NCBI GenBank assembly: GCA_965230995.1
Contig: OZ246398.1
Location: 400,213 to 464,212, forward strand
Reading direction: 5' to 3'
Length of the DNA stretch: 64,000 nucleotides
DNA from: an uncultured Candidatus Saccharibacteria bacterium
Lineage (GTDB): Bacteria > Patescibacteriota > Minisyncoccia > Phycocordibacterales > G965230995
Shown: one piece after another, positions 1-64,000 of the stretch
Numbering within the stretch: position 1 is the first letter of the stretch
How the letters are laid out: every line of letters starts with the position of its first letter
Made by a program: the position numbers and the translations under genes
Notes under the pieces: model-generated
Databases searched by the model: none
Seen by the model: only the letters and a program-made list of their open reading frames with translations
What the model was told of the DNA's origin: nothing

Positions 1-569
1 ATTACTTCGTCGTGTAAATTGTGTGATACAAATGTACCGGTAGAAAGCAAAAGAATAAGACTCAAAATCAAAGTGGTCCAACCACCACCGGCATAGTTAT
101 CAAGACTAAAGTAGGGGAGATAATCAAAAATATGCCAGACTCCACGGAAGAACAAAACTATTCCAATTCCACTTATAAAAGCATAGATAATCGGAGTTTT
201 GCTCAGTTGTATCCTGACCTTGTCTTCAAAAATATCAAAAGGCCTAATTATTTTTTTAAATATGCTCATGCGGCTTTTTTCCTATTTTTATGTTTAACAA
301 CCTTTCTTTGTAGAGATTGTTCGTTGTACCCCTGCGCTTCTCTTTCTGTGAGTGGGTCTTCTTCGCGTACAAATTTTGGTTGCCCATCATCTTTCTTTCT
401 AGGTACTTTGTCTATGTTAAATTTATGCCAATCATTTCTCGCGTATGGTTCACTAAAAGCAAGATTTTTTTCCGCCTCGTTCATACCTTCAATGTTCACT
501 GCAAGTGGATTAGGTCGCTCATTATTTTGTGGTTGTTCTCCCATATTCTTATTATATCAAAATTATATT

Positions 570-1139
570 TTATTTGTACTCTTTAATTAAAAGAAGCTCG
601 TCAATAGAATTAATACTGTCTAGTATATCCATTTTAGGTGAACGAAAATCATCTGTTCCCAAAAGGCTTTTAAATTTTTCAAAAGACACAAGTTCAACTG
701 ATATTCTCTCTCCATTATCTAATTTTTGTTCAGTCTGATCTATAACATCCCACGCAAGAAATATATAGACAAACTGTTCTATTTTGTTATGAGGTTGTTT
801 TATTGATATAAGTCTCCAGTTTTTACATACCAATCCTGTCTCTTCCTGTAATTCACGCTTTGCAGCAGTAAATTCGTCTTCGTCATCTACATCATGCATA
901 CCACCTGGGATATCCAAAAATTCTTTTGAATTTGGTTGCATTTGTCTTGTAATTACAATCTTTTCATCTTTGATTGCTATGGCTTTTATGGTATCTGATC
1001 GCTTTAACATTTCAAATGTCGACAATGACCCATCAAACATTTTTTGTTTCCAGTGATAGACATCGTAAATGATACCCTTGAAAACTTTTTCTGCTTCTTT
1101 GGGCACCAGTCTTGCATTTCTTGGAATAATTTTCCTCAT
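570..1139 (-). CDS. NUDIX hydrolase
   Basis: Nudix box GX5EX7REUXEEXGU is present as ...AAKRELQEETGLV... Confidence 0.7.
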   Translation of the reverse strand: MRKIIPRNARLVPKEAEKVFKGIIYDVYHWKQKMFDGSLSTFEMLKRSDTIKAIAIKDEKIVITRQMQPNSKEFLDIPGGMHDVDDEDEFTAAKRELQEETGLVCKNWRLISIKQPHNKIEQFVYIFLAWDVIDQTEQKLDNGERISVELVSFEKFKSLLGTDDFRSPKMDILDSINSIDELLLIKEYK

Positions 1140-1358
1140 AAAAAGATTATATCAATAAAATAGTATTCTTGCCCCTTATGTTAATTGCGGTGACGATGTC
1201 CGGAACTTTGAACCGGTATTCGCCTTAAAGGCCTTATCTTATGGCCGTATTGATAAAATTATACGCCGTTTACGGTTATTTTACAAGGAAAATCCAGCCT
1301 CTTTTGAAGTTCCAGCATTCGCTGTAAAGGTTTATTAATCGGTATTCGCTTAATTTAG

Positions 1359-1577
1359 CTAAAATTGGTCACCCTTCGTGTCTGATTCCTCAATTAGCTT
1401 ACTTTCCTTAAGGTATCGGCTTACCGCATACCACGCAGAGTTTATTATCGGTATCAGCAGTGTCCAGCGTGGGTCATGCTCTACATAAGCCAAAACGATC
1501 GGCAGTATTGATGAGATTCCGGAATACAGGAAAACGATCGCTAGGTGTTTCAAGGCTTCTTTTTGTGGTGTTGTCAT
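1359..1577 (-). CDS. Small membrane protein (two TM helices) distal to the endolysin. Possibly a holin or spanin-like lysis accessory protein.
   Basis: 72 aa and hydrophobic. Sits immediately downstream of the amidase gene in the lysis cassette. Confidence 0.3.
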   Translation of the reverse strand: MTTPQKEALKHLAIVFLYSGISSILPIVLAYVEHDPRWTLLIPIINSAWYAVSRYLKESKLIEESDTKGDQF

Positions 1578-1580
1578 AGT

Positions 1581-2150
1581 TTAATAAATTATTTTCTTTA
1601 TAATGGCCAAACCCTCCTCGATCTTTCTCACACCATCCTCGACTGAGGTATTTGGCGTGTGATCGCTGGCAAGGGCGACAAGCTCGTCCAGTATCCGCTT
1701 GTCGGTTGCGGGACAATTTGGTTTCTTTGAGTAAATCTCAAAATGGCCAACAATGTGATCACGGTCGACCGGTATTTGCCATCGTTGGCAGATCTCGTGG
1801 ATCATCATTGCGCTCGCTTGTTTCATTGCCTCCGTCCAGATGTCATCAGGCTTTCCCTCGTGTTCAATCCCGATCGTATAAAGGTTTGGATTAATCTTTT
1901 GCTTTATTAGCTTCCAAGTTGGTGCATCTACACGGCCAGCGTGCCAAGCAGTATCTTCCTCTCGAACATATTGATGCACCTCACCATTCTTTCCAATGCC
2001 GTAATGAGCACTTACTTGCGATGCTGGATTTGTAAACCACGCATCAGTTCCGGCCAGCGTGCCGTCCATAATGTGAATGACAATTGCTTCCGGTCGATAA
2101 CTATTGCGACCAGCCCAGAAGTTTGGAGACTTTTTTTGAATAATGTTCAT
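1581..2150 (-). CDS. N-acetylmuramoyl-L-alanine amidase (Amidase_2/PGRP family, T7-lysozyme-like endolysin)
   Basis: Motifs AHYGIGKNGEVHQYV and AWHAG, with the H...H...C zinc amidase layout. Lies between the holin-like genes. Confidence 0.75.
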   Translation of the reverse strand: MNIIQKKSPNFWAGRNSYRPEAIVIHIMDGTLAGTDAWFTNPASQVSAHYGIGKNGEVHQYVREEDTAWHAGRVDAPTWKLIKQKINPNLYTIGIEHEGKPDDIWTEAMKQASAMMIHEICQRWQIPVDRDHIVGHFEIYSKKPNCPATDKRILDELVALASDHTPNTSVEDGVRKIEEGLAIIKKIIY

Positions 2151-2154
2151 AATT

Positions 2155-2400
2155 TTATTTATTTACTGTTATTAATAAATTGATCAGGGCGGTTATCAGA
2201 CCTCCCACTGATGCAGTTGCTAAAATCCAAAAGAAACGCTTGAGCCAGTCGACATCAGTCCCGACTTTCGTCACATCCTCTTGCAAGTGAACAAGATGGT
2301 TGTCTTTGATTTCGTTTACAGTTTTCTCGACTCGATCAAGTCGTTCATCTTGTATTTGGTTTTGGTATTCTGTTTTATCCATATTTTTATTTCGGGACAT
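2155..2400 (-). CDS. Holin-like protein (N-terminal coiled coil, C-terminal TM helix)
   Basis: 81 aa with C-terminal hydrophobic segment ILATASVGGLITALINLLI. Sits directly upstream of the endolysin. Confidence 0.4.
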   Translation of the reverse strand: MSRNKNMDKTEYQNQIQDERLDRVEKTVNEIKDNHLVHLQEDVTKVGTDVDWLKRFFWILATASVGGLITALINLLITVNK

Positions 2401-5400
2401 ATGCCCTCTGATACTGTTTTAGGAGACCTCTGTTTTGCAAAGCTTGTTCGATGTTGTCTTGCTGTTCTTGATCACGCCAAAACTTTTCTTTTTCAATGTC
2501 GACCGATTTTGCTTTTGCACCAATGAGTCCGTACAAAAACTTAACCGCACCAGATGTCTTATCATCGGTCAGTTTTCCAGCTGTAGTGTAAAATCTCCCC
2601 AACGCAGTATTTAAGAAATGGAGTTTGTAAGCATTGGCAACATAACTGGTCGATCCGTCTTTGTTTTTCTTTTCTGTTACTTCAAGCCAATCACGGAGTC
2701 CTGGAACTTTACTCATGAACGGATAGACATTGTTATTCGCTTCTATCGATTCACCGGTGAAGAGGTTTTGTCCGGTTCCGGCTTCTATTGGATATTTAAG
2801 GAGTGGAGACAATTCGCCAATAAAGCTGGCCAGAGTTCTTTGTGGGCTTCCTTTATATAGTCTGTTCACATCCTCAACCGGCAACCCTAAGCCATAGAGG
2901 TATTGTGAGAATCCGCCTTTTTCGCCAAGTCTGATCGGCAAACCCTCTCTCATATATGGAGGTAAGATTGGAAATTCCTCTTTTGCTTTTTCTTTATCTG
3001 ATTGCAACCCTTGAACGGCTTTCCCGATTCCAGCATATTTGCCCGGCTGTTTTACCATTTGTTCAAGTTGAAGTGGAATATTGCCCCGAGTCCATTTGTA
3101 GAATGGCAATAAACGCTTCATGATATTCTGTTCGAATGGTGCTAACGATTCCGGTGCATAGTCGAAGTGGAATTGGAACACGGCTTTGGCCGCCTGTTCG
3201 GGTGCATCGCCCTTGATTAAGCGGTCAACAAATAAAGGCAAACGGAGTCTGTTTTCCACGATCTCCATAGCTTTTTTGGGAGTATCCATCAGTTTTGCCA
3301 CTGGACCTTTTCCAATATCTTTTTCGACTTCTTTCATCACATCCAAATAACCGGGCTGTCCCACGACTCCGAGTCTGTTGGCAATATCTCGTATTTGACC
3401 GTAAGTGTATTTAGTCCCAAGTTGCGTGGTTATTGCACCCTCGGCTCCTCTGGCAATTTGATCAGCTTGCAAGTATCGAGTCGGGCTTTTTACTCCAGCA
3501 ATCCAGTTATTGAAAATTCCACCAATTGAGTTTCTTGTATGGAAAGCTGGAAACCATCCAGTGACTGAACCTTTCCAAAAATTCAAAACCTTATCATAAA
3601 GACCGAGAAACTTTTTCGTTGCTTCCTCGTTGGTTAGAACTTTATAAGTGTCATCAACATGCTTTACAATCTGTTCAGGCAAAAGCGTTCCTTTGAGTTG
3701 TGGCACTGAACTTTCAATATATTTGATTCCGTTTTCGTAGATTGGCTTTGTGATCTCTTTGGTTACCATTTTTCCTGTTACTGGATTTTTGATTTCTTTG
3801 GTCATCACTTCAGCTGGTCGGCCAAATTCCTTTCCGACATTGGTTAAGAAATCATAAGTATTCACAGCTTTGATGTGTTCTGCTTTTCGAGCCGCGAAAG
3901 CTTTAAATGCATCACTTTCAAACATCTGACTGACACCGTGTTGCTTTTGGAAGTATTTATTGATTCCGCCAATCGTATCGTTTAACTCTCTTTCTTTTGC
4001 AAAGGGTGTTTTTATTCGCAACGGTTTATTTAATTCACCGGTGATGTTCGCACTTCCTTTTTGCAAGAAATCACGACCCTCTGGTGTTAGGTAGTGGCGG
4101 AGATAATCCGGCAAAGTGTAGTCGAGGAGACCTCGTTCTTTTTCTTTGGTGGCAAATGTTTTGTGTTGGCCTCTTATGTAGTCAGTGATCTCGTTTATAA
4201 CTTTATTACCGGCTTGTGCAGTATCATCGTTTACTTTCATCATTCCATTCCAATATGGTTTCGGGACTTTTACAGCCGTTCCGGAATATAAGCGACTCTG
4301 ATCTTTTCTACCGGTATATAGCATCGCATCCAGTAATTCATCGCCTTGGCTTTCAGGCATGATGAAGTATTGGACTTTTCCTTTTTTGATTACGATCGGA
4401 CTTGGAAGACCTCCAGCATTTTTGAATTTCATCGAGCCGTCTTTAACTTTCACGAAAACATCAACATCATTTGGTTTTAGTTTTCCCTCCACAGAAGATC
4501 CAAACACTTTCATGTCTACGATGTTGTTTCGGTCGACTCCTTTGATATCGCCAAGATCCACGCCTTTGACCATATCTTTGATTGGTTCAAGAGCTCTCGG
4601 TAGTGGCATTTGAGGTTTAGGCACATTCTCAAGTATTTTTCCTACTTCAATTCCAGCTTTATCTCCCAGTTCTTTCTTGGCTGTTTTTCCGAGAGCCGAC
4701 ACTTCCTCAACCGCTTTGCCAACCTCTGATCTTGTTGCCTTGCTGAAGGCGGAGAATTTATCGACATACTGTTGACCAATTCCACCCGGCATGTCTTTAA
4801 TTGATTTGAATGGCACAAATGCTTTACCAGCCAAATCTTTTGCGCCTTGATATAATTTTCCGACCACTGGAGTTTTCTCTACCAGCGTATCTGCGACTTT
4901 GAATGGTGCCGTTACTACACTGCGAGGCAAGATTTGTTTACCCATGAATTTCAATCCATCTTTGGCCAAAAACTTTTCACCGCCTTCCTCGAGTACTTTT
5001 GTGGCAACGGCTTTTCGTCCGGCCTCCTCGCCAAGCTCTAAAATTGATTTTTTAAGCAGACTACTCCCAGCTTTACTCAATGCTACTTCACCAGCTTTAG
5101 TCGCCAGCTTGGCTTCCGCCCCATACCCGAATGTTATGTAAGTGGTTGGATCAAGTAAGACATCGGCGATAAAACCACCGACTGGGTTTTTAATGCCAAG
5201 AGCTTCAGATGGCAAGGTGTGTTCTTGAATTCCTTTCACAATTCCTTTTCCGCTTATAACTCCTCCCACGGCATAGGCACCGGTGTTTAAGACATGAAGA
5301 ATTTTTTGCAGAGTTGATTCTTGAGGTTGGGCATCAGAAACATCAACATTGTTTTTTAAGGCGTAATCTTTAAGTCCGGCCACCGTAGTGATGTTTGGTT

Positions 5401-5572
5401 TGGCAGAAGTTCCGGCAGAAGTGTCCGTCTCAATTTTTGTGTATCCGCCTTGAGCATTTTTACCGTACTTAACATTCCCAGCAGAAGCTGGAACAGAAGT
5501 TTTCACTGTTGCGGTTGGCACCGTGTCAGTGACTATGTATTTTCCGGTTTTTGGGTCTTTAAGATATGCCAT
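2387..5572 (-). CDS. Large virion/ejection protein (1061 aa) with an embedded minimal nucleotidyltransferase (Pol-beta-fold) motif
   Basis: Lies between the tail genes and the lysis cassette. The motif FGSSVEGKLKPNDVDVFV fits the hG[GS]-x(9-13)-DhD NTase signature. Confidence 0.5.
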   Translation of the reverse strand: MAYLKDPKTGKYIVTDTVPTATVKTSVPASAGNVKYGKNAQGGYTKIETDTSAGTSAKPNITTVAGLKDYALKNNVDVSDAQPQESTLQKILHVLNTGAYAVGGVISGKGIVKGIQEHTLPSEALGIKNPVGGFIADVLLDPTTYITFGYGAEAKLATKAGEVALSKAGSSLLKKSILELGEEAGRKAVATKVLEEGGEKFLAKDGLKFMGKQILPRSVVTAPFKVADTLVEKTPVVGKLYQGAKDLAGKAFVPFKSIKDMPGGIGQQYVDKFSAFSKATRSEVGKAVEEVSALGKTAKKELGDKAGIEVGKILENVPKPQMPLPRALEPIKDMVKGVDLGDIKGVDRNNIVDMKVFGSSVEGKLKPNDVDVFVKVKDGSMKFKNAGGLPSPIVIKKGKVQYFIMPESQGDELLDAMLYTGRKDQSRLYSGTAVKVPKPYWNGMMKVNDDTAQAGNKVINEITDYIRGQHKTFATKEKERGLLDYTLPDYLRHYLTPEGRDFLQKGSANITGELNKPLRIKTPFAKERELNDTIGGINKYFQKQHGVSQMFESDAFKAFAARKAEHIKAVNTYDFLTNVGKEFGRPAEVMTKEIKNPVTGKMVTKEITKPIYENGIKYIESSVPQLKGTLLPEQIVKHVDDTYKVLTNEEATKKFLGLYDKVLNFWKGSVTGWFPAFHTRNSIGGIFNNWIAGVKSPTRYLQADQIARGAEGAITTQLGTKYTYGQIRDIANRLGVVGQPGYLDVMKEVEKDIGKGPVAKLMDTPKKAMEIVENRLRLPLFVDRLIKGDAPEQAAKAVFQFHFDYAPESLAPFEQNIMKRLLPFYKWTRGNIPLQLEQMVKQPGKYAGIGKAVQGLQSDKEKAKEEFPILPPYMREGLPIRLGEKGGFSQYLYGLGLPVEDVNRLYKGSPQRTLASFIGELSPLLKYPIEAGTGQNLFTGESIEANNNVYPFMSKVPGLRDWLEVTEKKNKDGSTSYVANAYKLHFLNTALGRFYTTAGKLTDDKTSGAVKFLYGLIGAKAKSVDIEKEKFWRDQEQQDNIEQALQNRGLLKQYQRAYVPK

Positions 5573-5577
5573 AAGTT

Positions 5578-6906
5578 TTAATTTCCGCTACCGAAAAGAC
5601 CCTTGAAGAATCCTTTCGTTCCACCCCACACACTCTTTGCTACTCCCGGTATCTGTTTAGTGAAGACATCTTGTAAGCCAGCCCCGAATTGTTGTGCTGT
5701 TATCGGAGGAGTGTTGTCTATAATTGCTGGTGTACTATTTGCTGTCGCTGATTCCGCTTCGGCTTTTATTTGATCTCTTTTTGTGATCACTTGTCCTCGG
5801 ATACTTTGAGGCACATTACTTATTGAGAAGTTTGGATTATTTAAGAGTTCCAATGCGTAAGCTTCGACATCATTACCGTCGGTTCCTGATCCGCTTCCTG
5901 TTTTTCCTTTGAGCCCGACTACTTTATTTCCTCCCACATCAAGCACGGTTCCGGCTGGAGTATCATTGGCCAGCTGGGCAAGTTTTAAGGCACGGTCAAT
6001 AACATCTTGAGCATCTTTCTTTTCTTGTTCTTTTCCGTATTTTGCAGAGTCAATTAAATTAGCAACATCTTTTTCTGATGCACCGTATACCTGACTTAGA
6101 ATGTCACCGAGCACACTGTACTGATCTTTTTGGAATCCGAGAGTTTTCTCTGCAACAGTTAAAGGCAAGGTTGAGTCCTCATACTGCATTCCGGCCATTT
6201 CTTTTGCGGAGGCATCAGCCGTTCCCATTTCAGTCGCAAGTTTATTTCTTTCATTCAATAATTTTCTATATTCATCTATCAGTGGTTGTTTTTCGGAAGC
6301 TACAAGTCTTTGCGTTTGGCTCTCGGTTACCAAACCATTACTTGCAACAGTTCTGTCTCTGATATCTTTCTCTGAGCTGTTGATTGCTTCCTCCATTGTG
6401 GCCAATCGATCATCCAAACTTTTCAGATTTGTTTGCATCGTATCAATACCTCTCTTAGTTCTTTCTTGTTGATAGATGTCAGATTTTTTCGGCAAATTTT
6501 TGAGGGTATCGAGATAGGAAGTCTGGCTGTCTTGCATGCTTTTTAAGGTGGAATCAAGACCTAGTTCGGACCGGTATTGTTTAAGCAAAGATGTGTTAGA
6601 AGGCACTTCCGTCCCATAAAGGGTGCTTTTAGCTGACACAGAGCTTGTCCCCGGGCTCGAATTTTGGGCAACGGGCGGTGTTACGGTCGAAGAAGGTGTC
6701 ACGGTGGGACTTGGGTTCGGAACGCTTGCCTTAGGGGCAACAACGGGTGAAGTTGGTGATCCGGGCAAATTCAAGGTAGAGCCTGCGTATATCAGGTTGG
6801 CATTCTTGATGGTCGGGTTGGCTTTCATGATCGCATCAACAGTGGTGCCTTGCTGTTTGGCGATTCCCGATAATGTTTGACCTTTTTGTATGGTAATTTG
6901 AGCCAT
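5578..6906 (-). CDS. LysM-domain phage protein with a Pro/Ser/Thr linker and a coiled-coil region. Possibly a tail/ejection protein that binds peptidoglycan.
   Basis: N-terminal LysM: TIQKGQTLSGIAKQQGTTVDAIMKANPTI...NLIYAGSTLNLP. A low-complexity PSPT linker follows. Confidence 0.6.
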   Translation of the reverse strand: MAQITIQKGQTLSGIAKQQGTTVDAIMKANPTIKNANLIYAGSTLNLPGSPTSPVVAPKASVPNPSPTVTPSSTVTPPVAQNSSPGTSSVSAKSTLYGTEVPSNTSLLKQYRSELGLDSTLKSMQDSQTSYLDTLKNLPKKSDIYQQERTKRGIDTMQTNLKSLDDRLATMEEAINSSEKDIRDRTVASNGLVTESQTQRLVASEKQPLIDEYRKLLNERNKLATEMGTADASAKEMAGMQYEDSTLPLTVAEKTLGFQKDQYSVLGDILSQVYGASEKDVANLIDSAKYGKEQEKKDAQDVIDRALKLAQLANDTPAGTVLDVGGNKVVGLKGKTGSGSGTDGNDVEAYALELLNNPNFSISNVPQSIRGQVITKRDQIKAEAESATANSTPAIIDNTPPITAQQFGAGLQDVFTKQIPGVAKSVWGGTKGFFKGLFGSGN

Positions 6907-6912
6907 ATGATT

Positions 6913-7116
6913 TTAAGTTAGCGTTACATACCTCCACACTCCGTTAAAAAATATATAAAACCGTCTTGTACCGCCGTTGTCGTATAAAGCGAAACTGATC
7001 GGGGTTCTCGGTGTGTCGGACGGCGGTGAGTTCAATATCGGAATATCACGGAGAAGATTGAGTATCGAACCCAGATTCGGATCAAATGGTTGATCTTGGT
7101 TTGGTGCGTTGTTCAT
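6913..7116 (-). CDS. Hypothetical small phage protein
   Basis: ORF of 67 aa sitting in the operon context only. Confidence 0.25.
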   Translation of the reverse strand: MNNAPNQDQPFDPNLGSILNLLRDIPILNSPPSDTPRTPISFALYDNGGTRRFYIFFNGVWRYVTLT

Positions 7117-7310
7117 GTTTGTGGAAGTTTCTTATACTCGGCCAAGACCTCATTAATTTGGTCGAGTTGTTTTTGCATTGCAGTGATCTGTTGTTCCAGT
7201 TCGGCTTTTTGTTTTTCTAAAGCCGGAATGTTCACTGTCGAGACATCCTCACGAATGTCTGTCTTTTTTACATTCTCTTGGTCTATTTTTTCCAATGTGA
7301 ATTTTGTCAT
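7113..7310 (-). CDS. Hypothetical coiled-coil phage protein
   Basis: 65 aa with heptad-like, charged, helical sequence. Its stop and start overlap the neighbouring genes. Confidence 0.35.
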   Translation of the reverse strand: MTKFTLEKIDQENVKKTDIREDVSTVNIPALEKQKAELEQQITAMQKQLDQINEVLAEYKKLPQT

Positions 7311-7314
7311 ATGT

Positions 7315-9006
7315 TTATTTGATTATTCTGTCCGGAACGAATACGGCCGACACATCTTTTAACCCCATATCCCACTCACCGGAATATCCGGAGTTACTCC
7401 AGACTTCGACTTTGAATTGAATTTTTTTCGACCTCGCATTGAACCGAAGCATTTTATTTACTTTGCCTTGATTCTCGTTTCCCTTAATCGTTCCAAGTCT
7501 TTTGAAAGGTGTTATCGCCACATAATCTCCGGCTTGCAGATATCCCTGTGAAGTTCCGACATAGTACAAAGTCTCATCCAAATAAATTGTTTTTGTAGCA
7601 TTGTCCATGCTTTTTATGTGCCTGATCTGTCCAGCCGCCGGACCGGCAAGAACAATCACTTCGTCACCGACCTCATACGAACTACCAAAATAAGAAACGG
7701 TAAAGTAATCCGACCCTCCACCGGTCACATATTTTGCTTGATCTCTTATATTTTGTTCGGTGATGTTGTACTTGATTTCAAATCTTGCAAAACTGCTATT
7801 AGGCATCGGTTTGAAAAAGTTCAGGATCATTTGTTTCCATCTTTTGCGAAGATATGGATCGTTATCTATTAGTGGACTAATCCAGTACGCCCCGAATTCG
7901 TAAGGTCTGAATGTTCCAGTATCGTGGTTCACATCGATAATCGACTTATTGCCATCGCTGTACATCACACGGATTGTGTTGTTGTCGACATAGAGTCCGT
8001 ACATTACCGCTAGTCCCGGAGTCACATGGTTAACCGCACCGGTTGATACTCGGTGTTTGAAATAGAGAGCATTGGTTGATGGGTTATAGCACCAAATTCC
8101 GCAATACTGATTTCGACGACTCACATCGTAAGTGTTCGATCCTTTGGCAATTAGAATTGTGCCTTGATAAACTTTCATGCAACCGGCTTTCAGTGAGATG
8201 TAGTCCTCGTGGTTCATTTCCGGGAACTTGTTAAGCTTCTCAATTCCTGAACCGTTAAAGCGACAGATCCAGCCGTCTCGTGTTAAGAAATACAAAACAT
8301 TTTTATCAACAGCACCGGCAAGACTTTGTGTTTGGGTTAATTGCAGGACACGGTTATAAGTTTGCGAATATCCATCCCAGAAAAACAAAGCTGATCCGAA
8401 TGTCGGATGGTGAGCAGAAATAACAAGATAGTCGGTGAGCGGTGCGAGCCACATAATCACATAACCGGTCGGTAGTGTGAGCTTGTTGGGATTCCAAGAG
8501 CTTGCCCCTGTATCCCATGTAGCCAAATAGTTTTTATTTCCGAAACAAATGAATTTCAAGAACTTAGTAATCGGAACATCGTCAAACGCTGTGTTCACAT
8601 TGAACGACTGCCAGTTGTCCACCCAAGTATTTTTATCAAAGCGACCGACCCAAGTACTTCCGGCATAGTACATATAATCGTCATCGGCATATAATCCGCT
8701 TCCTCCCCAGATGTTTGTGCTGTCGTGTACTTCAGTCCAGCTGTTGTAGGTATTCTCAAAAATCTTTCCGTCATCATGATTGACGCAGTAATATCGATAA
8801 TTGAAATAACACATGTAAGTCGGCTGATTCAGTGTTGGAACGCTCACACTGTCGCTCTCTTTGAAAAACTTATTTGCCACTTTCAAATATGGAGGATACT
8901 GATCAAATTCCAATCCGTTCGAAAACCAAAAAGTTCCCTCGGCATTAAGGTTTGAAATACCTTTGTGGAATTGAGATGTTTTCCAAATCTTTTTTGGTAG
9001 TGACAT
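7315..9006 (-). CDS. Phage tail/baseplate-associated protein (hypothetical, 563 aa)
   Basis: Long Trp/Tyr-rich ORF within the tail gene block. No motif recognised. Confidence 0.45.
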   Translation of the reverse strand: MSLPKKIWKTSQFHKGISNLNAEGTFWFSNGLEFDQYPPYLKVANKFFKESDSVSVPTLNQPTYMCYFNYRYYCVNHDDGKIFENTYNSWTEVHDSTNIWGGSGLYADDDYMYYAGSTWVGRFDKNTWVDNWQSFNVNTAFDDVPITKFLKFICFGNKNYLATWDTGASSWNPNKLTLPTGYVIMWLAPLTDYLVISAHHPTFGSALFFWDGYSQTYNRVLQLTQTQSLAGAVDKNVLYFLTRDGWICRFNGSGIEKLNKFPEMNHEDYISLKAGCMKVYQGTILIAKGSNTYDVSRRNQYCGIWCYNPSTNALYFKHRVSTGAVNHVTPGLAVMYGLYVDNNTIRVMYSDGNKSIIDVNHDTGTFRPYEFGAYWISPLIDNDPYLRKRWKQMILNFFKPMPNSSFARFEIKYNITEQNIRDQAKYVTGGGSDYFTVSYFGSSYEVGDEVIVLAGPAAGQIRHIKSMDNATKTIYLDETLYYVGTSQGYLQAGDYVAITPFKRLGTIKGNENQGKVNKMLRFNARSKKIQFKVEVWSNSGYSGEWDMGLKDVSAVFVPDRIIK

Positions 9007-9015
9007 AGTGTTTGT

Positions 9016-9648
9016 TTATACGAGACTGCTTCTTGGAATCTCGGCTTGATCCGAAGCCGTAGACATTCTGGCTAATTCTTGATCTCGCCATTTTCCAATC
9101 ATTATTCTCTCGAAGTTATTTTCTGCCTGTCGTTCAAGCTCGGTGTCGCCCTGTTGGTTGTAGTACATTTTCTTGCCCCACTCGACATAAGCTTGGTGAT
9201 AGAGTTTTTCGACCTCCGGTTCGTCATTGTCAGATGCAAAGTCGTCTGATATTCGGACAAAGACAAACCTCATGGCACTACCGTCGACTGTTGGTGTCGC
9301 TACTGGGTAAAAATAACCGCCCAGCATATACACTGCATGGTCATCAAACTTGTCTCTGTCTCGGAAGTCGATCAGCTTAAAAGGTGTTTTATCAGTTCCG
9401 ATTCTTAGTTCGATAAACGCACGATAGTTTTCCGGTACGGGATATTTCTCTTGGTTAGCAACAGTTGTGAACGGCTGTTCGGTCTTGAGATAATCCCAAT
9501 AGTCAAAAGTCTGATCTCGATCATCTGATGGACGCCAGCTCTGCACTTTTTCATCGGCTCTTTGAACCCATGTGTTAAGTAGTGTTGAGTCAACGGTCTG
9601 ATCATCGACTTCGTTTTTTATTGCTGTTTTAATATCGCCTCTGGTCAT
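9016..9648 (-). CDS. Hypothetical phage structural protein (210 aa)
   Basis: Operon context only. Tightly packed with its neighbours. Confidence 0.4.
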   Translation of the reverse strand: MTRGDIKTAIKNEVDDQTVDSTLLNTWVQRADEKVQSWRPSDDRDQTFDYWDYLKTEQPFTTVANQEKYPVPENYRAFIELRIGTDKTPFKLIDFRDRDKFDDHAVYMLGGYFYPVATPTVDGSAMRFVFVRISDDFASDNDEPEVEKLYHQAYVEWGKKMYYNQQGDTELERQAENNFERIMIGKWRDQELARMSTASDQAEIPRSSLV

Positions 9649-9652
9649 AGTT

Positions 9653-9967
9653 TTAGATGTCAGCTCTTATTGTGATTCCGATTTGTTTATAGCCGGTCTG
9701 AATCTTTCCGTCAGGAAAAGTGACCTCGACCTCTCCCACATAAGTTCCGGCTGTGTTTGTGTCCGATGAAGTCCAGAGATATTTGCATTTACCTTTGGTG
9801 GCATCGGTTATCACGCAAGTGCTACCGCTAATTTTTACTGATCCGCTGGTGGCATCTTTCATGTAGAATTTGACCGTGCATCCAGTTAAATCTACAGGTG
9901 AACCATCTTGAGTCAGATTGAATTCCAACGGTGGCCTTGTATCGTCTTGAACAATTTTTACGCTCAT
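9653..9967 (-). CDS. Small beta-rich phage protein, possibly a fibre distal/receptor-binding or Ig-like domain protein
   Basis: 104 aa. Start overlaps the stop of the repeat fibre gene by 4 bp (9964-9967). Thr/Ser/Gly-rich. Confidence 0.4.
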   Translation of the reverse strand: MSVKIVQDDTRPPLEFNLTQDGSPVDLTGCTVKFYMKDATSGSVKISGSTCVITDATKGKCKYLWTSSDTNTAGTYVGEVEVTFPDGKIQTGYKQIGITIRADI

Positions 9968-11433
9968 AGTTTTATATCTTTATTACCTTTGCCAAGACCG
10001 ACTTCCAATTTTGCTGATTGTAGTGATTGATCTTGTTTGGCATTTTTGACCTCGATGTTTGTCCTAGCGTTAACCAATCCAAGTGACTCTCTGGCATTAA
10101 GCATCAGGACCGAAAGTTTTGCGGAAAGAAATTCAACCGCTATTTTTATACCCTCAATTATTTTCCAAATCCTGAAGCGATAAGTCCAAACTTTTGCGAT
10201 CAAACCTCGGATGTCGAATAGGTATGTCCATTGCTTTCCAGCGGTAATCAGGATGTCTAATTTGTAAGTCCACCATTTTGCGATCTTGCTTAGGATGTCC
10301 AAGATGTATGTTTCAGTTTTGGCAATCAAATTTCTAATATCCAGCACATAGGTTTCGATCTTTGTGGCAAGATTCCGGATGTCTAATTTATAAGATTCCA
10401 GCTTGGCAATAAGAACTCGAATATCCAACACATACCGCATCGCCTTGGCCGTTAAACTCCTGATATTTAAGAGATAGATTGTCTGTCTCAAAACAGTGAT
10501 CAACGAATCAAATAAATATCGGGTGTTTTTGGCAATAAGGTTTTTAATGTCGAGCAAATAACTTTCTGTTTTGCCGGCAATATTTCTTATGTCCAAGATG
10601 TAAGTCCAAGCTTTGGGTATAAGGCTTCTGATGTCGATCAAATATCTCTCGATCTTGGTGGCCAAATTTCTGATATCAAGTTTATATGTTTCTGTTTGTG
10701 TGATTGTATTCCTGATATCTGTCACATAGGCCATTAACTTTTGAGCTATGTTTCTTATGTCCCATTTGTATATCGACTGTTTGAGAACCGTAAGAAAAGA
10801 ATCAAACTTGTAGGTTATTGTTCGTCCGAGAGTGATCAGAGTGTCGAATCGGTATGCAATGCTTTTTGCAGTGATATTTCTGACATCGAGTTTATAAACT
10901 AACCCCAGCCAAGCACCGCCGATTATGTCGAACAAGTATGATGCGGTTTTATTCACCTTTAGACGAATATCTAAAACATAAGTCTCAAGTTTTGTGGCAA
11001 GATTTCTGATATCCAGTTTATAAGTGAGCAGTTTTGCAATAAGTCCGAATACATCGAGGAGATATCTTTCCGTTTTAGCAACGATGATTCTGATGTCGAA
11101 TTTGTATGTCAGACTTTTTGTGACTATTTGGAATATATCCAAAACATAAGATTCCATCTTGGCAATCAGACTCCTAACATCAAACCTGTAAGCAATCGTC
11201 TTGTTTGAAAGTCCGAAAGTATCGAGAATGTAGGTTTCTATTTTTGCTATCAGGTTCTTAATGTCGAGGATATATGTTTTGGCGTGCGAAATCGTGACGA
11301 AACTATCAAGCAAATATGTAATCTGTTTGTTTATCAATCCGAATACATCCAGCACATAACTCACGGCTTTAGCAATTGGCTTTGAGCCAGTGTTATTTAA
11401 TTGGGCTGTGTTGAATTGATAAGCGTTGAACAT
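9964..11433 (-). CDS. Tail fibre shaft protein built from about 28 tandem 14-residue repeats (Y-x-[LF]-D-[IV]-[RF]-x-[LI]-[IA]-x-K-x-x-[TS])
   Basis: Near-perfect 42-bp periodicity across about 1.2 kb of coding sequence. Sits directly beside the beta-helix tailspike gene. Confidence 0.6.
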   Translation of the reverse strand: MFNAYQFNTAQLNNTGSKPIAKAVSYVLDVFGLINKQITYLLDSFVTISHAKTYILDIKNLIAKIETYILDTFGLSNKTIAYRFDVRSLIAKMESYVLDIFQIVTKSLTYKFDIRIIVAKTERYLLDVFGLIAKLLTYKLDIRNLATKLETYVLDIRLKVNKTASYLFDIIGGAWLGLVYKLDVRNITAKSIAYRFDTLITLGRTITYKFDSFLTVLKQSIYKWDIRNIAQKLMAYVTDIRNTITQTETYKLDIRNLATKIERYLIDIRSLIPKAWTYILDIRNIAGKTESYLLDIKNLIAKNTRYLFDSLITVLRQTIYLLNIRSLTAKAMRYVLDIRVLIAKLESYKLDIRNLATKIETYVLDIRNLIAKTETYILDILSKIAKWWTYKLDILITAGKQWTYLFDIRGLIAKVWTYRFRIWKIIEGIKIAVEFLSAKLSVLMLNARESLGLVNARTNIEVKNAKQDQSLQSAKLEVGLGKGNKDIKL

Positions 11434-11437
11434 AGTT

Positions 11438-12991
11438 TTATCCGGAAGCCGGTATGTTAGTACCTCTCACTGAGTTCGTGCCTTGCATGCTTATTTGTGC
11501 GGTCACCGCATCTTTGCAAACATTGCCAATCGCTAAGTTGTAGTCATCGCTCGCACTTTGCTCTCTGATGTGATAAGCGGATTTGTTTGTTTGCGTGGCA
11601 TGTAAGTTGTTTGATGAGATCACATTGTAGGTTGAATACACTGAGCCATTGTTTGAGAGATAGATGCTGTTCGAAGTGTTGTTAGTAGTTCGCGAAGCAT
11701 TATCTATGGCATTTCCAGTTATGGTGTTGTAGGACGATCCATAAAGATATATCCCATGTCCACCGGCCCCGAAGATATGGTTTCCGCTTATAACATTGCT
11801 TACGGTCGTTCCCGAACCGTAATAAAGAGCAATGCCTTGGCTGGTTGGGTATGTGATTGTATTTCCAGTGATCACATTGTATTTGGTGGCGTTGGAACTA
11901 TTACCGACCACAATACTCCAGCTGTCGCCATAGAAGTGATTGCCAGTTACCGTTACTCTTTGAGCACCAACAAGATAAACTCCGTAGTTTGTGCTGGTGA
12001 AGACCATATTGCCTGTGAACACTTCTCGCCAGCCACTGTTCACATAAAAACCGTAGCCATTATTGCGAATGACATTGCCGGTGATTGTGTTGTAGTTGCA
12101 AGCGTTGTCGTATATTCCGTAGGAATTTGAAGCAAGCACATTGCCAACGATGCTGATGTATTGAGAGCTGGTGAATAATCCGATCGCTGTTCCGGTGTTC
12201 GAATAAATGTAGCAATTTTTTATCACGCTATCCTCAATGGCAATAACTTTCATGCAATCTTGTTTTGCACCAGTCAGCCACATGTTTTCTATCGTTAGCT
12301 TGCTGTGCTTGTACGATGCGGTTCCCCAGAGTACGAGCGGACTGTTGGCACCTGATGTTTGATTGGCTTGATTGCCGTCAATCATGAAGTCTCGAACAGT
12401 GATGTTTGTGTAGCTTACACTTCCGCCGTTTCCAATTCTCACCACATCGCCAAGATTGGCGGAATTGGCCACCCGCAAAATTGTTGATACTCCTTCACCC
12501 TCGAGAATCACATTACTTTTTAAGATTTCAACGACACCAGTCAGGTTATAAGTTCCTTTCTTGATTCTGACTATTCCGCCACCCGATGGTAGATTGCTTA
12601 TGGCTTCATTGATCTCTGTCTGATCGGCTGTGCCGTCGCAGTTGTAGTCACCAGAACCGTCGGTTGCGACAATAACTTCGGTTCTTGTTTGAAAGTCGTC
12701 AAAAAGTTTGGCTGTCACCAAAAGTTCAAGGCGTGTGCCTTGAGGCCATTGTTGGGCAGTGGTGTTTTCTTTGGCTCGTTCGATTGTGAATTGATCGGTT
12801 ACGATCGTTGTTACTTTCACAATCTCTCCCACGCTAGGATCACTTGAGTAAAGCGTGGCGTGGAATGGTGCCGATGGAAACTTCGTCCCGTCACCGGTCT
12901 GCACATTGAGGATAGTCGCACCCGAAAGCAGTGGATTGTCCGTGATTGTGCTTTTGGCGTTATTCTTTTTTGTTAAGAAAGTTTTAGCCAT
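11438..12991 (-). CDS. Tailspike / depolymerase with a right-handed parallel beta-helix (pectate-lyase-like)
   Basis: Many PbH1-type repeats such as ...ITGNVIRNNGYGFYV..., ...VTGNHFYGDSWSIVVGN..., ...ITGNTITY... and ...ISGNHIFGAGGHGIYL... Confidence 0.7.
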   Translation of the reverse strand: MAKTFLTKKNNAKSTITDNPLLSGATILNVQTGDGTKFPSAPFHATLYSSDPSVGEIVKVTTIVTDQFTIERAKENTTAQQWPQGTRLELLVTAKLFDDFQTRTEVIVATDGSGDYNCDGTADQTEINEAISNLPSGGGIVRIKKGTYNLTGVVEILKSNVILEGEGVSTILRVANSANLGDVVRIGNGGSVSYTNITVRDFMIDGNQANQTSGANSPLVLWGTASYKHSKLTIENMWLTGAKQDCMKVIAIEDSVIKNCYIYSNTGTAIGLFTSSQYISIVGNVLASNSYGIYDNACNYNTITGNVIRNNGYGFYVNSGWREVFTGNMVFTSTNYGVYLVGAQRVTVTGNHFYGDSWSIVVGNSSNATKYNVITGNTITYPTSQGIALYYGSGTTVSNVISGNHIFGAGGHGIYLYGSSYNTITGNAIDNASRTTNNTSNSIYLSNNGSVYSTYNVISSNNLHATQTNKSAYHIREQSASDDYNLAIGNVCKDAVTAQISMQGTNSVRGTNIPASG

Positions 12992-13007
12992 AACTTTTTA
13001 ATTTCTT

Positions 13008-13787
13008 TTAGGCCGCAGTGTCACCCTCGGATTTCACTTGGGTTGTCGTAGCGGTTACTGCACCGGCACCGGCTGGCCATGTAATGCGATACCACAGTCC
13101 GAAGTTTCCGGCAGGTGCGACATCACCGGACTTCAATCCGGTTGCCTTGCTGGCCATATCGCCACCCTCGGCGTTAACTAATGAGCCACCGGAGTATTTC
13201 TTTCCAAACCATAGGAAGCAAATCTTTTTATTTGTTCCAATAGTTCCTCTTGCTGTGCCTCCCGAACCTTGTTTGATGGTCACGGTTCTTGAGGCAGATA
13301 GAGAGTTGGCATAAACCGCATACACTTTGGAAAATGTAAGCGATCCGACTACTTCGGTCGCACCGTTTAAGGTTAAGGTCTCGGTCTGTCTGTTTCCTGA
13401 TGCATCCTCACCAACAACGGTTAATTGTCTGGTGTCTGCACCGTCAGAAACTACGGCAACAACCGCATTCGCCCCGAACGCCGTCATGTTTCCTTGGCCA
13501 CCGTCGGCATCATCGGCATGATCCAATCCGAATCCGAATGACAATGCAGAGTTGGTTGGTTGGCTTAATAGCCATGAGACTATGTTTTGCCAAGTAAGCG
13601 TTGCGTGGGTGTTCTTTCTGAATATCTTTCGATACTCAGTACCACCGGCAGTCGCTTCGTCACCAGTTATGTCGGTGAACAGGTTGTTATCGGTATTGTC
13701 GACTACTTCAGTCGCCGAAATTCCAGCACCGTCAGAATTGGTTGCTGATGATTTATATTCTTTTAAGTCTGCTGATACGATTGGCAT
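13008..13787 (-). CDS. Hypothetical Gly/Ala/Thr-rich structural protein
   Basis: Positioned between the capsid and tail genes. No motif recognised. Confidence 0.4.
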   Translation of the reverse strand: MPIVSADLKEYKSSATNSDGAGISATEVVDNTDNNLFTDITGDEATAGGTEYRKIFRKNTHATLTWQNIVSWLLSQPTNSALSFGFGLDHADDADGGQGNMTAFGANAVVAVVSDGADTRQLTVVGEDASGNRQTETLTLNGATEVVGSLTFSKVYAVYANSLSASRTVTIKQGSGGTARGTIGTNKKICFLWFGKKYSGGSLVNAEGGDMASKATGLKSGDVAPAGNFGLWYRITWPAGAGAVTATTTQVKSEGDTAA

Positions 13788-13819
13788 AAGTTTGTTTTAG
13801 ATTATCGACCTCTTACGGT

Positions 13820-14176
13820 TTACTTGTCAGTCAAAAGCTCGACCAGTCTTTCTTTTGTTTCAGTGCCGTCGACCTCAACACCTTTTTCTTTTGCCAGAGA
13901 TTGAAGCTCTTTTTTGGTTAGCTTCACAAAGTCTTTGTCGACCGTTGTGTCCTCGACAGGACTGGATTCATCAGACACACGCCAAAAATCTATTTTGAAT
14001 GTGTCTAAGCCCTCAAGTTTTTTGATGAGTTCCTCATCTTTGGTCTCAAATTGACCATCTTCGAATGTAGCGTACACTCCCGGCTGATCGCCGATTTTCA
14101 ATCCGCCCTCAAATATCGGCGTAGCCGGTTTAAGGACGATCTTGAGTCTTTTGATATGGGAATTAAATTTAGCCAT
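13820..14176 (-). CDS. Hypothetical head-associated protein with a C-terminal SAP/Rho-N-like helix-extended-helix motif
   Basis: C-terminus reads LTKKELQSLAKEKGVEVDGTETKERLVELL. Sits next to the MCP gene. Confidence 0.35.
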   Translation of the reverse strand: MAKFNSHIKRLKIVLKPATPIFEGGLKIGDQPGVYATFEDGQFETKDEELIKKLEGLDTFKIDFWRVSDESSPVEDTTVDKDFVKLTKKELQSLAKEKGVEVDGTETKERLVELLTDK

Positions 14177-14280
14177 ATAGTTTTATTAATTAAGTTTTTA
14201 ATTTTTAATCTGGCATCCGCCCTTACTCCTGGCTTCCACAGAGTGGAGGCCAGCGAGTCAGAGCAGAGCCTTGGTCAGGT

Positions 14281-15504
14281 TTAGGCAACACCCTTAAGCA
14301 AAGCGTTCTTTTCGAAGTTGACTCTCTGCAAACCGACTTCGGTTTTGTACTGGTCGACTTCCTCGTCAGCATCGTTGTCTTGAATGTTGGTTTCGAGCGT
14401 GGTGTCTCGACCATTCAAAGGACAATGCTTCAAGGTTGAAAGATCCAATACGACTCCCATACCGGCATACTGATTGTCGAACATCGGATGACGGACAATG
14501 TTCAAGGTACCGAATGAAGACTGGAATTTACGGATTTCTACACCGTAGGTCTTATCGGTTGGAACGACATACATCTTGCTCGTGGCAAAGCCTTCCAAAT
14601 AACCGAGCACGGTATTGCCACAGAAGAAGTACTTCTCGCTTGAACCATACTTAAAGGCATAGTTCTGCAAAAACGATCGGAATTCGGCTTCGGTTAAGCT
14701 CGAGCTTGATTCGTCTTGCACATTTCCAGCAGAGATGATGGATTCCAAGATACCTCCGGTTAAACGGAGAGGTTTACCGTCGGGACCGGTGACTTCTTTC
14801 TTTTCACCGAACCAATATGCGCGTTCGATTTTCTTGGCTTGTTCGATACCATGTTTTGCACGCAGGTATTTCAAGTCCGCACCCGGCGTACCGGACGGAT
14901 AGAGTTTCGAAGCGTTCTCGGTTTGAGTGACACCGAATTTTGTTTTGAAGATTTGGGTATAGTTGGTGACCTTCACGAGTTTAGTCGTGTTGGAATCTCC
15001 AGACTTTGATCCTTCCTCAAAAGCAGGACCGATAACCAACAGCCAGTCGTCATCATTGATGGCGGCCGCCGCAGTGGCACCGGCTCCACGAGTTACGGTG
15101 AGAGTATTCGTGGAATAATTAACATTGGTGACTCTCATGATTTCACCGGTACGAGTGTTTTTAATCAGATCGTACTTGGAGAAAATTGAGGCACCCGGAC
15201 TATCGACAACAATGTCGGTCGCACCTACGAGGTAGCCACCGCCGTTGTTAATTCGAGCCCAGACACCAGAGTACTGATCCTCATATTCAGTAAACTCTGG
15301 GTTATAGACGACTCTTTTTTGAAGAGCCATTCCTTTGAACTTGCCTCCACCGTCACCAATCTTTCCGATTTGGGTCAAGAAAGCAGTGAGCGGTGATTCG
15401 CCTGGTTCAAGAAGGAATATTTTGTCATCGACATCGGGAATACGCTGTGATTGTTCAATCGTCAGCGTGTTTCTCGTTCCGATGAGATGGGTTGGTTCAG
15501 ACAT
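14281..15504 (-). CDS. Major capsid protein (probably HK97-fold)
   Basis: 407 aa. Follows the scaffold-like gene and sits downstream of portal and terminase. The size and position are typical for an MCP. Confidence 0.55.
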   Translation of the reverse strand: MSEPTHLIGTRNTLTIEQSQRIPDVDDKIFLLEPGESPLTAFLTQIGKIGDGGGKFKGMALQKRVVYNPEFTEYEDQYSGVWARINNGGGYLVGATDIVVDSPGASIFSKYDLIKNTRTGEIMRVTNVNYSTNTLTVTRGAGATAAAAINDDDWLLVIGPAFEEGSKSGDSNTTKLVKVTNYTQIFKTKFGVTQTENASKLYPSGTPGADLKYLRAKHGIEQAKKIERAYWFGEKKEVTGPDGKPLRLTGGILESIISAGNVQDESSSSLTEAEFRSFLQNYAFKYGSSEKYFFCGNTVLGYLEGFATSKMYVVPTDKTYGVEIRKFQSSFGTLNIVRHPMFDNQYAGMGVVLDLSTLKHCPLNGRDTTLETNIQDNDADEEVDQYKTEVGLQRVNFEKNALLKGVA

Positions 15505-15563
15505 AATTTTGTTTTATGTTAGAAAGCCGGTAACCGCTCACGAGACCTCAAATCTAATAAGCA

Positions 15564-16475
15564 TTACCTGACTTTGTTTGGGTTGATACTTTCGCCCACA
15601 AGATCGTCAAAGGGATTGTCTTTGGGCGTTTGGCCTTTGGCAGTTGGTGAACCGCCTCCGACACCTGATGCATTTTCACGCTCAAGATTTTTCACTTCCT
15701 CTTTTTTCAAAGCTTCCTCGGTTGCTTTCTTGGCTTGGGCATCCTTGGTGATGGAGTCGTAGGCCAGTTGAAGCGTGCGAGCATTGAACGGTAGTTTTTC
15801 TTTTTCGATGATGTCGAGAACTTTGTGTCCCACCTCTGGGTCTTTGAAGTCCTCGTGACCCTCGATCCACTTATCAATTTCCGCTTTGGTTTTTGCTTTC
15901 GTTTCTCTTTCCTCAAGCTTTTTATCGAGGATAGCTTCTATGTCGGGCGTATCCTCCGGCTCCGATTCGCCGGACTTCATGGTCTCGGCAAGCACCGCTT
16001 TTAGCTGTTCAGCTAATTGCGGATTCTTGACCAATGCTCGATCCAGCACGGAGAGAAACTGTTCATTTTTCTCGTGCAGGGTTTTTAAGTCATTGATCTC
16101 TTTTCCTTGCTCGATGATCTTGGTCTGGGCTTCGTCATACGAGCGTTTAGCATCATCTTCGCTCTTAAACTTTCCCCAGAAGGATTTGTCGCCCTCGGGC
16201 TTTTTGCCGTCGGGACTTTCGCCCTTATCGCTGGGCGTATCGCCAGATTGATCCTTGGGTTGTTCACCCTTAGCGTCTGGTTTTTTGTCAGGTTGCTCTC
16301 CGCTCGGAGTGCCTGACGGAACTGAATTGACCGGTTGTTCCTTTCCGACCGCATCGTCAAAAGACGGAGTCTCTGGCTTTGCGTTTGGATCGGCGCCGGA
16401 ATTGTTTGGTTTTTCCATAGGCGTATTAATTGGCGGATTGTTCTTTTCCAGTCTGACCTCACGAAAGACTTTCAA
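15564..16475 (-). CDS. Scaffolding protein (charged, helical)
   Basis: Low-complexity, Lys/Glu-rich, coiled-coil sequence lying between the portal and MCP genes. Confidence 0.5.
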   Translation of the reverse strand: MKVFREVRLEKNNPPINTPMEKPNNSGADPNAKPETPSFDDAVGKEQPVNSVPSGTPSGEQPDKKPDAKGEQPKDQSGDTPSDKGESPDGKKPEGDKSFWGKFKSEDDAKRSYDEAQTKIIEQGKEINDLKTLHEKNEQFLSVLDRALVKNPQLAEQLKAVLAETMKSGESEPEDTPDIEAILDKKLEERETKAKTKAEIDKWIEGHEDFKDPEVGHKVLDIIEKEKLPFNARTLQLAYDSITKDAQAKKATEEALKKEEVKNLERENASGVGGGSPTAKGQTPKDNPFDDLVGESINPNKVR

Positions 16476-16622
16476 AGCGTCCGTCTGTTAATAAAACCGA
16501 GCCCCTTTGTGGAGGCTCGGTTGGCTTCTCAAGATGTGGAAATCGCCAGAAATCCCATCTCAAGAGGCCAGCTGAACCTCTCAAAATTTTGGCGATTTCC
16601 TTAAATTGTTTTTATCAGGTTT

Positions 16623-16862
16623 TCATACTTTTGGTTTTATAAATTCGTCATGGATTGCTTTTATTCTGAGCAACACGACTCCCAGTCCTTCGGCTCGACC
16701 TTGATAGTGCCGAATGTCATCGGTAGTCAGACCTTTGTTTAATAACCAAGTCTTGGTTATTTCCAATTCATCGGCAATCAAGTCGGACAATGCTTCAAAA
16801 TACTTTGTCTCGTACAAGTTGCTGATGGTTTCCTCGGTTTGTTTGTTTATTTTTTCACTCAT
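16623..16862 (-). CDS. Hypothetical small phage protein
   Basis: 79 aa ORF between portal and scaffold. Confidence 0.3.
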   Translation of the reverse strand: MSEKINKQTEETISNLYETKYFEALSDLIADELEITKTWLLNKGLTTDDIRHYQGRAEGLGVVLLRIKAIHDEFIKPKV

Positions 16863-16866
16863 AGTT

Positions 16867-18816
16867 TTATTGCTTTATTGCGTTTCCTAACATCGCACCC
16901 ATTTCGTTTCCGGGAAGTGACGGTGCTGGAGGTTCGTTTGGATCAATGGCAGGTGCTTCACCTGTAGGGATTGCCGAACCTTGGTCTGTCGGCACAACCG
17001 GTGGTTGTTTTTGTTCAGTGATGTAATTTGTCGGCTCCCAGCCATAATCCTCAAAAAGCTTCATCAGTATTTTGAATTTCTTGATTGAATACACGGTTCC
17101 GGTTTCCGCATCAGTTAATTCGTTCACATCCTTGATCAAACCCCAGAGTTCCAAATCTTTGGCTTTCTTAAGTTCGGAAGATGTGGCCAGTGAGGATGTT
17201 GATTCGAGGGACATCTCGTACTCATCATCGAATAATCCGTTTACGCTTTCATCGGCTTCGGTTATAAGTCCGTGTCTGGTCAAGATTGCTATGGCCTTAT
17301 CGGGCATTACGGACTTCTTTGTCCAAAATTGTTTTATCATGCTGATCCAGTGGTCGAAGTGCATGATGTAAGAATTGCGAAGCATGATCAGGAATAATTT
17401 TACGCCCTCGAGTGTTGCTTCTCGCATGAATGAGGCAACGGTCGCAGTCTCTTTTCTGTCTACACCGGCCGTGGTGGTGAATTCGTCTATACCGACTGCA
17501 ATTCTCATCGCTTCCTTGATGTGGTCTGGTTCTACAAAAGCCGAAGAGTTCACATCACCGAATTTAAGTTCTTTGACTGAGTTCGGGTCGTTAGTCCATA
17601 AGATTCCAAGTGGTTTGACTGTTATGGTTGATTGCTTGTATCCGGGCAGAGCCACCGGTGCGGCCGCAATCATGCTGTGAATTTTCATTGTCACCGCATC
17701 GACTCGTTGGTTGGTTACGGAGTTGAGAAGTTCTTGCAAATGGTCGACAAGCTTCGGAATACCAAGCCAGTAAAATGAGAATGGTCTTGGGAAGAAGCCT
17801 GTTCGGGAATAAGGTTTCTGTTCGTGATCATACGGGTTGTCACCGTCCTTGATTTCTATTGGTGTACCGTCCATTGGCAGGAACACGGTGAACCTCTCGT
17901 CAATCCAGCGTTCAACGACTTCGAATAACTTCTCGCTGGTGATTGGCATTTGGATCGGATTGTTTGGATTGCCCTCAATCGGACTCGATGCTTTTGTTGT
18001 TTCTCTCAAACTCTTTCTAAGTTGGATCAATACTTCTTTTCTCACATAGGCATAGTCGGTGATGTCACCACCGGACTTTGCCACTTCGCCGTCTGTGTTT
18101 AGGAATTGTTTCCACACGCTCTCGTTTACATCCGGATATTGGGACTTCATTTCATCCAGTGTCAGCACATAACGGTGGAATACTGGGAATGGATCGGCAA
18201 TCTTTTTCATTCTCGGATGTGGGTAGAAGTTATAAATATCTACCGGATCAAAATCTGGTCGGAATACAATCTTGGATGTTGATGTTTTAAATATCAGCTT
18301 CTTGATCTTGTCGATTATACCAATTTCTTTCTGTCTCTTTTTCTTAGTTTCTTTTCTGAGGAAGTCTTTTCCGATTGTAGTTCCACAGATAAATACTTGC
18401 AGGAAGAAGTCGATTAAGTCATCACTCATTCCAATCTCCCATAACCACAGCACAAGGTCTTTTAATGCCTCATTGTTTTTACCCTCAAGCTTGAAGTCTG
18501 GTGTTATACCGACTGTCTTTTGTAAAAAGGTTTTGATGTATGAAAAAACTTGAGGAATAAAAACATTTGATTGCCAGACTTCGCCGTCAATTGTCTTTTC
18601 TAATTGTTCGGCACGATCACCGTTGAAAGAGGAGAACAGCTTATAGCCCCGATCAAATTCGGGTTTGTAGTAGTACAGGAAGTTTTTCTTGGCTTCATCG
18701 TACTCACTGTTGAATTTTTGTAGTTCTTTTGTATTTGCCATATTTAATAAAGTTTTATTGTTCGACCTTTGTGTGCAATTGGCATTTCGCTTGGCAATTC
18801 TTTCAATCCTTGCCAT
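16867..18816 (-). CDS. Portal protein
   Basis: 649 aa, immediately downstream of TerL (the two overlap). A position-based call. Confidence 0.55.
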   Translation of the reverse strand: MARIERIAKRNANCTQRSNNKTLLNMANTKELQKFNSEYDEAKKNFLYYYKPEFDRGYKLFSSFNGDRAEQLEKTIDGEVWQSNVFIPQVFSYIKTFLQKTVGITPDFKLEGKNNEALKDLVLWLWEIGMSDDLIDFFLQVFICGTTIGKDFLRKETKKKRQKEIGIIDKIKKLIFKTSTSKIVFRPDFDPVDIYNFYPHPRMKKIADPFPVFHRYVLTLDEMKSQYPDVNESVWKQFLNTDGEVAKSGGDITDYAYVRKEVLIQLRKSLRETTKASSPIEGNPNNPIQMPITSEKLFEVVERWIDERFTVFLPMDGTPIEIKDGDNPYDHEQKPYSRTGFFPRPFSFYWLGIPKLVDHLQELLNSVTNQRVDAVTMKIHSMIAAAPVALPGYKQSTITVKPLGILWTNDPNSVKELKFGDVNSSAFVEPDHIKEAMRIAVGIDEFTTTAGVDRKETATVASFMREATLEGVKLFLIMLRNSYIMHFDHWISMIKQFWTKKSVMPDKAIAILTRHGLITEADESVNGLFDDEYEMSLESTSSLATSSELKKAKDLELWGLIKDVNELTDAETGTVYSIKKFKILMKLFEDYGWEPTNYITEQKQPPVVPTDQGSAIPTGEAPAIDPNEPPAPSLPGNEMGAMLGNAIKQ

Positions 18817-20390
18817 GCAAGCATTGCCGAAATTAATGCATCATCTTTTTGTCCAGTTTCCGCTCCCATGCCGTACTTATTGCTTTCGCTGGTGTGAACG
18901 AATGTCATCATCTGGCTGACGGTTGATTGGCTCGACAAACCAATGTCATCGTCACGCAATCCGGCTATAAAGTCATCGACCATCAGAGGTTTGGTTGTTT
19001 GACTGGTTTTCCAGCCAAGTTCTTTTCTCTTAGTGTTCGTAGCTTTATCAAAAACCGTTCGTTGGTAGATATTCGTGTATTCGGTCTTGAGGGCGTTGAT
19101 TACCGCTAGTCCGTGATTGTTTATTTCAATTACTGCCAGAGCATTGTTGAACAGTTCAGCTGATTGTCTTATTTTCTTGGCAAATAAGTCCGGCTGTATT
19201 TGTCCGATGTAGCTTCCGACCTCTCGTCCGGTCATCTTGTCTATGATCGTGATCGCCGAGTCGTCTTTTCCGATGCCCTCGGCCGGATCGGCACCTAGAC
19301 TGTAGAAATGTCTCAGGTTGGGTTCCTCGTATATCAGGATGTCGTCCAGTTTTCTTATCGGCTGTCTGACGAATTTGCTTTGAGCTTCGATATACTGCTT
19401 CGGAATTACTGCCTTACTTGAAGCAACGAATGATTCCTCAATAGTGGCTGGATATTCTTGTTTGAATTTATCGGTATCGCCACCGCAGAGGTTTTGGATT
19501 GCCCATCTACGCCATTTCAGTTGCTCGTAGGTTAGGTTCTCTTTCGTTCTCAATTCTTTCTCGTATTCGTCCAATGTTTCGGCAAACTTCTTTTTCTCGG
19601 CATCATTTGCGAATGGTTGGCTATATTCGGGCATCAGGTGCCATGGTAGGAATATAAGCTCAAACTCGTTCTTACCGGCTAGAGCATCTTGCACCATTTG
19701 GTAGAAGTATTCGCCGTCACCACCGAAACCGTTGGCCGTTGATTCAAGAAAGACAGCAGTGTTTGGAAGACTTGGGATTGATTGCAGTACTGAGAGCATC
19801 AAGGCTTTGGCATTTTTCCAAAAGGCTACCTCTGAGCCGTGGAAGTTGTGAATGGTTAGACCTCTACCAATTTTTGTCTTATCGGCGGTTGATATAACCA
19901 TTCGGCTTCGCAGTCCGGGATTATTGGTTCGGCCTTTCTCGTCCGGATTCTCAAACACCATTTGCTTTTTGTTGTCGTACCGTCGCATCGGCTTAACATC
20001 AAACGGCAGAAGGTCGTAGAATAGTTTGCTCATTGAGAATATTGCATCGGTTGATTCGGGTTCGTGGGCAACGATCAGTGAATTGGTATTTTCAAATCTC
20101 GCTGTCCGTTCGAATATCAAACCCTCGCAAAGCGTGGACACACCCTCTTGTCTGGCTTTAAGAATAATCATTCTTATTGGCTTCTTTTGGTCTTTAAGCT
20201 GTTTGATTCTCTTATAAATCAGGTACTGAGCGGTATTAAACTTTAAAGGAACAGTTTGCTGGTCTTTGGTCTTTATGAACAGGCACTCCTCAATGAATTC
20301 TCTCGGATCAGCATCGAAAAAATTCACGAAATCCACCAGCGTTTTAACCGTCGGGTGGTCTCTCTCTTGCTTTTCTGAGTATTTGTTCAT
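18744..20390 (-). CDS. Terminase large subunit
   Basis: N-terminal ATPase P-loop variant KARQEGVST, acidic Walker B-like FLESTANGFGG, and a C-terminal RNaseH-like nuclease region. Preceded by a small-subunit-like gene. Confidence 0.7.
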   Translation of the reverse strand: MNKYSEKQERDHPTVKTLVDFVNFFDADPREFIEECLFIKTKDQQTVPLKFNTAQYLIYKRIKQLKDQKKPIRMIILKARQEGVSTLCEGLIFERTARFENTNSLIVAHEPESTDAIFSMSKLFYDLLPFDVKPMRRYDNKKQMVFENPDEKGRTNNPGLRSRMVISTADKTKIGRGLTIHNFHGSEVAFWKNAKALMLSVLQSIPSLPNTAVFLESTANGFGGDGEYFYQMVQDALAGKNEFELIFLPWHLMPEYSQPFANDAEKKKFAETLDEYEKELRTKENLTYEQLKWRRWAIQNLCGGDTDKFKQEYPATIEESFVASSKAVIPKQYIEAQSKFVRQPIRKLDDILIYEEPNLRHFYSLGADPAEGIGKDDSAITIIDKMTGREVGSYIGQIQPDLFAKKIRQSAELFNNALAVIEINNHGLAVINALKTEYTNIYQRTVFDKATNTKRKELGWKTSQTTKPLMVDDFIAGLRDDDIGLSSQSTVSQMMTFVHTSESNKYGMGAETGQKDDALISAMLAWQGLKELPSEMPIAHKGRTIKLY

Positions 20391-20766
20391 AACTTAGGCC
20401 TGTTCCATATAATCCCTTATGTTCAATCGTTTCTTTCGGGCTTCCGAGTTCTCGGTCGAGAATCTCTTTGCACGCCCGAAATTTTACGCCGTCATCGGGA
20501 CTGCCCATAAGGGCAACGAGCATTGAAGCGGCGGTCTCAACGCTCTTTTGCATGATCCATTGGGCTTGCAGTTTTCTATTTTCATTCTGTTCATCTCGGT
20601 ATTTTTCGTACTCATCCTTAAGCAATCCGCCAAAAGTGAACCATTTTTCGACAGTCGAGACCGGAGTTTGTATTTTTCTGGCAATAACAGGATAAGACTC
20701 GCCGTTATATCTAAGGCGAATCGCTTCTTGGTACTTTCCGGTTTTGATGTCGACTTTTTTGCTCAT
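20344..20766 (-). CDS. Terminase small subunit / HTH DNA-binding protein
   Basis: 140 aa with an HTH-like N-terminus. Overlaps the TerL start. Confidence 0.45.
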   Translation of the reverse strand: MSKKVDIKTGKYQEAIRLRYNGESYPVIARKIQTPVSTVEKWFTFGGLLKDEYEKYRDEQNENRKLQAQWIMQKSVETAASMLVALMGSPDDGVKFRACKEILDRELGSPKETIEHKGLYGTGLSYEQILRKARERPPDG

Positions 20767-21572
20767 TTTGTTGCGGTTTGTTGCGGAATGTTGCCGTTAA
20801 GTGTATTTATAAACTGGTTGCACACTTCGGCGATTGCCTCACTCTCGGTCATTTTTGATTGTTTTGACAGGATGTTTAATGCTTCATCTATCACGCCCTT
20901 TTGCGGATTCGTGACATTGAAACTTACAAGGGCAATGGTTTCTCTTTTGGTATTAATATCTTTGACTGCTTTTTCGACCTTTACGCCTTTTGCTTTCGCA
21001 AATGCAGTCACGGCTTTTATAAATTCATCGGCTGATGCTTCAGGGTCTTTGTCTACGATGAAATTCAAAACGACAGTATTTTCTCGCTCGGCTTTTTTGA
21101 GCTCAATCATTTTCTTTTCTATTTCATCTTTCACTAAGTCGAGAGCATCTTTGACATTGATATCTTCCTCGCCAAGATTCTGAGCAATGTCTTTGATTGA
21201 ATATCCGTTTTGGGTTAATTCGTAGGCGAGCTTGCCGAGTTTTAATTGTTGGTTTGATCCGTGAATGTTGTCGGTTAATCCATAAAGTTTGGCTTCGTCC
21301 TCATTCTTGAAATTGTGGATATTAGCTTCGATCTCGGTTTCGCCGAGTTCGCCAAGGACTTTCCAAGTATGGTAACCGCCAACGATCACATATCCGTCTT
21401 TAACTTTCATGTTCGGCCAGACGCCCACTTGTATCGGTTTGGTTTGTCCATACTTAGTTAAAGCTTTTTTCAGCGAAGTAAATTGGCGAGCGTTCATTTC
21501 GTTTGGATTCCACCAGTTCGGAACGCACTCTTTTATTTTCACTATTTTGATTTCTGTTTTTTCTTTTTTCAT
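20763..21572 (-). CDS. ParB-like nuclease (ParB N-terminal domain) protein
   Basis: ParB/Srx-like segment ...YVIVGGYHTWKVL... ParB-NTD is commonly paired with phage DNA MTases. The start overlaps the MTase stop. Confidence 0.55.
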   Translation of the reverse strand: MKKEKTEIKIVKIKECVPNWWNPNEMNARQFTSLKKALTKYGQTKPIQVGVWPNMKVKDGYVIVGGYHTWKVLGELGETEIEANIHNFKNEDEAKLYGLTDNIHGSNQQLKLGKLAYELTQNGYSIKDIAQNLGEEDINVKDALDLVKDEIEKKMIELKKAERENTVVLNFIVDKDPEASADEFIKAVTAFAKAKGVKVEKAVKDINTKRETIALVSFNVTNPQKGVIDEALNILSKQSKMTESEAIAEVCNQFINTLNGNIPQQTATK

Positions 21573-22588
21573 AAAGTTACGATCATGTATTCGATGTTAT
21601 TGCTTTGGTTTCGACCTCCGGCATTCGCCACACTCCATTTGTGATCAAGCATCTGCACTTCGGCTTTGCGGTGTTTCTGCACCATTGCCAAAAGTTTTTC
21701 CGGCTTCACTCCAATGTCCTCTTTGTTTTGTCCAAGTGAGATGACCCATTGAGGAATGTGTTTCGCCGACTCAAACATTTTTTCTAAAAATTCATCAGCA
21801 TCTTTGTTTGAGAAATCACTCGGTTTGTTATCCAGTTTTTTATTGGCGAGAATATTATCTAAAATCCCGTACTCGACTTCGTAGGCAGAAGAGCCAGGAT
21901 AAGGAGGATCAAAATAAACAACATCACCCTGAACAGTTTTAAGAAAATCAAAAACATCTTTTTGGTGTATTTCGTTGTCTTGATGGTTGTCAAAGATTCC
22001 ATGATTAATTTCATCTTTTAATTTTTCCAAAGTCATCATCGGATTTTGTATCATCCGCAAATTTTTCGGGGCGTGGGATTTGGACCGGAGAGGCCACTCC
22101 CATTTTCGAGCTTCCAAGTCCAGTGTGTCCCGGGTGTGAGTAAACTTTCCAAACTGTCGGCAAGATAGAATAAATTTGATTAATAAATGCAATAAAAGAT
22201 AGCGTTTAGTATCATTTTCCACCTTGTTGGCGGAGGCAAATGCATTATCTAAAAAGTCGGCAATCTTGGTGGTGAATACTTTCGGACAATAATTATTTTT
22301 TATAAAGCTGTCGTGTTTTGTTTCAAAAAATAGTCTGGCCAAATCCTCTGATTCAAGTTTGACAGAATTGTTGGCGATAATCGCTCGACCAATGATTACT
22401 GATCGGAAGGCGATGTCATTGCTTATAACTTTGTAGCCTTTTGCTTTTGCATAGAGACTTACTGATCCGCCTCCCAAGAATGCATCAATAAAAATTCCCT
22501 CGGTCTTTTTGATCGGCTTAAAAATGTGCTTGACCAATTTTCTTTTTCCGCCGAAGTAACTCGGCAATGCTTGAAATTTACTAAACAT
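21569..22588 (-). CDS. DNA methyltransferase, amino-MTase (N6-adenine or N4-cytosine)
   Basis: Motif I IDAFLGGGSV and motif IV VYFDPPYPGS (DPPY). Confidence 0.8.
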   Translation of the reverse strand: MFSKFQALPSYFGGKRKLVKHIFKPIKKTEGIFIDAFLGGGSVSLYAKAKGYKVISNDIAFRSVIIGRAIIANNSVKLESEDLARLFFETKHDSFIKNNYCPKVFTTKIADFLDNAFASANKVENDTKRYLLLHLLIKFILSCRQFGKFTHTRDTLDLEARKWEWPLRSKSHAPKNLRMIQNPMMTLEKLKDEINHGIFDNHQDNEIHQKDVFDFLKTVQGDVVYFDPPYPGSSAYEVEYGILDNILANKKLDNKPSDFSNKDADEFLEKMFESAKHIPQWVISLGQNKEDIGVKPEKLLAMVQKHRKAEVQMLDHKWSVANAGGRNQSNNIEYMIVTL

Positions 22589-23150
22589 AATTTTTTAATT
22601 CTCAAATCTCTGGCACGCCCACATCCCTTGTATATTTTTTATTACCCGAACCCTTGAGCTCGGGCAGTGTGAGGTCGATTAACAAGATTGGATGTCGACC
22701 GTTATTGGGCGTGGCAGAGAGCTGGCAACAATCAAACAAAAAAGAGCTCGCGATTGATTACCACAAAAAGTGATAATTAATCGCAAGCTCTTAAACTTGG
22801 AATTCCTTTCAGGATGCCTCGTGAGGCATAACTCTATTTGATTGTTAATTGCATTATACTACTTTTCAAAAAACAGCACAATAGTTTTTTCTGTGCATAA
22901 TTTATTTACTCTCGAACGGGGATCATTTTACATAAAGCCCGCCACCAAGAGTAGAAACCTTTCGGTCTCAACGCACGAGTTTCCCCATACGACCATCCAA
23001 GGATCCCTGATGACGGGTTCTATATCTTGGATGGATTTTTTGCCATGCCTACCGCAGTGCGATAAGTTTAGGCGATTAAATTGTCACTTATTATTTTAAT
23101 ATAAAATGGGTAAAAACACCAGACCGAATTTATTTCCAGAAATGAAGAAG

Positions 23151-23211
23151 GGGTTATCCGCATTGCTGTGGATAACCCCTTTGGAATTTTGTAGCGACCG
23201 CCTTCGGCGGA
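23151..23211 (-). promoter_or_regulatory. Two GC-rich hairpins just 3' of the VR: ggggttatcc-N10-ggataacccc and ccgcc-ttc-ggcgg. Candidate DGR homing-enhancing hairpin/cruciform and IMH region.
   Basis: Perfect 10-bp and 5-bp stems within 100 bp downstream of the VR stop codon. Confidence 0.45.
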
Positions 23212-23271
23212 AATTCAAGGATCAAATGACAAGGAGTCAAAAGACCCAAGAATTCAAGCACTCAAGGATCA

Positions 23272-24156
23272 CTACTGCGAGACAAGACCGGAAGCCGAAC
23301 CGTAGCCGTCGTTGGCACCGTCGACCCAGTGCGCGACGAACCTGACCTTGCCGTCGTAGAACCCGAAGCACGGAGACCCCGAGAAGCCGCCACCGGCACC
23401 CGGTGCGAACTCGTCCCCGGCACAGTCGATCCAGAGATCGTCATAGTGCTGGAGTCGTTCCGGATGCGTCAGGATCATGATCCCGATGGCGAAAGCCCCG
23501 AGACCGAACTCGCTGGCGCTCATGACTTCGCGTGCCCGGCGAACCGAACGGCCCCTGTGACGGAGACCGAACTGAGCCGAAACGACGAGAATGTCGTGAT
23601 CCTTCTGCTCGTCGCCGAGCTTCTGGAACGCCTTGGCCGACTTCTGCGACTGACGGAGATACTGCGGACCGAGCTGGCCTTCACGGTAATTGTAGAACGC
23701 ACCGTTTCGGGTCTGCTTGATCAGGTCGAGCACCTTCTGCACGGCTTCGCCGTATGTCGGGGCGATCTTCTCCCACCTCGGAATGGCGAACCATCCTTCG
23801 GCGTTCGGGGGAAGATCCTGCTCGGCCAGCTTCTCATCGGCGTAGCCAATCCCGGGGAACAACTCGTGCAACCGGTTGGTCTGCTCGGTGATTCCTTTGG
23901 GCTTGTAGCCGGAGAGGTAGCCGTAGTTGGATTCCGTTTCCTCGTCTGCGAACTGATTGCTCACAGAGAGTTCACGGACGGCCGTCACGATCCTTGCTTG
24001 GAATTCGTCGCCGTTTTCGATGAGCTTCTGAAGCCCGTCCTTGTCGAGACCCGTTTCTTTGAGCGCACGCTCGGCGGCGTCCTCGACGAACCTGAAGTAC
24101 TGCTTTTTCTGTCCTTCGGTGATGCTGGTGTTGGTGATCGATGTTTTCATCGTCAT
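23272..24156 (-). CDS. DGR target (variable) protein. The VR occupies the C-terminal ~44 codons. GC-rich gene.
   Basis: The 3' terminal 131 bp (23275-23405) is the reverse complement of TR 24632-24762, with only A-to-N differences. Confidence 0.8.
   Translation of the reverse strand: MTMKTSITNTSITEGQKKQYFRFVEDAAERALKETGLDKDGLQKLIENGDEFQARIVTAVRELSVSNQFADEETESNYGYLSGYKPKGITEQTNRLHELFPGIGYADEKLAEQDLPPNAEGWFAIPRWEKIAPTYGEAVQKVLDLIKQTRNGAFYNYREGQLGPQYLRQSQKSAKAFQKLGDEQKDHDILVVSAQFGLRHRGRSVRRAREVMSASEFGLGAFAIGIMILTHPERLQHYDDLWIDCAGDEFAPGAGGGFSGSPCFGFYDGKVRFVAHWVDGANDGYGSASGLVSQ
23275..23405 (-). repeat. DGR variable repeat (VR)
   Basis: Aligns to the TR across ~131 bp. About 19 mismatches, all at TR adenines. 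Confidence 0.85.
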
Positions 24157-24631
24157 CCTCCTTCTTTTTTGAATTCCCAGAGTCGCTCTGGTCAGCGTCT
24201 TGCCTCTTTGTGAGGCGAGCGTGCTGGATACAAAAACCGCTTATATCCAATACGCCAACCTCACAAAATCGCTATATTTAGCCTTTTTGAAAGAACATTT
24301 AACTTCATGTCAGTATAGCAAATATCAACGGTTTTGTCAAGCGTTTTAATGCTACCTGATTTTAGGGTATAATAGCACTGAGTATAGGCTAATGCACGGC
24401 CGTTTAAGGATTGCCGGCGCCGAACTCTCTCATCAAGAGATAAACAACCGGAGTCTTGGGGATCACGGTTTCCAAGAGTGTGTTGCATTGAGGAGATACT
24501 GCTTGCTTTTGTTCAGAACGGGTTCCTTTGCTGGATACCGTCGAATCAAATTCAGGATTGAGAGCATATAGTTCCGTTGCCAACGGGAAGTAAAGCTCGA
24601 GGTCTGGTGACAAGGACGAACAAAAGCAAAA

Positions 24632-24762
24632 TTCCGGATGCCGATGGCGACTTCTCGAAGTCTCCGTACTTCAAGTTCAACGACGGCAAGGTCAAGTTCG
24701 ACACGAACTGGGTCGACAATGCCAACGACAACTACGGTTCGGCTTCCGGTCTTGTCTCGAAG
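24632..24762 (+). repeat. DGR template repeat (TR)
   Basis: Adenine-rich (AAC/AAG codons) counterpart of the VR. Same strand as the RT gene, 410 bp upstream of the RT start. Confidence 0.85.
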
Positions 24763-24808
24763 TCACTCCTCTTTTTAAGAAAGGGTACCCTCACGGGTAC
24801 CCTTTCTC

Positions 24809-25159
24809 TTACTCGGCTTTCACCGAGCGAATCCATCCTCCCAGCATTCTTCCGATTTCATCGATTACGCTTTCAAGTATCATATATTTTTTAGCGTCTA
24901 TCGTTTTTGTGTCCTTCATTAGTCGAATGAAGACTCTTAGCATGTTGAGCTTGAGGCTGGCCTTTTCAAGTGTTGGCAATTTTTCTTTTTTCTGCTCTCC
25001 ACTTGCTTTCATTATACTTTCCAAAACATCTAAAATCGCACACTCGGACTTTTCAAAAACCGTGAAGCGATCTTGTTTGGGAACGAGTTTGCGATACTCA
25101 TTGAATGTTTTGTATAAGTCATAGCTTTTCTTAAAAATAGGAATATCAAAGTCATTCAT
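24809..25159 (-). CDS. avd: Avd, the accessory variability determinant (four-helix-bundle family)
   Basis: 116 aa and basic. The C-terminus ...IDEIGRMLGGWIRSVK resembles the Avd/S23-IVS family ending. Lies between the TR and the RT. Confidence 0.7.
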   Translation of the reverse strand: MNDFDIPIFKKSYDLYKTFNEYRKLVPKQDRFTVFEKSECAILDVLESIMKASGEQKKEKLPTLEKASLKLNMLRVFIRLMKDTKTIDAKKYMILESVIDEIGRMLGGWIRSVKAE

Positions 25160-25171
25160 AGTTTTAATTTT

Positions 25172-26221
25172 ATGAGAGTTTATACTAATTTATTCGAGAA
25201 AATAATTTCAATCCCTAATATTTTTACTTCGTGGGAAGAATTCAAAAGCGACAAACGCAAGAAGGCGGATGTCCAAGAATTTGAATTTAACCTTGAGCCG
25301 AATTTGTTTGCTCTTTACCGTGATTTAAAGGGCAAAAGATATGTTCATTCTCCATACTCTGGATTTTATATTTATGATCCAAAGGTCAGGCATGTCCATA
25401 AGGCTTCAGTGCGTGATCGTATTTTGCATCATGCTATTTTTCGCATTCTTAATCCGCTTTACGACAAGACTTTTATAGCGAATTCGTTCTCATGCCGAAT
25501 AAACAAAGGAACGCATAAAGGAGTATTGGCTGTTGAGCGAATGATTCGAAGCGAAAGTCGAAATTTTACCAGACCGTGTTTTGCCTTAAAGTGTGATGTC
25601 AGAAAATTTTTTGACAGCATTGACCATCGCACCTTACTAAGCATTCTCGGTAAAAAAATAACAGATCAAGACACTATGTGGCTTTTGAACAGGGTTGTGG
25701 AAAGTTACTCGGCCAGTCAGACTAATTTATTCGATAGGCAGGGTTTACCCATAGGCAATTTAACCTCGCAACTTTTCGCGAATGTTTACATGAATGAATT
25801 TGATCAATTCGTGAAGCATAAACTTAAGGTTGTCAATTATGCTCGATACACCGACGACTTCGTTATTGTCTCGACCGACAGAGCGTATCTTGAAAATATC
25901 CTAGATCCAATCAAGGAGTTTTTGGATAAAAATTTACAATTGTCGCTCCATCCCAATAAGGTATCGATCCGGGCGTGTCATCAGGGCGTTGACTTCTTGG
26001 GATATGTCGCTTTCCCGTACCACCGTCTTGTAAGAGCAAGAACAAAACGGAGAATATTCCGCAAGATGAAAGAACGCATCGCCATGTTCAGAAGCGGAAC
26101 AATCAGCGAGGATGCTCTTTCGCAATCTTTGCGATCATATTTGGGTGTTCTTTCCCATGCCAACGCCCACCAACTTTCAGAAGGCCTTAAGAATCAGTAT
26201 TGGTTTTGGTTGCACGATTAA
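25172..26221 (+). CDS. DGR reverse transcriptase
   Basis: RT domain with catalytic YTDD and the DGR-specific motif GLPIGNLTSQLFANVY ([I/L]GxxxSQ). Confidence 0.9.
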   Translation: MRVYTNLFEKIISIPNIFTSWEEFKSDKRKKADVQEFEFNLEPNLFALYRDLKGKRYVHSPYSGFYIYDPKVRHVHKASVRDRILHHAIFRILNPLYDKTFIANSFSCRINKGTHKGVLAVERMIRSESRNFTRPCFALKCDVRKFFDSIDHRTLLSILGKKITDQDTMWLLNRVVESYSASQTNLFDRQGLPIGNLTSQLFANVYMNEFDQFVKHKLKVVNYARYTDDFVIVSTDRAYLENILDPIKEFLDKNLQLSLHPNKVSIRACHQGVDFLGYVAFPYHRLVRARTKRRIFRKMKERIAMFRSGTISEDALSQSLRSYLGVLSHANAHQLSEGLKNQYWFWLHD

Positions 26222-26416
26222 AAAACCCCGCAAACCATCCTTTGCGTATACAAACGCAAAAAGTCCTTTGCGAGGCTCTCTTGGATGGTTTTGCGACCAT
26301 GCCCTGATTCGGGTTTAGGCCTTATTCGGTTGTTTGCCTATTTTAGCAGGAAAAATCAATAATTGGCAGAATGTCTGTAAATATTGGCAATACTTGCCCA
26401 CAGTAGCTGGACTTGC

Positions 26417-26545
26417 ATTTACCGCTGTAATCCGTTATAATCCACTATATGGTGTATAGCGTTAAATCAATACGGCTCGACATTGTTTTTACCGCTGTAA
26501 TCCGTTATAATTAACTGTATAAACTATAGCGTTAAAATTATTAAT
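26417..26545 (+). repeat. Two tandem ~70-bp direct repeats (tttaccgctgtaatccgttataat...tatagcgttaaa) upstream of fic. Possible duplicated promoter/operator.
   Basis: Visible duplication at 26417-26470 and 26487-26545. Each copy contains a tataat. Confidence 0.5.
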
Positions 26546-26552
26546 CAAATCT

Positions 26553-27623
26553 ATGTCTATGGACAACATTTTTAACAAATTTGATCATCGAATAAAAAAT
26601 CTTGACCCACACATTGTGGCTATTTTGGCTGAGATTGACGGAATTCGAGGCGAATTTAAATCTGGCTTGCGAATGACTCCCCAGGCAATTACTAATCTCA
26701 AAAAATCTACACTGATCACTTCAGCCGGTGCTTCTACTCGTATTGAGGGTGCAAAGCTTACCGACGAAGAGGTGGAGAAAGTCATGAGAGGTCTTGCTAT
26801 CTCAAAGTTTGCTGATCGTGATTCTCAAGAGGTTCAGGGATATTTGGAAACACTCCAAAATGTTTTTGATAGTTATCAGGATTTACCACTTAGGGAAAGT
26901 TTGATCACCTCACTCCACAATCAGCTTCTTAAGTATTCGCACAAAGACGACACTCATCGTGGCAGTTACAAAAAGAAAGAGAATACTGTCGGAGTACTTG
27001 GACCGGATGGAAACATTGCAAAGATAATGTTTGAAACCACGCCGGCTTTTCTAACCGGCAAAGAGATGCAGGAACTTGTCGAATGGACAAATGATGCTTT
27101 TGAGAAGAATCGTTTCCACAATCTTTTAATTATCGCAAACTTTGTTGTTGAATTTTTGAAGATCCACCCATTTGAAGATGGTAATGGTCGTCTTTCTCGT
27201 GTTCTCACGAATCTTTTACTTTTGCGATCAGGTTATCAGTTCGTTCAGTATGTCTCACACGAGCAATTAGTTGAACATAGAAAAGACGAATATTATATTG
27301 CACTCCGTAAATCTCAAGAAACATTCAAAACCGACCACGATACAATTTCGCCATGGCTTAATTTCTTTTTATCAGTTATTAGAGAACAAGCCGTGAAGGC
27401 ACTATCGTATCTGGAAGAAGAAAAGATTGAGGACACTCTCTCTCCCAAGCAATATGAGGTATGGAAATATCTCACAGGTGTTGAACAGGCAGGACCGGGT
27501 GAGATTGTGAAGGAAACGAACATAGCACTCGGAACGGTACGCCAAGCACTCGACCGGTTGGTTGAACTTGGTAAGGTCAAGCGTGTCGGGCGTGGCCGAG
27601 GTACGAGGTATGTAAAAATATAA
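26553..27623 (+). CDS. Fic/Doc family protein (AMPylation-type) with a C-terminal winged-helix domain
   Basis: Canonical Fic motif HPFEDGNGRLSRVL. Confidence 0.85.
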   Translation: MSMDNIFNKFDHRIKNLDPHIVAILAEIDGIRGEFKSGLRMTPQAITNLKKSTLITSAGASTRIEGAKLTDEEVEKVMRGLAISKFADRDSQEVQGYLETLQNVFDSYQDLPLRESLITSLHNQLLKYSHKDDTHRGSYKKKENTVGVLGPDGNIAKIMFETTPAFLTGKEMQELVEWTNDAFEKNRFHNLLIIANFVVEFLKIHPFEDGNGRLSRVLTNLLLLRSGYQFVQYVSHEQLVEHRKDEYYIALRKSQETFKTDHDTISPWLNFFLSVIREQAVKALSYLEEEKIEDTLSPKQYEVWKYLTGVEQAGPGEIVKETNIALGTVRQALDRLVELGKVKRVGRGRGTRYVKI

Positions 27624-27630
27624 ACTTTAA

Positions 27631-28158
27631 TTGGAAATCGCTATGAAAAAACAAGAAGATAAAAAAGAGGAAAATATACATCAGGAAGGTAAACGATATT
27701 TGAAGAAATTTGAAATCGTTGAGACTGATGTCGAACTACCTATTCAGGGTCAGGTTCGTGATCCTGAGGACTTATATAAATTTCTCAAAGACTTGGAAAA
27801 CGAAAATGTTTCCAAGATTATTGGAATTTATCTTGATGACAAAAACTTATTCCTCGGTCATCAAGTTTTCCTCGGATCATCTCCCAAGAATTTCGATACT
27901 CAAATGCTTTGGCATTACTTCTCTCTATTCTTGGCCAAGAAGTTTATTATACTCATGAACCACCCCGGCTCTATTGATCCGACTCCGGATGAAGCGGACC
28001 GAAAGCTTATACGGTCATTGCAAGCCGACTCTCAGGTTTTGTCATTCCATCCTAACTTCGAGGACTTTATTATCGTTTCAAAACGGTCATACTTTAGCGT
28101 GTCAACAAATGATGGCACTGCATGTCATTGTGGTCATCAGGAATACATTCCAGAATAA
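27631..28158 (+). CDS. RadC-like JAB-domain protein (DUF2466 family)
   Basis: JAB/RadC motif ...ILMNHPGSIDPTPDEADRKL..., in the form HNHPSG..PS..D. Confidence 0.6.
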   Translation: MEIAMKKQEDKKEENIHQEGKRYLKKFEIVETDVELPIQGQVRDPEDLYKFLKDLENENVSKIIGIYLDDKNLFLGHQVFLGSSPKNFDTQMLWHYFSLFLAKKFIILMNHPGSIDPTPDEADRKLIRSLQADSQVLSFHPNFEDFIIVSKRSYFSVSTNDGTACHCGHQEYIPE

Positions 28159-28230
28159 ATTTATATTTTACGAAAGCATAAAAACAAATTAATTGGTCAC
28201 GGACTAATTAAAAATTCATCATCAATCATT

Positions 28231-29217
28231 ATGCCAAAAAAGAAATTCGATATTAAAAAAGCAAAATTTATTGACTTATTCGCTGGAATAGGAGGCTTTA
28301 GATATGCACTTGAATCCCATGGGTTAGAATGTGTCTATACTTCCGAATGGGACAAGTATGCACAGATGACTTATGAGGCCAATTTTGGAGAAACACCAGA
28401 TGGAGATATAACAAAAGTCGATGAGAAAAAAATTCCAAAACACAATATTATCTGTGCGGGATTTCCATGTCAGGCTTTTAGCATATCCGGTAAACAGCGA
28501 GGTTTTGAAGACACAAGAGGAACGCTGTTTTTTGATGTAGCGAGGATTGCTAAATATCATAAACCGGAAATTTTGTTTTTAGAGAATGTTAAAAATTTTG
28601 CAAAACACAACGATGGACAAACATTAGAGGTAATAAAGAAAACTCTTGATGAACTCAACTATAATGTTTTTTACAAAGTTTTGAATGCGAGTCAATATGG
28701 TGCTCCGACATCAAGGGAGAGAGTCTATATTATTTGTTTTAGAAAGGATTTGGGTGTAGATGATTTTTCTTTTCCCTTACCGGTCAATAAACCAGTAAAG
28801 CTCAAGGATTATCTTGTGGATGACAAGGAGTCGGCTTCATATGTAATAAAAAGAGACGATATAAAAATTAGAGAAAAAAATATAACAGCCGATATCTTCG
28901 GAAATTATTCACAAGGACCGATACGAATTGGCACAATAAATAATGGTGGCCAGGGTGAACGAATTTATAGTGACCTTGGACACGCCATAACCTTTTCAGC
29001 TTATGGAGGCGGTGCTGGTAGTAGAACGGGAGCTTATCTTATAAATGGTAAGGTTAGAAAACTCACGCCCAAGGAATGTTCAAGAGTGATGGGGTTTCCG
29101 GAAAACTTTAAAATACCAGTGAATAAAACCCAGGCTTACAAGCAATTTGGCAATAGCGTGGTTGTGCCAGTCTTGAAGCAAATTATGAAACAGATAATTT
29201 TAACAATAGAAAAATAA
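28231..29217 (+). CDS. DNA (cytosine-5)-methyltransferase
   Basis: Motif I LFAGIGGF, motif IV GFPCQAFS, ENV motif, and QRGFEDTRGTLFFD. Confidence 0.9.
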   Translation: MPKKKFDIKKAKFIDLFAGIGGFRYALESHGLECVYTSEWDKYAQMTYEANFGETPDGDITKVDEKKIPKHNIICAGFPCQAFSISGKQRGFEDTRGTLFFDVARIAKYHKPEILFLENVKNFAKHNDGQTLEVIKKTLDELNYNVFYKVLNASQYGAPTSRERVYIICFRKDLGVDDFSFPLPVNKPVKLKDYLVDDKESASYVIKRDDIKIREKNITADIFGNYSQGPIRIGTINNGGQGERIYSDLGHAITFSAYGGGAGSRTGAYLINGKVRKLTPKECSRVMGFPENFKIPVNKTQAYKQFGNSVVVPVLKQIMKQIILTIEK

Positions 29218-29218
29218 T

Positions 29219-29986
29219 ATGCCTATAAATAAAGATTTAAAGAAAGCGATCCTTTTAGGATCAAATACCGCTAGAGGCGGTTTTAGAAACGAAGATGATG
29301 TTGTCGAAAAATTTAACAACTGGAAAACCGACGAAGATGCTCAAAAGTGGTTAGAGACTATGGGTTATCCAATTAAGGAAATAGAGAGGGTTGAAGCAAT
29401 AAAATTGCACGGTTATAAAACCGATGTCCAAGTTCAAATTACAATTTATTTAAAAAAAGCAATTTCGGCTGAAAATATTTCAATAAAACTCGTCAGCAAT
29501 CCTCAAGGATTTAATCAGGTTGATAAAAGATGGGTAGAAAATTATATTGAAATGTGGGAAATTCCTTCTGATTTGGCGAAAGTGTTAAAGCAATTTACCG
29601 GCGAGATTCTCCCAGAAAATACAGACGGATTACGAGATCCTCGAAGACTATTTTTGGATGAAATGAGCAAAGCAGTACAAAATAAAATAATTGATTTTTT
29701 TACAAAAAATAAAATTCTCGTAGTTTCGGATATTCTAAAAGGAAGAGGAAAATTTTCAGCCGGTTGGATGCTTGTAGTGTTAAAATCAAAAGACGAAAGC
29801 AGATGGGTATTAAAATCAATAAACCACGCCATGAATGTGTTCGCGGAAGGCGAAGTTAGAATTACTCCACAAGGTAGCTTAAAAATTGGTAAAATTGGCA
29901 TGCAAAGAAAAGGTGGAGATGGTGGTCGAGATTCCGCAAAGATGTTGCAATTTAAGATAAATCCAGTTGAGCTCTTTAAAGATTAG
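29219..29986 (+). CDS. Putative type II restriction endonuclease partnered with the C5-MTase
   Basis: Its start (29219) lies 2 bp after the MTase stop (29217), placing it in the same operon. It has no MTase motifs. A possible PD-(D/E)xK-like segment is D...ISIK. Confidence 0.4.
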   Translation: MPINKDLKKAILLGSNTARGGFRNEDDVVEKFNNWKTDEDAQKWLETMGYPIKEIERVEAIKLHGYKTDVQVQITIYLKKAISAENISIKLVSNPQGFNQVDKRWVENYIEMWEIPSDLAKVLKQFTGEILPENTDGLRDPRRLFLDEMSKAVQNKIIDFFTKNKILVVSDILKGRGKFSAGWMLVVLKSKDESRWVLKSINHAMNVFAEGEVRITPQGSLKIGKIGMQRKGGDGGRDSAKMLQFKINPVELFKD

Positions 29987-30028
29987 TGACAAGGCATTTT
30001 TCAAAAATATTTAACTTCAAAATAAGTT

Positions 30029-30820
30029 ATGGATTTAGAATCTTTCAAATTACCAGCCCTTGAGGCACTGGCAAAAATAATAGGAGATCATTTCACCGGC
30101 ACAGAGGTTTCCGAGTTATTTCGCAAAGCTGGTTTTCCAGAGATTCGCCATGATGGAGGGACAAAATGGAGGTTTGTATATTCTGCGATGGAACAAATGC
30201 AAAAACAGCAGTACGGAAGCCACAACATAGCAAAGTTAATCCAACAAGTATGTGATCCTCAAGAATACTTTTCATCCCCAGACGCTCATGAGGATGTTTG
30301 TAAAAAGGTAAATAACATTTTGAGCTTCTATGGATTGGCTGTAGGTAATGATGGAAAATTAAGAAAAACTGGAGATAAGGCCACCTCACTCGCCAAAACA
30401 ATCCCCGAAAATGCAAAAATTTTTGATGATCGTCATTTTCACACAAAGATTAATCAACATGCTCGTAAATTGTTTACTGAGGGCAATTATTTTCATGCTG
30501 TTTTCGAATGTTGCAAAGTCTATGACAAAGAGGTTCAAGATAAATCCAAGATGTCTGGTTACGGAGCTCGATTAATGGAAACAGCACTTGCAACAACGGG
30601 CACAATTAAACTTAACAGTCAGATCAATCGCACTGAGGTCAATGAACAAGAAGGAGTAATGCATCTCTCGGTCGGATTGATGCGTGCCATAAGAAATCCC
30701 CAGGCTCACGAACCAGCCCTTGATTGGCCGATTATTAGAGATGAAGCCTTAGACCTTTTGTCTTTTCTTAATTTCTTGTTTAGAAAATTAGACAAAGCAG
30801 TCTACTTCAATAATAATTAA
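30029..30820 (+). CDS. HEPN-domain protein (TIGR02391/Hypoth_Ymh-like), a putative abortive-infection RNase
   Basis: C-terminal Rx4H HEPN motif in ...LMRAIRNPQAHEP... Sits next to the R-M system. Confidence 0.45.
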   Translation: MDLESFKLPALEALAKIIGDHFTGTEVSELFRKAGFPEIRHDGGTKWRFVYSAMEQMQKQQYGSHNIAKLIQQVCDPQEYFSSPDAHEDVCKKVNNILSFYGLAVGNDGKLRKTGDKATSLAKTIPENAKIFDDRHFHTKINQHARKLFTEGNYFHAVFECCKVYDKEVQDKSKMSGYGARLMETALATTGTIKLNSQINRTEVNEQEGVMHLSVGLMRAIRNPQAHEPALDWPIIRDEALDLLSFLNFLFRKLDKAVYFNNN

Positions 30821-30828
30821 CACTTTTT

Positions 30829-33804
30829 ATGAGTAATCTATACCAAAGAGGATCGGAGTGGCGAAAGTGGGATTTGCATGTTCACACCCCAAAATCAATA
30901 ATTCAAGAATATGGCGGAGATACAAAAGCAGTATGGGACGCATTTATTTTAAAAATAGCATCTTTACCACCCGAAATTAAAGTGATTGCAGTCACGGACT
31001 ATTTATTTTGTGACGGGTATGAATATTTACTTACAAGACGAGGTGAGTTTACAAATATTGAACTATTAATTCCAAATATAGAATTTAGACTTAATACTTT
31101 TAGTGGGACGGCCAACAACACTCGTAGACATAATTTTCATGTACTATTTGATCCAACCGTTAGTGTGCAAGATATTAGGGATCAGCTTTTAAATTGTCTA
31201 TCGAGTGGGTATAAAATAGAAGATAATACTAAATGGGAACAAACACCAACGAGACGATCGTTGGAAGATCTCGGCAAACAAATTAAGGCGGCGGCTCCGA
31301 CAGGAAACACTATACATAGCAAAACTGATCTTGAAGTAGGATTTGATAATATTACCTACGACAGAGATACAATTTATGAATTATTAAGCAAAAATTGTTT
31401 TACTGGAAAATTTGTAACTGCCATAGGTTATTCTGAATGGGATCATTCTCGATGGGATCAGTCAGCTGTTGAAAAGAGAGACTTGATAAATTCTGCGAAC
31501 TTTTGTCTTACATCTCTTGATGACCCATCTAAAATAAGTGAGAATCGCCAAGACCTCGAAACAAACAAATTAAACAGTATTGTTTTACATTCATCTGATG
31601 CACACAAACTTGATCGTGTCGGTCAGTCAATGCTCTGGGTTAAAGCTGATCCGACATTCGCTGGTCTCAAACAGGTACTAAATGAACCAGAAGCCCGTGT
31701 TTTTATTGGCGAGACACCTCCCAACCTTAAACCAGATCACAAAGTAATAAAAAAAATATCTATTCCACTATCTAATGGATGGTTTGCCAATGACTTTGAA
31801 TTAGAATTAAATCGGGACTTAATAACAGTTATTGGTGGCCGTGGTTCAGGTAAATCTGCCCTAGCGGAGGCGATTGCCTATGGCGCTGGAAGTAAAGATA
31901 ACAGTGATGATGCATTTTTAAAGAAAGCTTCGAAACATAAAAATTCTATAGCTGGAACTAAAATTAAAATTGACTGGGCAGATGGATCGTCTACAGAATT
32001 TGAAGTCGGGAAACTTACAGAGGATCAAGGGCTTGTTCAGTATTTACCGCAAGGAGCTGTGGAAGATCTATGCTCACACCGTAATAGTGAAAAGTTACAG
32101 AAACAAATCGAGAATGTTATTTTTCAAAAGCTTGATGACACCGAACGAATGGGTGCTTCAGATTTTGATGAACTCAGGACACGAATACTTAGTGGCTTTA
32201 AATATGAAAAAGAACAGGTTGTCGAAAAAATCCATGACATCAATCATAAGATAGGTGAGCTAGTTTCTGTACTCCGGAATCTACCGGAAAAGGAAAAACA
32301 GCTCGGCGAGAAAAAAGCCGAACTTGAAAGATTAAACAAAAGTTTGCCAGAATTGCCAGCTGAAGATAAAAAAGGACAAGAAGAACTTGCCAAACTCGCA
32401 GAAGTTAAGAAAAAGTATGAGGCCAAAATAGTTGAGCTTCAAGGTAAACTAAATAAAATTAGTGATGTTGAGACTAAAGTTAAAATTTTTAAATCTAAAA
32501 TTAAAGAATTTAAAGATGAAATTGATGTTTTGCTTACTGGGCTAGGTCTATCGGAGTCAGATGTATTTACCGTTACATTTAATGAAGACGCTATAAAAAA
32601 ATCTCTTGATTCAGAGAAGAATGAAATTGCCGAACATCTAAAAACTATTAAACAAGGAAAGAAACGGGAGGTCGCCCAGCTTCTTTCTATTGAAGAATCT
32701 GAATTACCTTTTGATAACTTGCAGGACTTGAACAAAGGTATAGAAGATAAACAGAAAGAGACGAGAGCTTTTGAAACTACAAAATTAAAATATCAGCAAC
32801 AAAAGAAAACTATTTTAACGGTTGAGAGTACAATTAAGGCAATTGATGGAGAAATTACTCGAATAAAGTCAGAATCAACCCCGGAAAAAGAACGACTGGA
32901 GAAAGAACGCTTTGGAGCTTATAGCAGTTATTTTGAGCTACTTAAAAGCGAAAAATCTAAAATGGAAGAGTTGTATAAACCACTACAAGATTCACTTTTA
33001 GCTGGAACAGATACTGATAAAAAATTGGTTTTTGAAGCACAAATTAATTATCGACTTGAACTTCATAATAAGGCAGGTCTCGATATTATTGACAGGTCAC
33101 GCAAAGGAAACTTCCGAGAAATTGATAGCTTAAAAAAGGTTCTCAGTGAGCACTCAGATGAATTTATAAGGCACGAGTTTGATCTGACTATTCTTGAAAC
33201 AAAATTAAAAGCGACTCTGGATAATTTTTTAACATTTGAGGAAAATGAAATTCTTATTGAAGATCAGCTAAGAGAAAATCACAATCTTGAAGACTTTTAT
33301 AATTGGTTATTTGATCCTACTTATTTTGAGATTATTTCATCGCTTAAGTTTGACGATACCGATCTTTATTTGCTCTCACCTGGACAGAAAGGAATTATCC
33401 TTCTGATTTTATATCTTAAGATTGATGAGGATGATTACAGGCCATTAATAATCGACCAGCCTGAGGAGAATCTTGATAATCTTTCCGTATATAGGGATTT
33501 AATTGAGTATTTCAGAGACAGAAAGCAGTTCAGGCAAATTATAATGGTTACGCATAATCCCAACCTTGTTGTAAATACTGATGCAGAACAAATTGTTGTC
33601 GCAAATTATAATGGCAAGCGAACGCCAAAACTCGAATATTGTTCGGGCTCTCTTGAGGATCAGGCAAGAAAAATACCCGATGTAGAAATTGAAAAATTCG
33701 AAGATGGGATAATTGAACAAGTTTGCAATATACTTGAGGGTGGTGAACCGGCATTTGCAAAGAGAAAAAAGAAATATCAAATTTCAATAAGAAGTAAAAT
33801 TTAA
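30829..33804 (+). CDS. PHP-domain fused to an ABC/SMC-like ATPase with a long coiled-coil insert ('Ppl'-like antiphage protein)
   Basis: N-terminal PHP motif WDLHVHTPKS, Walker A VIGGRGSGKSALAE, a coiled coil of roughly 250 aa, ABC signature LSPGQKGIILL, and Walker B/D-loop LIIDQPEENLD. Confidence 0.6.
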   Translation: MSNLYQRGSEWRKWDLHVHTPKSIIQEYGGDTKAVWDAFILKIASLPPEIKVIAVTDYLFCDGYEYLLTRRGEFTNIELLIPNIEFRLNTFSGTANNTRRHNFHVLFDPTVSVQDIRDQLLNCLSSGYKIEDNTKWEQTPTRRSLEDLGKQIKAAAPTGNTIHSKTDLEVGFDNITYDRDTIYELLSKNCFTGKFVTAIGYSEWDHSRWDQSAVEKRDLINSANFCLTSLDDPSKISENRQDLETNKLNSIVLHSSDAHKLDRVGQSMLWVKADPTFAGLKQVLNEPEARVFIGETPPNLKPDHKVIKKISIPLSNGWFANDFELELNRDLITVIGGRGSGKSALAEAIAYGAGSKDNSDDAFLKKASKHKNSIAGTKIKIDWADGSSTEFEVGKLTEDQGLVQYLPQGAVEDLCSHRNSEKLQKQIENVIFQKLDDTERMGASDFDELRTRILSGFKYEKEQVVEKIHDINHKIGELVSVLRNLPEKEKQLGEKKAELERLNKSLPELPAEDKKGQEELAKLAEVKKKYEAKIVELQGKLNKISDVETKVKIFKSKIKEFKDEIDVLLTGLGLSESDVFTVTFNEDAIKKSLDSEKNEIAEHLKTIKQGKKREVAQLLSIEESELPFDNLQDLNKGIEDKQKETRAFETTKLKYQQQKKTILTVESTIKAIDGEITRIKSESTPEKERLEKERFGAYSSYFELLKSEKSKMEELYKPLQDSLLAGTDTDKKLVFEAQINYRLELHNKAGLDIIDRSRKGNFREIDSLKKVLSEHSDEFIRHEFDLTILETKLKATLDNFLTFEENEILIEDQLRENHNLEDFYNWLFDPTYFEIISSLKFDDTDLYLLSPGQKGIILLILYLKIDEDDYRPLIIDQPEENLDNLSVYRDLIEYFRDRKQFRQIIMVTHNPNLVVNTDAEQIVVANYNGKRTPKLEYCSGSLEDQARKIPDVEIEKFEDGIIEQVCNILEGGEPAFAKRKKKYQISIRSKI

Positions 33805-33805
33805 T

Positions 33806-34555
33806 ATGTCAGAATACTACACAGCACAAAGGGTAAAAGGTTTATATGATTCAAAGGTTACCGAACCTTTTAAATTATCACGATCAAAGATTGATCTGTT
33901 CTTAAATTGTCCAAGATGTTTTTATTACGATCGCAAACTTGGTGTCGGCCGTCCACCGGGTTTTCCTTTTGCCCTCAATTCGGCAGTTGACCATCTCTTA
34001 AAACTTGAGTTTGATATTCATCGTGCAAATGGCACGAAACATCCTCTTATAGAAAAGTATGGAGTTGATGCTCGTCCGGTTGCCCACGAGGATTTGGATA
34101 AATGGCGACATAACTTTACCGGCATTCAACACTTGCACGAACTTACAAACTTTTTGATATTTGGTGCGATTGATGATCTTTGGATAAATTCTAAGGGTGA
34201 ATACATTGTTGTTGATTATAAGTCCACTTCAAAAGATGAAGATATCACGGAGTTGAATAAAGATTGGCAAATCGGCTATAAGAGACAAATGGAGGTTTAT
34301 CAATGGTTACTTCGCCAAAATGGATACAAGGTTTCTAATACTGGATATTTTGTTTACTGCAACGGACAGACTGATCGGAAGGCATTTGATGGAAAGCTTG
34401 AGTTTGATATCACATTGATTCCTTATGAGGGCGATGATTCGTGGGTAGAAAAAACTATCATTCAGGCACACAATTGTTTAAATAGTGAAAAAATTCCCGA
34501 AGCCAGTTTAGAATGTGATTACTGTAATTATGTTCGGGCAATAAATAGCAAATAA
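33806..34555 (+). CDS. Cas4/RecB-like PD-(D/E)xK nuclease with a 4-Cys cluster
   Basis: N-terminal CPRC, catalytic GAIDD...EYIVVDYKS (D...D/E-x-K), and C-terminal CDYC. Starts 2 bp after the ATPase stop. Confidence 0.65.
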   Translation: MSEYYTAQRVKGLYDSKVTEPFKLSRSKIDLFLNCPRCFYYDRKLGVGRPPGFPFALNSAVDHLLKLEFDIHRANGTKHPLIEKYGVDARPVAHEDLDKWRHNFTGIQHLHELTNFLIFGAIDDLWINSKGEYIVVDYKSTSKDEDITELNKDWQIGYKRQMEVYQWLLRQNGYKVSNTGYFVYCNGQTDRKAFDGKLEFDITLIPYEGDDSWVEKTIIQAHNCLNSEKIPEASLECDYCNYVRAINSK

Positions 34556-34559
34556 AATA

Positions 34560-34733
34560 TGTCAGACGATATTGAAAAAGAAATCGAGAATGATGACGCT
34601 CCCACCGAAGAAGTGGCAGAGTTAATGGAAAGTCATGATCTCGACAAGGAAGAAGCCGAGCATGTTCAGGAAATTATGGAGGAATACGGGTTAGATGAGG
34701 ATGATGCGGTGGAACTGTCGGACGAGCTGTAGA
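34560..34733 (+). CDS. Very acidic 57-aa protein (MSDDIEKEIENDDAPTEEVAELMESHDLDKEEAEHVQEIMEEYGLDEDDAVELSDEL). Possible DNA mimic or regulator.
   Basis: ORF with ATG 4 bp after the nuclease stop. Over 40% Asp/Glu. Missed by the 60-aa ORF cutoff. Confidence 0.35.
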
Positions 34734-34809
34734 AAGCTCGCCCAAGGGGCAAACAAACGGCAAAAAAGGGGCTCAAAAAGGGCTCCTTTTGCTTTATAAC
34801 ACCGTTAAG

Positions 34810-35100
34810 TCAGAAGATGCCGTCAAGTATGTCGAAACTGTTTGATAAAAGATCTATAGCTGTCGGAAGGAACAAGACAAAGATGATCATGGTCAGCTTG
34901 GTTCCGGGATATTTACTTCCTTTGTGATCATCGACTGGAAGCAAAATAATCTCGACCTTTTTTCTTATACACACTTTAACTGGTTTCTGACAGTGGGGAC
35001 ATCGGGTTATAAACACAGCTTCGGAATTGAAGACCGCATCACGAAAAATAACCTTTGTGCAATGAGGACAATTGCCGACATTTGTTTCATCTTTGTCCAT
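34810..35100 (-). CDS. Zinc-ribbon (CPHC...CPHC) small membrane protein
   Basis: Two CxxC pairs plus a C-terminal TM helix. Confidence 0.3.
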   Translation of the reverse strand: MDKDETNVGNCPHCTKVIFRDAVFNSEAVFITRCPHCQKPVKVCIRKKVEIILLPVDDHKGSKYPGTKLTMIIFVLFLPTAIDLLSNSFDILDGIF

Positions 35101-35204
35101 ACTGTTTTTTATTTGTGGGCTTTTTGGGCCCTGATCATAAATGATTAATAAACGACCATTTAATAGCCCGGGTTCGACCTCCTCCCCGAACCGTTAAAAG
35201 CAAT

Positions 35205-35783
35205 CTAAGTATCCTTGACTGCCTCCCATCGTTGCCCCGTCCACATATGCTTCCTGCCGTCTATGATTTTTATCTTTACCCCTCCGATGGACATTTTTTC
35301 TGCTAACATCGACCTGATCTCTTTTAAGTTATCCACAGTTTTTTTATTGTCGCCGTAATTCTTTTTATTTAAATCTTTTTCTTTATTCTTGTTAGTAGTT
35401 CCGGCTGACCGATCCCACCGGTCTGTATGACCGAACTGCCGGTCAGGCTGACCGATCTTATTTAAGTTCGGTCTATCTGACCTATCTACTTTCAACAGGT
35501 AATACACATTGGAAAATTTTCGGCGTTTCTTGTTTATCAGTCCAAGTTTGATCATCTGGCGGATACCTCTTTGCACACTGGAAACGCTCGAGCCAATTCT
35601 GTCGGCAATAAGCTTGTGGGATGGAAAACAAAAACCCTCCTGATTGGCATGTTCAGCGAGGCAATTATAAATAGCAATACCAATCGGTTTGATTTCGCTT
35701 CCGTACTCATCGAGAAGTACTTTACTGATCCAAAACCAATCGCCATTTCTTAAATCTCTTACTTTTATTTTATCGTCCGACAT
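35205..35783 (-). CDS. HTH DNA-binding protein, probably a phage replication initiator/organizer-like protein
   Basis: HTH segment HKLIADRIGSSVSSVQRGIRQMIKLGLI with a basic linker. Lies between the cro side and the defence block. Confidence 0.4.
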   Translation of the reverse strand: MSDDKIKVRDLRNGDWFWISKVLLDEYGSEIKPIGIAIYNCLAEHANQEGFCFPSHKLIADRIGSSVSSVQRGIRQMIKLGLINKKRRKFSNVYYLLKVDRSDRPNLNKIGQPDRQFGHTDRWDRSAGTTNKNKEKDLNKKNYGDNKKTVDNLKEIRSMLAEKMSIGGVKIKIIDGRKHMWTGQRWEAVKDT

Positions 35784-35972
35784 GGCCGTAATAAAAAGGT
35801 GGACCGACCCACAGATCGCACCTTATTCCTCCCTTCACGCCTGGCGTCATTGAGGGGAGAGTAAGGCGCTATCTACCACTCTCTGGATTTCGGTAGAGCA
35901 CGGTCGATGTTGTCCATTGCTCTACAGAAGTCACGCCGGATAGTTGGATTCTCTAATTCACGGATTGTAAAA

Positions 35973-36251
35973 TTACTCAGCAAGCTCTCCCTCCTCGCCA
36001 AGAGTTCTCTCCGAGTCGGTGGTTTCCGAGTCATCCGTTTCCAGATTCTCTGAATTAATCTTTTGATTAGAATTCTCGTTGTCATACTTTTTGATGTGAT
36101 CTAAATGCTCCAGTAGCATGAATGCCATGCGTTTGAAGCCAGCATGGACACGCCAAACTTCTTGCTTACTTGGTTCTCGGCCGAGCACCTCTGACAAGGC
36201 GTTTTTGGTAAGCTCAATGAGAGCTTCCTCATCCTTTGTTGGTTTGGACAT
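35973..36251 (-). CDS. Hypothetical small protein downstream of cro
   Basis: 92 aa with an acidic C-terminus. Overlaps the alternative ORF 35873-36085 in another frame, so only one of the two can be real. Confidence 0.3.
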   Translation of the reverse strand: MSKPTKDEEALIELTKNALSEVLGREPSKQEVWRVHAGFKRMAFMLLEHLDHIKKYDNENSNQKINSENLETDDSETTDSERTLGEEGELAE

Positions 36252-36330
36252 GTGATTTGGTTCATAAGAGTGACCTCACACTTTTATTGACCCCACACAG
36301 TCTTTTCAATTAAGCGTTTTTGCTTAATCT

Positions 36331-36537
36331 CTAAGGCAAAAAAATATCCTCTACTTTTACCCCCAACGCTAGGGCAATTCTTTGGGCGGTTTCCAAATTC
36401 GGCCGTTTTCGTCCGGTCTCATATCGGCTGATCGCTGTGTTATGTTTAAAGCCAAGAATACGGGCTAGTTTGTATTGCGTTAGCCCTTTCTCGATTCTAA
36501 GATCCCTCAGTCGTATGTTGGTTGGTGTTTTTTTCAT
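36331..36537 (-). CDS. cro: Cro-like XRE-family HTH regulator
   Basis: 68 aa with the HTH LTQYKLARILGFKHNTAISRYETG. Divergent from the cI-like gene. Confidence 0.7.
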   Translation of the reverse strand: MKKTPTNIRLRDLRIEKGLTQYKLARILGFKHNTAISRYETGRKRPNLETAQRIALALGVKVEDIFLP

Positions 36538-36568
36538 AGTTTGATAAATTAGACCTCTATAGTCATAT

Positions 36569-36627
36569 TAAGCAATTTTGCTTAATTCGTCAATTACCCC
36601 TCTTGTGGATAAGCATATTTGCTTAAT
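36569..36627. promoter_or_regulatory. cI/cro operators: palindromes ttaagcaattttgcttaa (36569-36586) and ataagcatatttgcttaa (36610-36627). The second overlaps a -35/-10 (ttgctt-17-tatact) for cI.
   Basis: Perfect dyad symmetry with consensus TTAAGCA-N4-TGCTTAA. A third copy, ttaagcgtttttgcttaa, lies at 36310-36327. Confidence 0.6.
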
Positions 36628-36691
36628 ATTTACATATTTGCTATACTGGACTAATATAAAGTTAAGCAGTTAGTTAATTAATTATAAAAAT

Positions 36692-37414
36692 ATGTCATTT
36701 GGCTCATATCTAAAAAAACAGAGAGAAACCAACAAATGGACGGCCAAGGATATCGCTGATCGCCTTGGTTTTTCGGCCAGTTATGTCAGTCAGTTGGAAA
36801 ACGATGCCAGACTCCCTTCTCAGAAGCAGTTGGGGCTTTTGGCTAAGGCTTACGAGGTCGACGAGGACGAATTAAAAAAACAGTGGACCGAATCAAAGAT
36901 CCATAAGGTCAGCATTTCTACAAACTATAAATTCAACATCAAAGACGCTGGCGAGAAGCGTGTTGAAGAAATGACTCACAAACTGGAAGCAGGTTTGGAG
37001 GAATTAAAAAAGACGATCACAGCCGATGAAGTGGCACATTACAAAATGCCACTGTTCAATACCATTCCAGTGGAAGATCTCGATCTGCATCTCAAACATG
37101 CGGAGGAATTTATTTTTATTCCTAAGAACGGGATTGTTCGTGATCACCGTATATTCGGCATTCGTGTTTCCGATGTTCAATTTCCGGAGGCAGGTATAAT
37201 CGAAGGCGACCTGATTATGCTTGATGCGGACATTGAGGCAAGTGACGGAGACATTGTAGTGTTGTCTACGCCAGACGGTCTGGTCATGACTTACTTCAAA
37301 AAGCGTGGTGACTTTTTGGAGATTGCGACCAGCAATAAAGGTTTTCAAAAAAGTTATCCGGACAAGAGTGTCCGATTAATAGGTCGGCTAATTTATCACA
37401 TAAAAAAATACTAA
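36692..37414 (+). CDS. cI: CI-like repressor: N-terminal XRE HTH plus a C-terminal S24 (LexA-like) peptidase domain
   Basis: HTH WTAKDIADRLGFSASYVSQLE, and a C-terminal ...GIRVSDVQF...GIIEGDLIMLD...DGDIVVL... beta-barrel region. Confidence 0.6.
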   Translation: MSFGSYLKKQRETNKWTAKDIADRLGFSASYVSQLENDARLPSQKQLGLLAKAYEVDEDELKKQWTESKIHKVSISTNYKFNIKDAGEKRVEEMTHKLEAGLEELKKTITADEVAHYKMPLFNTIPVEDLDLHLKHAEEFIFIPKNGIVRDHRIFGIRVSDVQFPEAGIIEGDLIMLDADIEASDGDIVVLSTPDGLVMTYFKKRGDFLEIATSNKGFQKSYPDKSVRLIGRLIYHIKKY

Positions 37415-37459
37415 CCCCAGGGCTCGCCAAGAGCCCTGCTGTTTTTTATAGCAAACATT

Positions 37460-39166
37460 ATGAGTACAAATTATTTAATTTACGGCCGTGTTTCTACCTC
37501 TCGTCAGGCCGAACGAGAATTAAGTATTCCGGCACAGGTCAAAGCGTGCCAAAAGTATGGAATGGATCATCATTGGAATTTACTTCCCGATGGCATCTAC
37601 GAGGAAAAAGGCGAATCCGCAAGAACGACTGATCGTCCACAGCTCCAGAAAATGCTTCATCGAGCAAAGACGGACAGCAAGGTTGATGTCATCTTAGTCC
37701 ACAAGCTTGATCGTATGTGTCGCAATGTGGCTGATTACGCCGCCATTAAGATGATGCTTAAAAAGCACGATGCCAAACTCGTTTCAGTGGTTGAACAATT
37801 CGATGAGTCCTTTTCCGGTGAGCTGGTTGAGAACATCATGGCATCGATTGCTCAATGGACTTCACAAAACATCAGCTGGGAGGTCAGGAAGGGTCTTAAA
37901 GAGGCCGTAGAGCGTGGCAGGTTCCCGGGGTATGCACCAATTGGGTATACGAACGATAAAAAGACCAAGTCTCTTATTATTGATAATATTCGAGCCCCTT
38001 ATATAAAACTGGCTTTTGAACTTTACGCCACCGGCAAGTATTCATACGATTCTTTGTCTGCCGAACTTAATAAGCGGGGTCTAAAAAGTAAATCCGGCAA
38101 ACATGTTAATCGCAAATCAATTGAGCATTTTCTTTGCAATCCAATTTACTATGGTTTGATAAAAACTCGATCAGCTACTTGTCAGGCAAACTTTCCGCCT
38201 CTAATTTCTAAAAAACTTTTTGATGATGTTCAGGAGGTAGTCCAACAGCACAATCATTATGCAGACCGTACTCGCAAGCACTCGTATCCTATGGCAGGGT
38301 TTATGAGATGTGCTGTGTGTGGGTCTACGCTCTGCGGACAGATGCAAAAGGGTCATCTTTATTATTCTTGTACTCACTGGCAGGACAAAAACTGTACTGA
38401 ACGCAAATACATGCGATGGGAGGTTGTTGAGGAACAGGTTGCAAACCATTTATCACGGGTTCATTTACCTGATAAGTTTAAGAAGGTACTCGATTCATAT
38501 TTCCAATATTTTGCAAAAGAACGACTCGAACAGGAGGATAAAGAACGCAAGAGTCTCAAGCGTGAGCTTATAAGAGTTCAACAGCAGATTCGCAATATCG
38601 TTGTGGATCGTTCTCAGCGTATCATTGACGCCGATGTCTTTATAAAGATTCAGGACGAGCTTCTTAAGGAGAAGGAAATGTATCAGGATCGCTTGGGTGT
38701 ACTTGAGGGCAAATCTGATAAATTCGTGCAGAAATTTAATGAGTTACTGGACTTCACGGATCATGCCGACAAGGTGTTTAACACCAGCTCAATGCATCAA
38801 AAACGCACTCTGATGAAGCTTTGTTTTGAGGGGTTCACTGTCAGTAATCAAAAACTGACGCCGATATGGACGCCAGTCTTTGATGTTCTTATGGATTTGC
38901 AAGTTTCCAAACTCGAACCACCGAAACCGTCAAAGGGCTTGAAAACCCTTGCAGTTTCTAAGGTTCAAAGTTGGAAATCTGGCGGAAGAGGAGGGATTCG
39001 AACCCTCGATGGGCTTTCGCCCATACCAGTTTTCGAAACTGGGACATTCAGCCTCTCTGCCACTCTTCCGTATGTAGATAGCCTATCACTTTTTGCATTT
39101 TTTACAAAAAATGTTATATTATTCCAGTCGGTTTGGTGTCTACCAAATCCACGGCCTTATCGTTAA
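37460..39166 (+). CDS. Large serine recombinase (phage integrase)
   Basis: Catalytic motif IYGRVSTSRQ, a recombinase domain, and the zinc ribbon CAVCGSTLCGQ...YYSCTHW...C. 568 aa. Confidence 0.85.
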   Translation: MSTNYLIYGRVSTSRQAERELSIPAQVKACQKYGMDHHWNLLPDGIYEEKGESARTTDRPQLQKMLHRAKTDSKVDVILVHKLDRMCRNVADYAAIKMMLKKHDAKLVSVVEQFDESFSGELVENIMASIAQWTSQNISWEVRKGLKEAVERGRFPGYAPIGYTNDKKTKSLIIDNIRAPYIKLAFELYATGKYSYDSLSAELNKRGLKSKSGKHVNRKSIEHFLCNPIYYGLIKTRSATCQANFPPLISKKLFDDVQEVVQQHNHYADRTRKHSYPMAGFMRCAVCGSTLCGQMQKGHLYYSCTHWQDKNCTERKYMRWEVVEEQVANHLSRVHLPDKFKKVLDSYFQYFAKERLEQEDKERKSLKRELIRVQQQIRNIVVDRSQRIIDADVFIKIQDELLKEKEMYQDRLGVLEGKSDKFVQKFNELLDFTDHADKVFNTSSMHQKRTLMKLCFEGFTVSNQKLTPIWTPVFDVLMDLQVSKLEPPKPSKGLKTLAVSKVQSWKSGGRGGIRTLDGLSPIPVFETGTFSLSATLPYVDSLSLFAFFTKNVILFQSVWCLPNPRPYR

Positions 39167-39233
39167 ATGAAACAAGAAGAGTTATCGACTATGTTGAATT
39201 TAAAAGGCGGGGTTTACAATTGAATATATAAAT

Positions 39234-39308
39234 GGCCTTATCGTCTAACGGTCAGGACACGGCCTTTTCAAGGCTGTAATCGGGGTTCGATTCCCCGTAA
39301 GGTCACCA
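39234..39308 (+). tRNA. tRNA-Glu (anticodon UUC), with CCA encoded
   Basis: Cloverleaf: acceptor ggcctta/taaggtc, anticodon stem cggcc/ggctg with loop uuUUCaa, and T-arm cggggTTCGAttccccg. Confidence 0.8.
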
Positions 39309-39312
39309 GTAC

Positions 39313-39343
39313 AAAAAAGAGCACACGTTAGTGTGCCTTTTTT
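39313..39343 (+). terminator. Rho-independent terminator after tRNA-Glu
   Basis: aaaaaagaGCACACgttaGTGTGCctttttt. Confidence 0.7.
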
Positions 39344-39346
39344 GTT

Positions 39347-39482
39347 TGGTGACCTTAAGCAAGCAAATAATTTTGCTTGCGTCGGGGAATCGAAAAGGTT
39401 TCCTTTATTTATGAAAAGCTTTGCTTTGAATAAATAGGAAACCTATACTGTCCATGTAATGGAAGATTCCCCGTAAGGTCAC
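39347..39482. repeat. tRNA-Glu-associated composite. It comprises an inverted copy of the tRNA 3' half with a 24-nt hairpin insertion (39347-39394), the shared 20-mer atactgtccatgtaatggaa (39445-39464), and an 18-bp direct copy of the tRNA 3' end (39465-39482).
   Basis: Direct sequence comparison with tRNA 39289-39308. The same architecture follows tRNA-Lys. Confidence 0.75.
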
Positions 39483-39552
39483 TAAAAGGAGATGTATTCT
39501 TGGTGTATTTTAGGGTGTTTTAACAAGTTCTCAGAGCTGATATAATTAAATT

Positions 39553-39786
39553 ATGGAAAACACACCAAGTTTTGAAAAAGAGAGACCTTTACCATTTCGC
39601 ACAATAAGAAAAATAGTGCTTGAAATTTTACCAACAGGAGAACATGTAGAAGAGGTAATAGAGTGCAACGGTAGTCATCACAGGAAATGTGTAGATGAGA
39701 TTACATATGACTCTGCTGGAAATATTACATATGCAGATCAGCGTTCTAGGGATGAACTTGGTGAATGTGATTGCGCTAAGTCCTAA
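39553..39786 (+). CDS. Hypothetical Cys-containing small protein
   Basis: ORF of 77 aa. No motif recognised. Confidence 0.3.
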   Translation: MENTPSFEKERPLPFRTIRKIVLEILPTGEHVEEVIECNGSHHRKCVDEITYDSAGNITYADQRSRDELGECDCAKS

Positions 39787-39907
39787 TGCTTTAAAATTAG
39801 TTTCTTCTGCTGTATTTTGGTATATTATCGGTTGGATTTTAGGATTTTTTGTTGATGTTACCAAACGAATGATTGCTTAATTGATTGAATGTAGCGTCTG
39901 TTTTTAA

Positions 39908-40675
39908 TTGGTTAAAATGAAAACCTCAAGAAAAATAGTCGCAATAGGTGGTGGAGAAATAGGACGGCCGGGCTTTCCTGTCGAAACTACTTTGATTGAT
40001 AAAGAAATAATTAGACTTTCTGGTAAAAGTAAACCAAACCTACTTTTTATCCCAACTGCCAGCTCTGATTCCGAAGGATATTTTAAAGTAGTAGAAAAAC
40101 ATTTTGGAAAAAGACTTGGTTGCAATGTATCTTGTTTATGGCTGATAAAAGAAAAACCATCTAAAGATAAAATTTCTGAAGCAATAAATTCTGCCGATAT
40201 AATCTATGTTGGTGGTGGTAATACATTAAAAATGATCCGCATTTGGCGGAAATATGGCGTTGATAAAATGCTTATCAAGGCATGGAAAAATGGCACAGTC
40301 CTATCTGGTCTGAGCGCCGGTTCTATATGCTGGTTTTCTAATGGATTATCTGATTCTAGAAGATTTAAGAATCCTAATGCTGGGCTCATAAAAGTAAGTG
40401 GACTTGGTTTGATACCTGCTCTACATTCACCACATTTTGATTCTGAGCCAGAGAGAAGAGTCGAGCTATCAAGGATAATGAAGAACACAAAAGGAGTTGC
40501 TATCGCTCTTGAAAATTGCTGTGCGATAGAATTCGTGGATGATAAATATCGCGTAATTGTATCTAAACCAAAAGCCAAAGCTTATAAAACATATTATAAA
40601 AAAGGAAAATATTACGAAGAGGAAATTTTAAGAGAAAATAATTTTCAAGATATGAATTTACTACTTGAAAAGTAG
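39908..40675 (+). CDS. Peptidase S51 family (cyanophycinase / dipeptidase E-like)
   Basis: Motifs IYVGGGNT and GLSAGSICW (nucleophile Ser). Confidence 0.75.
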   Translation: MVKMKTSRKIVAIGGGEIGRPGFPVETTLIDKEIIRLSGKSKPNLLFIPTASSDSEGYFKVVEKHFGKRLGCNVSCLWLIKEKPSKDKISEAINSADIIYVGGGNTLKMIRIWRKYGVDKMLIKAWKNGTVLSGLSAGSICWFSNGLSDSRRFKNPNAGLIKVSGLGLIPALHSPHFDSEPERRVELSRIMKNTKGVAIALENCCAIEFVDDKYRVIVSKPKAKAYKTYYKKGKYYEEEILRENNFQDMNLLLEK

Positions 40676-40709
40676 TGGGGGATAAGATTTTGTACAGATA
40701 TGTACAAAA

Positions 40710-41330
40710 TTGTATTTGTTGTGTATAATAATTGTGGAATTGAGGCTTGAAACTTTGTGTCACAAACTGACGGAGGCTCACATGAGTGCTTTCACTGACG
40801 GCGTTGTTCGCGCAGCTGACGGGGTGTTCGGGATCCAACTCAACCGTGAATGGTTCGTCAAGAACGGCTGGAAGATCGCCACGGCTGCCCTCCTGATCGT
40901 CACGGTTGTCTTTGTGAAGTTGTACCTCACAACCAAGGACAAGCTTGAGGGCTATCAGGCTCATGAAGCGGAGCTGTACGTTCCGCCCATCACTGGTGGG
41001 CAGACGAGCATCTCCAAGCTCGTGTACACCGGCAAGGTGTACCCGAGCGAGGTCTATCAGGTCGTTGCTAACGGCAGGGTGATAGTGAGTGAGCCGGATG
41101 GCCTGCCGCTCGTCAACGTGAACATCCGTCTGCTCGACGGGTCGGTTACGGACCGGACGGTCGTCTTTTCGGGAAGCGACCAAGAGATGAGCAGTGTCCA
41201 GTTTGGAACTCTGCTGGACTACGCGGTTAGGCTCGTCAACTCGACACCTGTCTCGCCCGGCACAGGCATGATCGAAATCGTTTTCCCGATCAGGGACACG
41301 GCATTGCCTGTTACTCTCATCGGGCAGTAG
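40710..41330 (+). CDS. GC-rich membrane-anchored hypothetical protein. The likely true start is the ATG at 40782.
   Basis: The high-GC ORF has an N-terminal TM helix, KIATAALLIVTVVFV. The antisense ORF 40563-41183 is judged spurious. Confidence 0.4.
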   Translation: MYLLCIIIVELRLETLCHKLTEAHMSAFTDGVVRAADGVFGIQLNREWFVKNGWKIATAALLIVTVVFVKLYLTTKDKLEGYQAHEAELYVPPITGGQTSISKLVYTGKVYPSEVYQVVANGRVIVSEPDGLPLVNVNIRLLDGSVTDRTVVFSGSDQEMSSVQFGTLLDYAVRLVNSTPVSPGTGMIEIVFPIRDTALPVTLIGQ

Positions 41331-41424
41331 TCACACCCACCCAAGGGGCAGGAAATCTGCTCCGCAAGGGTGGGTTTTCTGTATATAGTTTTGATAAAAA
41401 ACGATATTTTGGTATAAATATCTG

Positions 41425-42168
41425 ATGGATATACAACCAATTGTGCTTGCTGGAGGAAAGGGGACGAGGATGGAAAGTGAATTACCAAAAGTCTTGGTAC
41501 CTCTCAAAGGTAAACCATTAGTTTCTTATTTATTCGATACTATCGAAAGTATAAAAGATTTACCCAAACCAATCGCTGTGATTGGTTATGGCAGGGAAGA
41601 GGTAAAAAAAGTTTTAGGAGACAGATGTCTTTACGCGGTGCAAGAAGAACAGCTCGGCACGGGGCACGCTGTTTCTTGTGCTCTTGATCAAGTGAGCATG
41701 CCATCTGTAATTGTAATGTATGGAGATATGCCTTTTATCTCAAAAGATGATTTGCTGAAAATGATCGATACTCACAATAGAGAAAAAAATGTTCTCACTA
41801 TGGTGACTGTAACCGTTCCAGATTTTAATGAAGAAAGAAAAAATGTTGAAAGATATGGTAGAGTAATTAGAAAAGATGGAAAAGTAGTAGAGACTATTGA
41901 ATATAAAGACGCAAGCGAAGAGATTAGGTTGATAAAAGAACTTACACCGTCATATTTTGTTTTTGATACAAAATGGCTCAAAGATAGTATAGGAATGATA
42001 AAAGCTGAAAATGTTCAGCACGAATATTATCTTCCAGATTTGGTCAAAATAGCTATTATGCAGGGAAAAACCATATCTACTGTAACTCTTGATTACAAGA
42101 GCGTTTTAGGGGCAAATACAAGGCAAGAATTGGCTGTTTTAGAGGATATTTTGGATAAAAAGAGATAA
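41425..42168 (+). CDS. Sugar-phosphate nucleotidyltransferase (GlmU N-terminal-like NTP-transferase)
   Basis: N-terminal motif LAGGKGTRMESELPKVL. Confidence 0.7.
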   Translation: MDIQPIVLAGGKGTRMESELPKVLVPLKGKPLVSYLFDTIESIKDLPKPIAVIGYGREEVKKVLGDRCLYAVQEEQLGTGHAVSCALDQVSMPSVIVMYGDMPFISKDDLLKMIDTHNREKNVLTMVTVTVPDFNEERKNVERYGRVIRKDGKVVETIEYKDASEEIRLIKELTPSYFVFDTKWLKDSIGMIKAENVQHEYYLPDLVKIAIMQGKTISTVTLDYKSVLGANTRQELAVLEDILDKKR

Positions 42169-42199
42169 TTTAAACAAAAACGCCGTTAGGCGTTTTTGT

Positions 42200-43123
42200 T
42201 TATCTTCGTCTTAGCCATTGATATAAATCTTCGAGGGCTCTTACTGCGTCACCTGCTGCTATGTTGTTTTGGTGATAGAGTCCATCTGTACAATCTCCCG
42301 CTGCCCATATTCCGTCCGTGGAGGTTCTCTGAGTCTTTGGATCTACGATAATTTGTTTAATCTCGTTCATTGATACAATGCCTTCGGCATAATTTGTTGC
42401 GGGTATTAAACCAATCTCAACAAATATACCTTTTACGGGAAGCTCGAATAATTCACTATTAGTTTTGTTTTTAAGTGTTATACTCTCTACAAATTTATCG
42501 CCTTTAATTTCCACAACATCAGTATTCACTAGAGCCTTTACATTTTTGTGTGCAAGAACTTTTGATACGGTTATTTCATCAGCACGGAATTTTTCGCTTC
42601 GGTTTATGACTGTAACTGTTTTGCAGTATGCAAGAAGCTGTGCAGTTGATTCGAAACCTGCGTTTCCTGCACCAATTACAGCAACATCTTGGCCAGAGAA
42701 AAGAGGTCCATCGCAAGATGCACAATATGTAAGTCCCTTGTTTTCAAATTTATCTGCTCCTGGAACTGTTAATTTTCTGCGACTACTGCCTGTCGCAATT
42801 AAAACGCTTTTTGTATTGAATTGGTTTTTCTCGGTGGATACAACAAAAGTGCCGTCATCATTTTTTTTGATAGATTGAACTCTTTCTCCGGTGTGAATCT
42901 TTAGGATGTCGCCTTCGTATTTTCGAACGTGATTTTCAAAACTTTTTGCCAAATCTCTACCAGATATTGAAGGTGTACCAATCCAATTTTGAATATCGTC
43001 TGACACAGAAGACTGCCCGCCGAATTCTTCGGTTATGAGAAGTGTTTTTAAAAGCTTTCTTGAGGCATAAACTGCACCTGCTGTTCCACCCGGACCTCCA
43101 CCAATTATTACAAGATCGTACAT
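42200..43123 (-). CDS. trxB: Thioredoxin-disulfide reductase
   Basis: FAD motif VIIGGGPGG, redox-active CASCDG, and NADPH motif GAGNAG. Confidence 0.85.
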   Translation of the reverse strand: MYDLVIIGGGPGGTAGAVYASRKLLKTLLITEEFGGQSSVSDDIQNWIGTPSISGRDLAKSFENHVRKYEGDILKIHTGERVQSIKKNDDGTFVVSTEKNQFNTKSVLIATGSSRRKLTVPGADKFENKGLTYCASCDGPLFSGQDVAVIGAGNAGFESTAQLLAYCKTVTVINRSEKFRADEITVSKVLAHKNVKALVNTDVVEIKGDKFVESITLKNKTNSELFELPVKGIFVEIGLIPATNYAEGIVSMNEIKQIIVDPKTQRTSTDGIWAAGDCTDGLYHQNNIAAGDAVRALEDLYQWLRRR

Positions 43124-43184
43124 AGCTGTTTGTTAAATGTTATTAAACCATTTTAACAGATAGGTGGAGAAAGGACAAAAGAAG

Positions 43185-43205
43185 TGCCCCCGCCGTAGGC
43201 GGGGG
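43185..43205. terminator. Bidirectional GC hairpin terminator between trxB and ftsZ
   Basis: gcccccgcc-gta-ggcgggggc. Confidence 0.6.
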
Positions 43206-43216
43206 CGCTTCAATTC

Positions 43217-44380
43217 TTATTTTATTTTAGATCTTCGCAAGAAAGCTGGAACTGCACCCCAATCGTCATCGTCATCTTCTGTATTTTCTGTCTTCTTTTT
43301 TTGTTCAGGTTCTTTTTCTGGGTTTGGTATCGAATTAAAGATTCTGCCTTTTTTTTGCTCTGGTTCCTTGTCTTTCTTTTCAATGTGTTCAACAGAAATT
43401 GATGGTCGTCTGGTTATCTGTTGTCCTTCTGGAAAACCAGATGCAATGACTGTTATTTTTACTTCACCTTTCTTTAATTTGTCATCGTAAATAGTACCAA
43501 AGATTATTTTTGCATCTGGATCTGCTGATTCTGTGATAATTTTTGCGGCGTCTTGTATTTCGAACATTGTGAGATCCTCACCGCCAGAAATTGAGAACAA
43601 AACACCCTTTGCTCCATTGATTGATATATCAAGAAGGGGAGAGTTGATTGCCATTTTTGCTGCCTCTTCTGCTCGTTTTTCACCAGTCGCAGTTCCAATT
43701 CCCATTAGTGCCGGTCCAGCATTTTCCATAATCGCCCTAATATCAGCAAAGTCTATGTTAATCTTTCCGGGTGTTGTAATGAGATTAGAAATTCCTTCAA
43801 CTGCCTGTCTCAAGATTTCATCACACATAGCGAATGCGCTGATTGCTGTTGTGTTTTTGTCTATATTTACCAAAAGCCTGTCATTTGGAATGACTATTAT
43901 TGCATCAACATTTTGTTTAAGTTCTGTGAGACCAGCATCTGCGAGTCTCATTCTCTGTTGTCCTTCAAAGAAAAAAGGTTTTGTTACAACAGCAACTGTG
44001 AGGGCACCGAGCTCTTTCGCTGTTCTTGCAATAATAGGGGAAACACCTGTTCCGGTTCCGCCACCAAGCCCACCTGCAATAAAAACCATATCAGCACCCT
44101 TGATTGATTCCTGAATTTCTTCGAGTGTTTCTTCGGCTGCTCTTTTGCCAATATCAGGATTCATTCCGGTTCCTAATCCTCGTGTCAGATTTTTGCCGAT
44201 GTGAATTTTTTTCTTTGCTGAGGAATTATGCAAATCTTGTGAATCGGTATTAATCGCAATGAAATCAACTCCTTTAACTTTGGAATTGATCATATGGTTG
44301 GTTGCATTTTTTCCCGATCCTCCAACGCCAATGACTTTTATTCTGGCGAATGCTTCTACTTCTGGTTTTACTTGTGGCAT
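43217..44380 (-). CDS. ftsZ: Cell division protein FtsZ
   Basis: Tubulin signature GGLGGGTGTG, NTDSQDL, and a C-terminal acidic tail. Confidence 0.9.
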   Translation of the reverse strand: MPQVKPEVEAFARIKVIGVGGSGKNATNHMINSKVKGVDFIAINTDSQDLHNSSAKKKIHIGKNLTRGLGTGMNPDIGKRAAEETLEEIQESIKGADMVFIAGGLGGGTGTGVSPIIARTAKELGALTVAVVTKPFFFEGQQRMRLADAGLTELKQNVDAIIVIPNDRLLVNIDKNTTAISAFAMCDEILRQAVEGISNLITTPGKINIDFADIRAIMENAGPALMGIGTATGEKRAEEAAKMAINSPLLDISINGAKGVLFSISGGEDLTMFEIQDAAKIITESADPDAKIIFGTIYDDKLKKGEVKITVIASGFPEGQQITRRPSISVEHIEKKDKEPEQKKGRIFNSIPNPEKEPEQKKKTENTEDDDDDWGAVPAFLRRSKIK

Positions 44381-44489
44381 ATTGTGGTTTGTCCGTTTAA
44401 TATTGGATATATAATATCAGATGAGGTGGTAAATAGAAACATCTTGAAAAAGCAATTTATTTGTGTTTTTATTGGCAACCAGTTTTGTA

Positions 44490-45662
44490 TTATGGGAGAA
44501 ATTGTTTGAACCAAGAACCAATTTTTTTGATTGCAGTATCCATATTAAATACAGGATGAGAGATTTCATTTTCTGAAAGTCCCAAAACACATAATCCATA
44601 GGCGACAGACCAAAAAGCATCGTCAATATTTTCCTTTGTGTCATAGGAACTAAGTCCTGCAATTCGAGAGGGAAGTTTCAAAACTGATTTTGCAAGATCG
44701 CTTGCTGTAGTTACGCCAGCGCTTCCTCCTGTTAGGATTATTCCAGCAGGCAGTAACCCGCTTCTGCCTATTTTTTTGAGATGACTGTCTATCAGTTCAA
44801 ACATATCATTTAATCTGGCTTCTACTATTTCTTCGAGTTTTTTTCGCGGGTAGAGAGATGTGCCTATTCCGTGTTTTTTTATTTCTTCGGCTTCTTCGAG
44901 AGATATTTTTAATCCTAAAGCTATGTCGTTTGTAATGTCAGCCCCACCGATAGGAAATACTTCGAGTGAAATCGGAATGTTATTTTCAAAGACGACGATA
45001 GAGAGTGTTTCTGCACCGATATTGGCAAGAACGCACCCAGCCATCTTTTGGGCTTTTGAAAGGGTAATGAAGCTAGCAGCAATTGGTGAAGCTAAAACAT
45101 CAATAACGTGAACGCCGGCACTTTCGGTTGCCTCGATCAAGTCTTCCAAATGTCTTTCGATTGCTGTTATGAAAAGAATAGTTGCTTCTAATTTTACCCC
45201 CCGCATCCCAGCTGGGTGTCCTAGTACGGGTTTGTCATCGATTCTATATTCAAGCGGAATTGTGTGTACGATTTTGCGATTGATAGATTCTGATTTTGGT
45301 ATTGCTTCTTGTGCTATTTCTGTAACTTTTTCTAGGTCTAATTCTGTAATTTCTAAATCCGCTTTTGATATGATAACGGAACCTTTTGATGTAACGCTAG
45401 AAAGACCAACTCCACCGATAGATAAATAGGCGTTTTCTATTGCAACACCAGCAGTTCTTTCGGCTTCCGTGACGGCCTGTCTGACGCTTCTGCCGACATC
45501 TGCGCTGTTTATAAGATAACCATGACGAAGGCCTTTTGATTCTGCAAGTCCAGTTCCGATTATATGAGGAAAACGCTGGCCAACGCCTTTTGTGTATTCT
45601 GTCACAACTACTTTTACTTGTGACGAACCTATATCAATGCCAGCAGTAATAATCTTTTTCAT
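44490..45662 (-). CDS. ftsA: Cell division protein FtsA
   Basis: Actin-like ATPase start GIDIGSSQVKVVV. Sits upstream of ftsZ. Confidence 0.85.
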   Translation of the reverse strand: MKKIITAGIDIGSSQVKVVVTEYTKGVGQRFPHIIGTGLAESKGLRHGYLINSADVGRSVRQAVTEAERTAGVAIENAYLSIGGVGLSSVTSKGSVIISKADLEITELDLEKVTEIAQEAIPKSESINRKIVHTIPLEYRIDDKPVLGHPAGMRGVKLEATILFITAIERHLEDLIEATESAGVHVIDVLASPIAASFITLSKAQKMAGCVLANIGAETLSIVVFENNIPISLEVFPIGGADITNDIALGLKISLEEAEEIKKHGIGTSLYPRKKLEEIVEARLNDMFELIDSHLKKIGRSGLLPAGIILTGGSAGVTTASDLAKSVLKLPSRIAGLSSYDTKENIDDAFWSVAYGLCVLGLSENEISHPVFNMDTAIKKIGSWFKQFLP

Positions 45663-45760
45663 AGAAAAATAGCCTTACTTGATATTGTACTAAATATATA
45701 CACACACGAAAAGGCACAGTAAAAATATTTACCTGTGAATAAGATTAATTTAAAAATAAT

Positions 45761-46147
45761 TTAGATTGAAAACTTGTTTCTAAAATCAGCTTCTATTTTT
45801 TCCATTTTTTCTCCGTGGTCATATCCAAGCAAATGTACAAGTCCGTGTAAAAAAACAAATTCCAAATAATTTTCTGATGTCCTGCCAAATAATTTTGATT
45901 TTTTATCTGCTATCTCTATACAAATATATATTTCTCCCATTTCATCTGAAATAGGGAAAGATAAAATGTCCGTCGCTCTATCTATGCCCCTGTGTTTTTT
46001 GTTTAAAGATTGAATTTTCTTTTTTCCAACAAAAGTCAGATCAAGTTCGTATTGATTTTTTAAAACAGAATTTTTTATCTGCTCAAAACGCAAGCTGGGA
46101 AGCTTGCGTTTTGTTGTGTTGTAGATGTTTGTATTACCTTGGTTCAT
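45761..46147 (-). CDS. ybeY: rRNA maturation endoribonuclease YbeY
   Basis: Motif HGLVHLLGYDH. Confidence 0.85.
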   Translation of the reverse strand: MNQGNTNIYNTTKRKLPSLRFEQIKNSVLKNQYELDLTFVGKKKIQSLNKKHRGIDRATDILSFPISDEMGEIYICIEIADKKSKLFGRTSENYLEFVFLHGLVHLLGYDHGEKMEKIEADFRNKFSI

Positions 46148-46389
46148 TATTGTCTCCTGAAAGTAGGCATTGGCATTTTTCCAAGCTTTATTTGTTCCTC
46201 GATATTTTCCTTGAATTTTATTGCCTGAACTTTTTCTTTGTTCTTTCGGAATTTTGTAACAGGTCTTCCGCTGTATCTGATTCCTCTAACCCTAGGAAGA
46301 ACACCTGAGTTTTGAACTTTTTTTGTGAAGCGTCGCAATATGCTGCCCGCTGTTTCGTTTTCTTTTCGTTTTACTTCAACGTTTATCAT
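46147..46389 (-). CDS. rpsU: 30S ribosomal protein S21
   Basis: A small basic protein with the conserved S21 core ...AGSILRRFTKKVQNSGVLPRVRG... Confidence 0.6.
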   Translation of the reverse strand: MINVEVKRKENETAGSILRRFTKKVQNSGVLPRVRGIRYSGRPVTKFRKNKEKVQAIKFKENIEEQIKLGKMPMPTFRRQ

Positions 46390-46475
46390 AGTGGCTGTAA
46401 TCCTAACACAACTTTAAAAACAGTTCAAGTGCTAAAAAGGCTATTTTTGCCCTTGTTTTAAGCCATTTTTTAGGG

Positions 46476-47648
46476 TTATTTAGAAGAAGGCTTTTTGAGC
46501 TTTTTTAAATATTCAACAATTTTATCTAGACCGACGTTAGTTTGTGATCTTGTTTCGATGTCTCTTACAACAACACTTTTCTCTAAAGCCTCCATTTGTC
46601 CCATAATTAGCATATGGGAAGCTCCTGCTCTTTCGGCACCAGCCATTTGTGCTGTTATTTTGTCTCTCGTTAGGTTGTGACCGATTCTGATTTTGTTTTT
46701 TCGGAGGAGATCTATGATGTTTAAAGCACGAAGTCTTGCTTCAAAACCAAGCTGAATGAAATAAAAGTCAGCTTTTTTCATTCTCGAAATTGTTGTGTAT
46801 GAAATTTTCTTTTTTCTTGGAAAATTAATCTCTACCGACAAAGCAGGTAAATCTTTTTTCCAGCCCAAATCTTTTGAAATGTGATTGTATCTTGTTCCGG
46901 TTGCAAAAATTGTGTCAGTTTTTTGAGTCTTTCCTGGAATTTTAATTTCAAATATTGTATGGACACAAATGCCTCTTTCTCCGACGAGAAATGGATCTAT
47001 CTTGTATGGGATTTCTAGTACTTCTAGGAATTCTAGAACTTCTTTGAAATGTTTTCGGCTAATATCAGAAAGACAATTCATCGCTTTTGGAGCGTTGTTC
47101 TTGAATTCTTCTGCTTTCGGATCATCTGTTCTGTAAATATTCCAAATATCCTTTTTGAATAGTTGTCTTAGTCCAGATGAAAGTGTGCTCATATTTTTTC
47201 TGTAATATGAAGCGAGTTCTCTTTCGAGTCTTGCAAATGATTCTTTGTCTCCAACACTGTTTATACTAACGTAAGCATCTTTGTAGCCGTCGTCTTCGAT
47301 TATAGACATTGCTGTTTTTATTGCGATTGCATCAGAAATACTTTGGAGAGTCCCGACTATTTCGAGTGCGATTTCAGAATGTTTTGGATTTTTTCTTTTT
47401 AGACCTTTTTTGAGCGGTAGTTCGTATGAAAGGAGAATTGGTTGAGCTTCTTTTTTGACAAGATTGCTTTCAATGTAAAACGAAAGAAAAGATAATTTTG
47501 AATTATATAAATCTGAATGTTTAGGTGACTTTTGTGTCATCTCTGGAGTTTCTATTGGTGTAAAACCAAAGAAATGAGCAGTCTCAAGCTCGTGTGATAT
47601 TTTATCAATAATGTATTTTGGTGGTGTCTTTTTTGTTTCGTTTTTCAT
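46476..47648 (-). CDS. Histidyl-tRNA synthetase-like protein (class II core remnant plus anticodon-binding domain). Could be a divergent HisRS or a HisZ-like paralog.
   Basis: C-terminal class II anticodon-binding-domain-like region, plus a GTRYNHISKDLG segment reminiscent of the HisRS GGRYD motif. Motifs 1 and 2 are not clearly visible. Confidence 0.4.
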   Translation of the reverse strand: MKNETKKTPPKYIIDKISHELETAHFFGFTPIETPEMTQKSPKHSDLYNSKLSFLSFYIESNLVKKEAQPILLSYELPLKKGLKRKNPKHSEIALEIVGTLQSISDAIAIKTAMSIIEDDGYKDAYVSINSVGDKESFARLERELASYYRKNMSTLSSGLRQLFKKDIWNIYRTDDPKAEEFKNNAPKAMNCLSDISRKHFKEVLEFLEVLEIPYKIDPFLVGERGICVHTIFEIKIPGKTQKTDTIFATGTRYNHISKDLGWKKDLPALSVEINFPRKKKISYTTISRMKKADFYFIQLGFEARLRALNIIDLLRKNKIRIGHNLTRDKITAQMAGAERAGASHMLIMGQMEALEKSVVVRDIETRSQTNVGLDKIVEYLKKLKKPSSK

Positions 47649-47653
47649 AAAGT

Positions 47654-48256
47654 TTAATTGTTATCTCCCGGAAATATTCCAATCGTAGTTAAAGGGAGAA
47701 GTCTCAGAAATGGTCTACCGACAATGTTGTCTCTTGGAACAGCGCCCCAGAATCTCGAATCAGAGCTCACCGCTCTATTGTCGCCCATAACAAAAAATTG
47801 ATCAGAATTTAATGTGAGTTCTGCGTCGTCATATTTTTTAAATTTTAAATAAGGCTCGTCTAAAACAAACCCCTTTGGATTTTCCTTGTTTATGATTGTG
47901 ACAATTCCGTTTTCAACCTTTACTGTTTCTCCAGGAAGTCCGATTACTCTTTTTATAAAAAATTGTTTTGGGTCACGAGGGTATTTAAAAATAATTACCG
48001 AGCCTCTCTTTGGTTCTGTCAGGTGATACGATAATTGGTCAACTATTAAATACTGACCGTTATGAAATGTTGGGTCCATTGAAGCTCCTTCGACAATAAA
48101 TGGCTGGGCGACGAATATTCGGAAGGGAATTATTATAAAGACGACAATTAGAAAAAACTTGAAAAGTTCACCAAAAAAACCGCTTTCCTTGGCTTTTTTT
48201 GGTGACTCCGCAACCTGCTCGGTGGGGGTTTTCTGCATTTCGCTATTGTAATACAC
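47654..48256 (-). CDS. lepB: Signal peptidase I
   Basis: S26 motifs EGASMDPTF and GDNRAVSSDSRFWG. Confidence 0.85.
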   Translation of the reverse strand: MYYNSEMQKTPTEQVAESPKKAKESGFFGELFKFFLIVVFIIIPFRIFVAQPFIVEGASMDPTFHNGQYLIVDQLSYHLTEPKRGSVIIFKYPRDPKQFFIKRVIGLPGETVKVENGIVTIINKENPKGFVLDEPYLKFKKYDDAELTLNSDQFFVMGDNRAVSSDSRFWGAVPRDNIVGRPFLRLLPLTTIGIFPGDNN

Positions 48257-48312
48257 TATTTGTTTTATAGCAAAGGCTGGTCGTTTTTTGTTTTCTGGCT
48301 TATACTTATTTT

Positions 48313-48906
48313 GTGAAATACATTATTGGACTCGGGAATCCAGGAGCAAAATACGAATATACTAGACACAATGTCGGAGCAATGATTCTAGATCATGTCC
48401 GCAGGATATTTTCGATGGATAGATGGGAGAAAGATAATATGAGAAATGCTTTCGTCTCGAAAGGAAAAATAAACGAACACGATGCTGTGCTTATTTTTCC
48501 TCAGACTTTTATGAATAATTCTGGGCAAAGTATAAAAGATTTATCTGGTACAGAAAAAATAAAAGACATTGTGGTTATCCATGATGATATTGATTTGCCA
48601 TTTGGAACACTTCGAATTTCAAGAGATAGGGGAACCGGAGGTCATAATGGAATTGAATCTATTGTCTCTCATTTAAAAACAAAAGACTTTGTGAGGATCC
48701 GCGTTGGTGTTACTCCGGTTAGAGATGGGGAATTAAAAAAACCAAAAGGCGACGAAGAAATAGAAAAATTCGTTCTCGGTAGTCTGGGTCAGACAGAAAG
48801 AGATGCTATTTCGGAATTATCAAAAAAGATTGCAGAAATTTTGAATGTAATTTTTAGTAAAGGGGATAGTGAGGCTATGAATCTTTTTAATGGTTTAAAA
48901 GATTGA
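48313..48906 (+). CDS. pth: Peptidyl-tRNA hydrolase
   Basis: N-terminus YIIGLGNPGAKYEYTRHNVG. Confidence 0.85.
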   Translation: MKYIIGLGNPGAKYEYTRHNVGAMILDHVRRIFSMDRWEKDNMRNAFVSKGKINEHDAVLIFPQTFMNNSGQSIKDLSGTEKIKDIVVIHDDIDLPFGTLRISRDRGTGGHNGIESIVSHLKTKDFVRIRVGVTPVRDGELKKPKGDEEIEKFVLGSLGQTERDAISELSKKIAEILNVIFSKGDSEAMNLFNGLKD

Positions 48907-48954
48907 TTTTTTTTGTATAACTATTGTATAATATAAGAGAAGGGGGGGGAACAA

Positions 48955-49092
48955 ATGAAAAACTTTCTCCACAGTGTGACACTCACGCAAGTCCTGTTCT
49001 ATATTATGCTGGCGGTAGGAATCTTCGCGATTGCCTACCGCGTCTTCACCGGTCATCCCGAAGCCTTGCAGTTCGCTTGGCCTCTTGGGTGA
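48955..49092 (+). CDS. Putative 45-aa membrane peptide (MKNFLHSVTLTQVLFYIMLAVGIFAIAYRVFTGHPEALQFAWPLG)
   Basis: A strong RBS, agggggggaacaaATG. Sits in a locally GC-rich patch and is followed by a strong terminator. Confidence 0.25.
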   Translation: MKNFLHSVTLTQVLFYIMLAVGIFAIAYRVFTGHPEALQFAWPLG

Positions 49093-49138
49093 CAAAGTTT
49101 TACCCCCCCCGCGCACGTCGCGGGGTTTCGCTATATAA

Positions 49139-49176
49139 AGAAAAACACCGCCACAAAGTGGCGGTGTTTTTCTTTT
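49139..49176. terminator. Bidirectional rho-independent terminator (pth side and rpsA side)
   Basis: aaaaaCACCGCCACaaaGTGGCGGTGtttttcttttt. Confidence 0.8.
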
Positions 49177-49181
49177 TTGTA

Positions 49182-50285
49182 TTATTTGTTTCCAGAATAT
49201 GTCAGAGTCATCTTTTGGTCCTTTGGATCAAACAGAGTGATCTTGAATTTGTATGTTTTTCCAAGCTCTAGGGCTTCTCTCAATTTTTCTTCACCACCGA
49301 AATCTGAGATGTGGACCAATCCAGCAACTCCTTCTTCGATTGAAACGAGTGCTCCGTGTTTGTTGAATTTGATAACAACACCAGATACGTCCAAATCTTT
49401 CTTGTATTTCTTTGATGCTTCAACCCAAGGATTTTCTTTGAGAGCCTTGATTGAGAGAGAAATTTTTCCTTCTTTAATTTCTATTACCTTTACGTTTACT
49501 TTGTCTCCAACTCTAAACATTGCTCTTGGATCTTCGACAAGTCCCCAGTCAATTTCAGAAATGTGGACAAGCCCTTCTAAACCTTCTTCGATTTTTACGA
49601 ATACTCCAAAGTCAACGACTCCGGTGACTTCACCCTTGATGACATCACCAAGATTGTATTTGTCGATTATTCTTTCTTTATTTTTCTCTTCTGGATCTTT
49701 TTCAGAAAAGATTAGCTTTCCTTCTTTTGGAACTGCTGTGATTATAGAAACAGACAATTTGCCTCCAATGAATTTTCGCAATTCTTCCAAAATCTTGTCT
49801 TTGTCTCCGTCAGAAACTCGAGGATAGTGCTCGGTTTTGAGCTGAGAAGCGGGAAGAAATCCGTGGATACCTTGCCAGTTGATGATAAGACCTCCTTTGT
49901 TTGCTTCGACAACAGGAAGCTCGAGAACTTTTTTATCTCGGATTGCTTCTTCTGCTTCTTCCCAAATCAAAGCTTGTCTTGCTTCTTTTAGAGATATTTC
50001 TATGTAACCTTCTTTGTTGTCCAAAGAAACAACCTTTCCGGCTACTTTGTCTCCGATATTTATCTTTTTGATAATATCTCTTGCGATTATGAACTCTCGT
50101 CCAAAAATCATTCCCGTTCCAAATGGGGGAAGATCAACAAAAAGAGCATTTTTCTCTATGCCTATAACTTCACCTTCTACGACATCTCCAGGAAGTGGTG
50201 GGTTCTGTACGTCAGCCATTTTTGCCGACATAATTGTCACAACTTCTGCAGGAGCTTCTACAGTAGTATCTTGTTTTTTTGCCAT
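49182..50285 (-). CDS. rpsA: 30S ribosomal protein S1 (short form, 4 S1 domains)
   Basis: Four S1 repeats with GxV...G.I.....FGAFV-type cores. 367 aa. Confidence 0.85.
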   Translation of the reverse strand: MAKKQDTTVEAPAEVVTIMSAKMADVQNPPLPGDVVEGEVIGIEKNALFVDLPPFGTGMIFGREFIIARDIIKKINIGDKVAGKVVSLDNKEGYIEISLKEARQALIWEEAEEAIRDKKVLELPVVEANKGGLIINWQGIHGFLPASQLKTEHYPRVSDGDKDKILEELRKFIGGKLSVSIITAVPKEGKLIFSEKDPEEKNKERIIDKYNLGDVIKGEVTGVVDFGVFVKIEEGLEGLVHISEIDWGLVEDPRAMFRVGDKVNVKVIEIKEGKISLSIKALKENPWVEASKKYKKDLDVSGVVIKFNKHGALVSIEEGVAGLVHISDFGGEEKLREALELGKTYKFKITLFDPKDQKMTLTYSGNK

Positions 50286-50492
50286 TTTTTGAAGATAAAT
50301 AGGGGCTTGTGTGGACGGTTATGTTAATTTGTCCTCCCAAGTTTTACTCTATATATCCTTTCTGCTAATTTTGTAAAACAAAAGCAGAACGACAATATAT
50401 CATATAAATATGTTTTTTACAATATAAACAAAAACCCAGCTGATGCTGGGTTTTTGATAATTAATATCTTTTCGTTCCGTATCTTTCCGCTG

Positions 50493-51995
50493 TTATTTTT
50501 GAGGTATAGCTCCTTGTAATACTTTGAACGAACCATCACTTGAATCCTTCAGGATAGTCTTTCCATCTTTGATTGTGACTTCAATTTTATAATTATCACC
50601 AGGCACAACATATTCAGGAATTTTGACCGATTCGTAGCCATCATTTTTCATATCAGTAGTTGTTGGTTGAAGTACGTATTCGTTCGTTGGACTATATAGC
50701 CTAATCTGGGAAAGTTTTGAAGTTGTTCTCGTAAAGCTGGTTGTCCATCGTATCGCAGTGCTACTATTTGTGTACATTACGTCATCTGCACTGTTTGGAA
50801 GAACAACGCTGATATATTCACCTTTCAAATCGTCTGGGTTCTCTGGAGCGACGATCGTAAAGTATTGACTGTATGAATCAAGACTAAATTTTTTGCTTAG
50901 CTTTGAAACAATATGTAATCTGTATATTCCAGGTTCAATCTTTTTTAGATTTATAGTTGTAGCTCCTTTTTCCACAATTCCTTTTTTCAATTTTATATCA
51001 GTATCAGAACCTTTCTTTTGAAGATACAAAGTGTTAGAAAGTGTTTGTGGCTCGCTATCTTCGTCGTCTCCAAAAATACTTCCTGTTGCAAAGCTTAGAG
51101 GATTTATGACGTTTTCTACTACCTTTAGAGCACCTTTGACGTCAAAAGCTCTTAGAGATGTAAAGTTTAATGTAACGAAAACTCCATAAGCTTGCGGACT
51201 AAGTACAGACAATACTGCTATACCTTCTTTTGAAAGACCTGTAATTTTTGATGCTTCTGTTGGGTCTAGTAGAGATAGAAAATCTGGGTCAGTTCTTGAA
51301 AGCAGTAGCAAGTCATCATCTGAAAGACCAAGAATTTTTGCTCGGTCTTCCTCAGGAATTTTTTTCAAGTCTAAACTGGCACCACCTTTGTCTACACCGT
51401 ATGTAGGTACAATCTTTGCACCAGCATATTTTGCTTTTGTATCTTGGTCTTTATTTAACCCTTTCCTAAAGTTTGCAGTCCAGGTGATTTTTTGTTTTGA
51501 ACCTGCAACCCATTTTTCTCCGCCAACTGGTGAAGTAATTGTCAAAAGGGGATCAGGTCTTTTTGCGATTTCAACCTTATATTGGCTAACAGAGAAAATA
51601 TGAGGCTTACCTTTTGGCATATATCCAATCTTTACGTAATATTCGCCATATTCTACTTTTTCAAGTGCTTTGGGTGCGATAGCGGCTTTTTCTTTGTAGG
51701 CAGGCTTGCTCCTGGCTATCAATATATCTCCCTTGTCTTTTGAAGGGTTATTGTTTTTTGAAAGATATACACTGACTCGGTTTGCTTTTTTAAAGCCACT
51801 GGCTTTCCATCTAACATCGATACTAGTTGCTTTTTTCCACACCTCGCGTGTCTTTGGGTATGTCATTACAAGTGATTTTGTGGTACCTGTGGTTTGCGCT
51901 TGTAAAATCAAATGCGGAGTAAGAGATACAACCACTGTAAAGAGAATGAGAATTGCAACTGTTACAAAAAATTTTTTTGAAAATCTAGAATTCAT
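50493..51995 (-). CDS. Secreted/surface hypothetical protein with a signal peptide
   Basis: N-terminal TM/signal segment FVTVAILILFTVVVSL. 500 aa with no recognisable catalytic motif. Confidence 0.45.
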   Translation of the reverse strand: MNSRFSKKFFVTVAILILFTVVVSLTPHLILQAQTTGTTKSLVMTYPKTREVWKKATSIDVRWKASGFKKANRVSVYLSKNNNPSKDKGDILIARSKPAYKEKAAIAPKALEKVEYGEYYVKIGYMPKGKPHIFSVSQYKVEIAKRPDPLLTITSPVGGEKWVAGSKQKITWTANFRKGLNKDQDTKAKYAGAKIVPTYGVDKGGASLDLKKIPEEDRAKILGLSDDDLLLLSRTDPDFLSLLDPTEASKITGLSKEGIAVLSVLSPQAYGVFVTLNFTSLRAFDVKGALKVVENVINPLSFATGSIFGDDEDSEPQTLSNTLYLQKKGSDTDIKLKKGIVEKGATTINLKKIEPGIYRLHIVSKLSKKFSLDSYSQYFTIVAPENPDDLKGEYISVVLPNSADDVMYTNSSTAIRWTTSFTRTTSKLSQIRLYSPTNEYVLQPTTTDMKNDGYESVKIPEYVVPGDNYKIEVTIKDGKTILKDSSDGSFKVLQGAIPQK

Positions 51996-52130
51996 ATTTG
52001 TTAATAAACGAATAAACTTTGTTCAATTATAGCACTTTATCTTGAATAACAATATAAAATTGGGGATATAAAATAGAAGTGATTGAGAAAGCCAGTTTTT
52101 TTGTTATAATGTTTCCATAAAATAAAAGTT

Positions 52131-52769
52131 ATGATCATCACTCATCAAGGCGGGGAATCTATAAAGGTACAGTTTAGCGATACAATATTGGCGTTTAATC
52201 CAATTTCAAAATCTTCAAAATTAAAAAGCCAAAGTTTCGGCTCGGATATTGTTTTGGTGACCCTGAACCATCCAGATATGAACGGTATAGAAAATGCTAC
52301 CAGAGGTGATCGTGCTCCATTTGTTGTTAGGGGGCCAGGTGAATATGAAATCCAAGGTGTCTTTATTAGAGGTTTTGCCTCAAAGAGCACTTACGGAGGA
52401 AAAGAATCCATAAACACTATATATTGTGTCACGATAGAAGATATGAATATTGTCTATTTAGGTGCTGTTGATACAACAGAAGTTCCTCCTGAAATAATGG
52501 AAAGTGTCGATAATGTAGATATTGTTTTTGTCCCAATTGGTGGTGGAGGTGTCTTGTCTGCAAGTGAAGCTCACAAACTAGCTCTAAAATTTGAACCAGA
52601 ATTAATTATTCCTATACATTACGAAGGAATAGAGGCAGAAAAAGATGCTCTTAAAACTTTTGTAAAAGAAGGCGGTGATGAAAAAGCTTCTCCAGTAGAA
52701 AAATTAACTATAAAGAAGAAAGATATTGCAGACAAAGATGGTGAGGTTGTTGTCTTAAAGGCAATATAG
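52131..52769 (+). CDS. Metallo-beta-lactamase-fold hydrolase (UPF0173-like)
   Basis: MIITHQGGESI... start with conserved His/Asp positions (HPD, IPIHY). Confidence 0.65.
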   Translation: MIITHQGGESIKVQFSDTILAFNPISKSSKLKSQSFGSDIVLVTLNHPDMNGIENATRGDRAPFVVRGPGEYEIQGVFIRGFASKSTYGGKESINTIYCVTIEDMNIVYLGAVDTTEVPPEIMESVDNVDIVFVPIGGGGVLSASEAHKLALKFEPELIIPIHYEGIEAEKDALKTFVKEGGDEKASPVEKLTIKKKDIADKDGEVVVLKAI

Positions 52770-52771
52770 AT

Positions 52772-53056
52772 ATGGAATGGTTAAAAAAAATTAGAAATAA
52801 AGAACCGGAAACGAGAAAAGGTATTGCGCTTGCTTTGGCTTTGATCATAACAGTAGTCTTTGCTGTTCCTTGGTTTTATTACAAATATGTCGCAGAAAAA
52901 CCTCCGATTTCTATGGAAACTATCGGTTCACCTTTTGCAAGTGTCGCGGGTGTCTTTAGTAAACCACTAGGAAAAATGATAAAAGAGGGGAAAGACAAAA
53001 TTTTTAATTCTGTTTCTAATCTATTTCTAGGTGAGGACGAATACGAGAAAAAATAG
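52772..53056 (+). CDS. Small membrane protein
   Basis: 94 aa with one TM helix. Translationally coupled to the upstream gene. Confidence 0.35.
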   Translation: MEWLKKIRNKEPETRKGIALALALIITVVFAVPWFYYKYVAEKPPISMETIGSPFASVAGVFSKPLGKMIKEGKDKIFNSVSNLFLGEDEYEKK

Positions 53057-53109
53057 AATGGCGTTTACCCTTCAAATATGATAAAATAGTCGAATAATAT
53101 TTTTAATGT

Positions 53110-55587
53110 ATGGCTAAAAAAGAAGACAAAAAACCAGAAAATGACGGACTTCCAGCAGAGATAAACCCTCGTATTTCTGTGGTTTCTAGAAATGTTGTCG
53201 ATGAAATGAAAGAATCTTTCATTGACTATGCGATGTCTGTTATTACAGAAAGAGCCTTGCCAGACGTCAGGGACGGTCTCAAACCAGTACACCGAAGAAT
53301 ACTATATTCTATGTACGAAAATGGGCATACTTTTAATGCAAAATTTGTAAAAAGTGCGCGTATTGTTGGAGACGTGCTTGGAAAATATCACCCACACGGT
53401 GATGCGGCTGTTTACGAATCAATGGTTAAATTGGCACAAGATTTTGCTACCAGATATCCTTTGATACTTGGACAAGGAAACTTTGGTTCAATCGACGGCG
53501 ACAATGCCGCTGCTATGAGATACACCGAGGCAAAAATGTCTAAAATGGCAAATGAGCTTCTTCGTGATATCGACAAAGAAACAGTTCCTTTTCATCCAAA
53601 CTACGACGCCACAAGAAAAGAGCCGGGCGTTTTGCCTACTGCAGTTCCGAATTTGCTTCTCAATGGTACTTTGGGAATTGCTGTCGGTATGGCAACAAAC
53701 ATTCCTCCTCACAATTTGGGGGAATTATGCAATGCCATAATTCATATGATAGATAATCCGAATGCTACAGCCGAGGATTTGCTTTCTTTCGTAAAAGGTC
53801 CAGATTTTCCAACTGGATGTATTATATTCAACCAAAAAGACATACAGCACGCCTATGCAACAGGTAGGGGCGGAATAGTCACTCGTGGTGTTGCAGAAAT
53901 AGTTGAATCAAAAGCCGGAAGTTACCAAATCATCATTACATCAATACCATATAGAGTTAACAAAGCAGATTTGATTGTAAAAATTGCTGATTTGGTTAGA
54001 GAAAAGAAAATTGACGGTATAAAAGACGTCAGAGACGAATCAACAAAAGACATCAGAGTGGTGATTGAACTCAAGGGCAACAGCCATCCTCAAAAAGTCC
54101 TTAACTTTTTATACAAGCATACACAACTAGAAGAAACCTTCCACTTGAATATGGTGGCGCTTGTTGATGGTGTACCTCAGACTCTTTCACTGAAGGGAAT
54201 CCTTGAGCATTTTATTGATCACAGACTTGTTGTTATTAAAAAACGAACTGAATACGATCTCGCAAGGGCTCTCGAAAGAGAACATATTCTCCTCGGTTTG
54301 AAAAAAGCTCTCGATCATATTGATGAAATTATCAAAACCATCAAGGCCTCAAAAGACACACAATCTGCTCACGAGAACTTGATGAAAAAATTCAAATTCT
54401 CTGACAGGCAGGCAACTGCAATTTTGGAAATGAAACTCCAAAGATTGGCAGGTCTAGAAAGAAAGAAAATCGAAGACGAATTGCTTGCTGTACAGGAATT
54501 AATCGAAAAATTAAAGAAAATTCTTTCTTCAAAGAAAGAGATGACAAACATCATCAAAACAGAATCGACAGAAATCATCGAAAAATTTGCTGATGAAAGA
54601 AAAACAAGAATCATAAAACAAGGTGCAAAAGTCCTCTCAGTCGAAGACCTGGTTCCAGACGAAGAACAGACACTTGTGTTGACTTCTGGCGGGTATGTAA
54701 AAAGAACCAGCCCAGATGAATTCAAAAGACAAAAACGAGGCGGGGTAGGTGTCGTTGATTTGGATACCAAAGAGGAAGACTTTGTCACGACGTTCCTAAC
54801 TGCAAGCACTCACAGCGATGTCTTGTTCTTTACCGACAAAGGTAAAGCATACCAAGTAAAAATGTATGATTTGCCAGAAGGAAAAAGAGCCACAAAAGGA
54901 AAATCTATTATCAACTTTATCGGAATGGCAGAAGATGAAAAAGTCACTTCAGTTTTGGCGATGCCAAAGGAAATAAAAGAGATGGATTTTTCTGTTTTGA
55001 TGGTAACAAAACACGGGGTTACTAAAAAAGTCGATGCAAAGAGCTTCCATGATGTAAGACGAAACGGCATAATCTCAATTAAACTCGCAGATGGAGATGA
55101 ACTCATTTCTGTATCATTTGTGGGTGGAAAAGACACCATAGTGGTTGTAACCAAAAACGGTCAATCAATTAGGTTTTCATCTGATGATGTTAGAGAAATG
55201 GGTAGGGGTGCAGCAGGTGTAAGAGCAATTAAACTCGGCAAGGGTGACGAAGTAGTTGCTTCAGGTAGAATTCTTGAAAATGCAAAAGTCGACTTGCTCG
55301 TACTTATGGAAAACGGATACGGAAAAAAGACACCAATTGATGAATACAAAGTCCAGAATAGAGGTGGTTCAGGTATAAAGACAGCAAAGGTAACAACAAA
55401 AACAGGAAAATTGATATCCGCACACGTTGTAACTGCAGAAGAAGCCGAAATTGTCACAATTTCAAAGAAGAGCCAGGTGATTAGAACGGGAATAGACGAA
55501 ATACCCACTCTCGGTAGACAGACTCAAGGGGTTAGAATAATGAAACTCCGCGATGGTGATGGTATAGCTTCTCTCATTTGTTTGTAG
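53110..55587 (+). CDS. gyrA: DNA gyrase subunit A
   Basis: Active-site region [12 protein letters not shown], a QRDR-like HPHGD, and C-terminal beta-pinwheel repeats. Confidence 0.95.
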
Positions 55588-55592
55588 AAATA

Positions 55593-55623
55593 AAAAGCCC
55601 CGCGCTTCGCGCGGGGCTTTTTA
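55593..55623 (+). terminator. Rho-independent terminator after gyrA
   Basis: aaaaaGCCCCGCGCttcGCGCGGGGCttttt. Confidence 0.85.
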
Positions 55624-55674
55624 GATCTCCACAGTTATTTTTCTATTTTCTTTTGTAAGTGTTATAATTTAACA

Positions 55675-56202
55675 ATGTTTACAGATCCAGTATCTAATCT
55701 AGATTCTTTTGGTATTGAGCCGGGTATGAAGATTGCCGATATGGGAGCCGGCTCGGGTTTTTATTCAATAGAAGCAAGCAAACGTGTTGGTGATACGGGC
55801 AGGGTATATGCAATCGAAGTCCAAAAAGAAATTCTTGCAAAAATAAAAAATGATGCCGAGAAACTTGGGATTACAAATATAGAATATATCTGGGGAGATA
55901 TAGAAGCACCCAACGGAACAAAAATAGGAAACAATGTTGTCGACGCTATTTTTCTTTCAAATACTCTATTTCAGGTTGAAGACAAAAAAGGTGTTGTGCA
56001 TGAAGCACGTAGAATACTTAAACCTCGTGGTAAAATTTTGATCTTAGATTGGGCAGATTCTTTTGGTGGAATGGGACCATCTCAAAATATGCTCGTCCCC
56101 AAAGAAGATGTTCGCAAAATGTTCGAGGAATCCGGTTTTGTTTTTGTAAAAGAATTTGATCCAGGGGATCATCATTATGCATTAGTAATGAAAAAACAAT
56201 GA
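55675..56202 (+). CDS. Class I SAM-dependent methyltransferase
   Basis: Motif I IADMGAGSGFYS. Confidence 0.75.
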   Translation: MFTDPVSNLDSFGIEPGMKIADMGAGSGFYSIEASKRVGDTGRVYAIEVQKEILAKIKNDAEKLGITNIEYIWGDIEAPNGTKIGNNVVDAIFLSNTLFQVEDKKGVVHEARRILKPRGKILILDWADSFGGMGPSQNMLVPKEDVRKMFEESGFVFVKEFDPGDHHYALVMKKQ

Positions 56203-57488
56203 CAAAATTTCAACTTATTCTAACAATGGTTTTCGGTGCCTTTATTATTATTGGCGTCATCTTCTTTTCACTCGGAAGATCCGGATCAAACCAAGCTATA
56301 TCAAAAGTCTTGGTATGGGGCTACCTTCCAGAAAATCAATTTCAAGAAATTCTAAAACAGACGGGTGTAAGCGATGATAAAAACTTTTCTGTTACATACG
56401 AACAGATAGACAGAGATAATTTTGATGATAATTTTGTTAACGCCCTAGCCGATGGCTATGGTCCTGATGTTTTGTATATTGGTCAAGATCAAATATTAAA
56501 ACAAAAAAACAGGCTTGCGCTGATACCTTACGAATATTATCCGTTAAGAAACTTCCAGAATACTTTTACAGAGGGAACAGAAATTATGCTTGCTGATGGT
56601 GGAATCAGGGCGATACCTATCACAGTAGACCCCTTGGTTTTGTATTGGAATAGAGATACTTTTGCTGAAGCTGGTTTGGTTAACCCACCAAAAAATTGGC
56701 CAGAGTTAACATATGAAATGATTTTTCCGTTCACAAAAAAAGACGGTCCCGTGACATTGCTCCAAAGCGCTATTCCTTTGGGTACGTGGAGTAATCTAAA
56801 TCACGCAAAAGGAATTCTATCTGCTTTGATTATGCAATCCGGTGGCAATGTTACTTCTAAAATGGCATCGGGTGTTGTATCTGCTCTTGGAAATAGAATT
56901 GCAAATGGTGCTAGACCAGCTGAATCCGCCCTCAATTTCTTTGTTGATTTTTCAAATCCACAAACTAATTTCTATACTTGGAACGGGGCATTGTCTAATT
57001 CAATAGATTATTTTGCTTCTGGTAGATCAGCAATGTATATTGGGCTCGCTTCTGATCTTGAAAAAATTAAACAAAGAAATCCTAATCTTAATTTTGATGT
57101 GACCGAATTACCTCAGTCTCCAGAGAGAAAAAGAGCCGTGACCTATGGTGAGATTATGTCGCTTGCAATTCCATCAAGTACATCAAATTTTGCCAGCGCA
57201 CTTAATTTTATAAATGCTGTTTCGACAAAAGAAGGCACTTTAATTCATTCGAGAGTTCTCGGTTCTGCACCATCTAGAAAAGATGCGTTACTTGAACCAG
57301 ACCCAGCAAATGCTTTTGAATCAGTTTTCTTTAATTCTGCAAAATATGCTCTTTCCTGGCTTGACCCAGACAAAACAGAAACCGATAATATTTTTTCTGA
57401 TATGATAAAGAGCGTCACAAGCGGACAGAAAAGAATTAGCGACTCTGTATCGACCGCAAATCAAGAGCTTGTAAACATTCTCAAATAA
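56199..57488 (+). CDS. Membrane-anchored extracellular solute-binding-protein-like protein
   Basis: N-terminal TM segment followed by an SBP-like periplasmic domain. Operonic with the pilin-like genes. Confidence 0.5.
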   Translation: MTKFQLILTMVFGAFIIIGVIFFSLGRSGSNQAISKVLVWGYLPENQFQEILKQTGVSDDKNFSVTYEQIDRDNFDDNFVNALADGYGPDVLYIGQDQILKQKNRLALIPYEYYPLRNFQNTFTEGTEIMLADGGIRAIPITVDPLVLYWNRDTFAEAGLVNPPKNWPELTYEMIFPFTKKDGPVTLLQSAIPLGTWSNLNHAKGILSALIMQSGGNVTSKMASGVVSALGNRIANGARPAESALNFFVDFSNPQTNFYTWNGALSNSIDYFASGRSAMYIGLASDLEKIKQRNPNLNFDVTELPQSPERKRAVTYGEIMSLAIPSSTSNFASALNFINAVSTKEGTLIHSRVLGSAPSRKDALLEPDPANAFESVFFNSAKYALSWLDPDKTETDNIFSDMIKSVTSGQKRISDSVSTANQELVNILK

Positions 57489-57489
57489 A

Positions 57490-57882
57490 ATGAAAAAACT
57501 TTTTGCACATATAATAATCCTGTTTATAGTAATCATTCCAGTTGCTTTTCCAATATTTGCACTAGCACAGGGCAATGCACCAAGCCTAATAGTTTGTGAT
57601 GGTGTTACAGAACCCTGCACATTTAAACATGTCATAGAATTAGCGCAGGCGGTTATGAATTTTCTATTATATATTTCTACATTTATAGCTGCGGGAATGT
57701 TTATCTATTCAGGTTTTCTATATGTGACAGCAGGTGATGATTCTGGAAAAGTCACCACAGCAAAGGGAATCTTTAAAAGTGTTGCACTCGGTTATATCAT
57801 TATGTTATCTGCGTGGGTAATTGTTTATACGCTCGTAAATGCGCTATCAGAAAACCCAGAATACCTAAAATATTTTAAATAA
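57490..57882 (+). CDS. TrbC/VirB2-like pilin family paralog 1
   Basis: A signal peptide plus two hydrophobic helices flanking a charged loop. Confidence 0.5.
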   Translation: MKKLFAHIIILFIVIIPVAFPIFALAQGNAPSLIVCDGVTEPCTFKHVIELAQAVMNFLLYISTFIAAGMFIYSGFLYVTAGDDSGKVTTAKGIFKSVALGYIIMLSAWVIVYTLVNALSENPEYLKYFK

Positions 57883-57886
57883 TAAT

Positions 57887-58369
57887 ATGAAAAAAAATCT
57901 AAGATTTATTGCGATAGTCGGGTTAATGTCATTTCTATTTATATCAAATGTTATTACGATACCTGCTCTGGCACAGACTGAGCCTGCAAAGGGTTCAGTG
58001 ATGAATGATGGTACCGGTTCACCCGAAAAAGGATCTGTTATGAATTCTCCTTCTACAGGTCAAACAACGGGGGATACTTCTGGTGGATTAAAGATAAAAA
58101 ATCCGCTTGGTGACAAGGTAAATACTTTACCTGATCTTTTGATTTTGATTATAGACAAAATTGTTCTACCAATTGGCGGGATTATTGTTGCCTTTATGAT
58201 TATTTATACTGGCTTTAAATTCGTAATGGCACAGGGTGATCCTGGGGAACTGACTAAAGCAAAGCAAAGCCTTATGAATACATTAATTGGTGCCGCTATT
58301 ATATTGGGAGCATTGTCTATTTCAATAATAATAAAATCAATAGTAGATGATATAATCAAGGTTATATGA
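57887..58369 (+). CDS. TrbC/VirB2-like pilin family paralog 2
   Basis: Same architecture. Core reads ...IVAFMIIYTGFKFVMAQGDPGELTKAKQSLMNTLIGAAIILGA... Confidence 0.5.
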   Translation: MKKNLRFIAIVGLMSFLFISNVITIPALAQTEPAKGSVMNDGTGSPEKGSVMNSPSTGQTTGDTSGGLKIKNPLGDKVNTLPDLLILIIDKIVLPIGGIIVAFMIIYTGFKFVMAQGDPGELTKAKQSLMNTLIGAAIILGALSISIIIKSIVDDIIKVI

Positions 58370-58749
58370 AAAAGTATATTTTATCATTTTTACTCCTTGC
58401 ACCGTTCATTGCGAGTGCAAAAATATCAAATTTCAAAGAACTTCTCGATTTATTTTTTGAGTATGCAACCCAAATAGTTTTTCTAATATCAGTTTTGATA
58501 CTGCTTGCGTTTATGTGGGGTGTTGCCGATTTTATCAGAAAAACTGGTAGCGGTGATGACTTGGCAGAAGCAAAAAAAAGACTTTTGTGGGGTGTGATTG
58601 CAGTTTTTGTTGCGTTTTCTTTATGGGGAATATTATCATTTCTTTCAAATGATATATTTGGACCAACACAAGTCGATGTTGCTCCGCAAATATCAGAAGA
58701 TAAAATATTTCAATTTTTTCCTCGCAATAGCACACAAAATGGCCAATAA
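58366..58749 (+). CDS. TrbC/VirB2-like pilin family paralog 3
   Basis: Core reads ...LAFMWGVADFIRKTGSGDDLAEAKKRLLWGVIAVFVAFSLWGIL... Confidence 0.5.
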   Translation: MKKYILSFLLLAPFIASAKISNFKELLDLFFEYATQIVFLISVLILLAFMWGVADFIRKTGSGDDLAEAKKRLLWGVIAVFVAFSLWGILSFLSNDIFGPTQVDVAPQISEDKIFQFFPRNSTQNGQ

Positions 58750-58752
58750 TTT

Positions 58753-59577
58753 ATGAAAAAAATATTTCTCATACTTTCAATAATATTTGTTCCAATGCTA
58801 GCATCTGCCGATGGTGGTTTGGGTTCTCTGCTCAAAGCAATTACAGATATAGCAGAAATGCTCATTCCTATAGTCGCATCGCTTGCTCTACTATATTTTT
58901 TTTGGGGTGTTGCAGAATATGTTCGTGGTGTTGGCGCTTCGGGAAAAGAAGAGGGAAGATCAAAAATGTTTTGGGGCGCTATTGGATTGTTTGTAATGAT
59001 GTCTATTTGGGGACTTGTTAATTTCATAAGCTCAGATTTTTTGGGTATCAAACCAACTTCTTCGGGTGGTTCATATAGCAGTAGTTACAATAATCCAAGA
59101 TTAAATCAAAATACGCCAGTTCCTCCTTGTTATGACACAAGAACAGGAAAGACCGTTGTTAGAAACCCAAATGGTAGTGTGACATATACAATAGGGAACA
59201 AAGACCTTGATCCTTGCAAAACAGACGCAACCAATCAGATAATCAATCTAACAGCCTTTACAATAAATAAGACATGGAGTGCTACAAAATGGACGGCTTC
59301 TAAAATAAAAAATGGCGCAGTCGGTACATTCGAATGGGTTTTTGGTAGCAATAATAAAACTCAAGATACACAAACACAAAACCCTCCAGCAGAAAACACG
59401 AATCCAGCGGATGACGGTACAGATAACGGTATGCTAGAAAGTTACAGAATCGACGGTACAGATGATGTGGATGATTCAAATGTTGATGTTGCCACTGATG
59501 AACCACTAGAAGACGAAGGGGATACAACATATCCAACAGATGGACCAGACGAGAATTGGATGGGCCCCAACGATTAA
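58753..59577 (+). CDS. TrbC/VirB2-like pilin paralog 4 with an extended, acidic C-terminal tail
   Basis: Core ...LALLYFFWGVAEYVRGVGASGKEEGRSKMFWGAIGLFVMMSIWGLVNFI... plus a 170-aa Asn/Thr/Asp-rich tail. Confidence 0.5.
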   Translation: MKKIFLILSIIFVPMLASADGGLGSLLKAITDIAEMLIPIVASLALLYFFWGVAEYVRGVGASGKEEGRSKMFWGAIGLFVMMSIWGLVNFISSDFLGIKPTSSGGSYSSSYNNPRLNQNTPVPPCYDTRTGKTVVRNPNGSVTYTIGNKDLDPCKTDATNQIINLTAFTINKTWSATKWTASKIKNGAVGTFEWVFGSNNKTQDTQTQNPPAENTNPADDGTDNGMLESYRIDGTDDVDDSNVDVATDEPLEDEGDTTYPTDGPDENWMGPND

Positions 59578-59663
59578 TCCACATTGTATCGTTGCTTGCT
59601 TGTTTAAATCGTATTATTATTAGCTAAAGCGTTATATTCGCTAATTTATTAATAAAAGTTTAT

Positions 59664-60023
59664 ATGAAAAAATATTTTCTTGCAGTCTCACTAATTGTTC
59701 TTCCTGTAATCGTATTGGCGGCTGATTCTAATGGTTATTTATCAGATTTGAAATCAATTGTAAGTTCTATTGGAAGGATTATTGGACTTCTCATCCCAAT
59801 CGTATTTGCTCTTGCTCTCCTATATTTCTTCTGGGGATTGGCAAAATACATCCTTGCTTCAGGTGAAGGAAAAGAAGAAGGAAGAAATACTATGATTTGG
59901 GGTGTTGTTGCATTGTTCGTAATGGCATCAATTTGGGGGATAGTTAGTTTTATACAAAAGGCTTTTGGTGTTACCAATAATGCGGATGCTACTGTTCCTA
60001 CTGTAGTTATACCAAAAAAATAA
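59664..60023 (+). CDS. TrbC/VirB2-like pilin paralog 5
   Basis: Core LIPIVFALALLYFFWGLAKYILASGEGKEEGRNTMIWGVVALFVMASIWGIV is identical to paralog 6. Confidence 0.55.
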   Translation: MKKYFLAVSLIVLPVIVLAADSNGYLSDLKSIVSSIGRIIGLLIPIVFALALLYFFWGLAKYILASGEGKEEGRNTMIWGVVALFVMASIWGIVSFIQKAFGVTNNADATVPTVVIPKK

Positions 60024-60079
60024 CAATAAAATTAATTATTTAATTACAAATTATTCGCAAATTTATTAATAAAATTTAT

Positions 60080-60430
60080 ATGAAAAAAAATATTTTTTTA
60101 GCATTGCTAATGGTTCTGCCGTACTTTGTTTCAGCACAGGAACAACTGAAAAATGTAGAGGGGATAGTAGGATCAATAGGAGATATTGTTAATTTACTCA
60201 TCCCAATAGTGTTTGCCCTAGCTCTCCTATATTTCTTCTGGGGATTGGCAAAATACATCCTTGCTTCAGGTGAAGGAAAAGAAGAAGGAAGAAATACTAT
60301 GATTTGGGGTGTTGTTGCATTGTTCGTAATGGCATCAATTTGGGGGATAGTTAGATTTATTCAAAGCGCTTTCAATATTGATAATGAAAATCCAGCAACT
60401 CAAAATGCGCCGGGAATAAAAAAACAATAG
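60080..60430 (+). CDS. TrbC/VirB2-like pilin paralog 6
   Basis: Shares about 160 bp of near-identical DNA with paralog 5, including the upstream promoter/RBS. Confidence 0.55.
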   Translation: MKKNIFLALLMVLPYFVSAQEQLKNVEGIVGSIGDIVNLLIPIVFALALLYFFWGLAKYILASGEGKEEGRNTMIWGVVALFVMASIWGIVRFIQSAFNIDNENPATQNAPGIKKQ

Positions 60431-60473
60431 TGTTACGATATTGTTGTGGTTAATTATTTTCCTTTAAACAAAA

Positions 60474-60710
60474 ATGTTACCCGTAATTAATGTAATTCTA
60501 GACAAGATAGTCAATCCGATAATTTGGGTAATGTTTACGGTAGCTTTGATTGTCTTTCTGTGGGGTATATTCAAATTCCTCTCGAGCGACGAAGGTGGGG
60601 AAGGACGAACAAAAGGAAAAGATTCAATGGTTTGGGGAATTGTAGGGTTTCTAATTATGGTTGGAGTCTGGGGAATAATCGCATTCGTAAAAGAAACACT
60701 AAAGCTTTAA
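60474..60710 (+). CDS. TrbC/VirB2-like pilin paralog 7 (lacks a signal peptide)
   Basis: Core ...ALIVFLWGIFKFLSSDEGGEGRTKGKDSMVWGIVGFLIMVGVWGII... Confidence 0.45.
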   Translation: MLPVINVILDKIVNPIIWVMFTVALIVFLWGIFKFLSSDEGGEGRTKGKDSMVWGIVGFLIMVGVWGIIAFVKETLKL

Positions 60711-60773
60711 AATAAAAAAAAGACAGGGGCGGTCCGCGCGTTGCGGTCCGCCCCTTCGTCGTACCAGCCTTCC

Positions 60774-61388
60774 TTATTGGCTGTTGTTTATAGGTTCAAC
60801 GATTTCGATCTTGATCTCTGCCCCGCTGGGCGAGAGACCCTTCACCCAGAGTAGCGTGAAGGTGCCTTTCGGTTTGTGTTTACCTTCCGTCTTTTCCTCG
60901 TCAACACCGAAGTTCTCGTACCATACGACTTCCTCGGAGACATGCTCCGAGATGAAATCGTTGACACGAATCAGGGCCCTACCCTTGTTAGAGTAAACCT
61001 TGAAGGGGCGTCCGTCGATGTCGAACGGCTCAGAGATCTCTCCTTGGGCTACCGTGACAGTTCTCGATGCGATAACTCTCACGTTCTCGGTGTCAACCTT
61101 ATTGGCAACCTTCGCCTGTACAGCGGTGTTGGTGGTACGAGGGCGCATGTCGTTCATCGCGCCGTTCGTGAACACTCCACTGCATGTTGAGATAAGGCAG
61201 ACGAGCGACAGCAACGCCAGGTACCACAGAATGCTGTGCGATGCCTTCGTGGTCCCCTTCGCAGAGGTAGCCGTTCCCGGAGTGGCTGATCCGCCAGTAC
61301 CCGAGCCCTTTTTCTTCTTGAAGAAGATCACAATCGCCGCTACCACAAACACTGCCAGAACCCCGATCATAACCTGTCTGACTTCCAT
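60774..61388 (-). CDS. GC-rich membrane protein. One TM helix, a Gly/Thr-rich linker, then a second TM helix.
   Basis: ORF with biased codon usage. Sits upstream of the SPFH gene on the same strand. Confidence 0.45.
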   Translation of the reverse strand: MEVRQVMIGVLAVFVVAAIVIFFKKKKGSGTGGSATPGTATSAKGTTKASHSILWYLALLSLVCLISTCSGVFTNGAMNDMRPRTTNTAVQAKVANKVDTENVRVIASRTVTVAQGEISEPFDIDGRPFKVYSNKGRALIRVNDFISEHVSEEVVWYENFGVDEEKTEGKHKPKGTFTLLWVKGLSPSGAEIKIEIVEPINNSQ

Positions 61389-61500
61389 AGAACTCCTCCT
61401 GTTTCCATATTATTATATCATACATACAGTTTATATGTCAAGTACGAAAAAGCGCCGGGGTTTAGCCGGCGCCGTGAATGGCAAGTGTCTGTCGGGGGTC

Positions 61501-62496
61501 CTAATCCCCGTCAGGAACTATCTTTCCACCCGGTGCGTACGTAATGTGAGTCGCATCGGAGAGCCCGATCATCGCTGCTGCAACGGTCTCCGGGTTCTTG
61601 AGCACTGCGTGGATGCGCTCCACCTGGCTCGCCTCAGCCTGTGCGATGCCTTGTGTCTCCTCAACCTTGGCCTCAGCCAAACCCTTGGCCTCCTTGACCC
61701 TGATCGCAGCAAGCTTATCCTCCTTTTCGATCTCTGGTCCTTGACGAACTCTCGCTGCATCTGCTTGTTGATGTGAAGCAGCAAGGTCGGTGAAGCTCTG
61801 ACGCAGAGCCTTCTCTGATGCCGAGTCGTCCCTCTTGGTAATTGTGGCATCAGTTACCTTTAGGGCGAAGCTAGAGTTGTTGAGAGACTGTTGAAGGCCA
61901 ACCTTTCCAGCTTCACTTACTGTTTCGACCTGGGCATCAGTCATTGACTTGACCAATATTTCCAGGTGGCTGGTAACACTTTCCTTCACCAAGAAGATGA
62001 TCTTTGCTTCAGCTTCAGGTTGGGGAAGAATATTGCCATCTGTTGTGAGCAAGTGCTGTTGGATGAAATCAATACAGGTTGGGTTTTCTGTATCGATTGA
62101 CACCATGACACGAAAGTCCAGGTCCTTCTGTCTGCGTGTATGGCTAGCTGTCAAACTGCCATCAGGGTTTAGGATGTTTATTTCAACATCCTTCTTCTGA
62201 CCCACTAAGGTGAAGACCAGTGGCAATGTTCCCTTGACCTTGAAACAAGGATTCAACCCGTACATGATACGAATTGGATTTGCCCAGTGCATCTTCGCCA
62301 CGTGACGGTGGTACATTCCCGGTAACACTATGCCCATAAAGGCTGTGTTTACGAGGGGGTTGTATACACCACGAGGTACATTGTTTACGAAGACAACACT
62401 GAGTGTCCCGCCGTTTACTTCATGATACGACGAGACAATCAGAAGGACGACAAACGCGATGGCAATGAGGATTCCGAGCGTGGTAGTGGTGAACAT
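61501..62496 (-). CDS. SPFH/band-7 (stomatin/flotillin-like) domain protein with a C-terminal Ala/Glu-rich coiled coil
   Basis: N-terminal TM helix, an SPFH-like core, and an AEAKVEETQGIAQAEASQVE helical tail. Confidence 0.65.
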   Translation of the reverse strand: MFTTTTLGILIAIAFVVLLIVSSYHEVNGGTLSVVFVNNVPRGVYNPLVNTAFMGIVLPGMYHRHVAKMHWANPIRIMYGLNPCFKVKGTLPLVFTLVGQKKDVEINILNPDGSLTASHTRRQKDLDFRVMVSIDTENPTCIDFIQQHLLTTDGNILPQPEAEAKIIFLVKESVTSHLEILVKSMTDAQVETVSEAGKVGLQQSLNNSSFALKVTDATITKRDDSASEKALRQSFTDLAASHQQADAARVRQGPEIEKEDKLAAIRVKEAKGLAEAKVEETQGIAQAEASQVERIHAVLKNPETVAAAMIGLSDATHITYAPGGKIVPDGD

Positions 62497-62712
62497 GGTA
62501 GCTCTCCTTGCGTTACGGTTGGCTTGTGTGTAGAACAGTTCAGGCTATATTATATTACATAATTGTGTAAAAGTCAAGCAAAAAGAGAGCTATAAATAAC
62601 GATATTTTTGCCATATTTATTTCCATTGTTTTTGTCGATTATTAATATTCCTCTTAAATTCTTTGTTTTTTTGCGTAAATATGATAAAGTTTTCTTTGTT
62701 GATTTTAAAAAT

Positions 62713-62785
62713 GCGCTCATAGCTCAGCTGGTAGAGCAGTCGCCTCTTAAGCGAACGGTCGTAGGTTCGATTCCTACTGGGCGCA
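62713..62785 (+). tRNA. tRNA-Lys (anticodon CUU)
   Basis: D-arm UAGCUCAGCUGGUAGAGCA, anticodon loop cuCUUaa, T-arm guaggTTCGAUUccuac, acceptor gcgctca/tgggcgc. Confidence 0.8.
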
Positions 62786-62799
62786 CATCGCAATAATAG

Positions 62800-62834
62800 A
62801 AAAACACCTCTGATTTTAAAGGTGTTTTTCTTTT
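62800..62834 (+). terminator. Rho-independent terminator after tRNA-Lys
   Basis: aaaaaCACCtctgattttaaaGGTGtttttctttt. Confidence 0.75.
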
Positions 62835-62928
62835 GCGATGTGCGAGCCGGACCGTAGCGGAGCGGAGGGAGGCGGGGTCGCGACTTTCTGCCGAGAACAC
62901 GAGGCAGAAAAGTAGTGACCACAATGTT

Positions 62929-63062
62929 TGTGCGCCCAAGCAAGTCCGGGGGACTTGCGTGTAGGAATCGAAAGGCTTTTGAGCTGATTTTAGAGTTCGA
63001 GGAACGAGAACGAATAAAATCACCAAAAGGCATACTGTCCATGTAATGGAAGATTCCTACTG
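62929..63062. repeat. tRNA-Lys-associated composite. It comprises an inverted copy of the tRNA 3' half with a 21-nt hairpin insertion (62929-62972), the shared 20-mer atactgtccatgtaatggaa (63032-63051), and an 11-bp direct copy of the tRNA 3' end (63052-63062).
   Basis: Direct comparison with tRNA-Lys 62766-62787. Parallels the tRNA-Glu locus. Confidence 0.75.
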
Positions 63063-63127
63063 AATGAAAGTGACTTGTCCTTCGTTCACAAAAGACGAAA
63101 GTTGTGACCACAAGCAAAAAATAAATT

Positions 63128-63547
63128 TTGTATTTGCATTTTGATATTATTGGGAATAGAATTAATATGTATCGAGACAAACCGACTCGACAGTTTGTAC
63201 ACCTAGAAGTGGAGGAGGTCATGACTACTAGTGCTAGGGTTGACATGAGTAGGTTTGAGAGTGTACTCAAGCCACAATTGGGCCCGCTGTGGGGCAGGGC
63301 CTTGACTATCTTCGAAGGTTACGGTCCGGCCCTGAGTTGGTGTGTGACCAAGTCTCTTGATCTTGCCGTTGATCGGGGAAAAGTGGAGGAGGTGCTAGGT
63401 ATTCTGGAAAGACACTACCGGGACCATCTCTCGTTTCAACACCCTGACATTCGTGGCGCGATCGAAGGGGCCTCTGGTGACCTCACCAACACTATGTTCA
63501 GGCAGATCTTTGAGGTGGTGCTTAAGAAGGCACCTTGTGCGGGGTGA
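63128..63547 (+). CDS. Hypothetical protein in a moderately GC-rich region
   Basis: ORF of 139 aa. No motif recognised. Confidence 0.3.
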   Translation: MYLHFDIIGNRINMYRDKPTRQFVHLEVEEVMTTSARVDMSRFESVLKPQLGPLWGRALTIFEGYGPALSWCVTKSLDLAVDRGKVEEVLGILERHYRDHLSFQHPDIRGAIEGASGDLTNTMFRQIFEVVLKKAPCAG

Positions 63548-63757
63548 GGCATCGCCTCGCCTCGCTATGTTGACCAGTCTTCGGTGACTTCACCATCGGC
63601 TGGTCTTCTTTTTTTGCTAGGGTAAATCCTATGCAACGAAGGTCGCGACCTCGCCTCGGTCTGTTGCAAAATTAAAATAAACAATATAACTGGACAAAAT
63701 TAAGAAAATGTTATAGTGTAATTTGCGAACAGTTCTCAAAATAGAAGGGAGAACGCC

Positions 63758-64000
63758 ATGGCTGGCCATAAACTGGTAGAACATCTGACAACCATCGAGG
63801 ACGGACTGAGGAATGAACACGGTGCAACAATTATCGGTATGCCGATAACCGTCATCATCGAAAACGGCAATGTCGAGCCCGACGACGAATGGGCCTTGTT
63901 CCGTCTGACGGACGCCGGTATGTGGGCTTACTTCGTAGTTGGGTGTGAGATGGCAGAAGCTATCCTGTCGATTTTAATCGACGACAAGCCTGCAGTCGAA
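63758..64000 (+). CDS. Hypothetical protein. Partial, runs off the window end.
   Basis: ATG at 63758 preceded by gaagggagaacgcc (RBS). The ORF is still open at 64000. Confidence 0.3.
   Translation, partial: MAGHKLVEHLTTIEDGLRNEHGATIIGMPITVIIENGNVEPDDEWALFRLTDAGMWAYFVVGCEMAEAILSILIDDKPAVE

Follow-up and report, generated by a model that had tools for sequence, protein, structure and literature searches.

A tandem array of seven T4SS_pilin (VirB2-like) family genes in a conserved Paceibacteria operon, with probable recent gene conversion between two paralogs

We analyzed a 64-kb stretch of DNA (the window) of an ultra-small Paceibacteria (CPR) bacterium, in which seven small open reading frames follow one another on the + strand between positions 57490 and 60710, at the coordinates given in the original prediction. 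The genes are separated, in order, by gaps of 4, -4, 3, 86, 56 and 43 nt. All seven products contain two long hydrophobic segments with a short charged loop between them by hydropathy analysis, and the predicted arrangement of two hydrophobic helices and a charged loop was borne out by the reading frames, the hydropathy profiles and the AlphaFold2 models described below. An N-terminal signal peptide had been expected in all seven; one of the Sec type, consisting of MKK, a hydrophobic stretch and an AxA-type site, is found in paralogs 1-6, whereas paralog 7 lacks it and starts with the first core helix. The proteins fall into two sequence classes, A (paralogs 1-2) and B (paralogs 3-7), with a mean column identity of 26% across the seven.

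Paralog 1 (57490-57882, 130 aa) carries a pair of Cys residues in its mature N-terminus, and paralog 2 (57887-58369, 160 aa) has a Gly/Ser/Thr-rich extension of roughly 55 aa at the mature N-terminus. The start of paralog 3 (58366-58749, 127 aa) overlaps the stop of paralog 2 by 4 nt. Paralog 4 (58753-59577, 274 aa) is the longest of the seven: its signal peptide and hairpin core occupy residues 1-95 and are followed by a tail of residues 96-274 (nt 59038-59574). The acidic Asn/Thr-rich tail reported earlier is therefore real, measuring 179 aa as opposed to the 170 stated. It is rich in Thr (14%), Asn (11%) and Asp (11%) and acidic toward its C-terminus, where the last 75 residues include 16 Asp and 6 Glu. 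None of the 80 related loci searched contains a homologue of this tail, and exposed tails such as this one are, as judged from these comparisons, lineage-specific. Paralogs 5 (59664-60023, 119 aa) and 6 (60080-60430, 116 aa) each have a signal peptide and the hairpin core, and paralog 7 (60474-60710, 78 aa) consists of the hairpin core only. The AlphaFold2 model of paralog 6 is a helical hairpin predicted with confidence (helices 23-61 and 66-97; pLDDT 83 overall and 86-94 in the core). That of paralog 4 likewise has a hairpin of confident core helices (23-58 and 62-95), and its tail has a pLDDT below 50.

Upstream of the array, on the same strand, lies a gene for a membrane-anchored extracellular solute-binding-protein (SBP)-like product of the SBP_bac_8/SBP_bac_1 type (56199-57488; Pfam SBP_bac_8, E=2.4e-21), whose stop lies 1 nt ahead of the start of paralog 1. 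The corresponding gap in relatives is mostly -4 to +10 nt (73 loci measured), and translation of the first pilin gene is apparently coupled to that of the SBP-like gene. Downstream, between the array and a convergent gene on the - strand, is a GC-rich hairpin (60726-60754) with the sequence GGGGCGGTCCGC-GCGTT-GCGGTCCGCCCC and an A-run ahead of it. Its predicted RNA fold has an energy of -29.3 kcal/mol (z = -5.45), and none of 200 shuffled sequences was equally stable. This hairpin is likely a terminator that acts in both directions and closes the operon at its 3' end.

The proposed pilin-family architecture was supported by profile searches. All seven paralogs match Pfam PF18895 (T4SS_pilin), six of them above its curated gathering cutoff of 26.6 bits: paralog 1 (E=3.1e-10, 40.4 bits), paralog 2 (E=2.5e-7, 31.1 bits), paralog 3 (E=1.1e-7, 32.2 bits), paralog 5 (E=4.5e-9, 36.7 bits), paralog 6 (E=1.5e-10, 41.5 bits) and paralog 7 (E=5.6e-9, 36.4 bits). 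Paralog 4 falls 0.2 bits under the cutoff (E=7.2e-6, 26.4 bits), with an alignment that spans 64 of the 71 profile positions. The hallmark of the family, two hydrophobic helices that form a hairpin around a short polar loop, is seen in the hydropathy profiles and in the AlphaFold2 models of paralogs 4 and 6. By these sequence measures the seven genes belong to the PF18895 T4SS_pilin (VirB2-like) family. To our knowledge, the 'pilin' function of PF18895 proteins has never been demonstrated biochemically. They are treated as the VirB2-like pilins of Patescibacteria type IV secretion systems (T4SSs) in the literature (PMC12102498, PMC10633639).

The link to classical VirB2 proteins is weaker. TrbC/VirB2 (PF04956), the family named in the original prediction, gave a sub-threshold match only (paralog 2, E=0.0037), and no paralog reaches its cutoff (best score 17.9 bits, with 27.9 needed), while the match to PF18895 is clear. 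The top sequence match of the family profile in the PDB is pKM101 TraM (8cw4, E=0.037), the VirB2 homologue of that plasmid. Alignment by hhalign to nine annotated plasmid VirB2/TrbC sequences was not significant (probability 0.6% for A4 and 20.6% for A2). Foldseek comparison of the AlphaFold2 model with the PDB returned no match with E<0.001, only generic helical bundles, a two-helix hairpin being too simple to discriminate. Beyond this weak sequence signal, the proteins resemble the VirB2/TrbC/TraA group (T-pilus, pKM101 TraM, F-pilin) in their small size, signal peptide, two hydrophobic helices with a short polar loop and termini predicted to face outward. They differ in that virB1, virB3 and virB4 are not adjacent, in that there are seven paralogs rather than one, and in that the organism is monoderm. 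The top NCBIfam match for paralogs 2, 3, 6 and 7 is the Mycoplasma ICE pilin-like family NF045849, the only NCBIfam match listed for paralog 7 (E=5.9e-7), with all scores (13-29 bits) under the family cutoff of 40 bits. Its member Mbov_0395 is likewise a small membrane protein with two helices and also serves conjugation in a monoderm, but is encoded by a single gene in an ICE and not by an array.

We compared the locus with 80 species-level loci and one metagenomic relative, all from Paceibacteria/Parcubacteria MAGs. Related loci carry 4-9 tandem homologues, most commonly seven, and the order gyrA-(methyltransferase)-SBP-like gene-pilin genes is shared by about 80 Paceibacteria species, and an SBP homologue immediately precedes the array in 75 related loci, with gyrA present in 68. 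Individual paralogs also keep their places. The best match of paralog 1 is the first array gene in 70 of 79 loci and that of paralog 2 is the second in 56 of 80; paralogs 5 and 6 both match best to the penultimate gene (62 and 64 of 81 loci, respectively), and paralog 7 to the last (46 of 81). Like paralog 7, the last genes of related arrays are short (median 89 aa), and 11% of them appear to bear a signal peptide. Because orthologues hold their position in the array, we infer an old, ordered operon and not a collection of copies that are silent or could replace one another: the array is, on this comparative sequence evidence, the distal part of an ancient ordered operon conserved across Paceibacteria (Parcubacteria, CPR). 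The same positional conservation suggests that the seven are non-redundant components rather than alternative antigenic versions, most likely major, minor or initiating subunits.

Paralogs 5 and 6 stand out from the rest of the array as a mosaic. Within a 53-codon core (59787-59945 in paralog 5, 60194-60352 in paralog 6) the two are identical at 53 of 53 amino acids and 153 of 159 nucleotides, including a perfect run of 134 nt (59814-59947 and 60221-60354), so that the shared tracts extend over 59787-59947 and 60194-60354. The flanking coding DNA is 54% identical in the N-terminal part and 53% in the C-terminal part. Thus the near-identical core of about 160 bp between differing termini, noted earlier, was confirmed, as was the near-identity of the promoter/RBS regions. 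The latter forms a second tract of about 30 nt immediately ahead of the start codons (59634-59663 for paralog 5 and 60051-60079 for paralog 6), in which the two genes differ by one substitution and one single-base indel. A 24-nt motif from this segment, TTATTCGCWAATTTATTAATAAAA, occurs in the window at 59634-59657 and 60051-60074 only, with 0 occurrences expected by chance, and was found in none of the 93 loci searched.

The distribution of the differences is far from random. In 100,000 permutations the longest run was at most 47 nt (134 observed, p<1e-5), and 44 identical third-codon positions in a row in the core compare with a permutation maximum of 29 (p<1e-5). At identical residues, the same codon is used at 48 of 53 positions in the core and 15 of 26 in the flanks (Fisher p=0.0019). 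Further support is provided by a relative, L003, with the same two-copy arrangement: its core is identical at 50 of 55 amino acids, yet nucleotide identity is 73%, and the same codon is used at 21 of 50 positions in the corresponding pair (p=1.8e-7 against 48 of 53 here). Since a core can remain alike in protein at 73% nucleotide identity, as in L003, the tract in paralogs 5 and 6 points to recent gene conversion.

It could be argued that tandem duplication produced the two genes very recently and that their ends then diverged fast, as they are adjacent, of similar length, and both like the one gene that is 'penultimate' in most relatives. We regard this as very improbable. The flanks, at 53-54% nucleotide identity, have diverged as far as in comparisons with a species whose GyrA shares 70% identity, while the core is 96% identical; the 44 successive identical third-codon positions and the L003 pair also argue against it, and the mosaic is so sharp that a uniform recent duplication is excluded as its source. 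The pattern is best explained by recent gene conversion, as originally proposed, in which non-reciprocal recombination within the array would have copied the core of about 160 nt and the upstream segment of about 30 nt between paralogs 5 and 6. It fits two subunits that pack identically and show different surfaces.

Equivalent core-only tracts, of independent origin, are present in at least seven other species (L045, L023, L053, L005, L033, L012 and L069). Identical stretches there measure 73-276 nt, compared to 134 nt here, and across 1,237 within-locus pairs the longest run shared by a pair has a median of 9 nt. Frequent segmental exchange of this kind is what might be expected of cassette-style antigenic, phase or receptor variation, in which few copies are expressed, the rest act as donors, and conversion shuffles exposed epitopes to evade phage or change host range. 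The original prediction had leaned toward such variation. In its favor, exposed tails differ by lineage, genes 1 and 2 of L069 have the N-terminal exposed part and not the core in common, and host-range versatility has been raised as a possibility (PMC12102498). However, all seven genes here are full-length reading frames that have start codons and lie tightly packed on one strand in a single operon. Positional orthologues are kept across about 80 species, and among the 9 pairs whose tracts reach at least 73 nt there are 7 in which the conversion covers the conserved core only and spares both variable termini. In addition, there is no invertible promoter or recombinase at the locus, and its inverted repeats are short and AT-rich. 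We therefore consider cassette variation improbable, and this part of the prediction was not upheld.

In the pilE/pilS system of Neisseria, the variable exposed region is transferred from pilS donors, which are silent, have no promoter and are truncated at the 5' end. Short tracts pass non-reciprocally between pilin paralogs in both cases, but the Neisseria proteins belong to another pilin superfamily, and in our array every copy is complete and the conserved core is homogenized, the opposite of pilE/pilS. The virB2/trwL paralogs of Bartonella and Anaplasma are recent, lineage-specific amplifications inside the T4SS locus of host-associated Proteobacteria. They too comprise several divergent tandem pilin paralogs, and surface variation has been proposed as the reason, whereas the paralogs described here are ancient, with positional orthologues across a whole class. 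Tandem paralogs of that kind, in the Trw system of Bartonella and in Anaplasma/Rickettsiales T4SSs, are cited in PMC12102498.

Similarity to a pilin family is detectable, but no T4SS machinery was found in the 64-kb window or, in 80 relatives, within ±10 kb of the array. No Pfam match to VirB4, VirD4, VirB6, VirB3 or VirB11 was found among about 43 window ORFs of at least 139 aa, the window reaching 57 kb upstream of the array and 3 kb beyond it, and none was found among the conserved-family representatives and other large ORFs of the relatives. According to the literature, 2,417 out of 3,035 assemblies of Patescibacteria have VirB4. Pilins were found in 1,948 assemblies but near virB4 in only 1,135 of them (PMC12102498). 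We consider it probable, with moderate confidence, that the seven VirB2-like genes, which follow the SBP-like gene in the operon, encode the non-redundant subunits of a T4SS-made surface filament or conduit. By analogy with VirB2/TraA and the Saccharibacteria literature, the preproteins would be put into the cytoplasmic membrane and cleaved by signal peptidase I. The hairpins may then be pulled out and polymerized by a T4SS of the VirB4 type whose genes would lie in another part of the genome. In the resulting surface filament or conduit the hairpin core would form the subunit contacts and lumen and the N- and C-terminal segments would face outward. The exposed ends remain different, and lineage-specific low-complexity tails are added, here in paralog 4. 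In the literature we found no filament reported for this lineage.

An alternative is that these PF18895 hairpins are membrane-resident partners of the SBP-like protein in a T4SS-independent uptake, adhesion or envelope complex, the Pfam name being misleading for this sub-family. Consistent with this, no T4SS ATPase lies beside the array in 80 species, the array is coupled to the SBP-like gene (75 related loci), the profile-profile link to classical VirB2 is not significant, and the published array counts, according to the legend of Fig. S9, cover arrays near virB4. We know of no described T4SS with tight coupling to an SBP-like gene. Nevertheless, we think this reading unlikely, if worth serious consideration, as the signal peptide, hairpin and exposed tails reproduce the VirB2 layout and Patescibacteria commonly have pilin genes at a distance from virB4 (PMC12102498). 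Elsewhere in the phylum, as far as Table S3 indicates, PF18895 arrays adjoin virB4/trsD (PMC12102498), and in Saccharibacteria the pilin series of a virB4 cluster is essential along with the T4SS, as found in Southlakia epibionticum (PMC10633639). A specialized lysozyme-like gene, which follows the array in convergent orientation in roughly half of the relatives (42 loci at E<1e-3), would fit a T4SS-made filament or conduit, as with envelope-spanning machines. Its product has an EtgA-like motif, IAxCES...A.G..QI, and its top PDB match is EtgA, a lytic transglycosylase of the T3SS (E=8e-4); 2 of the 29 members aligned match PF18896 (SLT_3) individually. This neighbor would be a VirB1-type accessory, and it is absent from the 64-kb window.

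VirB2-like pilin arrays in Patescibacteria have already been published, 383 assemblies containing 441 arrays of 2-11 genes (Wang 2023, PMC10633639; Quiñonero-Coronel 2025, PMC12102498), and the T4SS cluster SEML1_0006-0019 of Southlakia epibionticum ML1 encodes a pilin series (PMC10633639; PMC12102498). An array of this kind consists of at least two PF18895/VirB2-like genes in tandem or one gene apart in a Patescibacteria genome; here there are seven in tandem. Phylum, PF18895 membership, tandem same-strand arrangement, divergent sequence and signal-peptide-plus-hairpin structure are all alike, and typical within-array identity is about 25%, compared to 26% here. The published arrays are near virB4 (Fig. 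S9 legend) and reportedly reach their highest abundance in Microgenomatia and Saccharimonadia. In contrast, this one lies in Paceibacteria, its surroundings are of the housekeeping type (gyrA-MTase-SBP), and it is apparently coupled in translation to the SBP-like gene; no T4SS gene was found in the window, nor in relatives within ±10 kb. Such a virB4-unlinked, SBP-coupled context is possibly undescribed. Taking these observations further, we speculate, with low confidence, that the gyrA-linked operon (an SBP-like gene and 4-9 position-specific PF18895 genes, often with a convergent lysozyme-like gene) is a distinct virB4-unlinked Paceibacteria module missed by virB4-centered surveys. It would encode a heteropolymeric filament or conduit whose core is kept uniform by recurrent conversion as its ends diversify, with the SBP-like protein providing ligand or host recognition; if so, that protein could serve, for example, in the uptake of host-derived molecules. 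A last difference from the published arrays concerns paralogs 5 and 6, which as whole proteins are 66-70% identical and exceed the published within-array maximum of 54%, an excess that we attribute to gene conversion.

Seven open reading frames follow one another in tandem on the + strand at 57490-60710 and encode proteins of 130, 160, 127, 274, 119, 116 and 78 aa (paralogs 1-7). Paralogs 1-4 are tightly packed, with intergenic gaps of 4, -4 and 3 nt, and gaps of 86, 56 and 43 nt precede paralogs 5, 6 and 7. Two long hydrophobic segments with a short Gly/Asp/Glu/Lys-rich loop between them are found in all seven proteins, so that the seven genes of the original prediction were recovered at the positions, on the strand and with the architecture described. 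The signal peptide that it assigned to every gene is typical in six paralogs (MKK, a hydrophobic stretch and an AxA-like site) but missing from paralog 7 (60474-60710), whose N-terminus is the first core helix itself. An AlphaFold2 model of paralog 6 (60080-60430), based on a 123-sequence alignment, predicts a signal helix followed by a helical hairpin (residues 23-61 and 66-97), with a mean pLDDT of 83 and values of 86-94 in the core. A stable GC-rich hairpin at 60726-60754 (-29.3 kcal/mol, z = -5.45), between the array and the convergent gene, is probably the 3' end of the operon. Scanning 55400-61000 for promoter and terminator consensus sequences gave no excess over shuffled expectation, and no promoter could be assigned before paralogs 5, 6 or 7.

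The array paralogs belong to the Pfam family PF18895 ("T4SS_pilin"), which matches all seven with E-values from 1.5e-10 to 7.2e-6. Six are above the curated cutoff and paralog 4 (58753-59577) is short of it by 0.2 bit. While assignment to a pilin family therefore holds, the proposed link to TrbC/VirB2 was not recovered by direct comparison. Paralog 2 (57887-58369) matched TrbC/VirB2 (PF04956) under the cutoff (E=0.0037), and several paralogs matched a Mycoplasma ICE pilin-like family (NF045849), again under its cutoff. The best PDB sequence match of the family profile was pKM101 TraM (8cw4, E=0.037), the VirB2 homologue of that plasmid. As a classical set, nine annotated plasmid VirB2/TrbC genes were fetched and aligned for profile-profile comparison; the array family gave no significant hhalign match to these nine proteins (probability 0.6% and 20.6%), and we therefore do not claim a demonstrated homology to classical VirB2. 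Such homology of PF18895 would instead derive from Pfam naming and from structure-based annotation in the literature (PMC10633639). Foldseek comparison of the paralog 6 model with the PDB returned generic helical matches alone and is uninformative on pilin ancestry.

Homologues of the array come from Paceibacteria/Parcubacteria MAGs. A metagenomic relative (L001-L004) has the identical layout, with gyrA, a methyltransferase gene and a solute-binding-like (SBP-like) gene followed by seven PF18895 genes. A species-level survey, in which one genome per species was scanned, yielded 80 further loci, and nearly all of them carry 4-9 tandem homologues on a single strand. Among loci complete on both sides, arrays of seven genes were the most frequent (n=27), followed by those of six (n=18), five (n=10), four (n=7), eight (n=2), nine (n=1) and three (n=1). 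An SBP-like gene lies directly upstream in 75 loci, and 68 loci contain gyrA. In the window, the SBP-like gene (56199-57488, +) has its stop codon 1 nt ahead of paralog 1. The spacing between SBP stop and first pilin start, measured in 73 loci, is mostly -4 to +10 nt, implying translational coupling. Orthology follows position: the best match is the first array gene for paralog 1 (70 of 79 loci), the second for paralog 2 (56 of 80), the penultimate for paralogs 5 and 6 (62-64 of 81) and the last for paralog 7 (46 of 81). In relatives the last gene product has a median of 89 aa and usually no signal peptide, and the penultimate one has ~115 aa and, in 85% of loci, a signal peptide; the window array agrees in both respects. 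The array is therefore an ancient, ordered operon of an entire bacterial class rather than a recent amplification.

The SBP-like protein (SBP_bac_8/SBP_bac_1-like) has an N-terminal membrane anchor, and its gene is coupled to the first pilin gene class-wide (73-75 related loci). No ABC permease or ATPase was found among the window ORFs scanned. We also note that loci titled Candidatus Saccharibacteria (L006, L009-L012 and many more; MAG TPA_asm) share the gyrA-SBP-array synteny with loci titled Paceibacteria or Zambryskibacteria. GyrA identity between the two sets is 64-72%, and the Saccharibacteria titles look generic or mislabelled.

Paralogs 5 (59664-60023) and 6 share a 53-codon core that is identical at 53 of 53 amino acids and 153 of 159 nt, including a perfect run of 134 nt, while the flanking coding sequence is 54% identical on the N-terminal side and 53% on the C-terminal side. 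When the differences between the two genes were permuted, the longest run in 100,000 trials was 47 nt, and at third-codon positions alone an identical run of 44 was observed versus a permutation maximum of 29. Identical residues use the same codon at 48 of 53 positions in the core versus 15 of 26 in the flanks (Fisher p=0.0019). In L003, from the metagenomic relative, the core of the corresponding pair is alike in protein (50 of 55 aa identical) but diverged in nucleotide sequence (73% identity), with shared codons at 21 of 50 residues (p=1.8e-7 versus the window pair). Protein constraint therefore explains the amino acid conservation but not the nucleotide identity seen in the window. Together, the 134-nt run, the permutations, codon use and the L003 comparison uphold the recent gene conversion proposed for this pair: the tract was recently transferred, non-reciprocally, from one old paralog to another. 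Another near-identical stretch, of ~30 nt, lies directly upstream of the start codons of paralogs 5 and 6. We considered whether this motif could be a family-wide regulatory element and rejected the idea, as neither the rest of the window nor any of the 93 fetched loci contains the segment; we assign it to the duplicated or converted DNA. A recent duplication in place of conversion strikes us as very improbable, given coding flanks that differ on both sides of the core.

Conversion of this kind is not limited to the window. Identical within-array runs of 73-276 nt are also found in the related loci L045, L023, L053, L005, L033, L012 and L069, versus a baseline across 1,237 within-locus pairs in which the longest shared run has a median length of 9 nt and reaches 20 nt at the 95th percentile. 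In most of the recurrent tracts the hairpin core alone is identical and the ends are different. In L069 (8266-9118) the mosaic of the paralog 5/6 pair is reversed: the products of the first two array genes have an identical signal peptide and first ~45 residues, with a 73-nt perfect run and near-identity extending further, and their hairpin cores differ.

The array had been suggested to provide cassette-style variation, possibly of antigens or phage receptors. The ends of the paralogs do vary, but the genes are complete, the operon is ordered, its orthologues are position-specific and in most cases it is the core, not the ends, that is converted. Order and positional orthology of this kind favour a structure of several components over interchangeable antigenic variants. 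The suggestion was thus not borne out, and we regard true cassette-type variation as improbable. Residues 96-274 of paralog 4 are Thr/Asn/Asp-rich, and the last 75 are strongly acidic. This tail has no homologue in 80 relatives, and no fold could be assigned to it (pLDDT <50, AlphaFold2). Low-complexity extensions also occur in other species, where they are unrelated and sit at the N- or C-terminal side of differing paralogs. If VirB2 topology holds, the tail-bearing ends would be expected to lie outside the membrane or filament.

No member of the VirB4, VirD4, VirB6, VirB3 or VirB11 families was found among the window ORFs scanned. The ±10 kb around the array likewise yielded no secretion ATPase in 80 species; conserved neighbours there include a lysozyme-like protein, an SPFH protein, IF-2 and DUF4446. 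VirB4-like candidates were sought among all ORFs of at least 420 aa in 80 related loci and rejected, the Walker-A proteins being ClpB, UvrA and PrkA and the other large proteins unknowns. The lysozyme-like membrane protein of relatives is conserved and convergent (- strand), and its gene starts ~58 nt past the array (e.g. L049:6278-7924 and L018:3309-4772). It carries the motif IAxCES...A.G..QI (lysozyme or lytic-transglycosylase-like), and among PDB entries its profile best matches EtgA, a lytic transglycosylase associated with T3SS (E=8e-4). The gene is present in 42 related loci (among L006-L081) and absent from the window. A role as a VirB1-type accessory or partner of the pilin operon is plausible, although the evidence is modest.

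VirB4 has been found in 2,417 of 3,035 Patescibacteria assemblies. PF18895 arrays adjoin virB4/trsD in other Patescibacteria (Table S3, PMC12102498), and within the excerpt of that table the PF18895 column is filled for near-virB4 genes only. The same study reports 441 Patescibacteria arrays of 2-11 genes, with a mean identity of 25% and a maximum of 54% (PMC12102498), a count that, according to its Fig. S9 legend, refers to arrays near virB4. In Southlakia epibionticum the pilin series and the T4SS are both essential (PMC10633639). We came across no account of a gyrA/SBP-linked array in the literature that could be searched.

Overall these results establish a conserved operon in which the gene for an anchored SBP-like protein precedes those for seven hairpin proteins; the hairpin proteins fall into two sequence classes, their orthologues are position-specific and core-only conversion recurs. 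We propose that the pilin-like proteins enter the membrane by secretion and are cleaved by signal peptidase I (lepB is in the window), and that a VirB4-type machine encoded elsewhere may then assemble the hairpin proteins, as a heteropolymer, into a filament or conduit at the cell surface. The conserved hairpin would form the lattice and the variable ends and tails the surface; conversion would keep the lattice-forming parts of neighbouring paralogs compatible, and the different exposed ends may be preserved by selection or by short tract length. As a whole we judge this mechanism reasonably probable. The class-wide coupling to the SBP-like gene and the lack of a secretion ATPase among array neighbours would also suit a T4SS-independent membrane role of the hairpin proteins together with the SBP-like protein; given the virB4-adjacent arrays of other Patescibacteria and the T4SS of S. 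epibionticum, we find such a role rather unlikely.

Patescibacteria (CPR) account for a large part of bacterial diversity, and their way of life seems to be attachment to other microbes. S. epibionticum is the one member so far known to be genetically tractable, and in it the T4SS and the pilin-like series are needed for growth on the host (PMC10633639). In Paceibacteria, the largest CPR class, the array is now known as an ancient, ordered operon. Patescibacteria pilin arrays are already published, the present one is of the same kind, and the added value is incremental. What appears undescribed so far is the positional orthology conserved across Paceibacteria, the SBP-coupled context without virB4 linkage and the recurrent conversion that homogenises the core alone. 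Core-only homogenisation may point to residues that need identity for co-assembly and to the ends that are exposed.

GC content rises from 0.353 in the array to 0.487 directly downstream (60711-64000). Pfam and PHROG gave no match for the two - strand genes of this segment (60774-61388 and 61501-62496), and neither gene has a homologue in the 80 syntenic loci. As counterparts of the lysozyme-like and SPFH proteins of relatives they gave E-values of 0.5-1.7, and no relationship was shown; the second has an SPFH-like layout (N-terminal TM and an Ala/Glu/Lys-rich helix; E=1.7 versus the relatives' SPFH profile). tRNA-Lys(CTT) follows at 62713-62786. The segment may represent a replacement or insertion where relatives carry the lysozyme-like and SPFH genes. 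Upstream of the array, core genes at 39.9-57.5 kb include ftsZ, ftsA, lepB, pth, gyrA, the methyltransferase gene and the SBP_bac_8 solute-binding-like gene.

The window from 1 to ~39.2 kb is an integrated phage-like element, with a GC content of 0.42 versus 0.38 in the flanking core genes. To our knowledge, prophages of CPR bacteria have seldom been described. Its - strand encodes a large terminase (18744-20390), a portal protein (16867-18816), an SU10-like major capsid protein (14281-15504), a beta-helix protein (11438-12991) and a LysM protein (5578-6906). The element further carries a reverse transcriptase (25172-26221), an SMC-like ATPase (30829-33804), an S24/HTH repressor (36692-37414), a D12 methylase and ParB-like, Fic, RadC and PD-(D/E)XK nuclease genes. 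A large serine recombinase (37460-39166) adjoins tRNA genes: tRNA-Ser(CGA) (38980-39069) overlaps the 3' end of its ORF on the opposite strand and is followed by tRNA-Glu(TTC) (39234-39308), and 37460-39308 is likely an attachment site or the element boundary. A complete type II restriction-modification pair at 28231-29986 consists of a C5 cytosine methylase (E=2.8e-98) and then an R.HinP1I-family endonuclease (E=3.4e-81). Also inside the element, at 22954-23074 on the - strand, is a full-length match to the Rfam LOOT RNA motif (RF03000) that scores 76.5 bits, with a gathering score of 46.4.

Follow-up and report, generated by a model that had tools for sequence, protein, structure and literature searches.

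Small structured elements behind tRNA genes of Patescibacteria, a candidate family of retargetable insertion cassettes

Behind the tRNA-Lys(CTT) and tRNA-Glu(TTC) genes of the window, as the 64,000-nucleotide stretch of Candidatus Saccharibacteria DNA analysed here is called, stand two members of a family of tiny structured cassettes that is widespread in Patescibacteria and apparently undescribed; a full-text literature search did not find a description of it. Each unit measures about 170-350 bp, has no ORF and follows one order: a copy of nt 57-76 of the adjoining tRNA, a terminator, the complement of nt 54-76 and of the trailer (usually split at the 65/66 junction by a hairpin, P1), a three-way junction composed of hairpin P2, an ATACTG strand and hairpin P3 with its GTA loop, and finally a displaced tRNA 3' end. 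We put at about even the chance that these units are small insertion cassettes targeting the segment of tRNA genes that runs from the T-loop to the 3' end. The best model is integration at the T-loop, mobilised in trans, and its main rival is a gene for a tRNA-like RNA.

Anatomy of the two elements in the window

The tRNA-Lys gene occupies 62713-62786 on the forward strand (ARAGORN; Rfam tRNA model, 68.3 bits), to which the strand-specific features below also belong. In the insertion model, nt 1-56 of this gene would be original and nt 57-76 supplied by the element. The trailer (ATCGCAA) and terminator t1 follow at 62787-62832, with an A-tract, a GC stem and a T-tract (inverted repeat I1, whose arms were placed by the repeat finder at 62795-62809 and 62820-62834); t1 looks like a bidirectional terminator, and the same arrangement of trailer and t1 is found in all family members. 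The inverted copy, b', begins with TTGCGATGTGCG (62833-62844), which complements the trailer together with the last part of the acceptor strand, and this block is 100% complementary to CGCACATCGCAA (62782-62793; repeat finder). It is interrupted at 62845-62929 by a type-2 module, a secondary insertion lying between GTGCG at 62840-62844 and GTGCG at 62930-62934, and resumes with the rest of the inverted acceptor strand, GTGCGCCCAA (62930-62939, complement of nt 66-73; inverted repeat I4), the repeat finder giving 100% complementarity between TGGGCGCACA (62778-62787) and TGTGCGCCCA (62929-62938). With 62845-62929 taken out, the inverted copy is an unbroken complement of the tRNA 3' end and of TCGCAA in the trailer; since it runs into the trailer, its template was the gene and not the mature, CCA-ended tRNA. 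A primer-binding site, or pairing with a mature tRNA, was rejected because the complement enters the gene trailer and, in the Lys copy, does not correspond to CCA.

The scaffold hairpin P1 (GCAAGTCC GGG GGACTTGC) and a GT linker come next (62940-62960; inverted repeat I5). The hairpin itself, formed by GCAAGTCC and GGACTTGC at 62940-62958, separates two inverted blocks and sits at the exact junction of acceptor stem and T-stem. An earlier note on this DNA had described it as an insertion within an inverted tRNA half; the hairpin is indeed present, but P1 is a conserved, optional part of the element's own scaffold. The second block, GTAGGAATCGAA (62961-62972), complements the T-stem 3' strand and the T-loop from nt 65 down to nt 54, with 100% complementarity to TTCGATTCCTAC (62766-62777; repeat finder), and provides the 5' strand of the closing stem S, the 3' strand of which is 63052-63062. 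Enclosed by this stem are P2 (about 59 nt, 62973-63031), recognised by the covariance model, and a conserved 20-mer (63032-63051) made up of the ATACTG junction, P3 (TCCAT GTA ATGGA) and a final A. The model match covers 62959-63065 (82.6 bits, E 3e-19), and P2 and P3 covary strongly. Only two exact copies of the 20-mer occur in the window, the other at 39445-39464, and the number of matches expected from shuffled sequences is 0.00 even when 3 mismatches are permitted; its sharing by the Lys and Glu elements, as first reported, is far above chance.

A direct copy of tRNA-Lys nt 57-67, GATTCCTACTG, present at 62769-62779, recurs at 63052-63062 (direct repeat D4). Rather than the target duplication for which it had been taken, it is read here as the original tRNA-Lys 3' end, truncated and displaced, while the functional 3' end and its terminator would have been supplied by the element. 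The adjoining stretch, 63063-63115, resembles the 3' part of a type-2 module (a hairpin, then AAAGTTGTGACCACAAGC), with 94% identity between 62909-62924 and 63098-63113 (direct repeat D2), and is probably the leftover of an older element.

The sister element at tRNA-Glu (39234-39482, forward strand) has the same plan and scores 87.3 bits with the covariance model. The tRNA (39234-39308) is followed by t1 (39309-39346), the inverted acceptor strand (39346-39358), P1 (39359-39382), the inverted T-arm (39383-39394), P2 (39395-39444), the 20-mer (39445-39464) and a full 18-nt direct copy (39465-39482) that matches 39289-39306. The predicted fold of 39346-39483 (-63.1 kcal/mol, z = -11.7) shows an acceptor stem stacked on a T-arm and closed by the 5' and 3' ends. 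A copy of the tRNA 5' strand was rejected as the origin of the inverted segment: opposite T71 the 5' strand has G but the Glu element has A, and the segment goes on to complement CCA and the trailer. Every repeat listed in the earlier note was found again at the position given there, in the sequence and by the repeat finder. The window also holds a prophage that adjoins tRNA-Ser, with its serine integrase (37460-39166) on the other side of that tRNA.

Distribution and conservation of the family

In public collections, exact matches to the 20-mer were found at 29 genome loci, all in Patescibacteria, and on 54 metagenome contigs; the 20-mer lies in no conserved gene, and the genes nearby are unrelated housekeeping genes. 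Covariance model R1 identified 123 modules in 621 kb, 17 of which, at contig ends, have no upstream sequence. A same-strand tRNA was detected at most 450 nt upstream of 77 of the 106 others, the tRNA ends lying at a median of 71 nt from the model start, and 22 anticodons are represented. The distribution is patchy and the placement almost exclusively behind tRNA genes. The existence of a family of small tRNA-adjoining elements, first suspected from two copies, is thereby borne out: the family is large and ORF-less, and each member is matched to its own tRNA.

Known RNA families gave no counterpart. With Rfam 15 at the gathering threshold, the window and 17 loci matched only tRNA and LOOT models, elsewhere than on the element, and at a relaxed E-value both elements and one orphan flank gave terminator-like noise only; ARAGORN made no call matching the unit itself. 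A hammerhead was rejected, as the junction strands have neither its order nor its lengths, and other small ribozymes likewise, with no Rfam ribozyme match. Viral contigs contained 0 exact matches to the 20-mer and at least 120 matches to a degenerate pattern; among the loci examined, only L113 combined a paired P3 with the architecture.

The copies of the tRNA and the scaffold behave differently across the family. At 77 loci, the inverted copy and the local tRNA agree exactly over two blocks (median 13 + 9 nt), which sum to at least 18 nt in 62 of them, and the direct copy is variable in length (4-19 nt), with a median longest match of 10 nt. The proximal direct copy carries recurrent insertions of 1-2 nt (GATATCCC, GATCACCC), which look like constraint rather than passive decay. 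P1, a hairpin of the type AAGY..RCTT-YGT, is common to elements at different tRNAs and found in most members (it is missing in L003 and L027), and module cores are at least 85% identical between elements at Glu, Arg(GCG), Arg(TCT), Lys(CTT) and Leu(TAA) tRNAs.

Pairing, by comparison, is kept as the sequence changes. The P2 helices are 91-94% paired, with compensatory changes at every pair, and P3 is 99.4% paired, including variants such as GACCAT/ATGGTC, GGTCAT/ATGACC and CTTCT/AGAAG; in P1, L007 and L029 differ by a compensatory C-G to A-T change. For P2 and P3 together, pairing reaches 94.4% versus 66.1% in shuffles, compensatory changes affect 16 of 16 pairs, and the covariation score is 0.63 (at most 0.156 in slid controls). 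In the model-fitted alignment of related sequences, the tRNA-sense strand shows 42 G-T/T-G pairs versus 16 A-C/C-A pairs, and summed minimum free energies (-985.6 versus -903.5 kcal/mol) also favour this strand, a preference that applies equally to RNA and to single-stranded DNA.

Proposed insertion at the T-loop and competing explanations

In the preferred model, an inserted unit would comprise, in tRNA sense, a replacement copy of nt 57-76, its own trailer and the bidirectional terminator t1, then the reverse complement of the trailer and of nt 76-54, usually interrupted by P1, and lastly the three-way-junction module. Insertion would restore an intact tRNA gene on the left and displace the original 3' end rightwards, leaving it to decay or be truncated. 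The unit would be mobile as a self-contained piece, in the simplest case a circle or a hairpin, in which the tRNA 3' half and its complement could form a long stem with the three-way junction closing its base. A putative enzyme encoded elsewhere would recombine it with the T-loop region; the module would act in cis as a single-stranded recognition structure (DNA or RNA), and target matching would be provided by the inverted copy.

Several observations bear on this model. In the intact-looking copies L007, L011, L012, L018, L028, L154, L157, L170, L191, L204 and L206, the direct copy is full and the terminator behind it is a different one, which is the expected look of a displaced original 3' end. 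Identical tandem units at L199, L009 and L201, and partly at L022, fit re-integration into a regenerated target; at L009 and L199 the tandems reach the contig end, so that a cycle in the assembly graph is possible there. Newer units lie closest to the tRNA and older ones outward, partly deleted. A new module thus precedes an older, partly deleted one at L166, and the syntenic loci L007 and L029 carry different modules at tRNA-Asp, the older one being outward in L029. In addition, a near-identical Asn element stands in two contexts of one metagenome (L154, L171). Tandem units, outward older copies, 3' ends with their own terminators and near-identical scaffolds argue for discrete, retargetable cassettes. 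Capture of terminators from other loci was rejected, as t1 showed no cross-locus match to the native terminators behind direct copies elsewhere.

The proposal of independent insertions of related small elements mobilised in trans is supported in its first half, to which displaced 3' ends and tandem or nested units point; as to the second, we infer mobilisation in trans from a single circumstance, that no recombinases lie nearby. An all-against-all comparison of ORFs at 29 loci found no common neighbour, and Pfam scans of 281 neighbouring ORFs (143 + 138) at 83 loci turned up housekeeping genes, with no enriched recombinase or transposase family and no integrase in the 25 most frequent families. 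Searches for an excised form, for an empty/filled allele pair from near-identical strains and for a candidate enzyme found none. Presence/absence polymorphism, which the earlier note had expected to be informative, was not recovered either: look-ups of flanking proteins gave only contigs ending at elements, and contigs from the same population break there. On the whole, the interpretation given in that note is partly supported.

Going further, it is possible, although rather unlikely, that the cassettes are the non-coding part of a nucleic-acid-guided, reprogrammable recombination system restricted to Patescibacteria. The segments flanking P1 would then be a guide against the tRNA gene, or be re-templated from that gene in each cycle, the three-way junction would bind the putative enzyme encoded in trans, and the tRNA 3' half with its terminator would be the element's own repair patch; guide, trans-acting enzyme and patch together would let one scaffold colonise at least 22 tRNA genes harmlessly. 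Against the insertion model in general, three tRNA-specific segments would need rewriting whenever a scaffold moved to a new tRNA, and a unit that integrated into a non-cognate tRNA would disrupt that gene.

The rival that survives best, to which we give a minor but appreciable chance, is that the unit encodes a small RNA with the shape of a tRNA, read in the same direction as the tRNA and serving either the host or a selfish element. The inverted acceptor strand and the direct copy would pair as an acceptor stem, P1 would replace the D and anticodon arms, the inverted T-stem would pair with the direct T-stem, a type-1 or type-2 module would stand in place of the T-loop, and tRNA-processing enzymes would mature the product. 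The topology is exactly that of a tRNA, with P1 at the equivalent of the 7/49 junction and both module types at the T-loop position, a placement that a tRNA-shaped RNA predicts and a DNA site does not obviously predict. The very stable predicted fold of the Glu copy (z = -11.7), the strong covariation with its tRNA-sense wobble bias, and the recurrent bulges of 1-2 nt in the proximal direct copy, suggestive of structural constraint, point the same way, as does the P3 loop T-GTA-A, which we take to fit a T-loop-like pentaloop. About one copy in two, however, has a direct copy of insufficient length to build an acceptor stem, and the complement of the upstream tRNA is near perfect and reaches into the trailer, an extension that no acceptor stem needs. 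The unit moreover lies between two terminators without a conserved promoter, and has no matching Rfam family or ARAGORN call; a selfish element would account better than a housekeeping RNA for its patchiness, its tandems and its replacement at orthologous sites.

Improbable, in our estimate, is an origin of the units from the attachment regions of larger integrase-bearing elements that integrate into tRNA 3' ends, such as prophages or islands, whether they are remnants of these regions or derivatives mobilisable in cis. The direct repeats would be attL/attR cores and the module an attP arm with protein-binding sites. Elements that integrate into tRNA genes through P4-type integrases classically leave direct repeats that extend from the T-loop as far as the 3' end, and such repeats are seen here; arrays with small cargo (L027, L012), the left flanks of orphan Asn-type units, which look like a terminal part of some other integrated element and are accompanied in L006 by a defence-type gene, and the tRNA-Ser prophage of the window also speak for this origin. 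But in all copies inspected the inverted T-arm directly precedes the module, with no long cargo seen between the left part of the element and the module, no integrase was found among the 25 most frequent neighbour Pfam families, and a single true viral-contig match emerged among the loci examined. The hairpins, furthermore, keep their pairing while their sequence changes, whereas protein sites in duplex DNA would keep their sequence, and an attP arm needs no tRNA-matched complement of core and trailer.

Still harder to sustain, and in our view quite improbable, is a local tandem inversion duplication, produced when replication switches template at the T-arm and at the palindrome of the terminator, with small hairpin-seeking modules inserted later at the apex of the new palindrome. 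Tandem inversion duplications are expected to give three copies in direct-inverted-direct order, which is the order observed; L009, L199 and L022 repeat the same trailer and terminator behind the direct copy, and type-2 modules do insert elsewhere, as at 62845-62929 with its 5-bp duplication. Against this, the terminator behind the direct copy differs from t1 in most intact-looking copies, P1 and module move together between tRNAs as one scaffold, and no module-free palindrome was seen. Finally, chance resemblance or an assembly artefact has a negligible probability: some contigs do end inside units, so assemblers struggle there, but shuffles gave no expected match to the 20-mer, covariation is strong, and chance is excluded because 85 independent sequences, produced in many studies and by many assemblers, show the pattern at 22 tRNA species.

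Relation to known systems and associated modules

The cassettes of the preferred model share their target, the part of the tRNA gene from T-loop to 3' end, with tRNA-integrating islands and prophages and with their integrase-less derivatives, the cis-mobilisable elements and tycheposon-type arrays. In both cases the 3' part of the tRNA recurs as a direct repeat, units accumulate in tandem or nested arrays on one tRNA, and a replacement 3' end is brought along, which keeps the tRNA intact; the 11-nt (Lys) and 18-nt (Glu) direct copies behind intact upstream tRNAs conform to this pattern. In contrast to such elements, however, the unit has only about 170-350 bp, with no integrase in or near it, and carries the complement of target and trailer together with conserved, covarying hairpins. 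An integrase family, furthermore, normally keeps one or few targets, whereas one scaffold here serves many tRNAs.

The bridge RNAs or seekRNAs of IS110/IS1111 elements offer another likeness, with a conserved structured scaffold interleaved with short segments that covary with the target; the succession of inverted acceptor strand, P1 and inverted T-arm recalls an internal guide loop (guide-hairpin-guide). No ORF for a DEDD recombinase was found in the units, and this enzyme is absent from the 25 most frequent neighbour Pfam families. Bridge-RNA loops pair over 8-9 nt with the bottom strand and 4-7 nt with the top strand (PMC11208160), whereas here both segments complement one strand, the tRNA-sense one, over 23 contiguous target bases (positions 54-76), and a sense copy of the target is present as well.

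Like integron attC sites, the modules are conserved in structure, variable in sequence and strand asymmetric, a resemblance in kind only, and integron cassettes too are small, lack their own recombinase, and include ORF-less cassettes and arrays. In CTX attP(+), the stem of a hairpin reproduces the host target duplex, and a cassette in hairpin form would likewise have a stem matching the host target duplex. On the other hand, an attI platform is missing, the cassettes are scattered over many tRNA genes and their stem sequence is tRNA-specific; R''/R' core sites (RYYYAAC/GTTRRRY) were not found at unit boundaries, nor an integron integrase among the 25 most frequent neighbour Pfam families.

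REP/REPIN/BIME sequences, pneumococcal BOX, Neisseria Correia elements and MITEs are also small, non-coding, multi-copy, modular and hairpin-forming, often stand beside terminators and are presumed to be mobilised in trans. They copy no neighbouring gene, however, whereas the flanks here are inverted and direct copies of the tRNA 3' half; unlike those of a MITE, the inverted termini copy the local tRNA and vary by locus, with a duplication of 4-43 nt. Compared with IS200/IS605 and REPINs, hairpins do lie near both ends (t1, P3), but the tRNA 3' part is duplicated. Group I introns in the tRNA genes of Patescibacteria interrupt the gene in the anticodon loop, at position 35/36, and measure several hundred nt (PMC13011429). 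They thus occur in the same phylum and genes, and are likewise self-contained, structured, RNA-like and ORF-less insertions; here, by contrast, the tRNA gene is intact, and the unit is too small and has too few helices, limited to S, P1, P2 and P3. A group I intron was accordingly rejected on size, helix count, intact tRNAs and the lack of a model match in the window and 17 loci.

If mobile, the elements would represent a compact way to invade essential single-copy genes of minimal genomes without damage, and a natural case of one scaffold with many targets, the property to which guide-based recombination systems owe their usefulness. They would then also be a concrete cause of the partial tRNA copies, supernumerary terminators and broken contigs at tRNA genes of Patescibacteria MAGs. 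If they encode tRNA-shaped RNAs, they would add an abundant, new class of non-coding RNA to a phylum in which RNA biology has hardly been explored. Under either reading, the covariance model and the 20-mer provide a simple handle for finding them, and the question is testable in cultured, transformable Saccharibacteria.

The type-2 modules are a second module family, which uses the same frame elsewhere. Their motif (AGCCGGA, a hairpin, then GGGGTCGCGA-hairpin-TAGTGACC ACAATGTTT), seen at 62845-62929, also occurs in L007, L010, L011, L014, L015, L018, L161, L165, L176, L180, L188, L193, L198 and L203. They insert at other positions too, as illustrated by the window copy with its 5-bp duplication (GTGCG/GTGCG); its GC-rich sequence, initially taken for the interior of the Lys element, is instead a secondary insertion. 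Orphan Asn-type units, for their part, have left flanks with small-ORF-like conservation on the opposite strand (FRT.NW), which may be the ends of other integrated elements. The cargo ORFs of arrays gave no Pfam match; such arrays, with small cargo ORFs, are found in L027 and L012, a defence-type gene is present in L006, and L005 contains a LAGLIDADG gene.

Repeats behind tRNA-Lys and tRNA-Glu

An earlier note had described inverted and direct copies of tRNA 3' ends, an inserted hairpin and a common 20-mer behind two tRNA genes of the window, and every one of these details was borne out by reading of the sequence and by a repeat finder. Behind tRNA-Lys(CTT) (62713-62786), the last bases of the tRNA together with its trailer (CGCACATCGCAA, 62782-62793) have a perfect complement at 62833-62844. 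Similarly, TGGGCGCACA (62778-62787) and TTCGATTCCTAC (62766-62777) are complemented at 62929-62938 and 62961-62972, respectively, and the hairpin GCAAGTCC-GGG-GGACTTGC lies between these two latter blocks. The 20-mer ATACTGTCCATGTAATGGAA, for which zero matches are expected in shuffles with three mismatches permitted, is present at 63032-63051 and 39445-39464. It is directly followed in the first case by GATTCCTACTG (63052-63062), a direct copy of nucleotides 57-67 of tRNA-Lys, and in the second by an 18-nt direct copy of tRNA-Glu(TTC) (39465-39482).

The GC-rich interior at 62845-62929, which the same note had counted as part of the element, is instead a repeated module in its own right, inserted into the Lys element; by motif match, it is a clear member of the type-2 class presented below. 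It is flanked on either side by GTGCG and, once it is removed, the Lys inverted copy complements the tRNA 3' end and the trailer TCGCAA without a break. Because it extends into this trailer, the inverted copy must derive from the gene and not from the mature tRNA. The Glu element looks young, its direct copy being complete, and the Lys element looks older, with its secondary insertion, 11-nt direct copy and type-2-like remnant (63063-63115, resembling the 3' part of such a module).

Architecture, structure and distribution of the units

Comparison with loci outside the window that carry related elements (L-numbers) reveals one plan common to all copies. In tRNA sense, the tRNA is followed by its trailer and a terminator, t1, whose GC stem is preceded by an A-tract and followed by a T-tract; by a stretch complementary to the trailer and acceptor 3' strand; by the P1 hairpin, of AAGY...RCTT type and followed by YGT, which is usual but not constant; by a stretch complementary to the T-stem 3' strand and the T-loop, whose last bases are TCGAA (TTGAA where the loop is TTCAA, GAGAA in Ala-type copies); and by GAA-R. 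Next come the P2 hairpin (about 50 nt), ATACTG, the P3 hairpin (TCCAT-GTA-ATGGA), a single A and the direct tRNA copy, from G57 onward. Stem S forms between the T-arm complement and the first bases of the direct copy, so that S, P2 and P3 make the module a three-way junction; the Glu element has a predicted folding energy of -63.1 kcal/mol (z = -11.7).

This structure is under selection. In a model alignment of 106 distinct sequences, standard pairs fill 94.4% of cells, compared to 66.1% in shuffles, two-sided changes are found in 16 of 16 pairs, and the covariation score is 0.63, versus at most 0.156 with slid partners. The GTA loop is kept in P3 variants with stems GACCAT/ATGGTC, GGTCAT/ATGACC, CTTCT/AGAAG and CTCGT/ACGAG, and P1 displays a compensatory change from C-G to A-T between the syntenic loci L007 and L029. 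Such covariation argues against a site functioning solely as protein-bound duplex DNA. The tRNA-sense strand holds 42 G-T or T-G pairs versus 16 A-C or C-A, and is likewise favored by summed folding energies; for a model-fitted alignment of related sequences, this is only an indication that it is the structured strand, and RNA and single-stranded DNA are not separable here.

Inspection of every tRNA 3' flank in the loci revealed that the same frame (terminator, inverted acceptor, P1 and inverted T-arm before the module, and behind it a direct copy starting at nucleotide 56 or 57) can also surround the GC-richer type-2 module, of the form ..RCGGAG..hairpin..GAGCC-GGGTCG-YGA-hairpin-TGACC. Its hosts are Asp, Val, Cys, Pro, Trp and Leu(CAA) tRNAs, and examples outside the window include L007 1220-1340, L011 1380-1470 (-), L014 5790-5900, L028, L193 and L198. 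Type-2 can additionally insert outside the frame, as in the window, where it interrupts the inverted acceptor and is accompanied by a 5-bp duplication of GTGCG. Neither type-1 (the 20-mer module) nor type-2 matches a family of Rfam 15.

The 20-mer plus GA matches 54 metagenome contigs, and all 29 genome records with the 20-mer are Paceibacterota, Saccharibacteria, Taylorbacteria, Nomurabacteria or Minisyncoccia bins; the window itself is part of a Patescibacteria (CPR) genome. With a covariance model of 34 copies (R1), 123 modules were recovered in 85 sequences (621 kb in total), of which only the two known copies lie in the window. A same-strand tRNA ends at most 450 nt upstream of 77 of these modules (median 71 nt), with 22 anticodons represented; a contig end truncates 17 others, and the remaining 29 are "orphans" or belong to arrays. 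Two blocks of the inverted copy (median 13 and 9 nt) match the local tRNA exactly and together reach at least 18 nt in 62 of the 77 tRNA-linked modules, and the direct copy is far more variable, with longest exact matches of 4-19 nt and one of 43 nt.

Proposed insertion, turnover and retargeting

A full direct copy followed by a terminator unlike t1 is found in many copies that look intact, namely in L011, L007, L028, L018, L012, L157, L154, L170, L191, L204 and L206. On the simplest reading, the original gene would have consisted of the tRNA and this second terminator, and the unit would have entered the T-loop, bringing nucleotides 57-76, t1, the inverted copy, P1 and the module. Successions of complete, identical units, as expected if insertion regenerates its target, are present in L199, L009 and L201, and partially in L022; in L009 and L199 the tandem repeat reaches the contig end, where an assembly-graph cycle is possible, and that of L022 runs on into unique DNA. 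Behind a syntenic tRNA-Asp, L007 has a type-2 unit and L029 a type-1 unit followed by a type-2 remnant, and in L166 a newer module precedes a partly deleted older one. In L027, tRNA-Gln is followed by three to four units with interspersed small ORFs. Within one metagenome, a near-identical Asn unit occurs after an intact tRNA-Asn in L154 and in a context other than a tRNA in L171.

Modules whose P2-to-P3 cores are at least 85% identical are common to units at different tRNAs, one core cluster (n = 13) spanning Glu, Arg(GCG), Arg(TCT), Lys(CTT) and Leu(TAA). When such units are aligned, P1, the GGAATCGAA block, P2 and the 20-mer are conserved, the short segments between them track the local tRNA, and the t1 terminators are unrelated. 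Neighboring tRNAs of one genome can carry quite different units (L014), as can the same tRNA in related genomes (L014 versus L019). Taken together, this pattern fits turnover and movement better than vertical co-divergence.

Other arrangements were observed as well. Arrays of three to four modules, which follow a single tRNA or extend over a tRNA cluster, are present in L030 (5000-5290, where P2-junction-P3 units abut directly), L027 (4297-5800, with cassette-like inter-unit small ORFs without Pfam matches), L193 and L188/L205. A variant module (..ATACTG CTTCT GTA AGAAG G..; L005 1290-1570, L199 ~1950-2050, L156) sits after a tRNA-Glu 5' half broken after U33 and is flanked by a ~80-bp direct repeat of leader and tRNA 5' half; it looks like an anticodon-loop insertion duplicating the 5' instead of the 3' part. 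Orphan Asn-type units (L006 2290-2355, L009 4894-4955, L024 2540-2590, L155, L153, L191, L171, L012 1308-1340) are devoid of the tRNA 5' part and retain only the last 5-6 nucleotides of the tRNA. Their left flank, which begins RGTTC.., has small-ORF-like conservation on the opposite strand (..FRT(F/L/A)NW.., synonymous changes) and may mark where another element, integrated into tRNA-Asn, ends; a SMEK/ABC-3C defense-type gene adjoins the L006 unit. Finally, a palindromic AAGTTCGAACC lies just past the second terminator in L154, L191, L168 and L012, ~15-25 nt ahead of a TATAAT-like box that precedes the next gene, and may be a promoter element of these bacteria.

Origin of the units and neighboring mobile DNA

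The evidence, all of it from sequence comparison of metagenome-derived assemblies, leads us to favor, at about even odds, an ORF-less insertion cassette, mobilized by an enzyme encoded elsewhere and recombining with the segment from T-loop to 3' end of the cognate tRNA gene. In a free unit joined end to end, the tRNA 3' half and its complement would pair in a single long stem, with t1 at the tip, P1 as a side branch and the conserved three-way junction closing the base. So folded, the unit would offer a compact single-stranded substrate with the target duplex reproduced in its stem. Against this cassette stand the rewriting of the tRNA-specific segments, for which it does not account, and the fact that neither a mobilizing enzyme nor a free form was found. 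A further point against it, the exact placement of P1 and modules as in a tRNA-shaped RNA, keeps alive the rather unlikely alternative of a gene for such an RNA; however, in about half of the copies the direct copy has lost its acceptor-forming part, the upstream tRNA keeps an almost perfect complement, and two terminators bound the unit. The explanations overlap, and a mobile element may well act through an RNA. It is still more doubtful that the units are remnants of the attachment regions of larger elements, and local template-switch triplication followed by module insertion is very improbable.

ORF comparison and Pfam searches of neighboring ORFs revealed no gene linked to the units, their neighbors being unrelated housekeeping genes. 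Free-standing homing-endonuclease genes adjoin element-bearing tRNAs in L005 (LAGLIDADG, 401-1165 (-)) and L185 (HNH, 8181-8651 (+), and LAGLIDADG, 9913-10638 (+)); at two loci, they are too rare to be a general cis mobilizer. A bridge-RNA layout was also rejected, as the segments on either side of P1 are complementary to one and the same strand (criterion from PMC11208160). The group I introns reported for Patescibacteria tRNA genes differ from the units in that they occupy the anticodon loop and interrupt the gene (PMC13011429). In function, the units would be of an already known kind, a tRNA-targeting insertion restoring its gene. Full-text literature searches yielded no description of the architecture, and no described counterpart was found for units this small, for target-matched copies, inverted and direct, that alternate with a conserved scaffold, for interchangeable modules, or for a spread over 22 tRNA species.

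In the window, housekeeping genes including ftsZ and ftsA fill 39.5-52 kb, and the Glu element is therefore self-contained, with ordinary host genes on its right. A prophage occupies 1 to ~39.1 kb; it includes a diversity-generating retroelement and encodes a capsid protein, a possible portal protein (SU10 match below cutoff), a LexA-like repressor and a large serine integrase (37460-39166 (+); Resolvase, Recombinase and zinc-ribbon domains). Since the integrase ORF runs straight through tRNA-Ser(CGA), on the opposite strand (38980-39069 (-)), the prophage probably integrated at or into the 3' flank of this tRNA, where the 20-mer module is absent. The retroelement pair consists of an Avd-like gene (24809-25156 (-)) and a reverse transcriptase (25172-26218 (+)), followed by a Fic-domain gene (26553-27620); a LOOT RNA (RF03000) hit lies nearby, within the prophage region (22954-23074 (-), 76.5 bits), with another hit in L113 (4313-4434 (-), 56.3 bits). 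A type IV secretion pilin-like cluster at 53110-60430, with six T4SS_pilin ORFs (e.g., 59664-60023 and 60080-60430), precedes DNA of 46% G+C with uncharacterized ORFs on either side of tRNA-Lys (60774-62496; 63212-63547), and this region may be another mobile one. Pfam analysis of 57 ORFs additionally identified a restriction-modification pair (R.HinP1I-type endonuclease and C-5 cytosine methyltransferase), and a D12-class adenine methyltransferase is encoded at 21569-22585.
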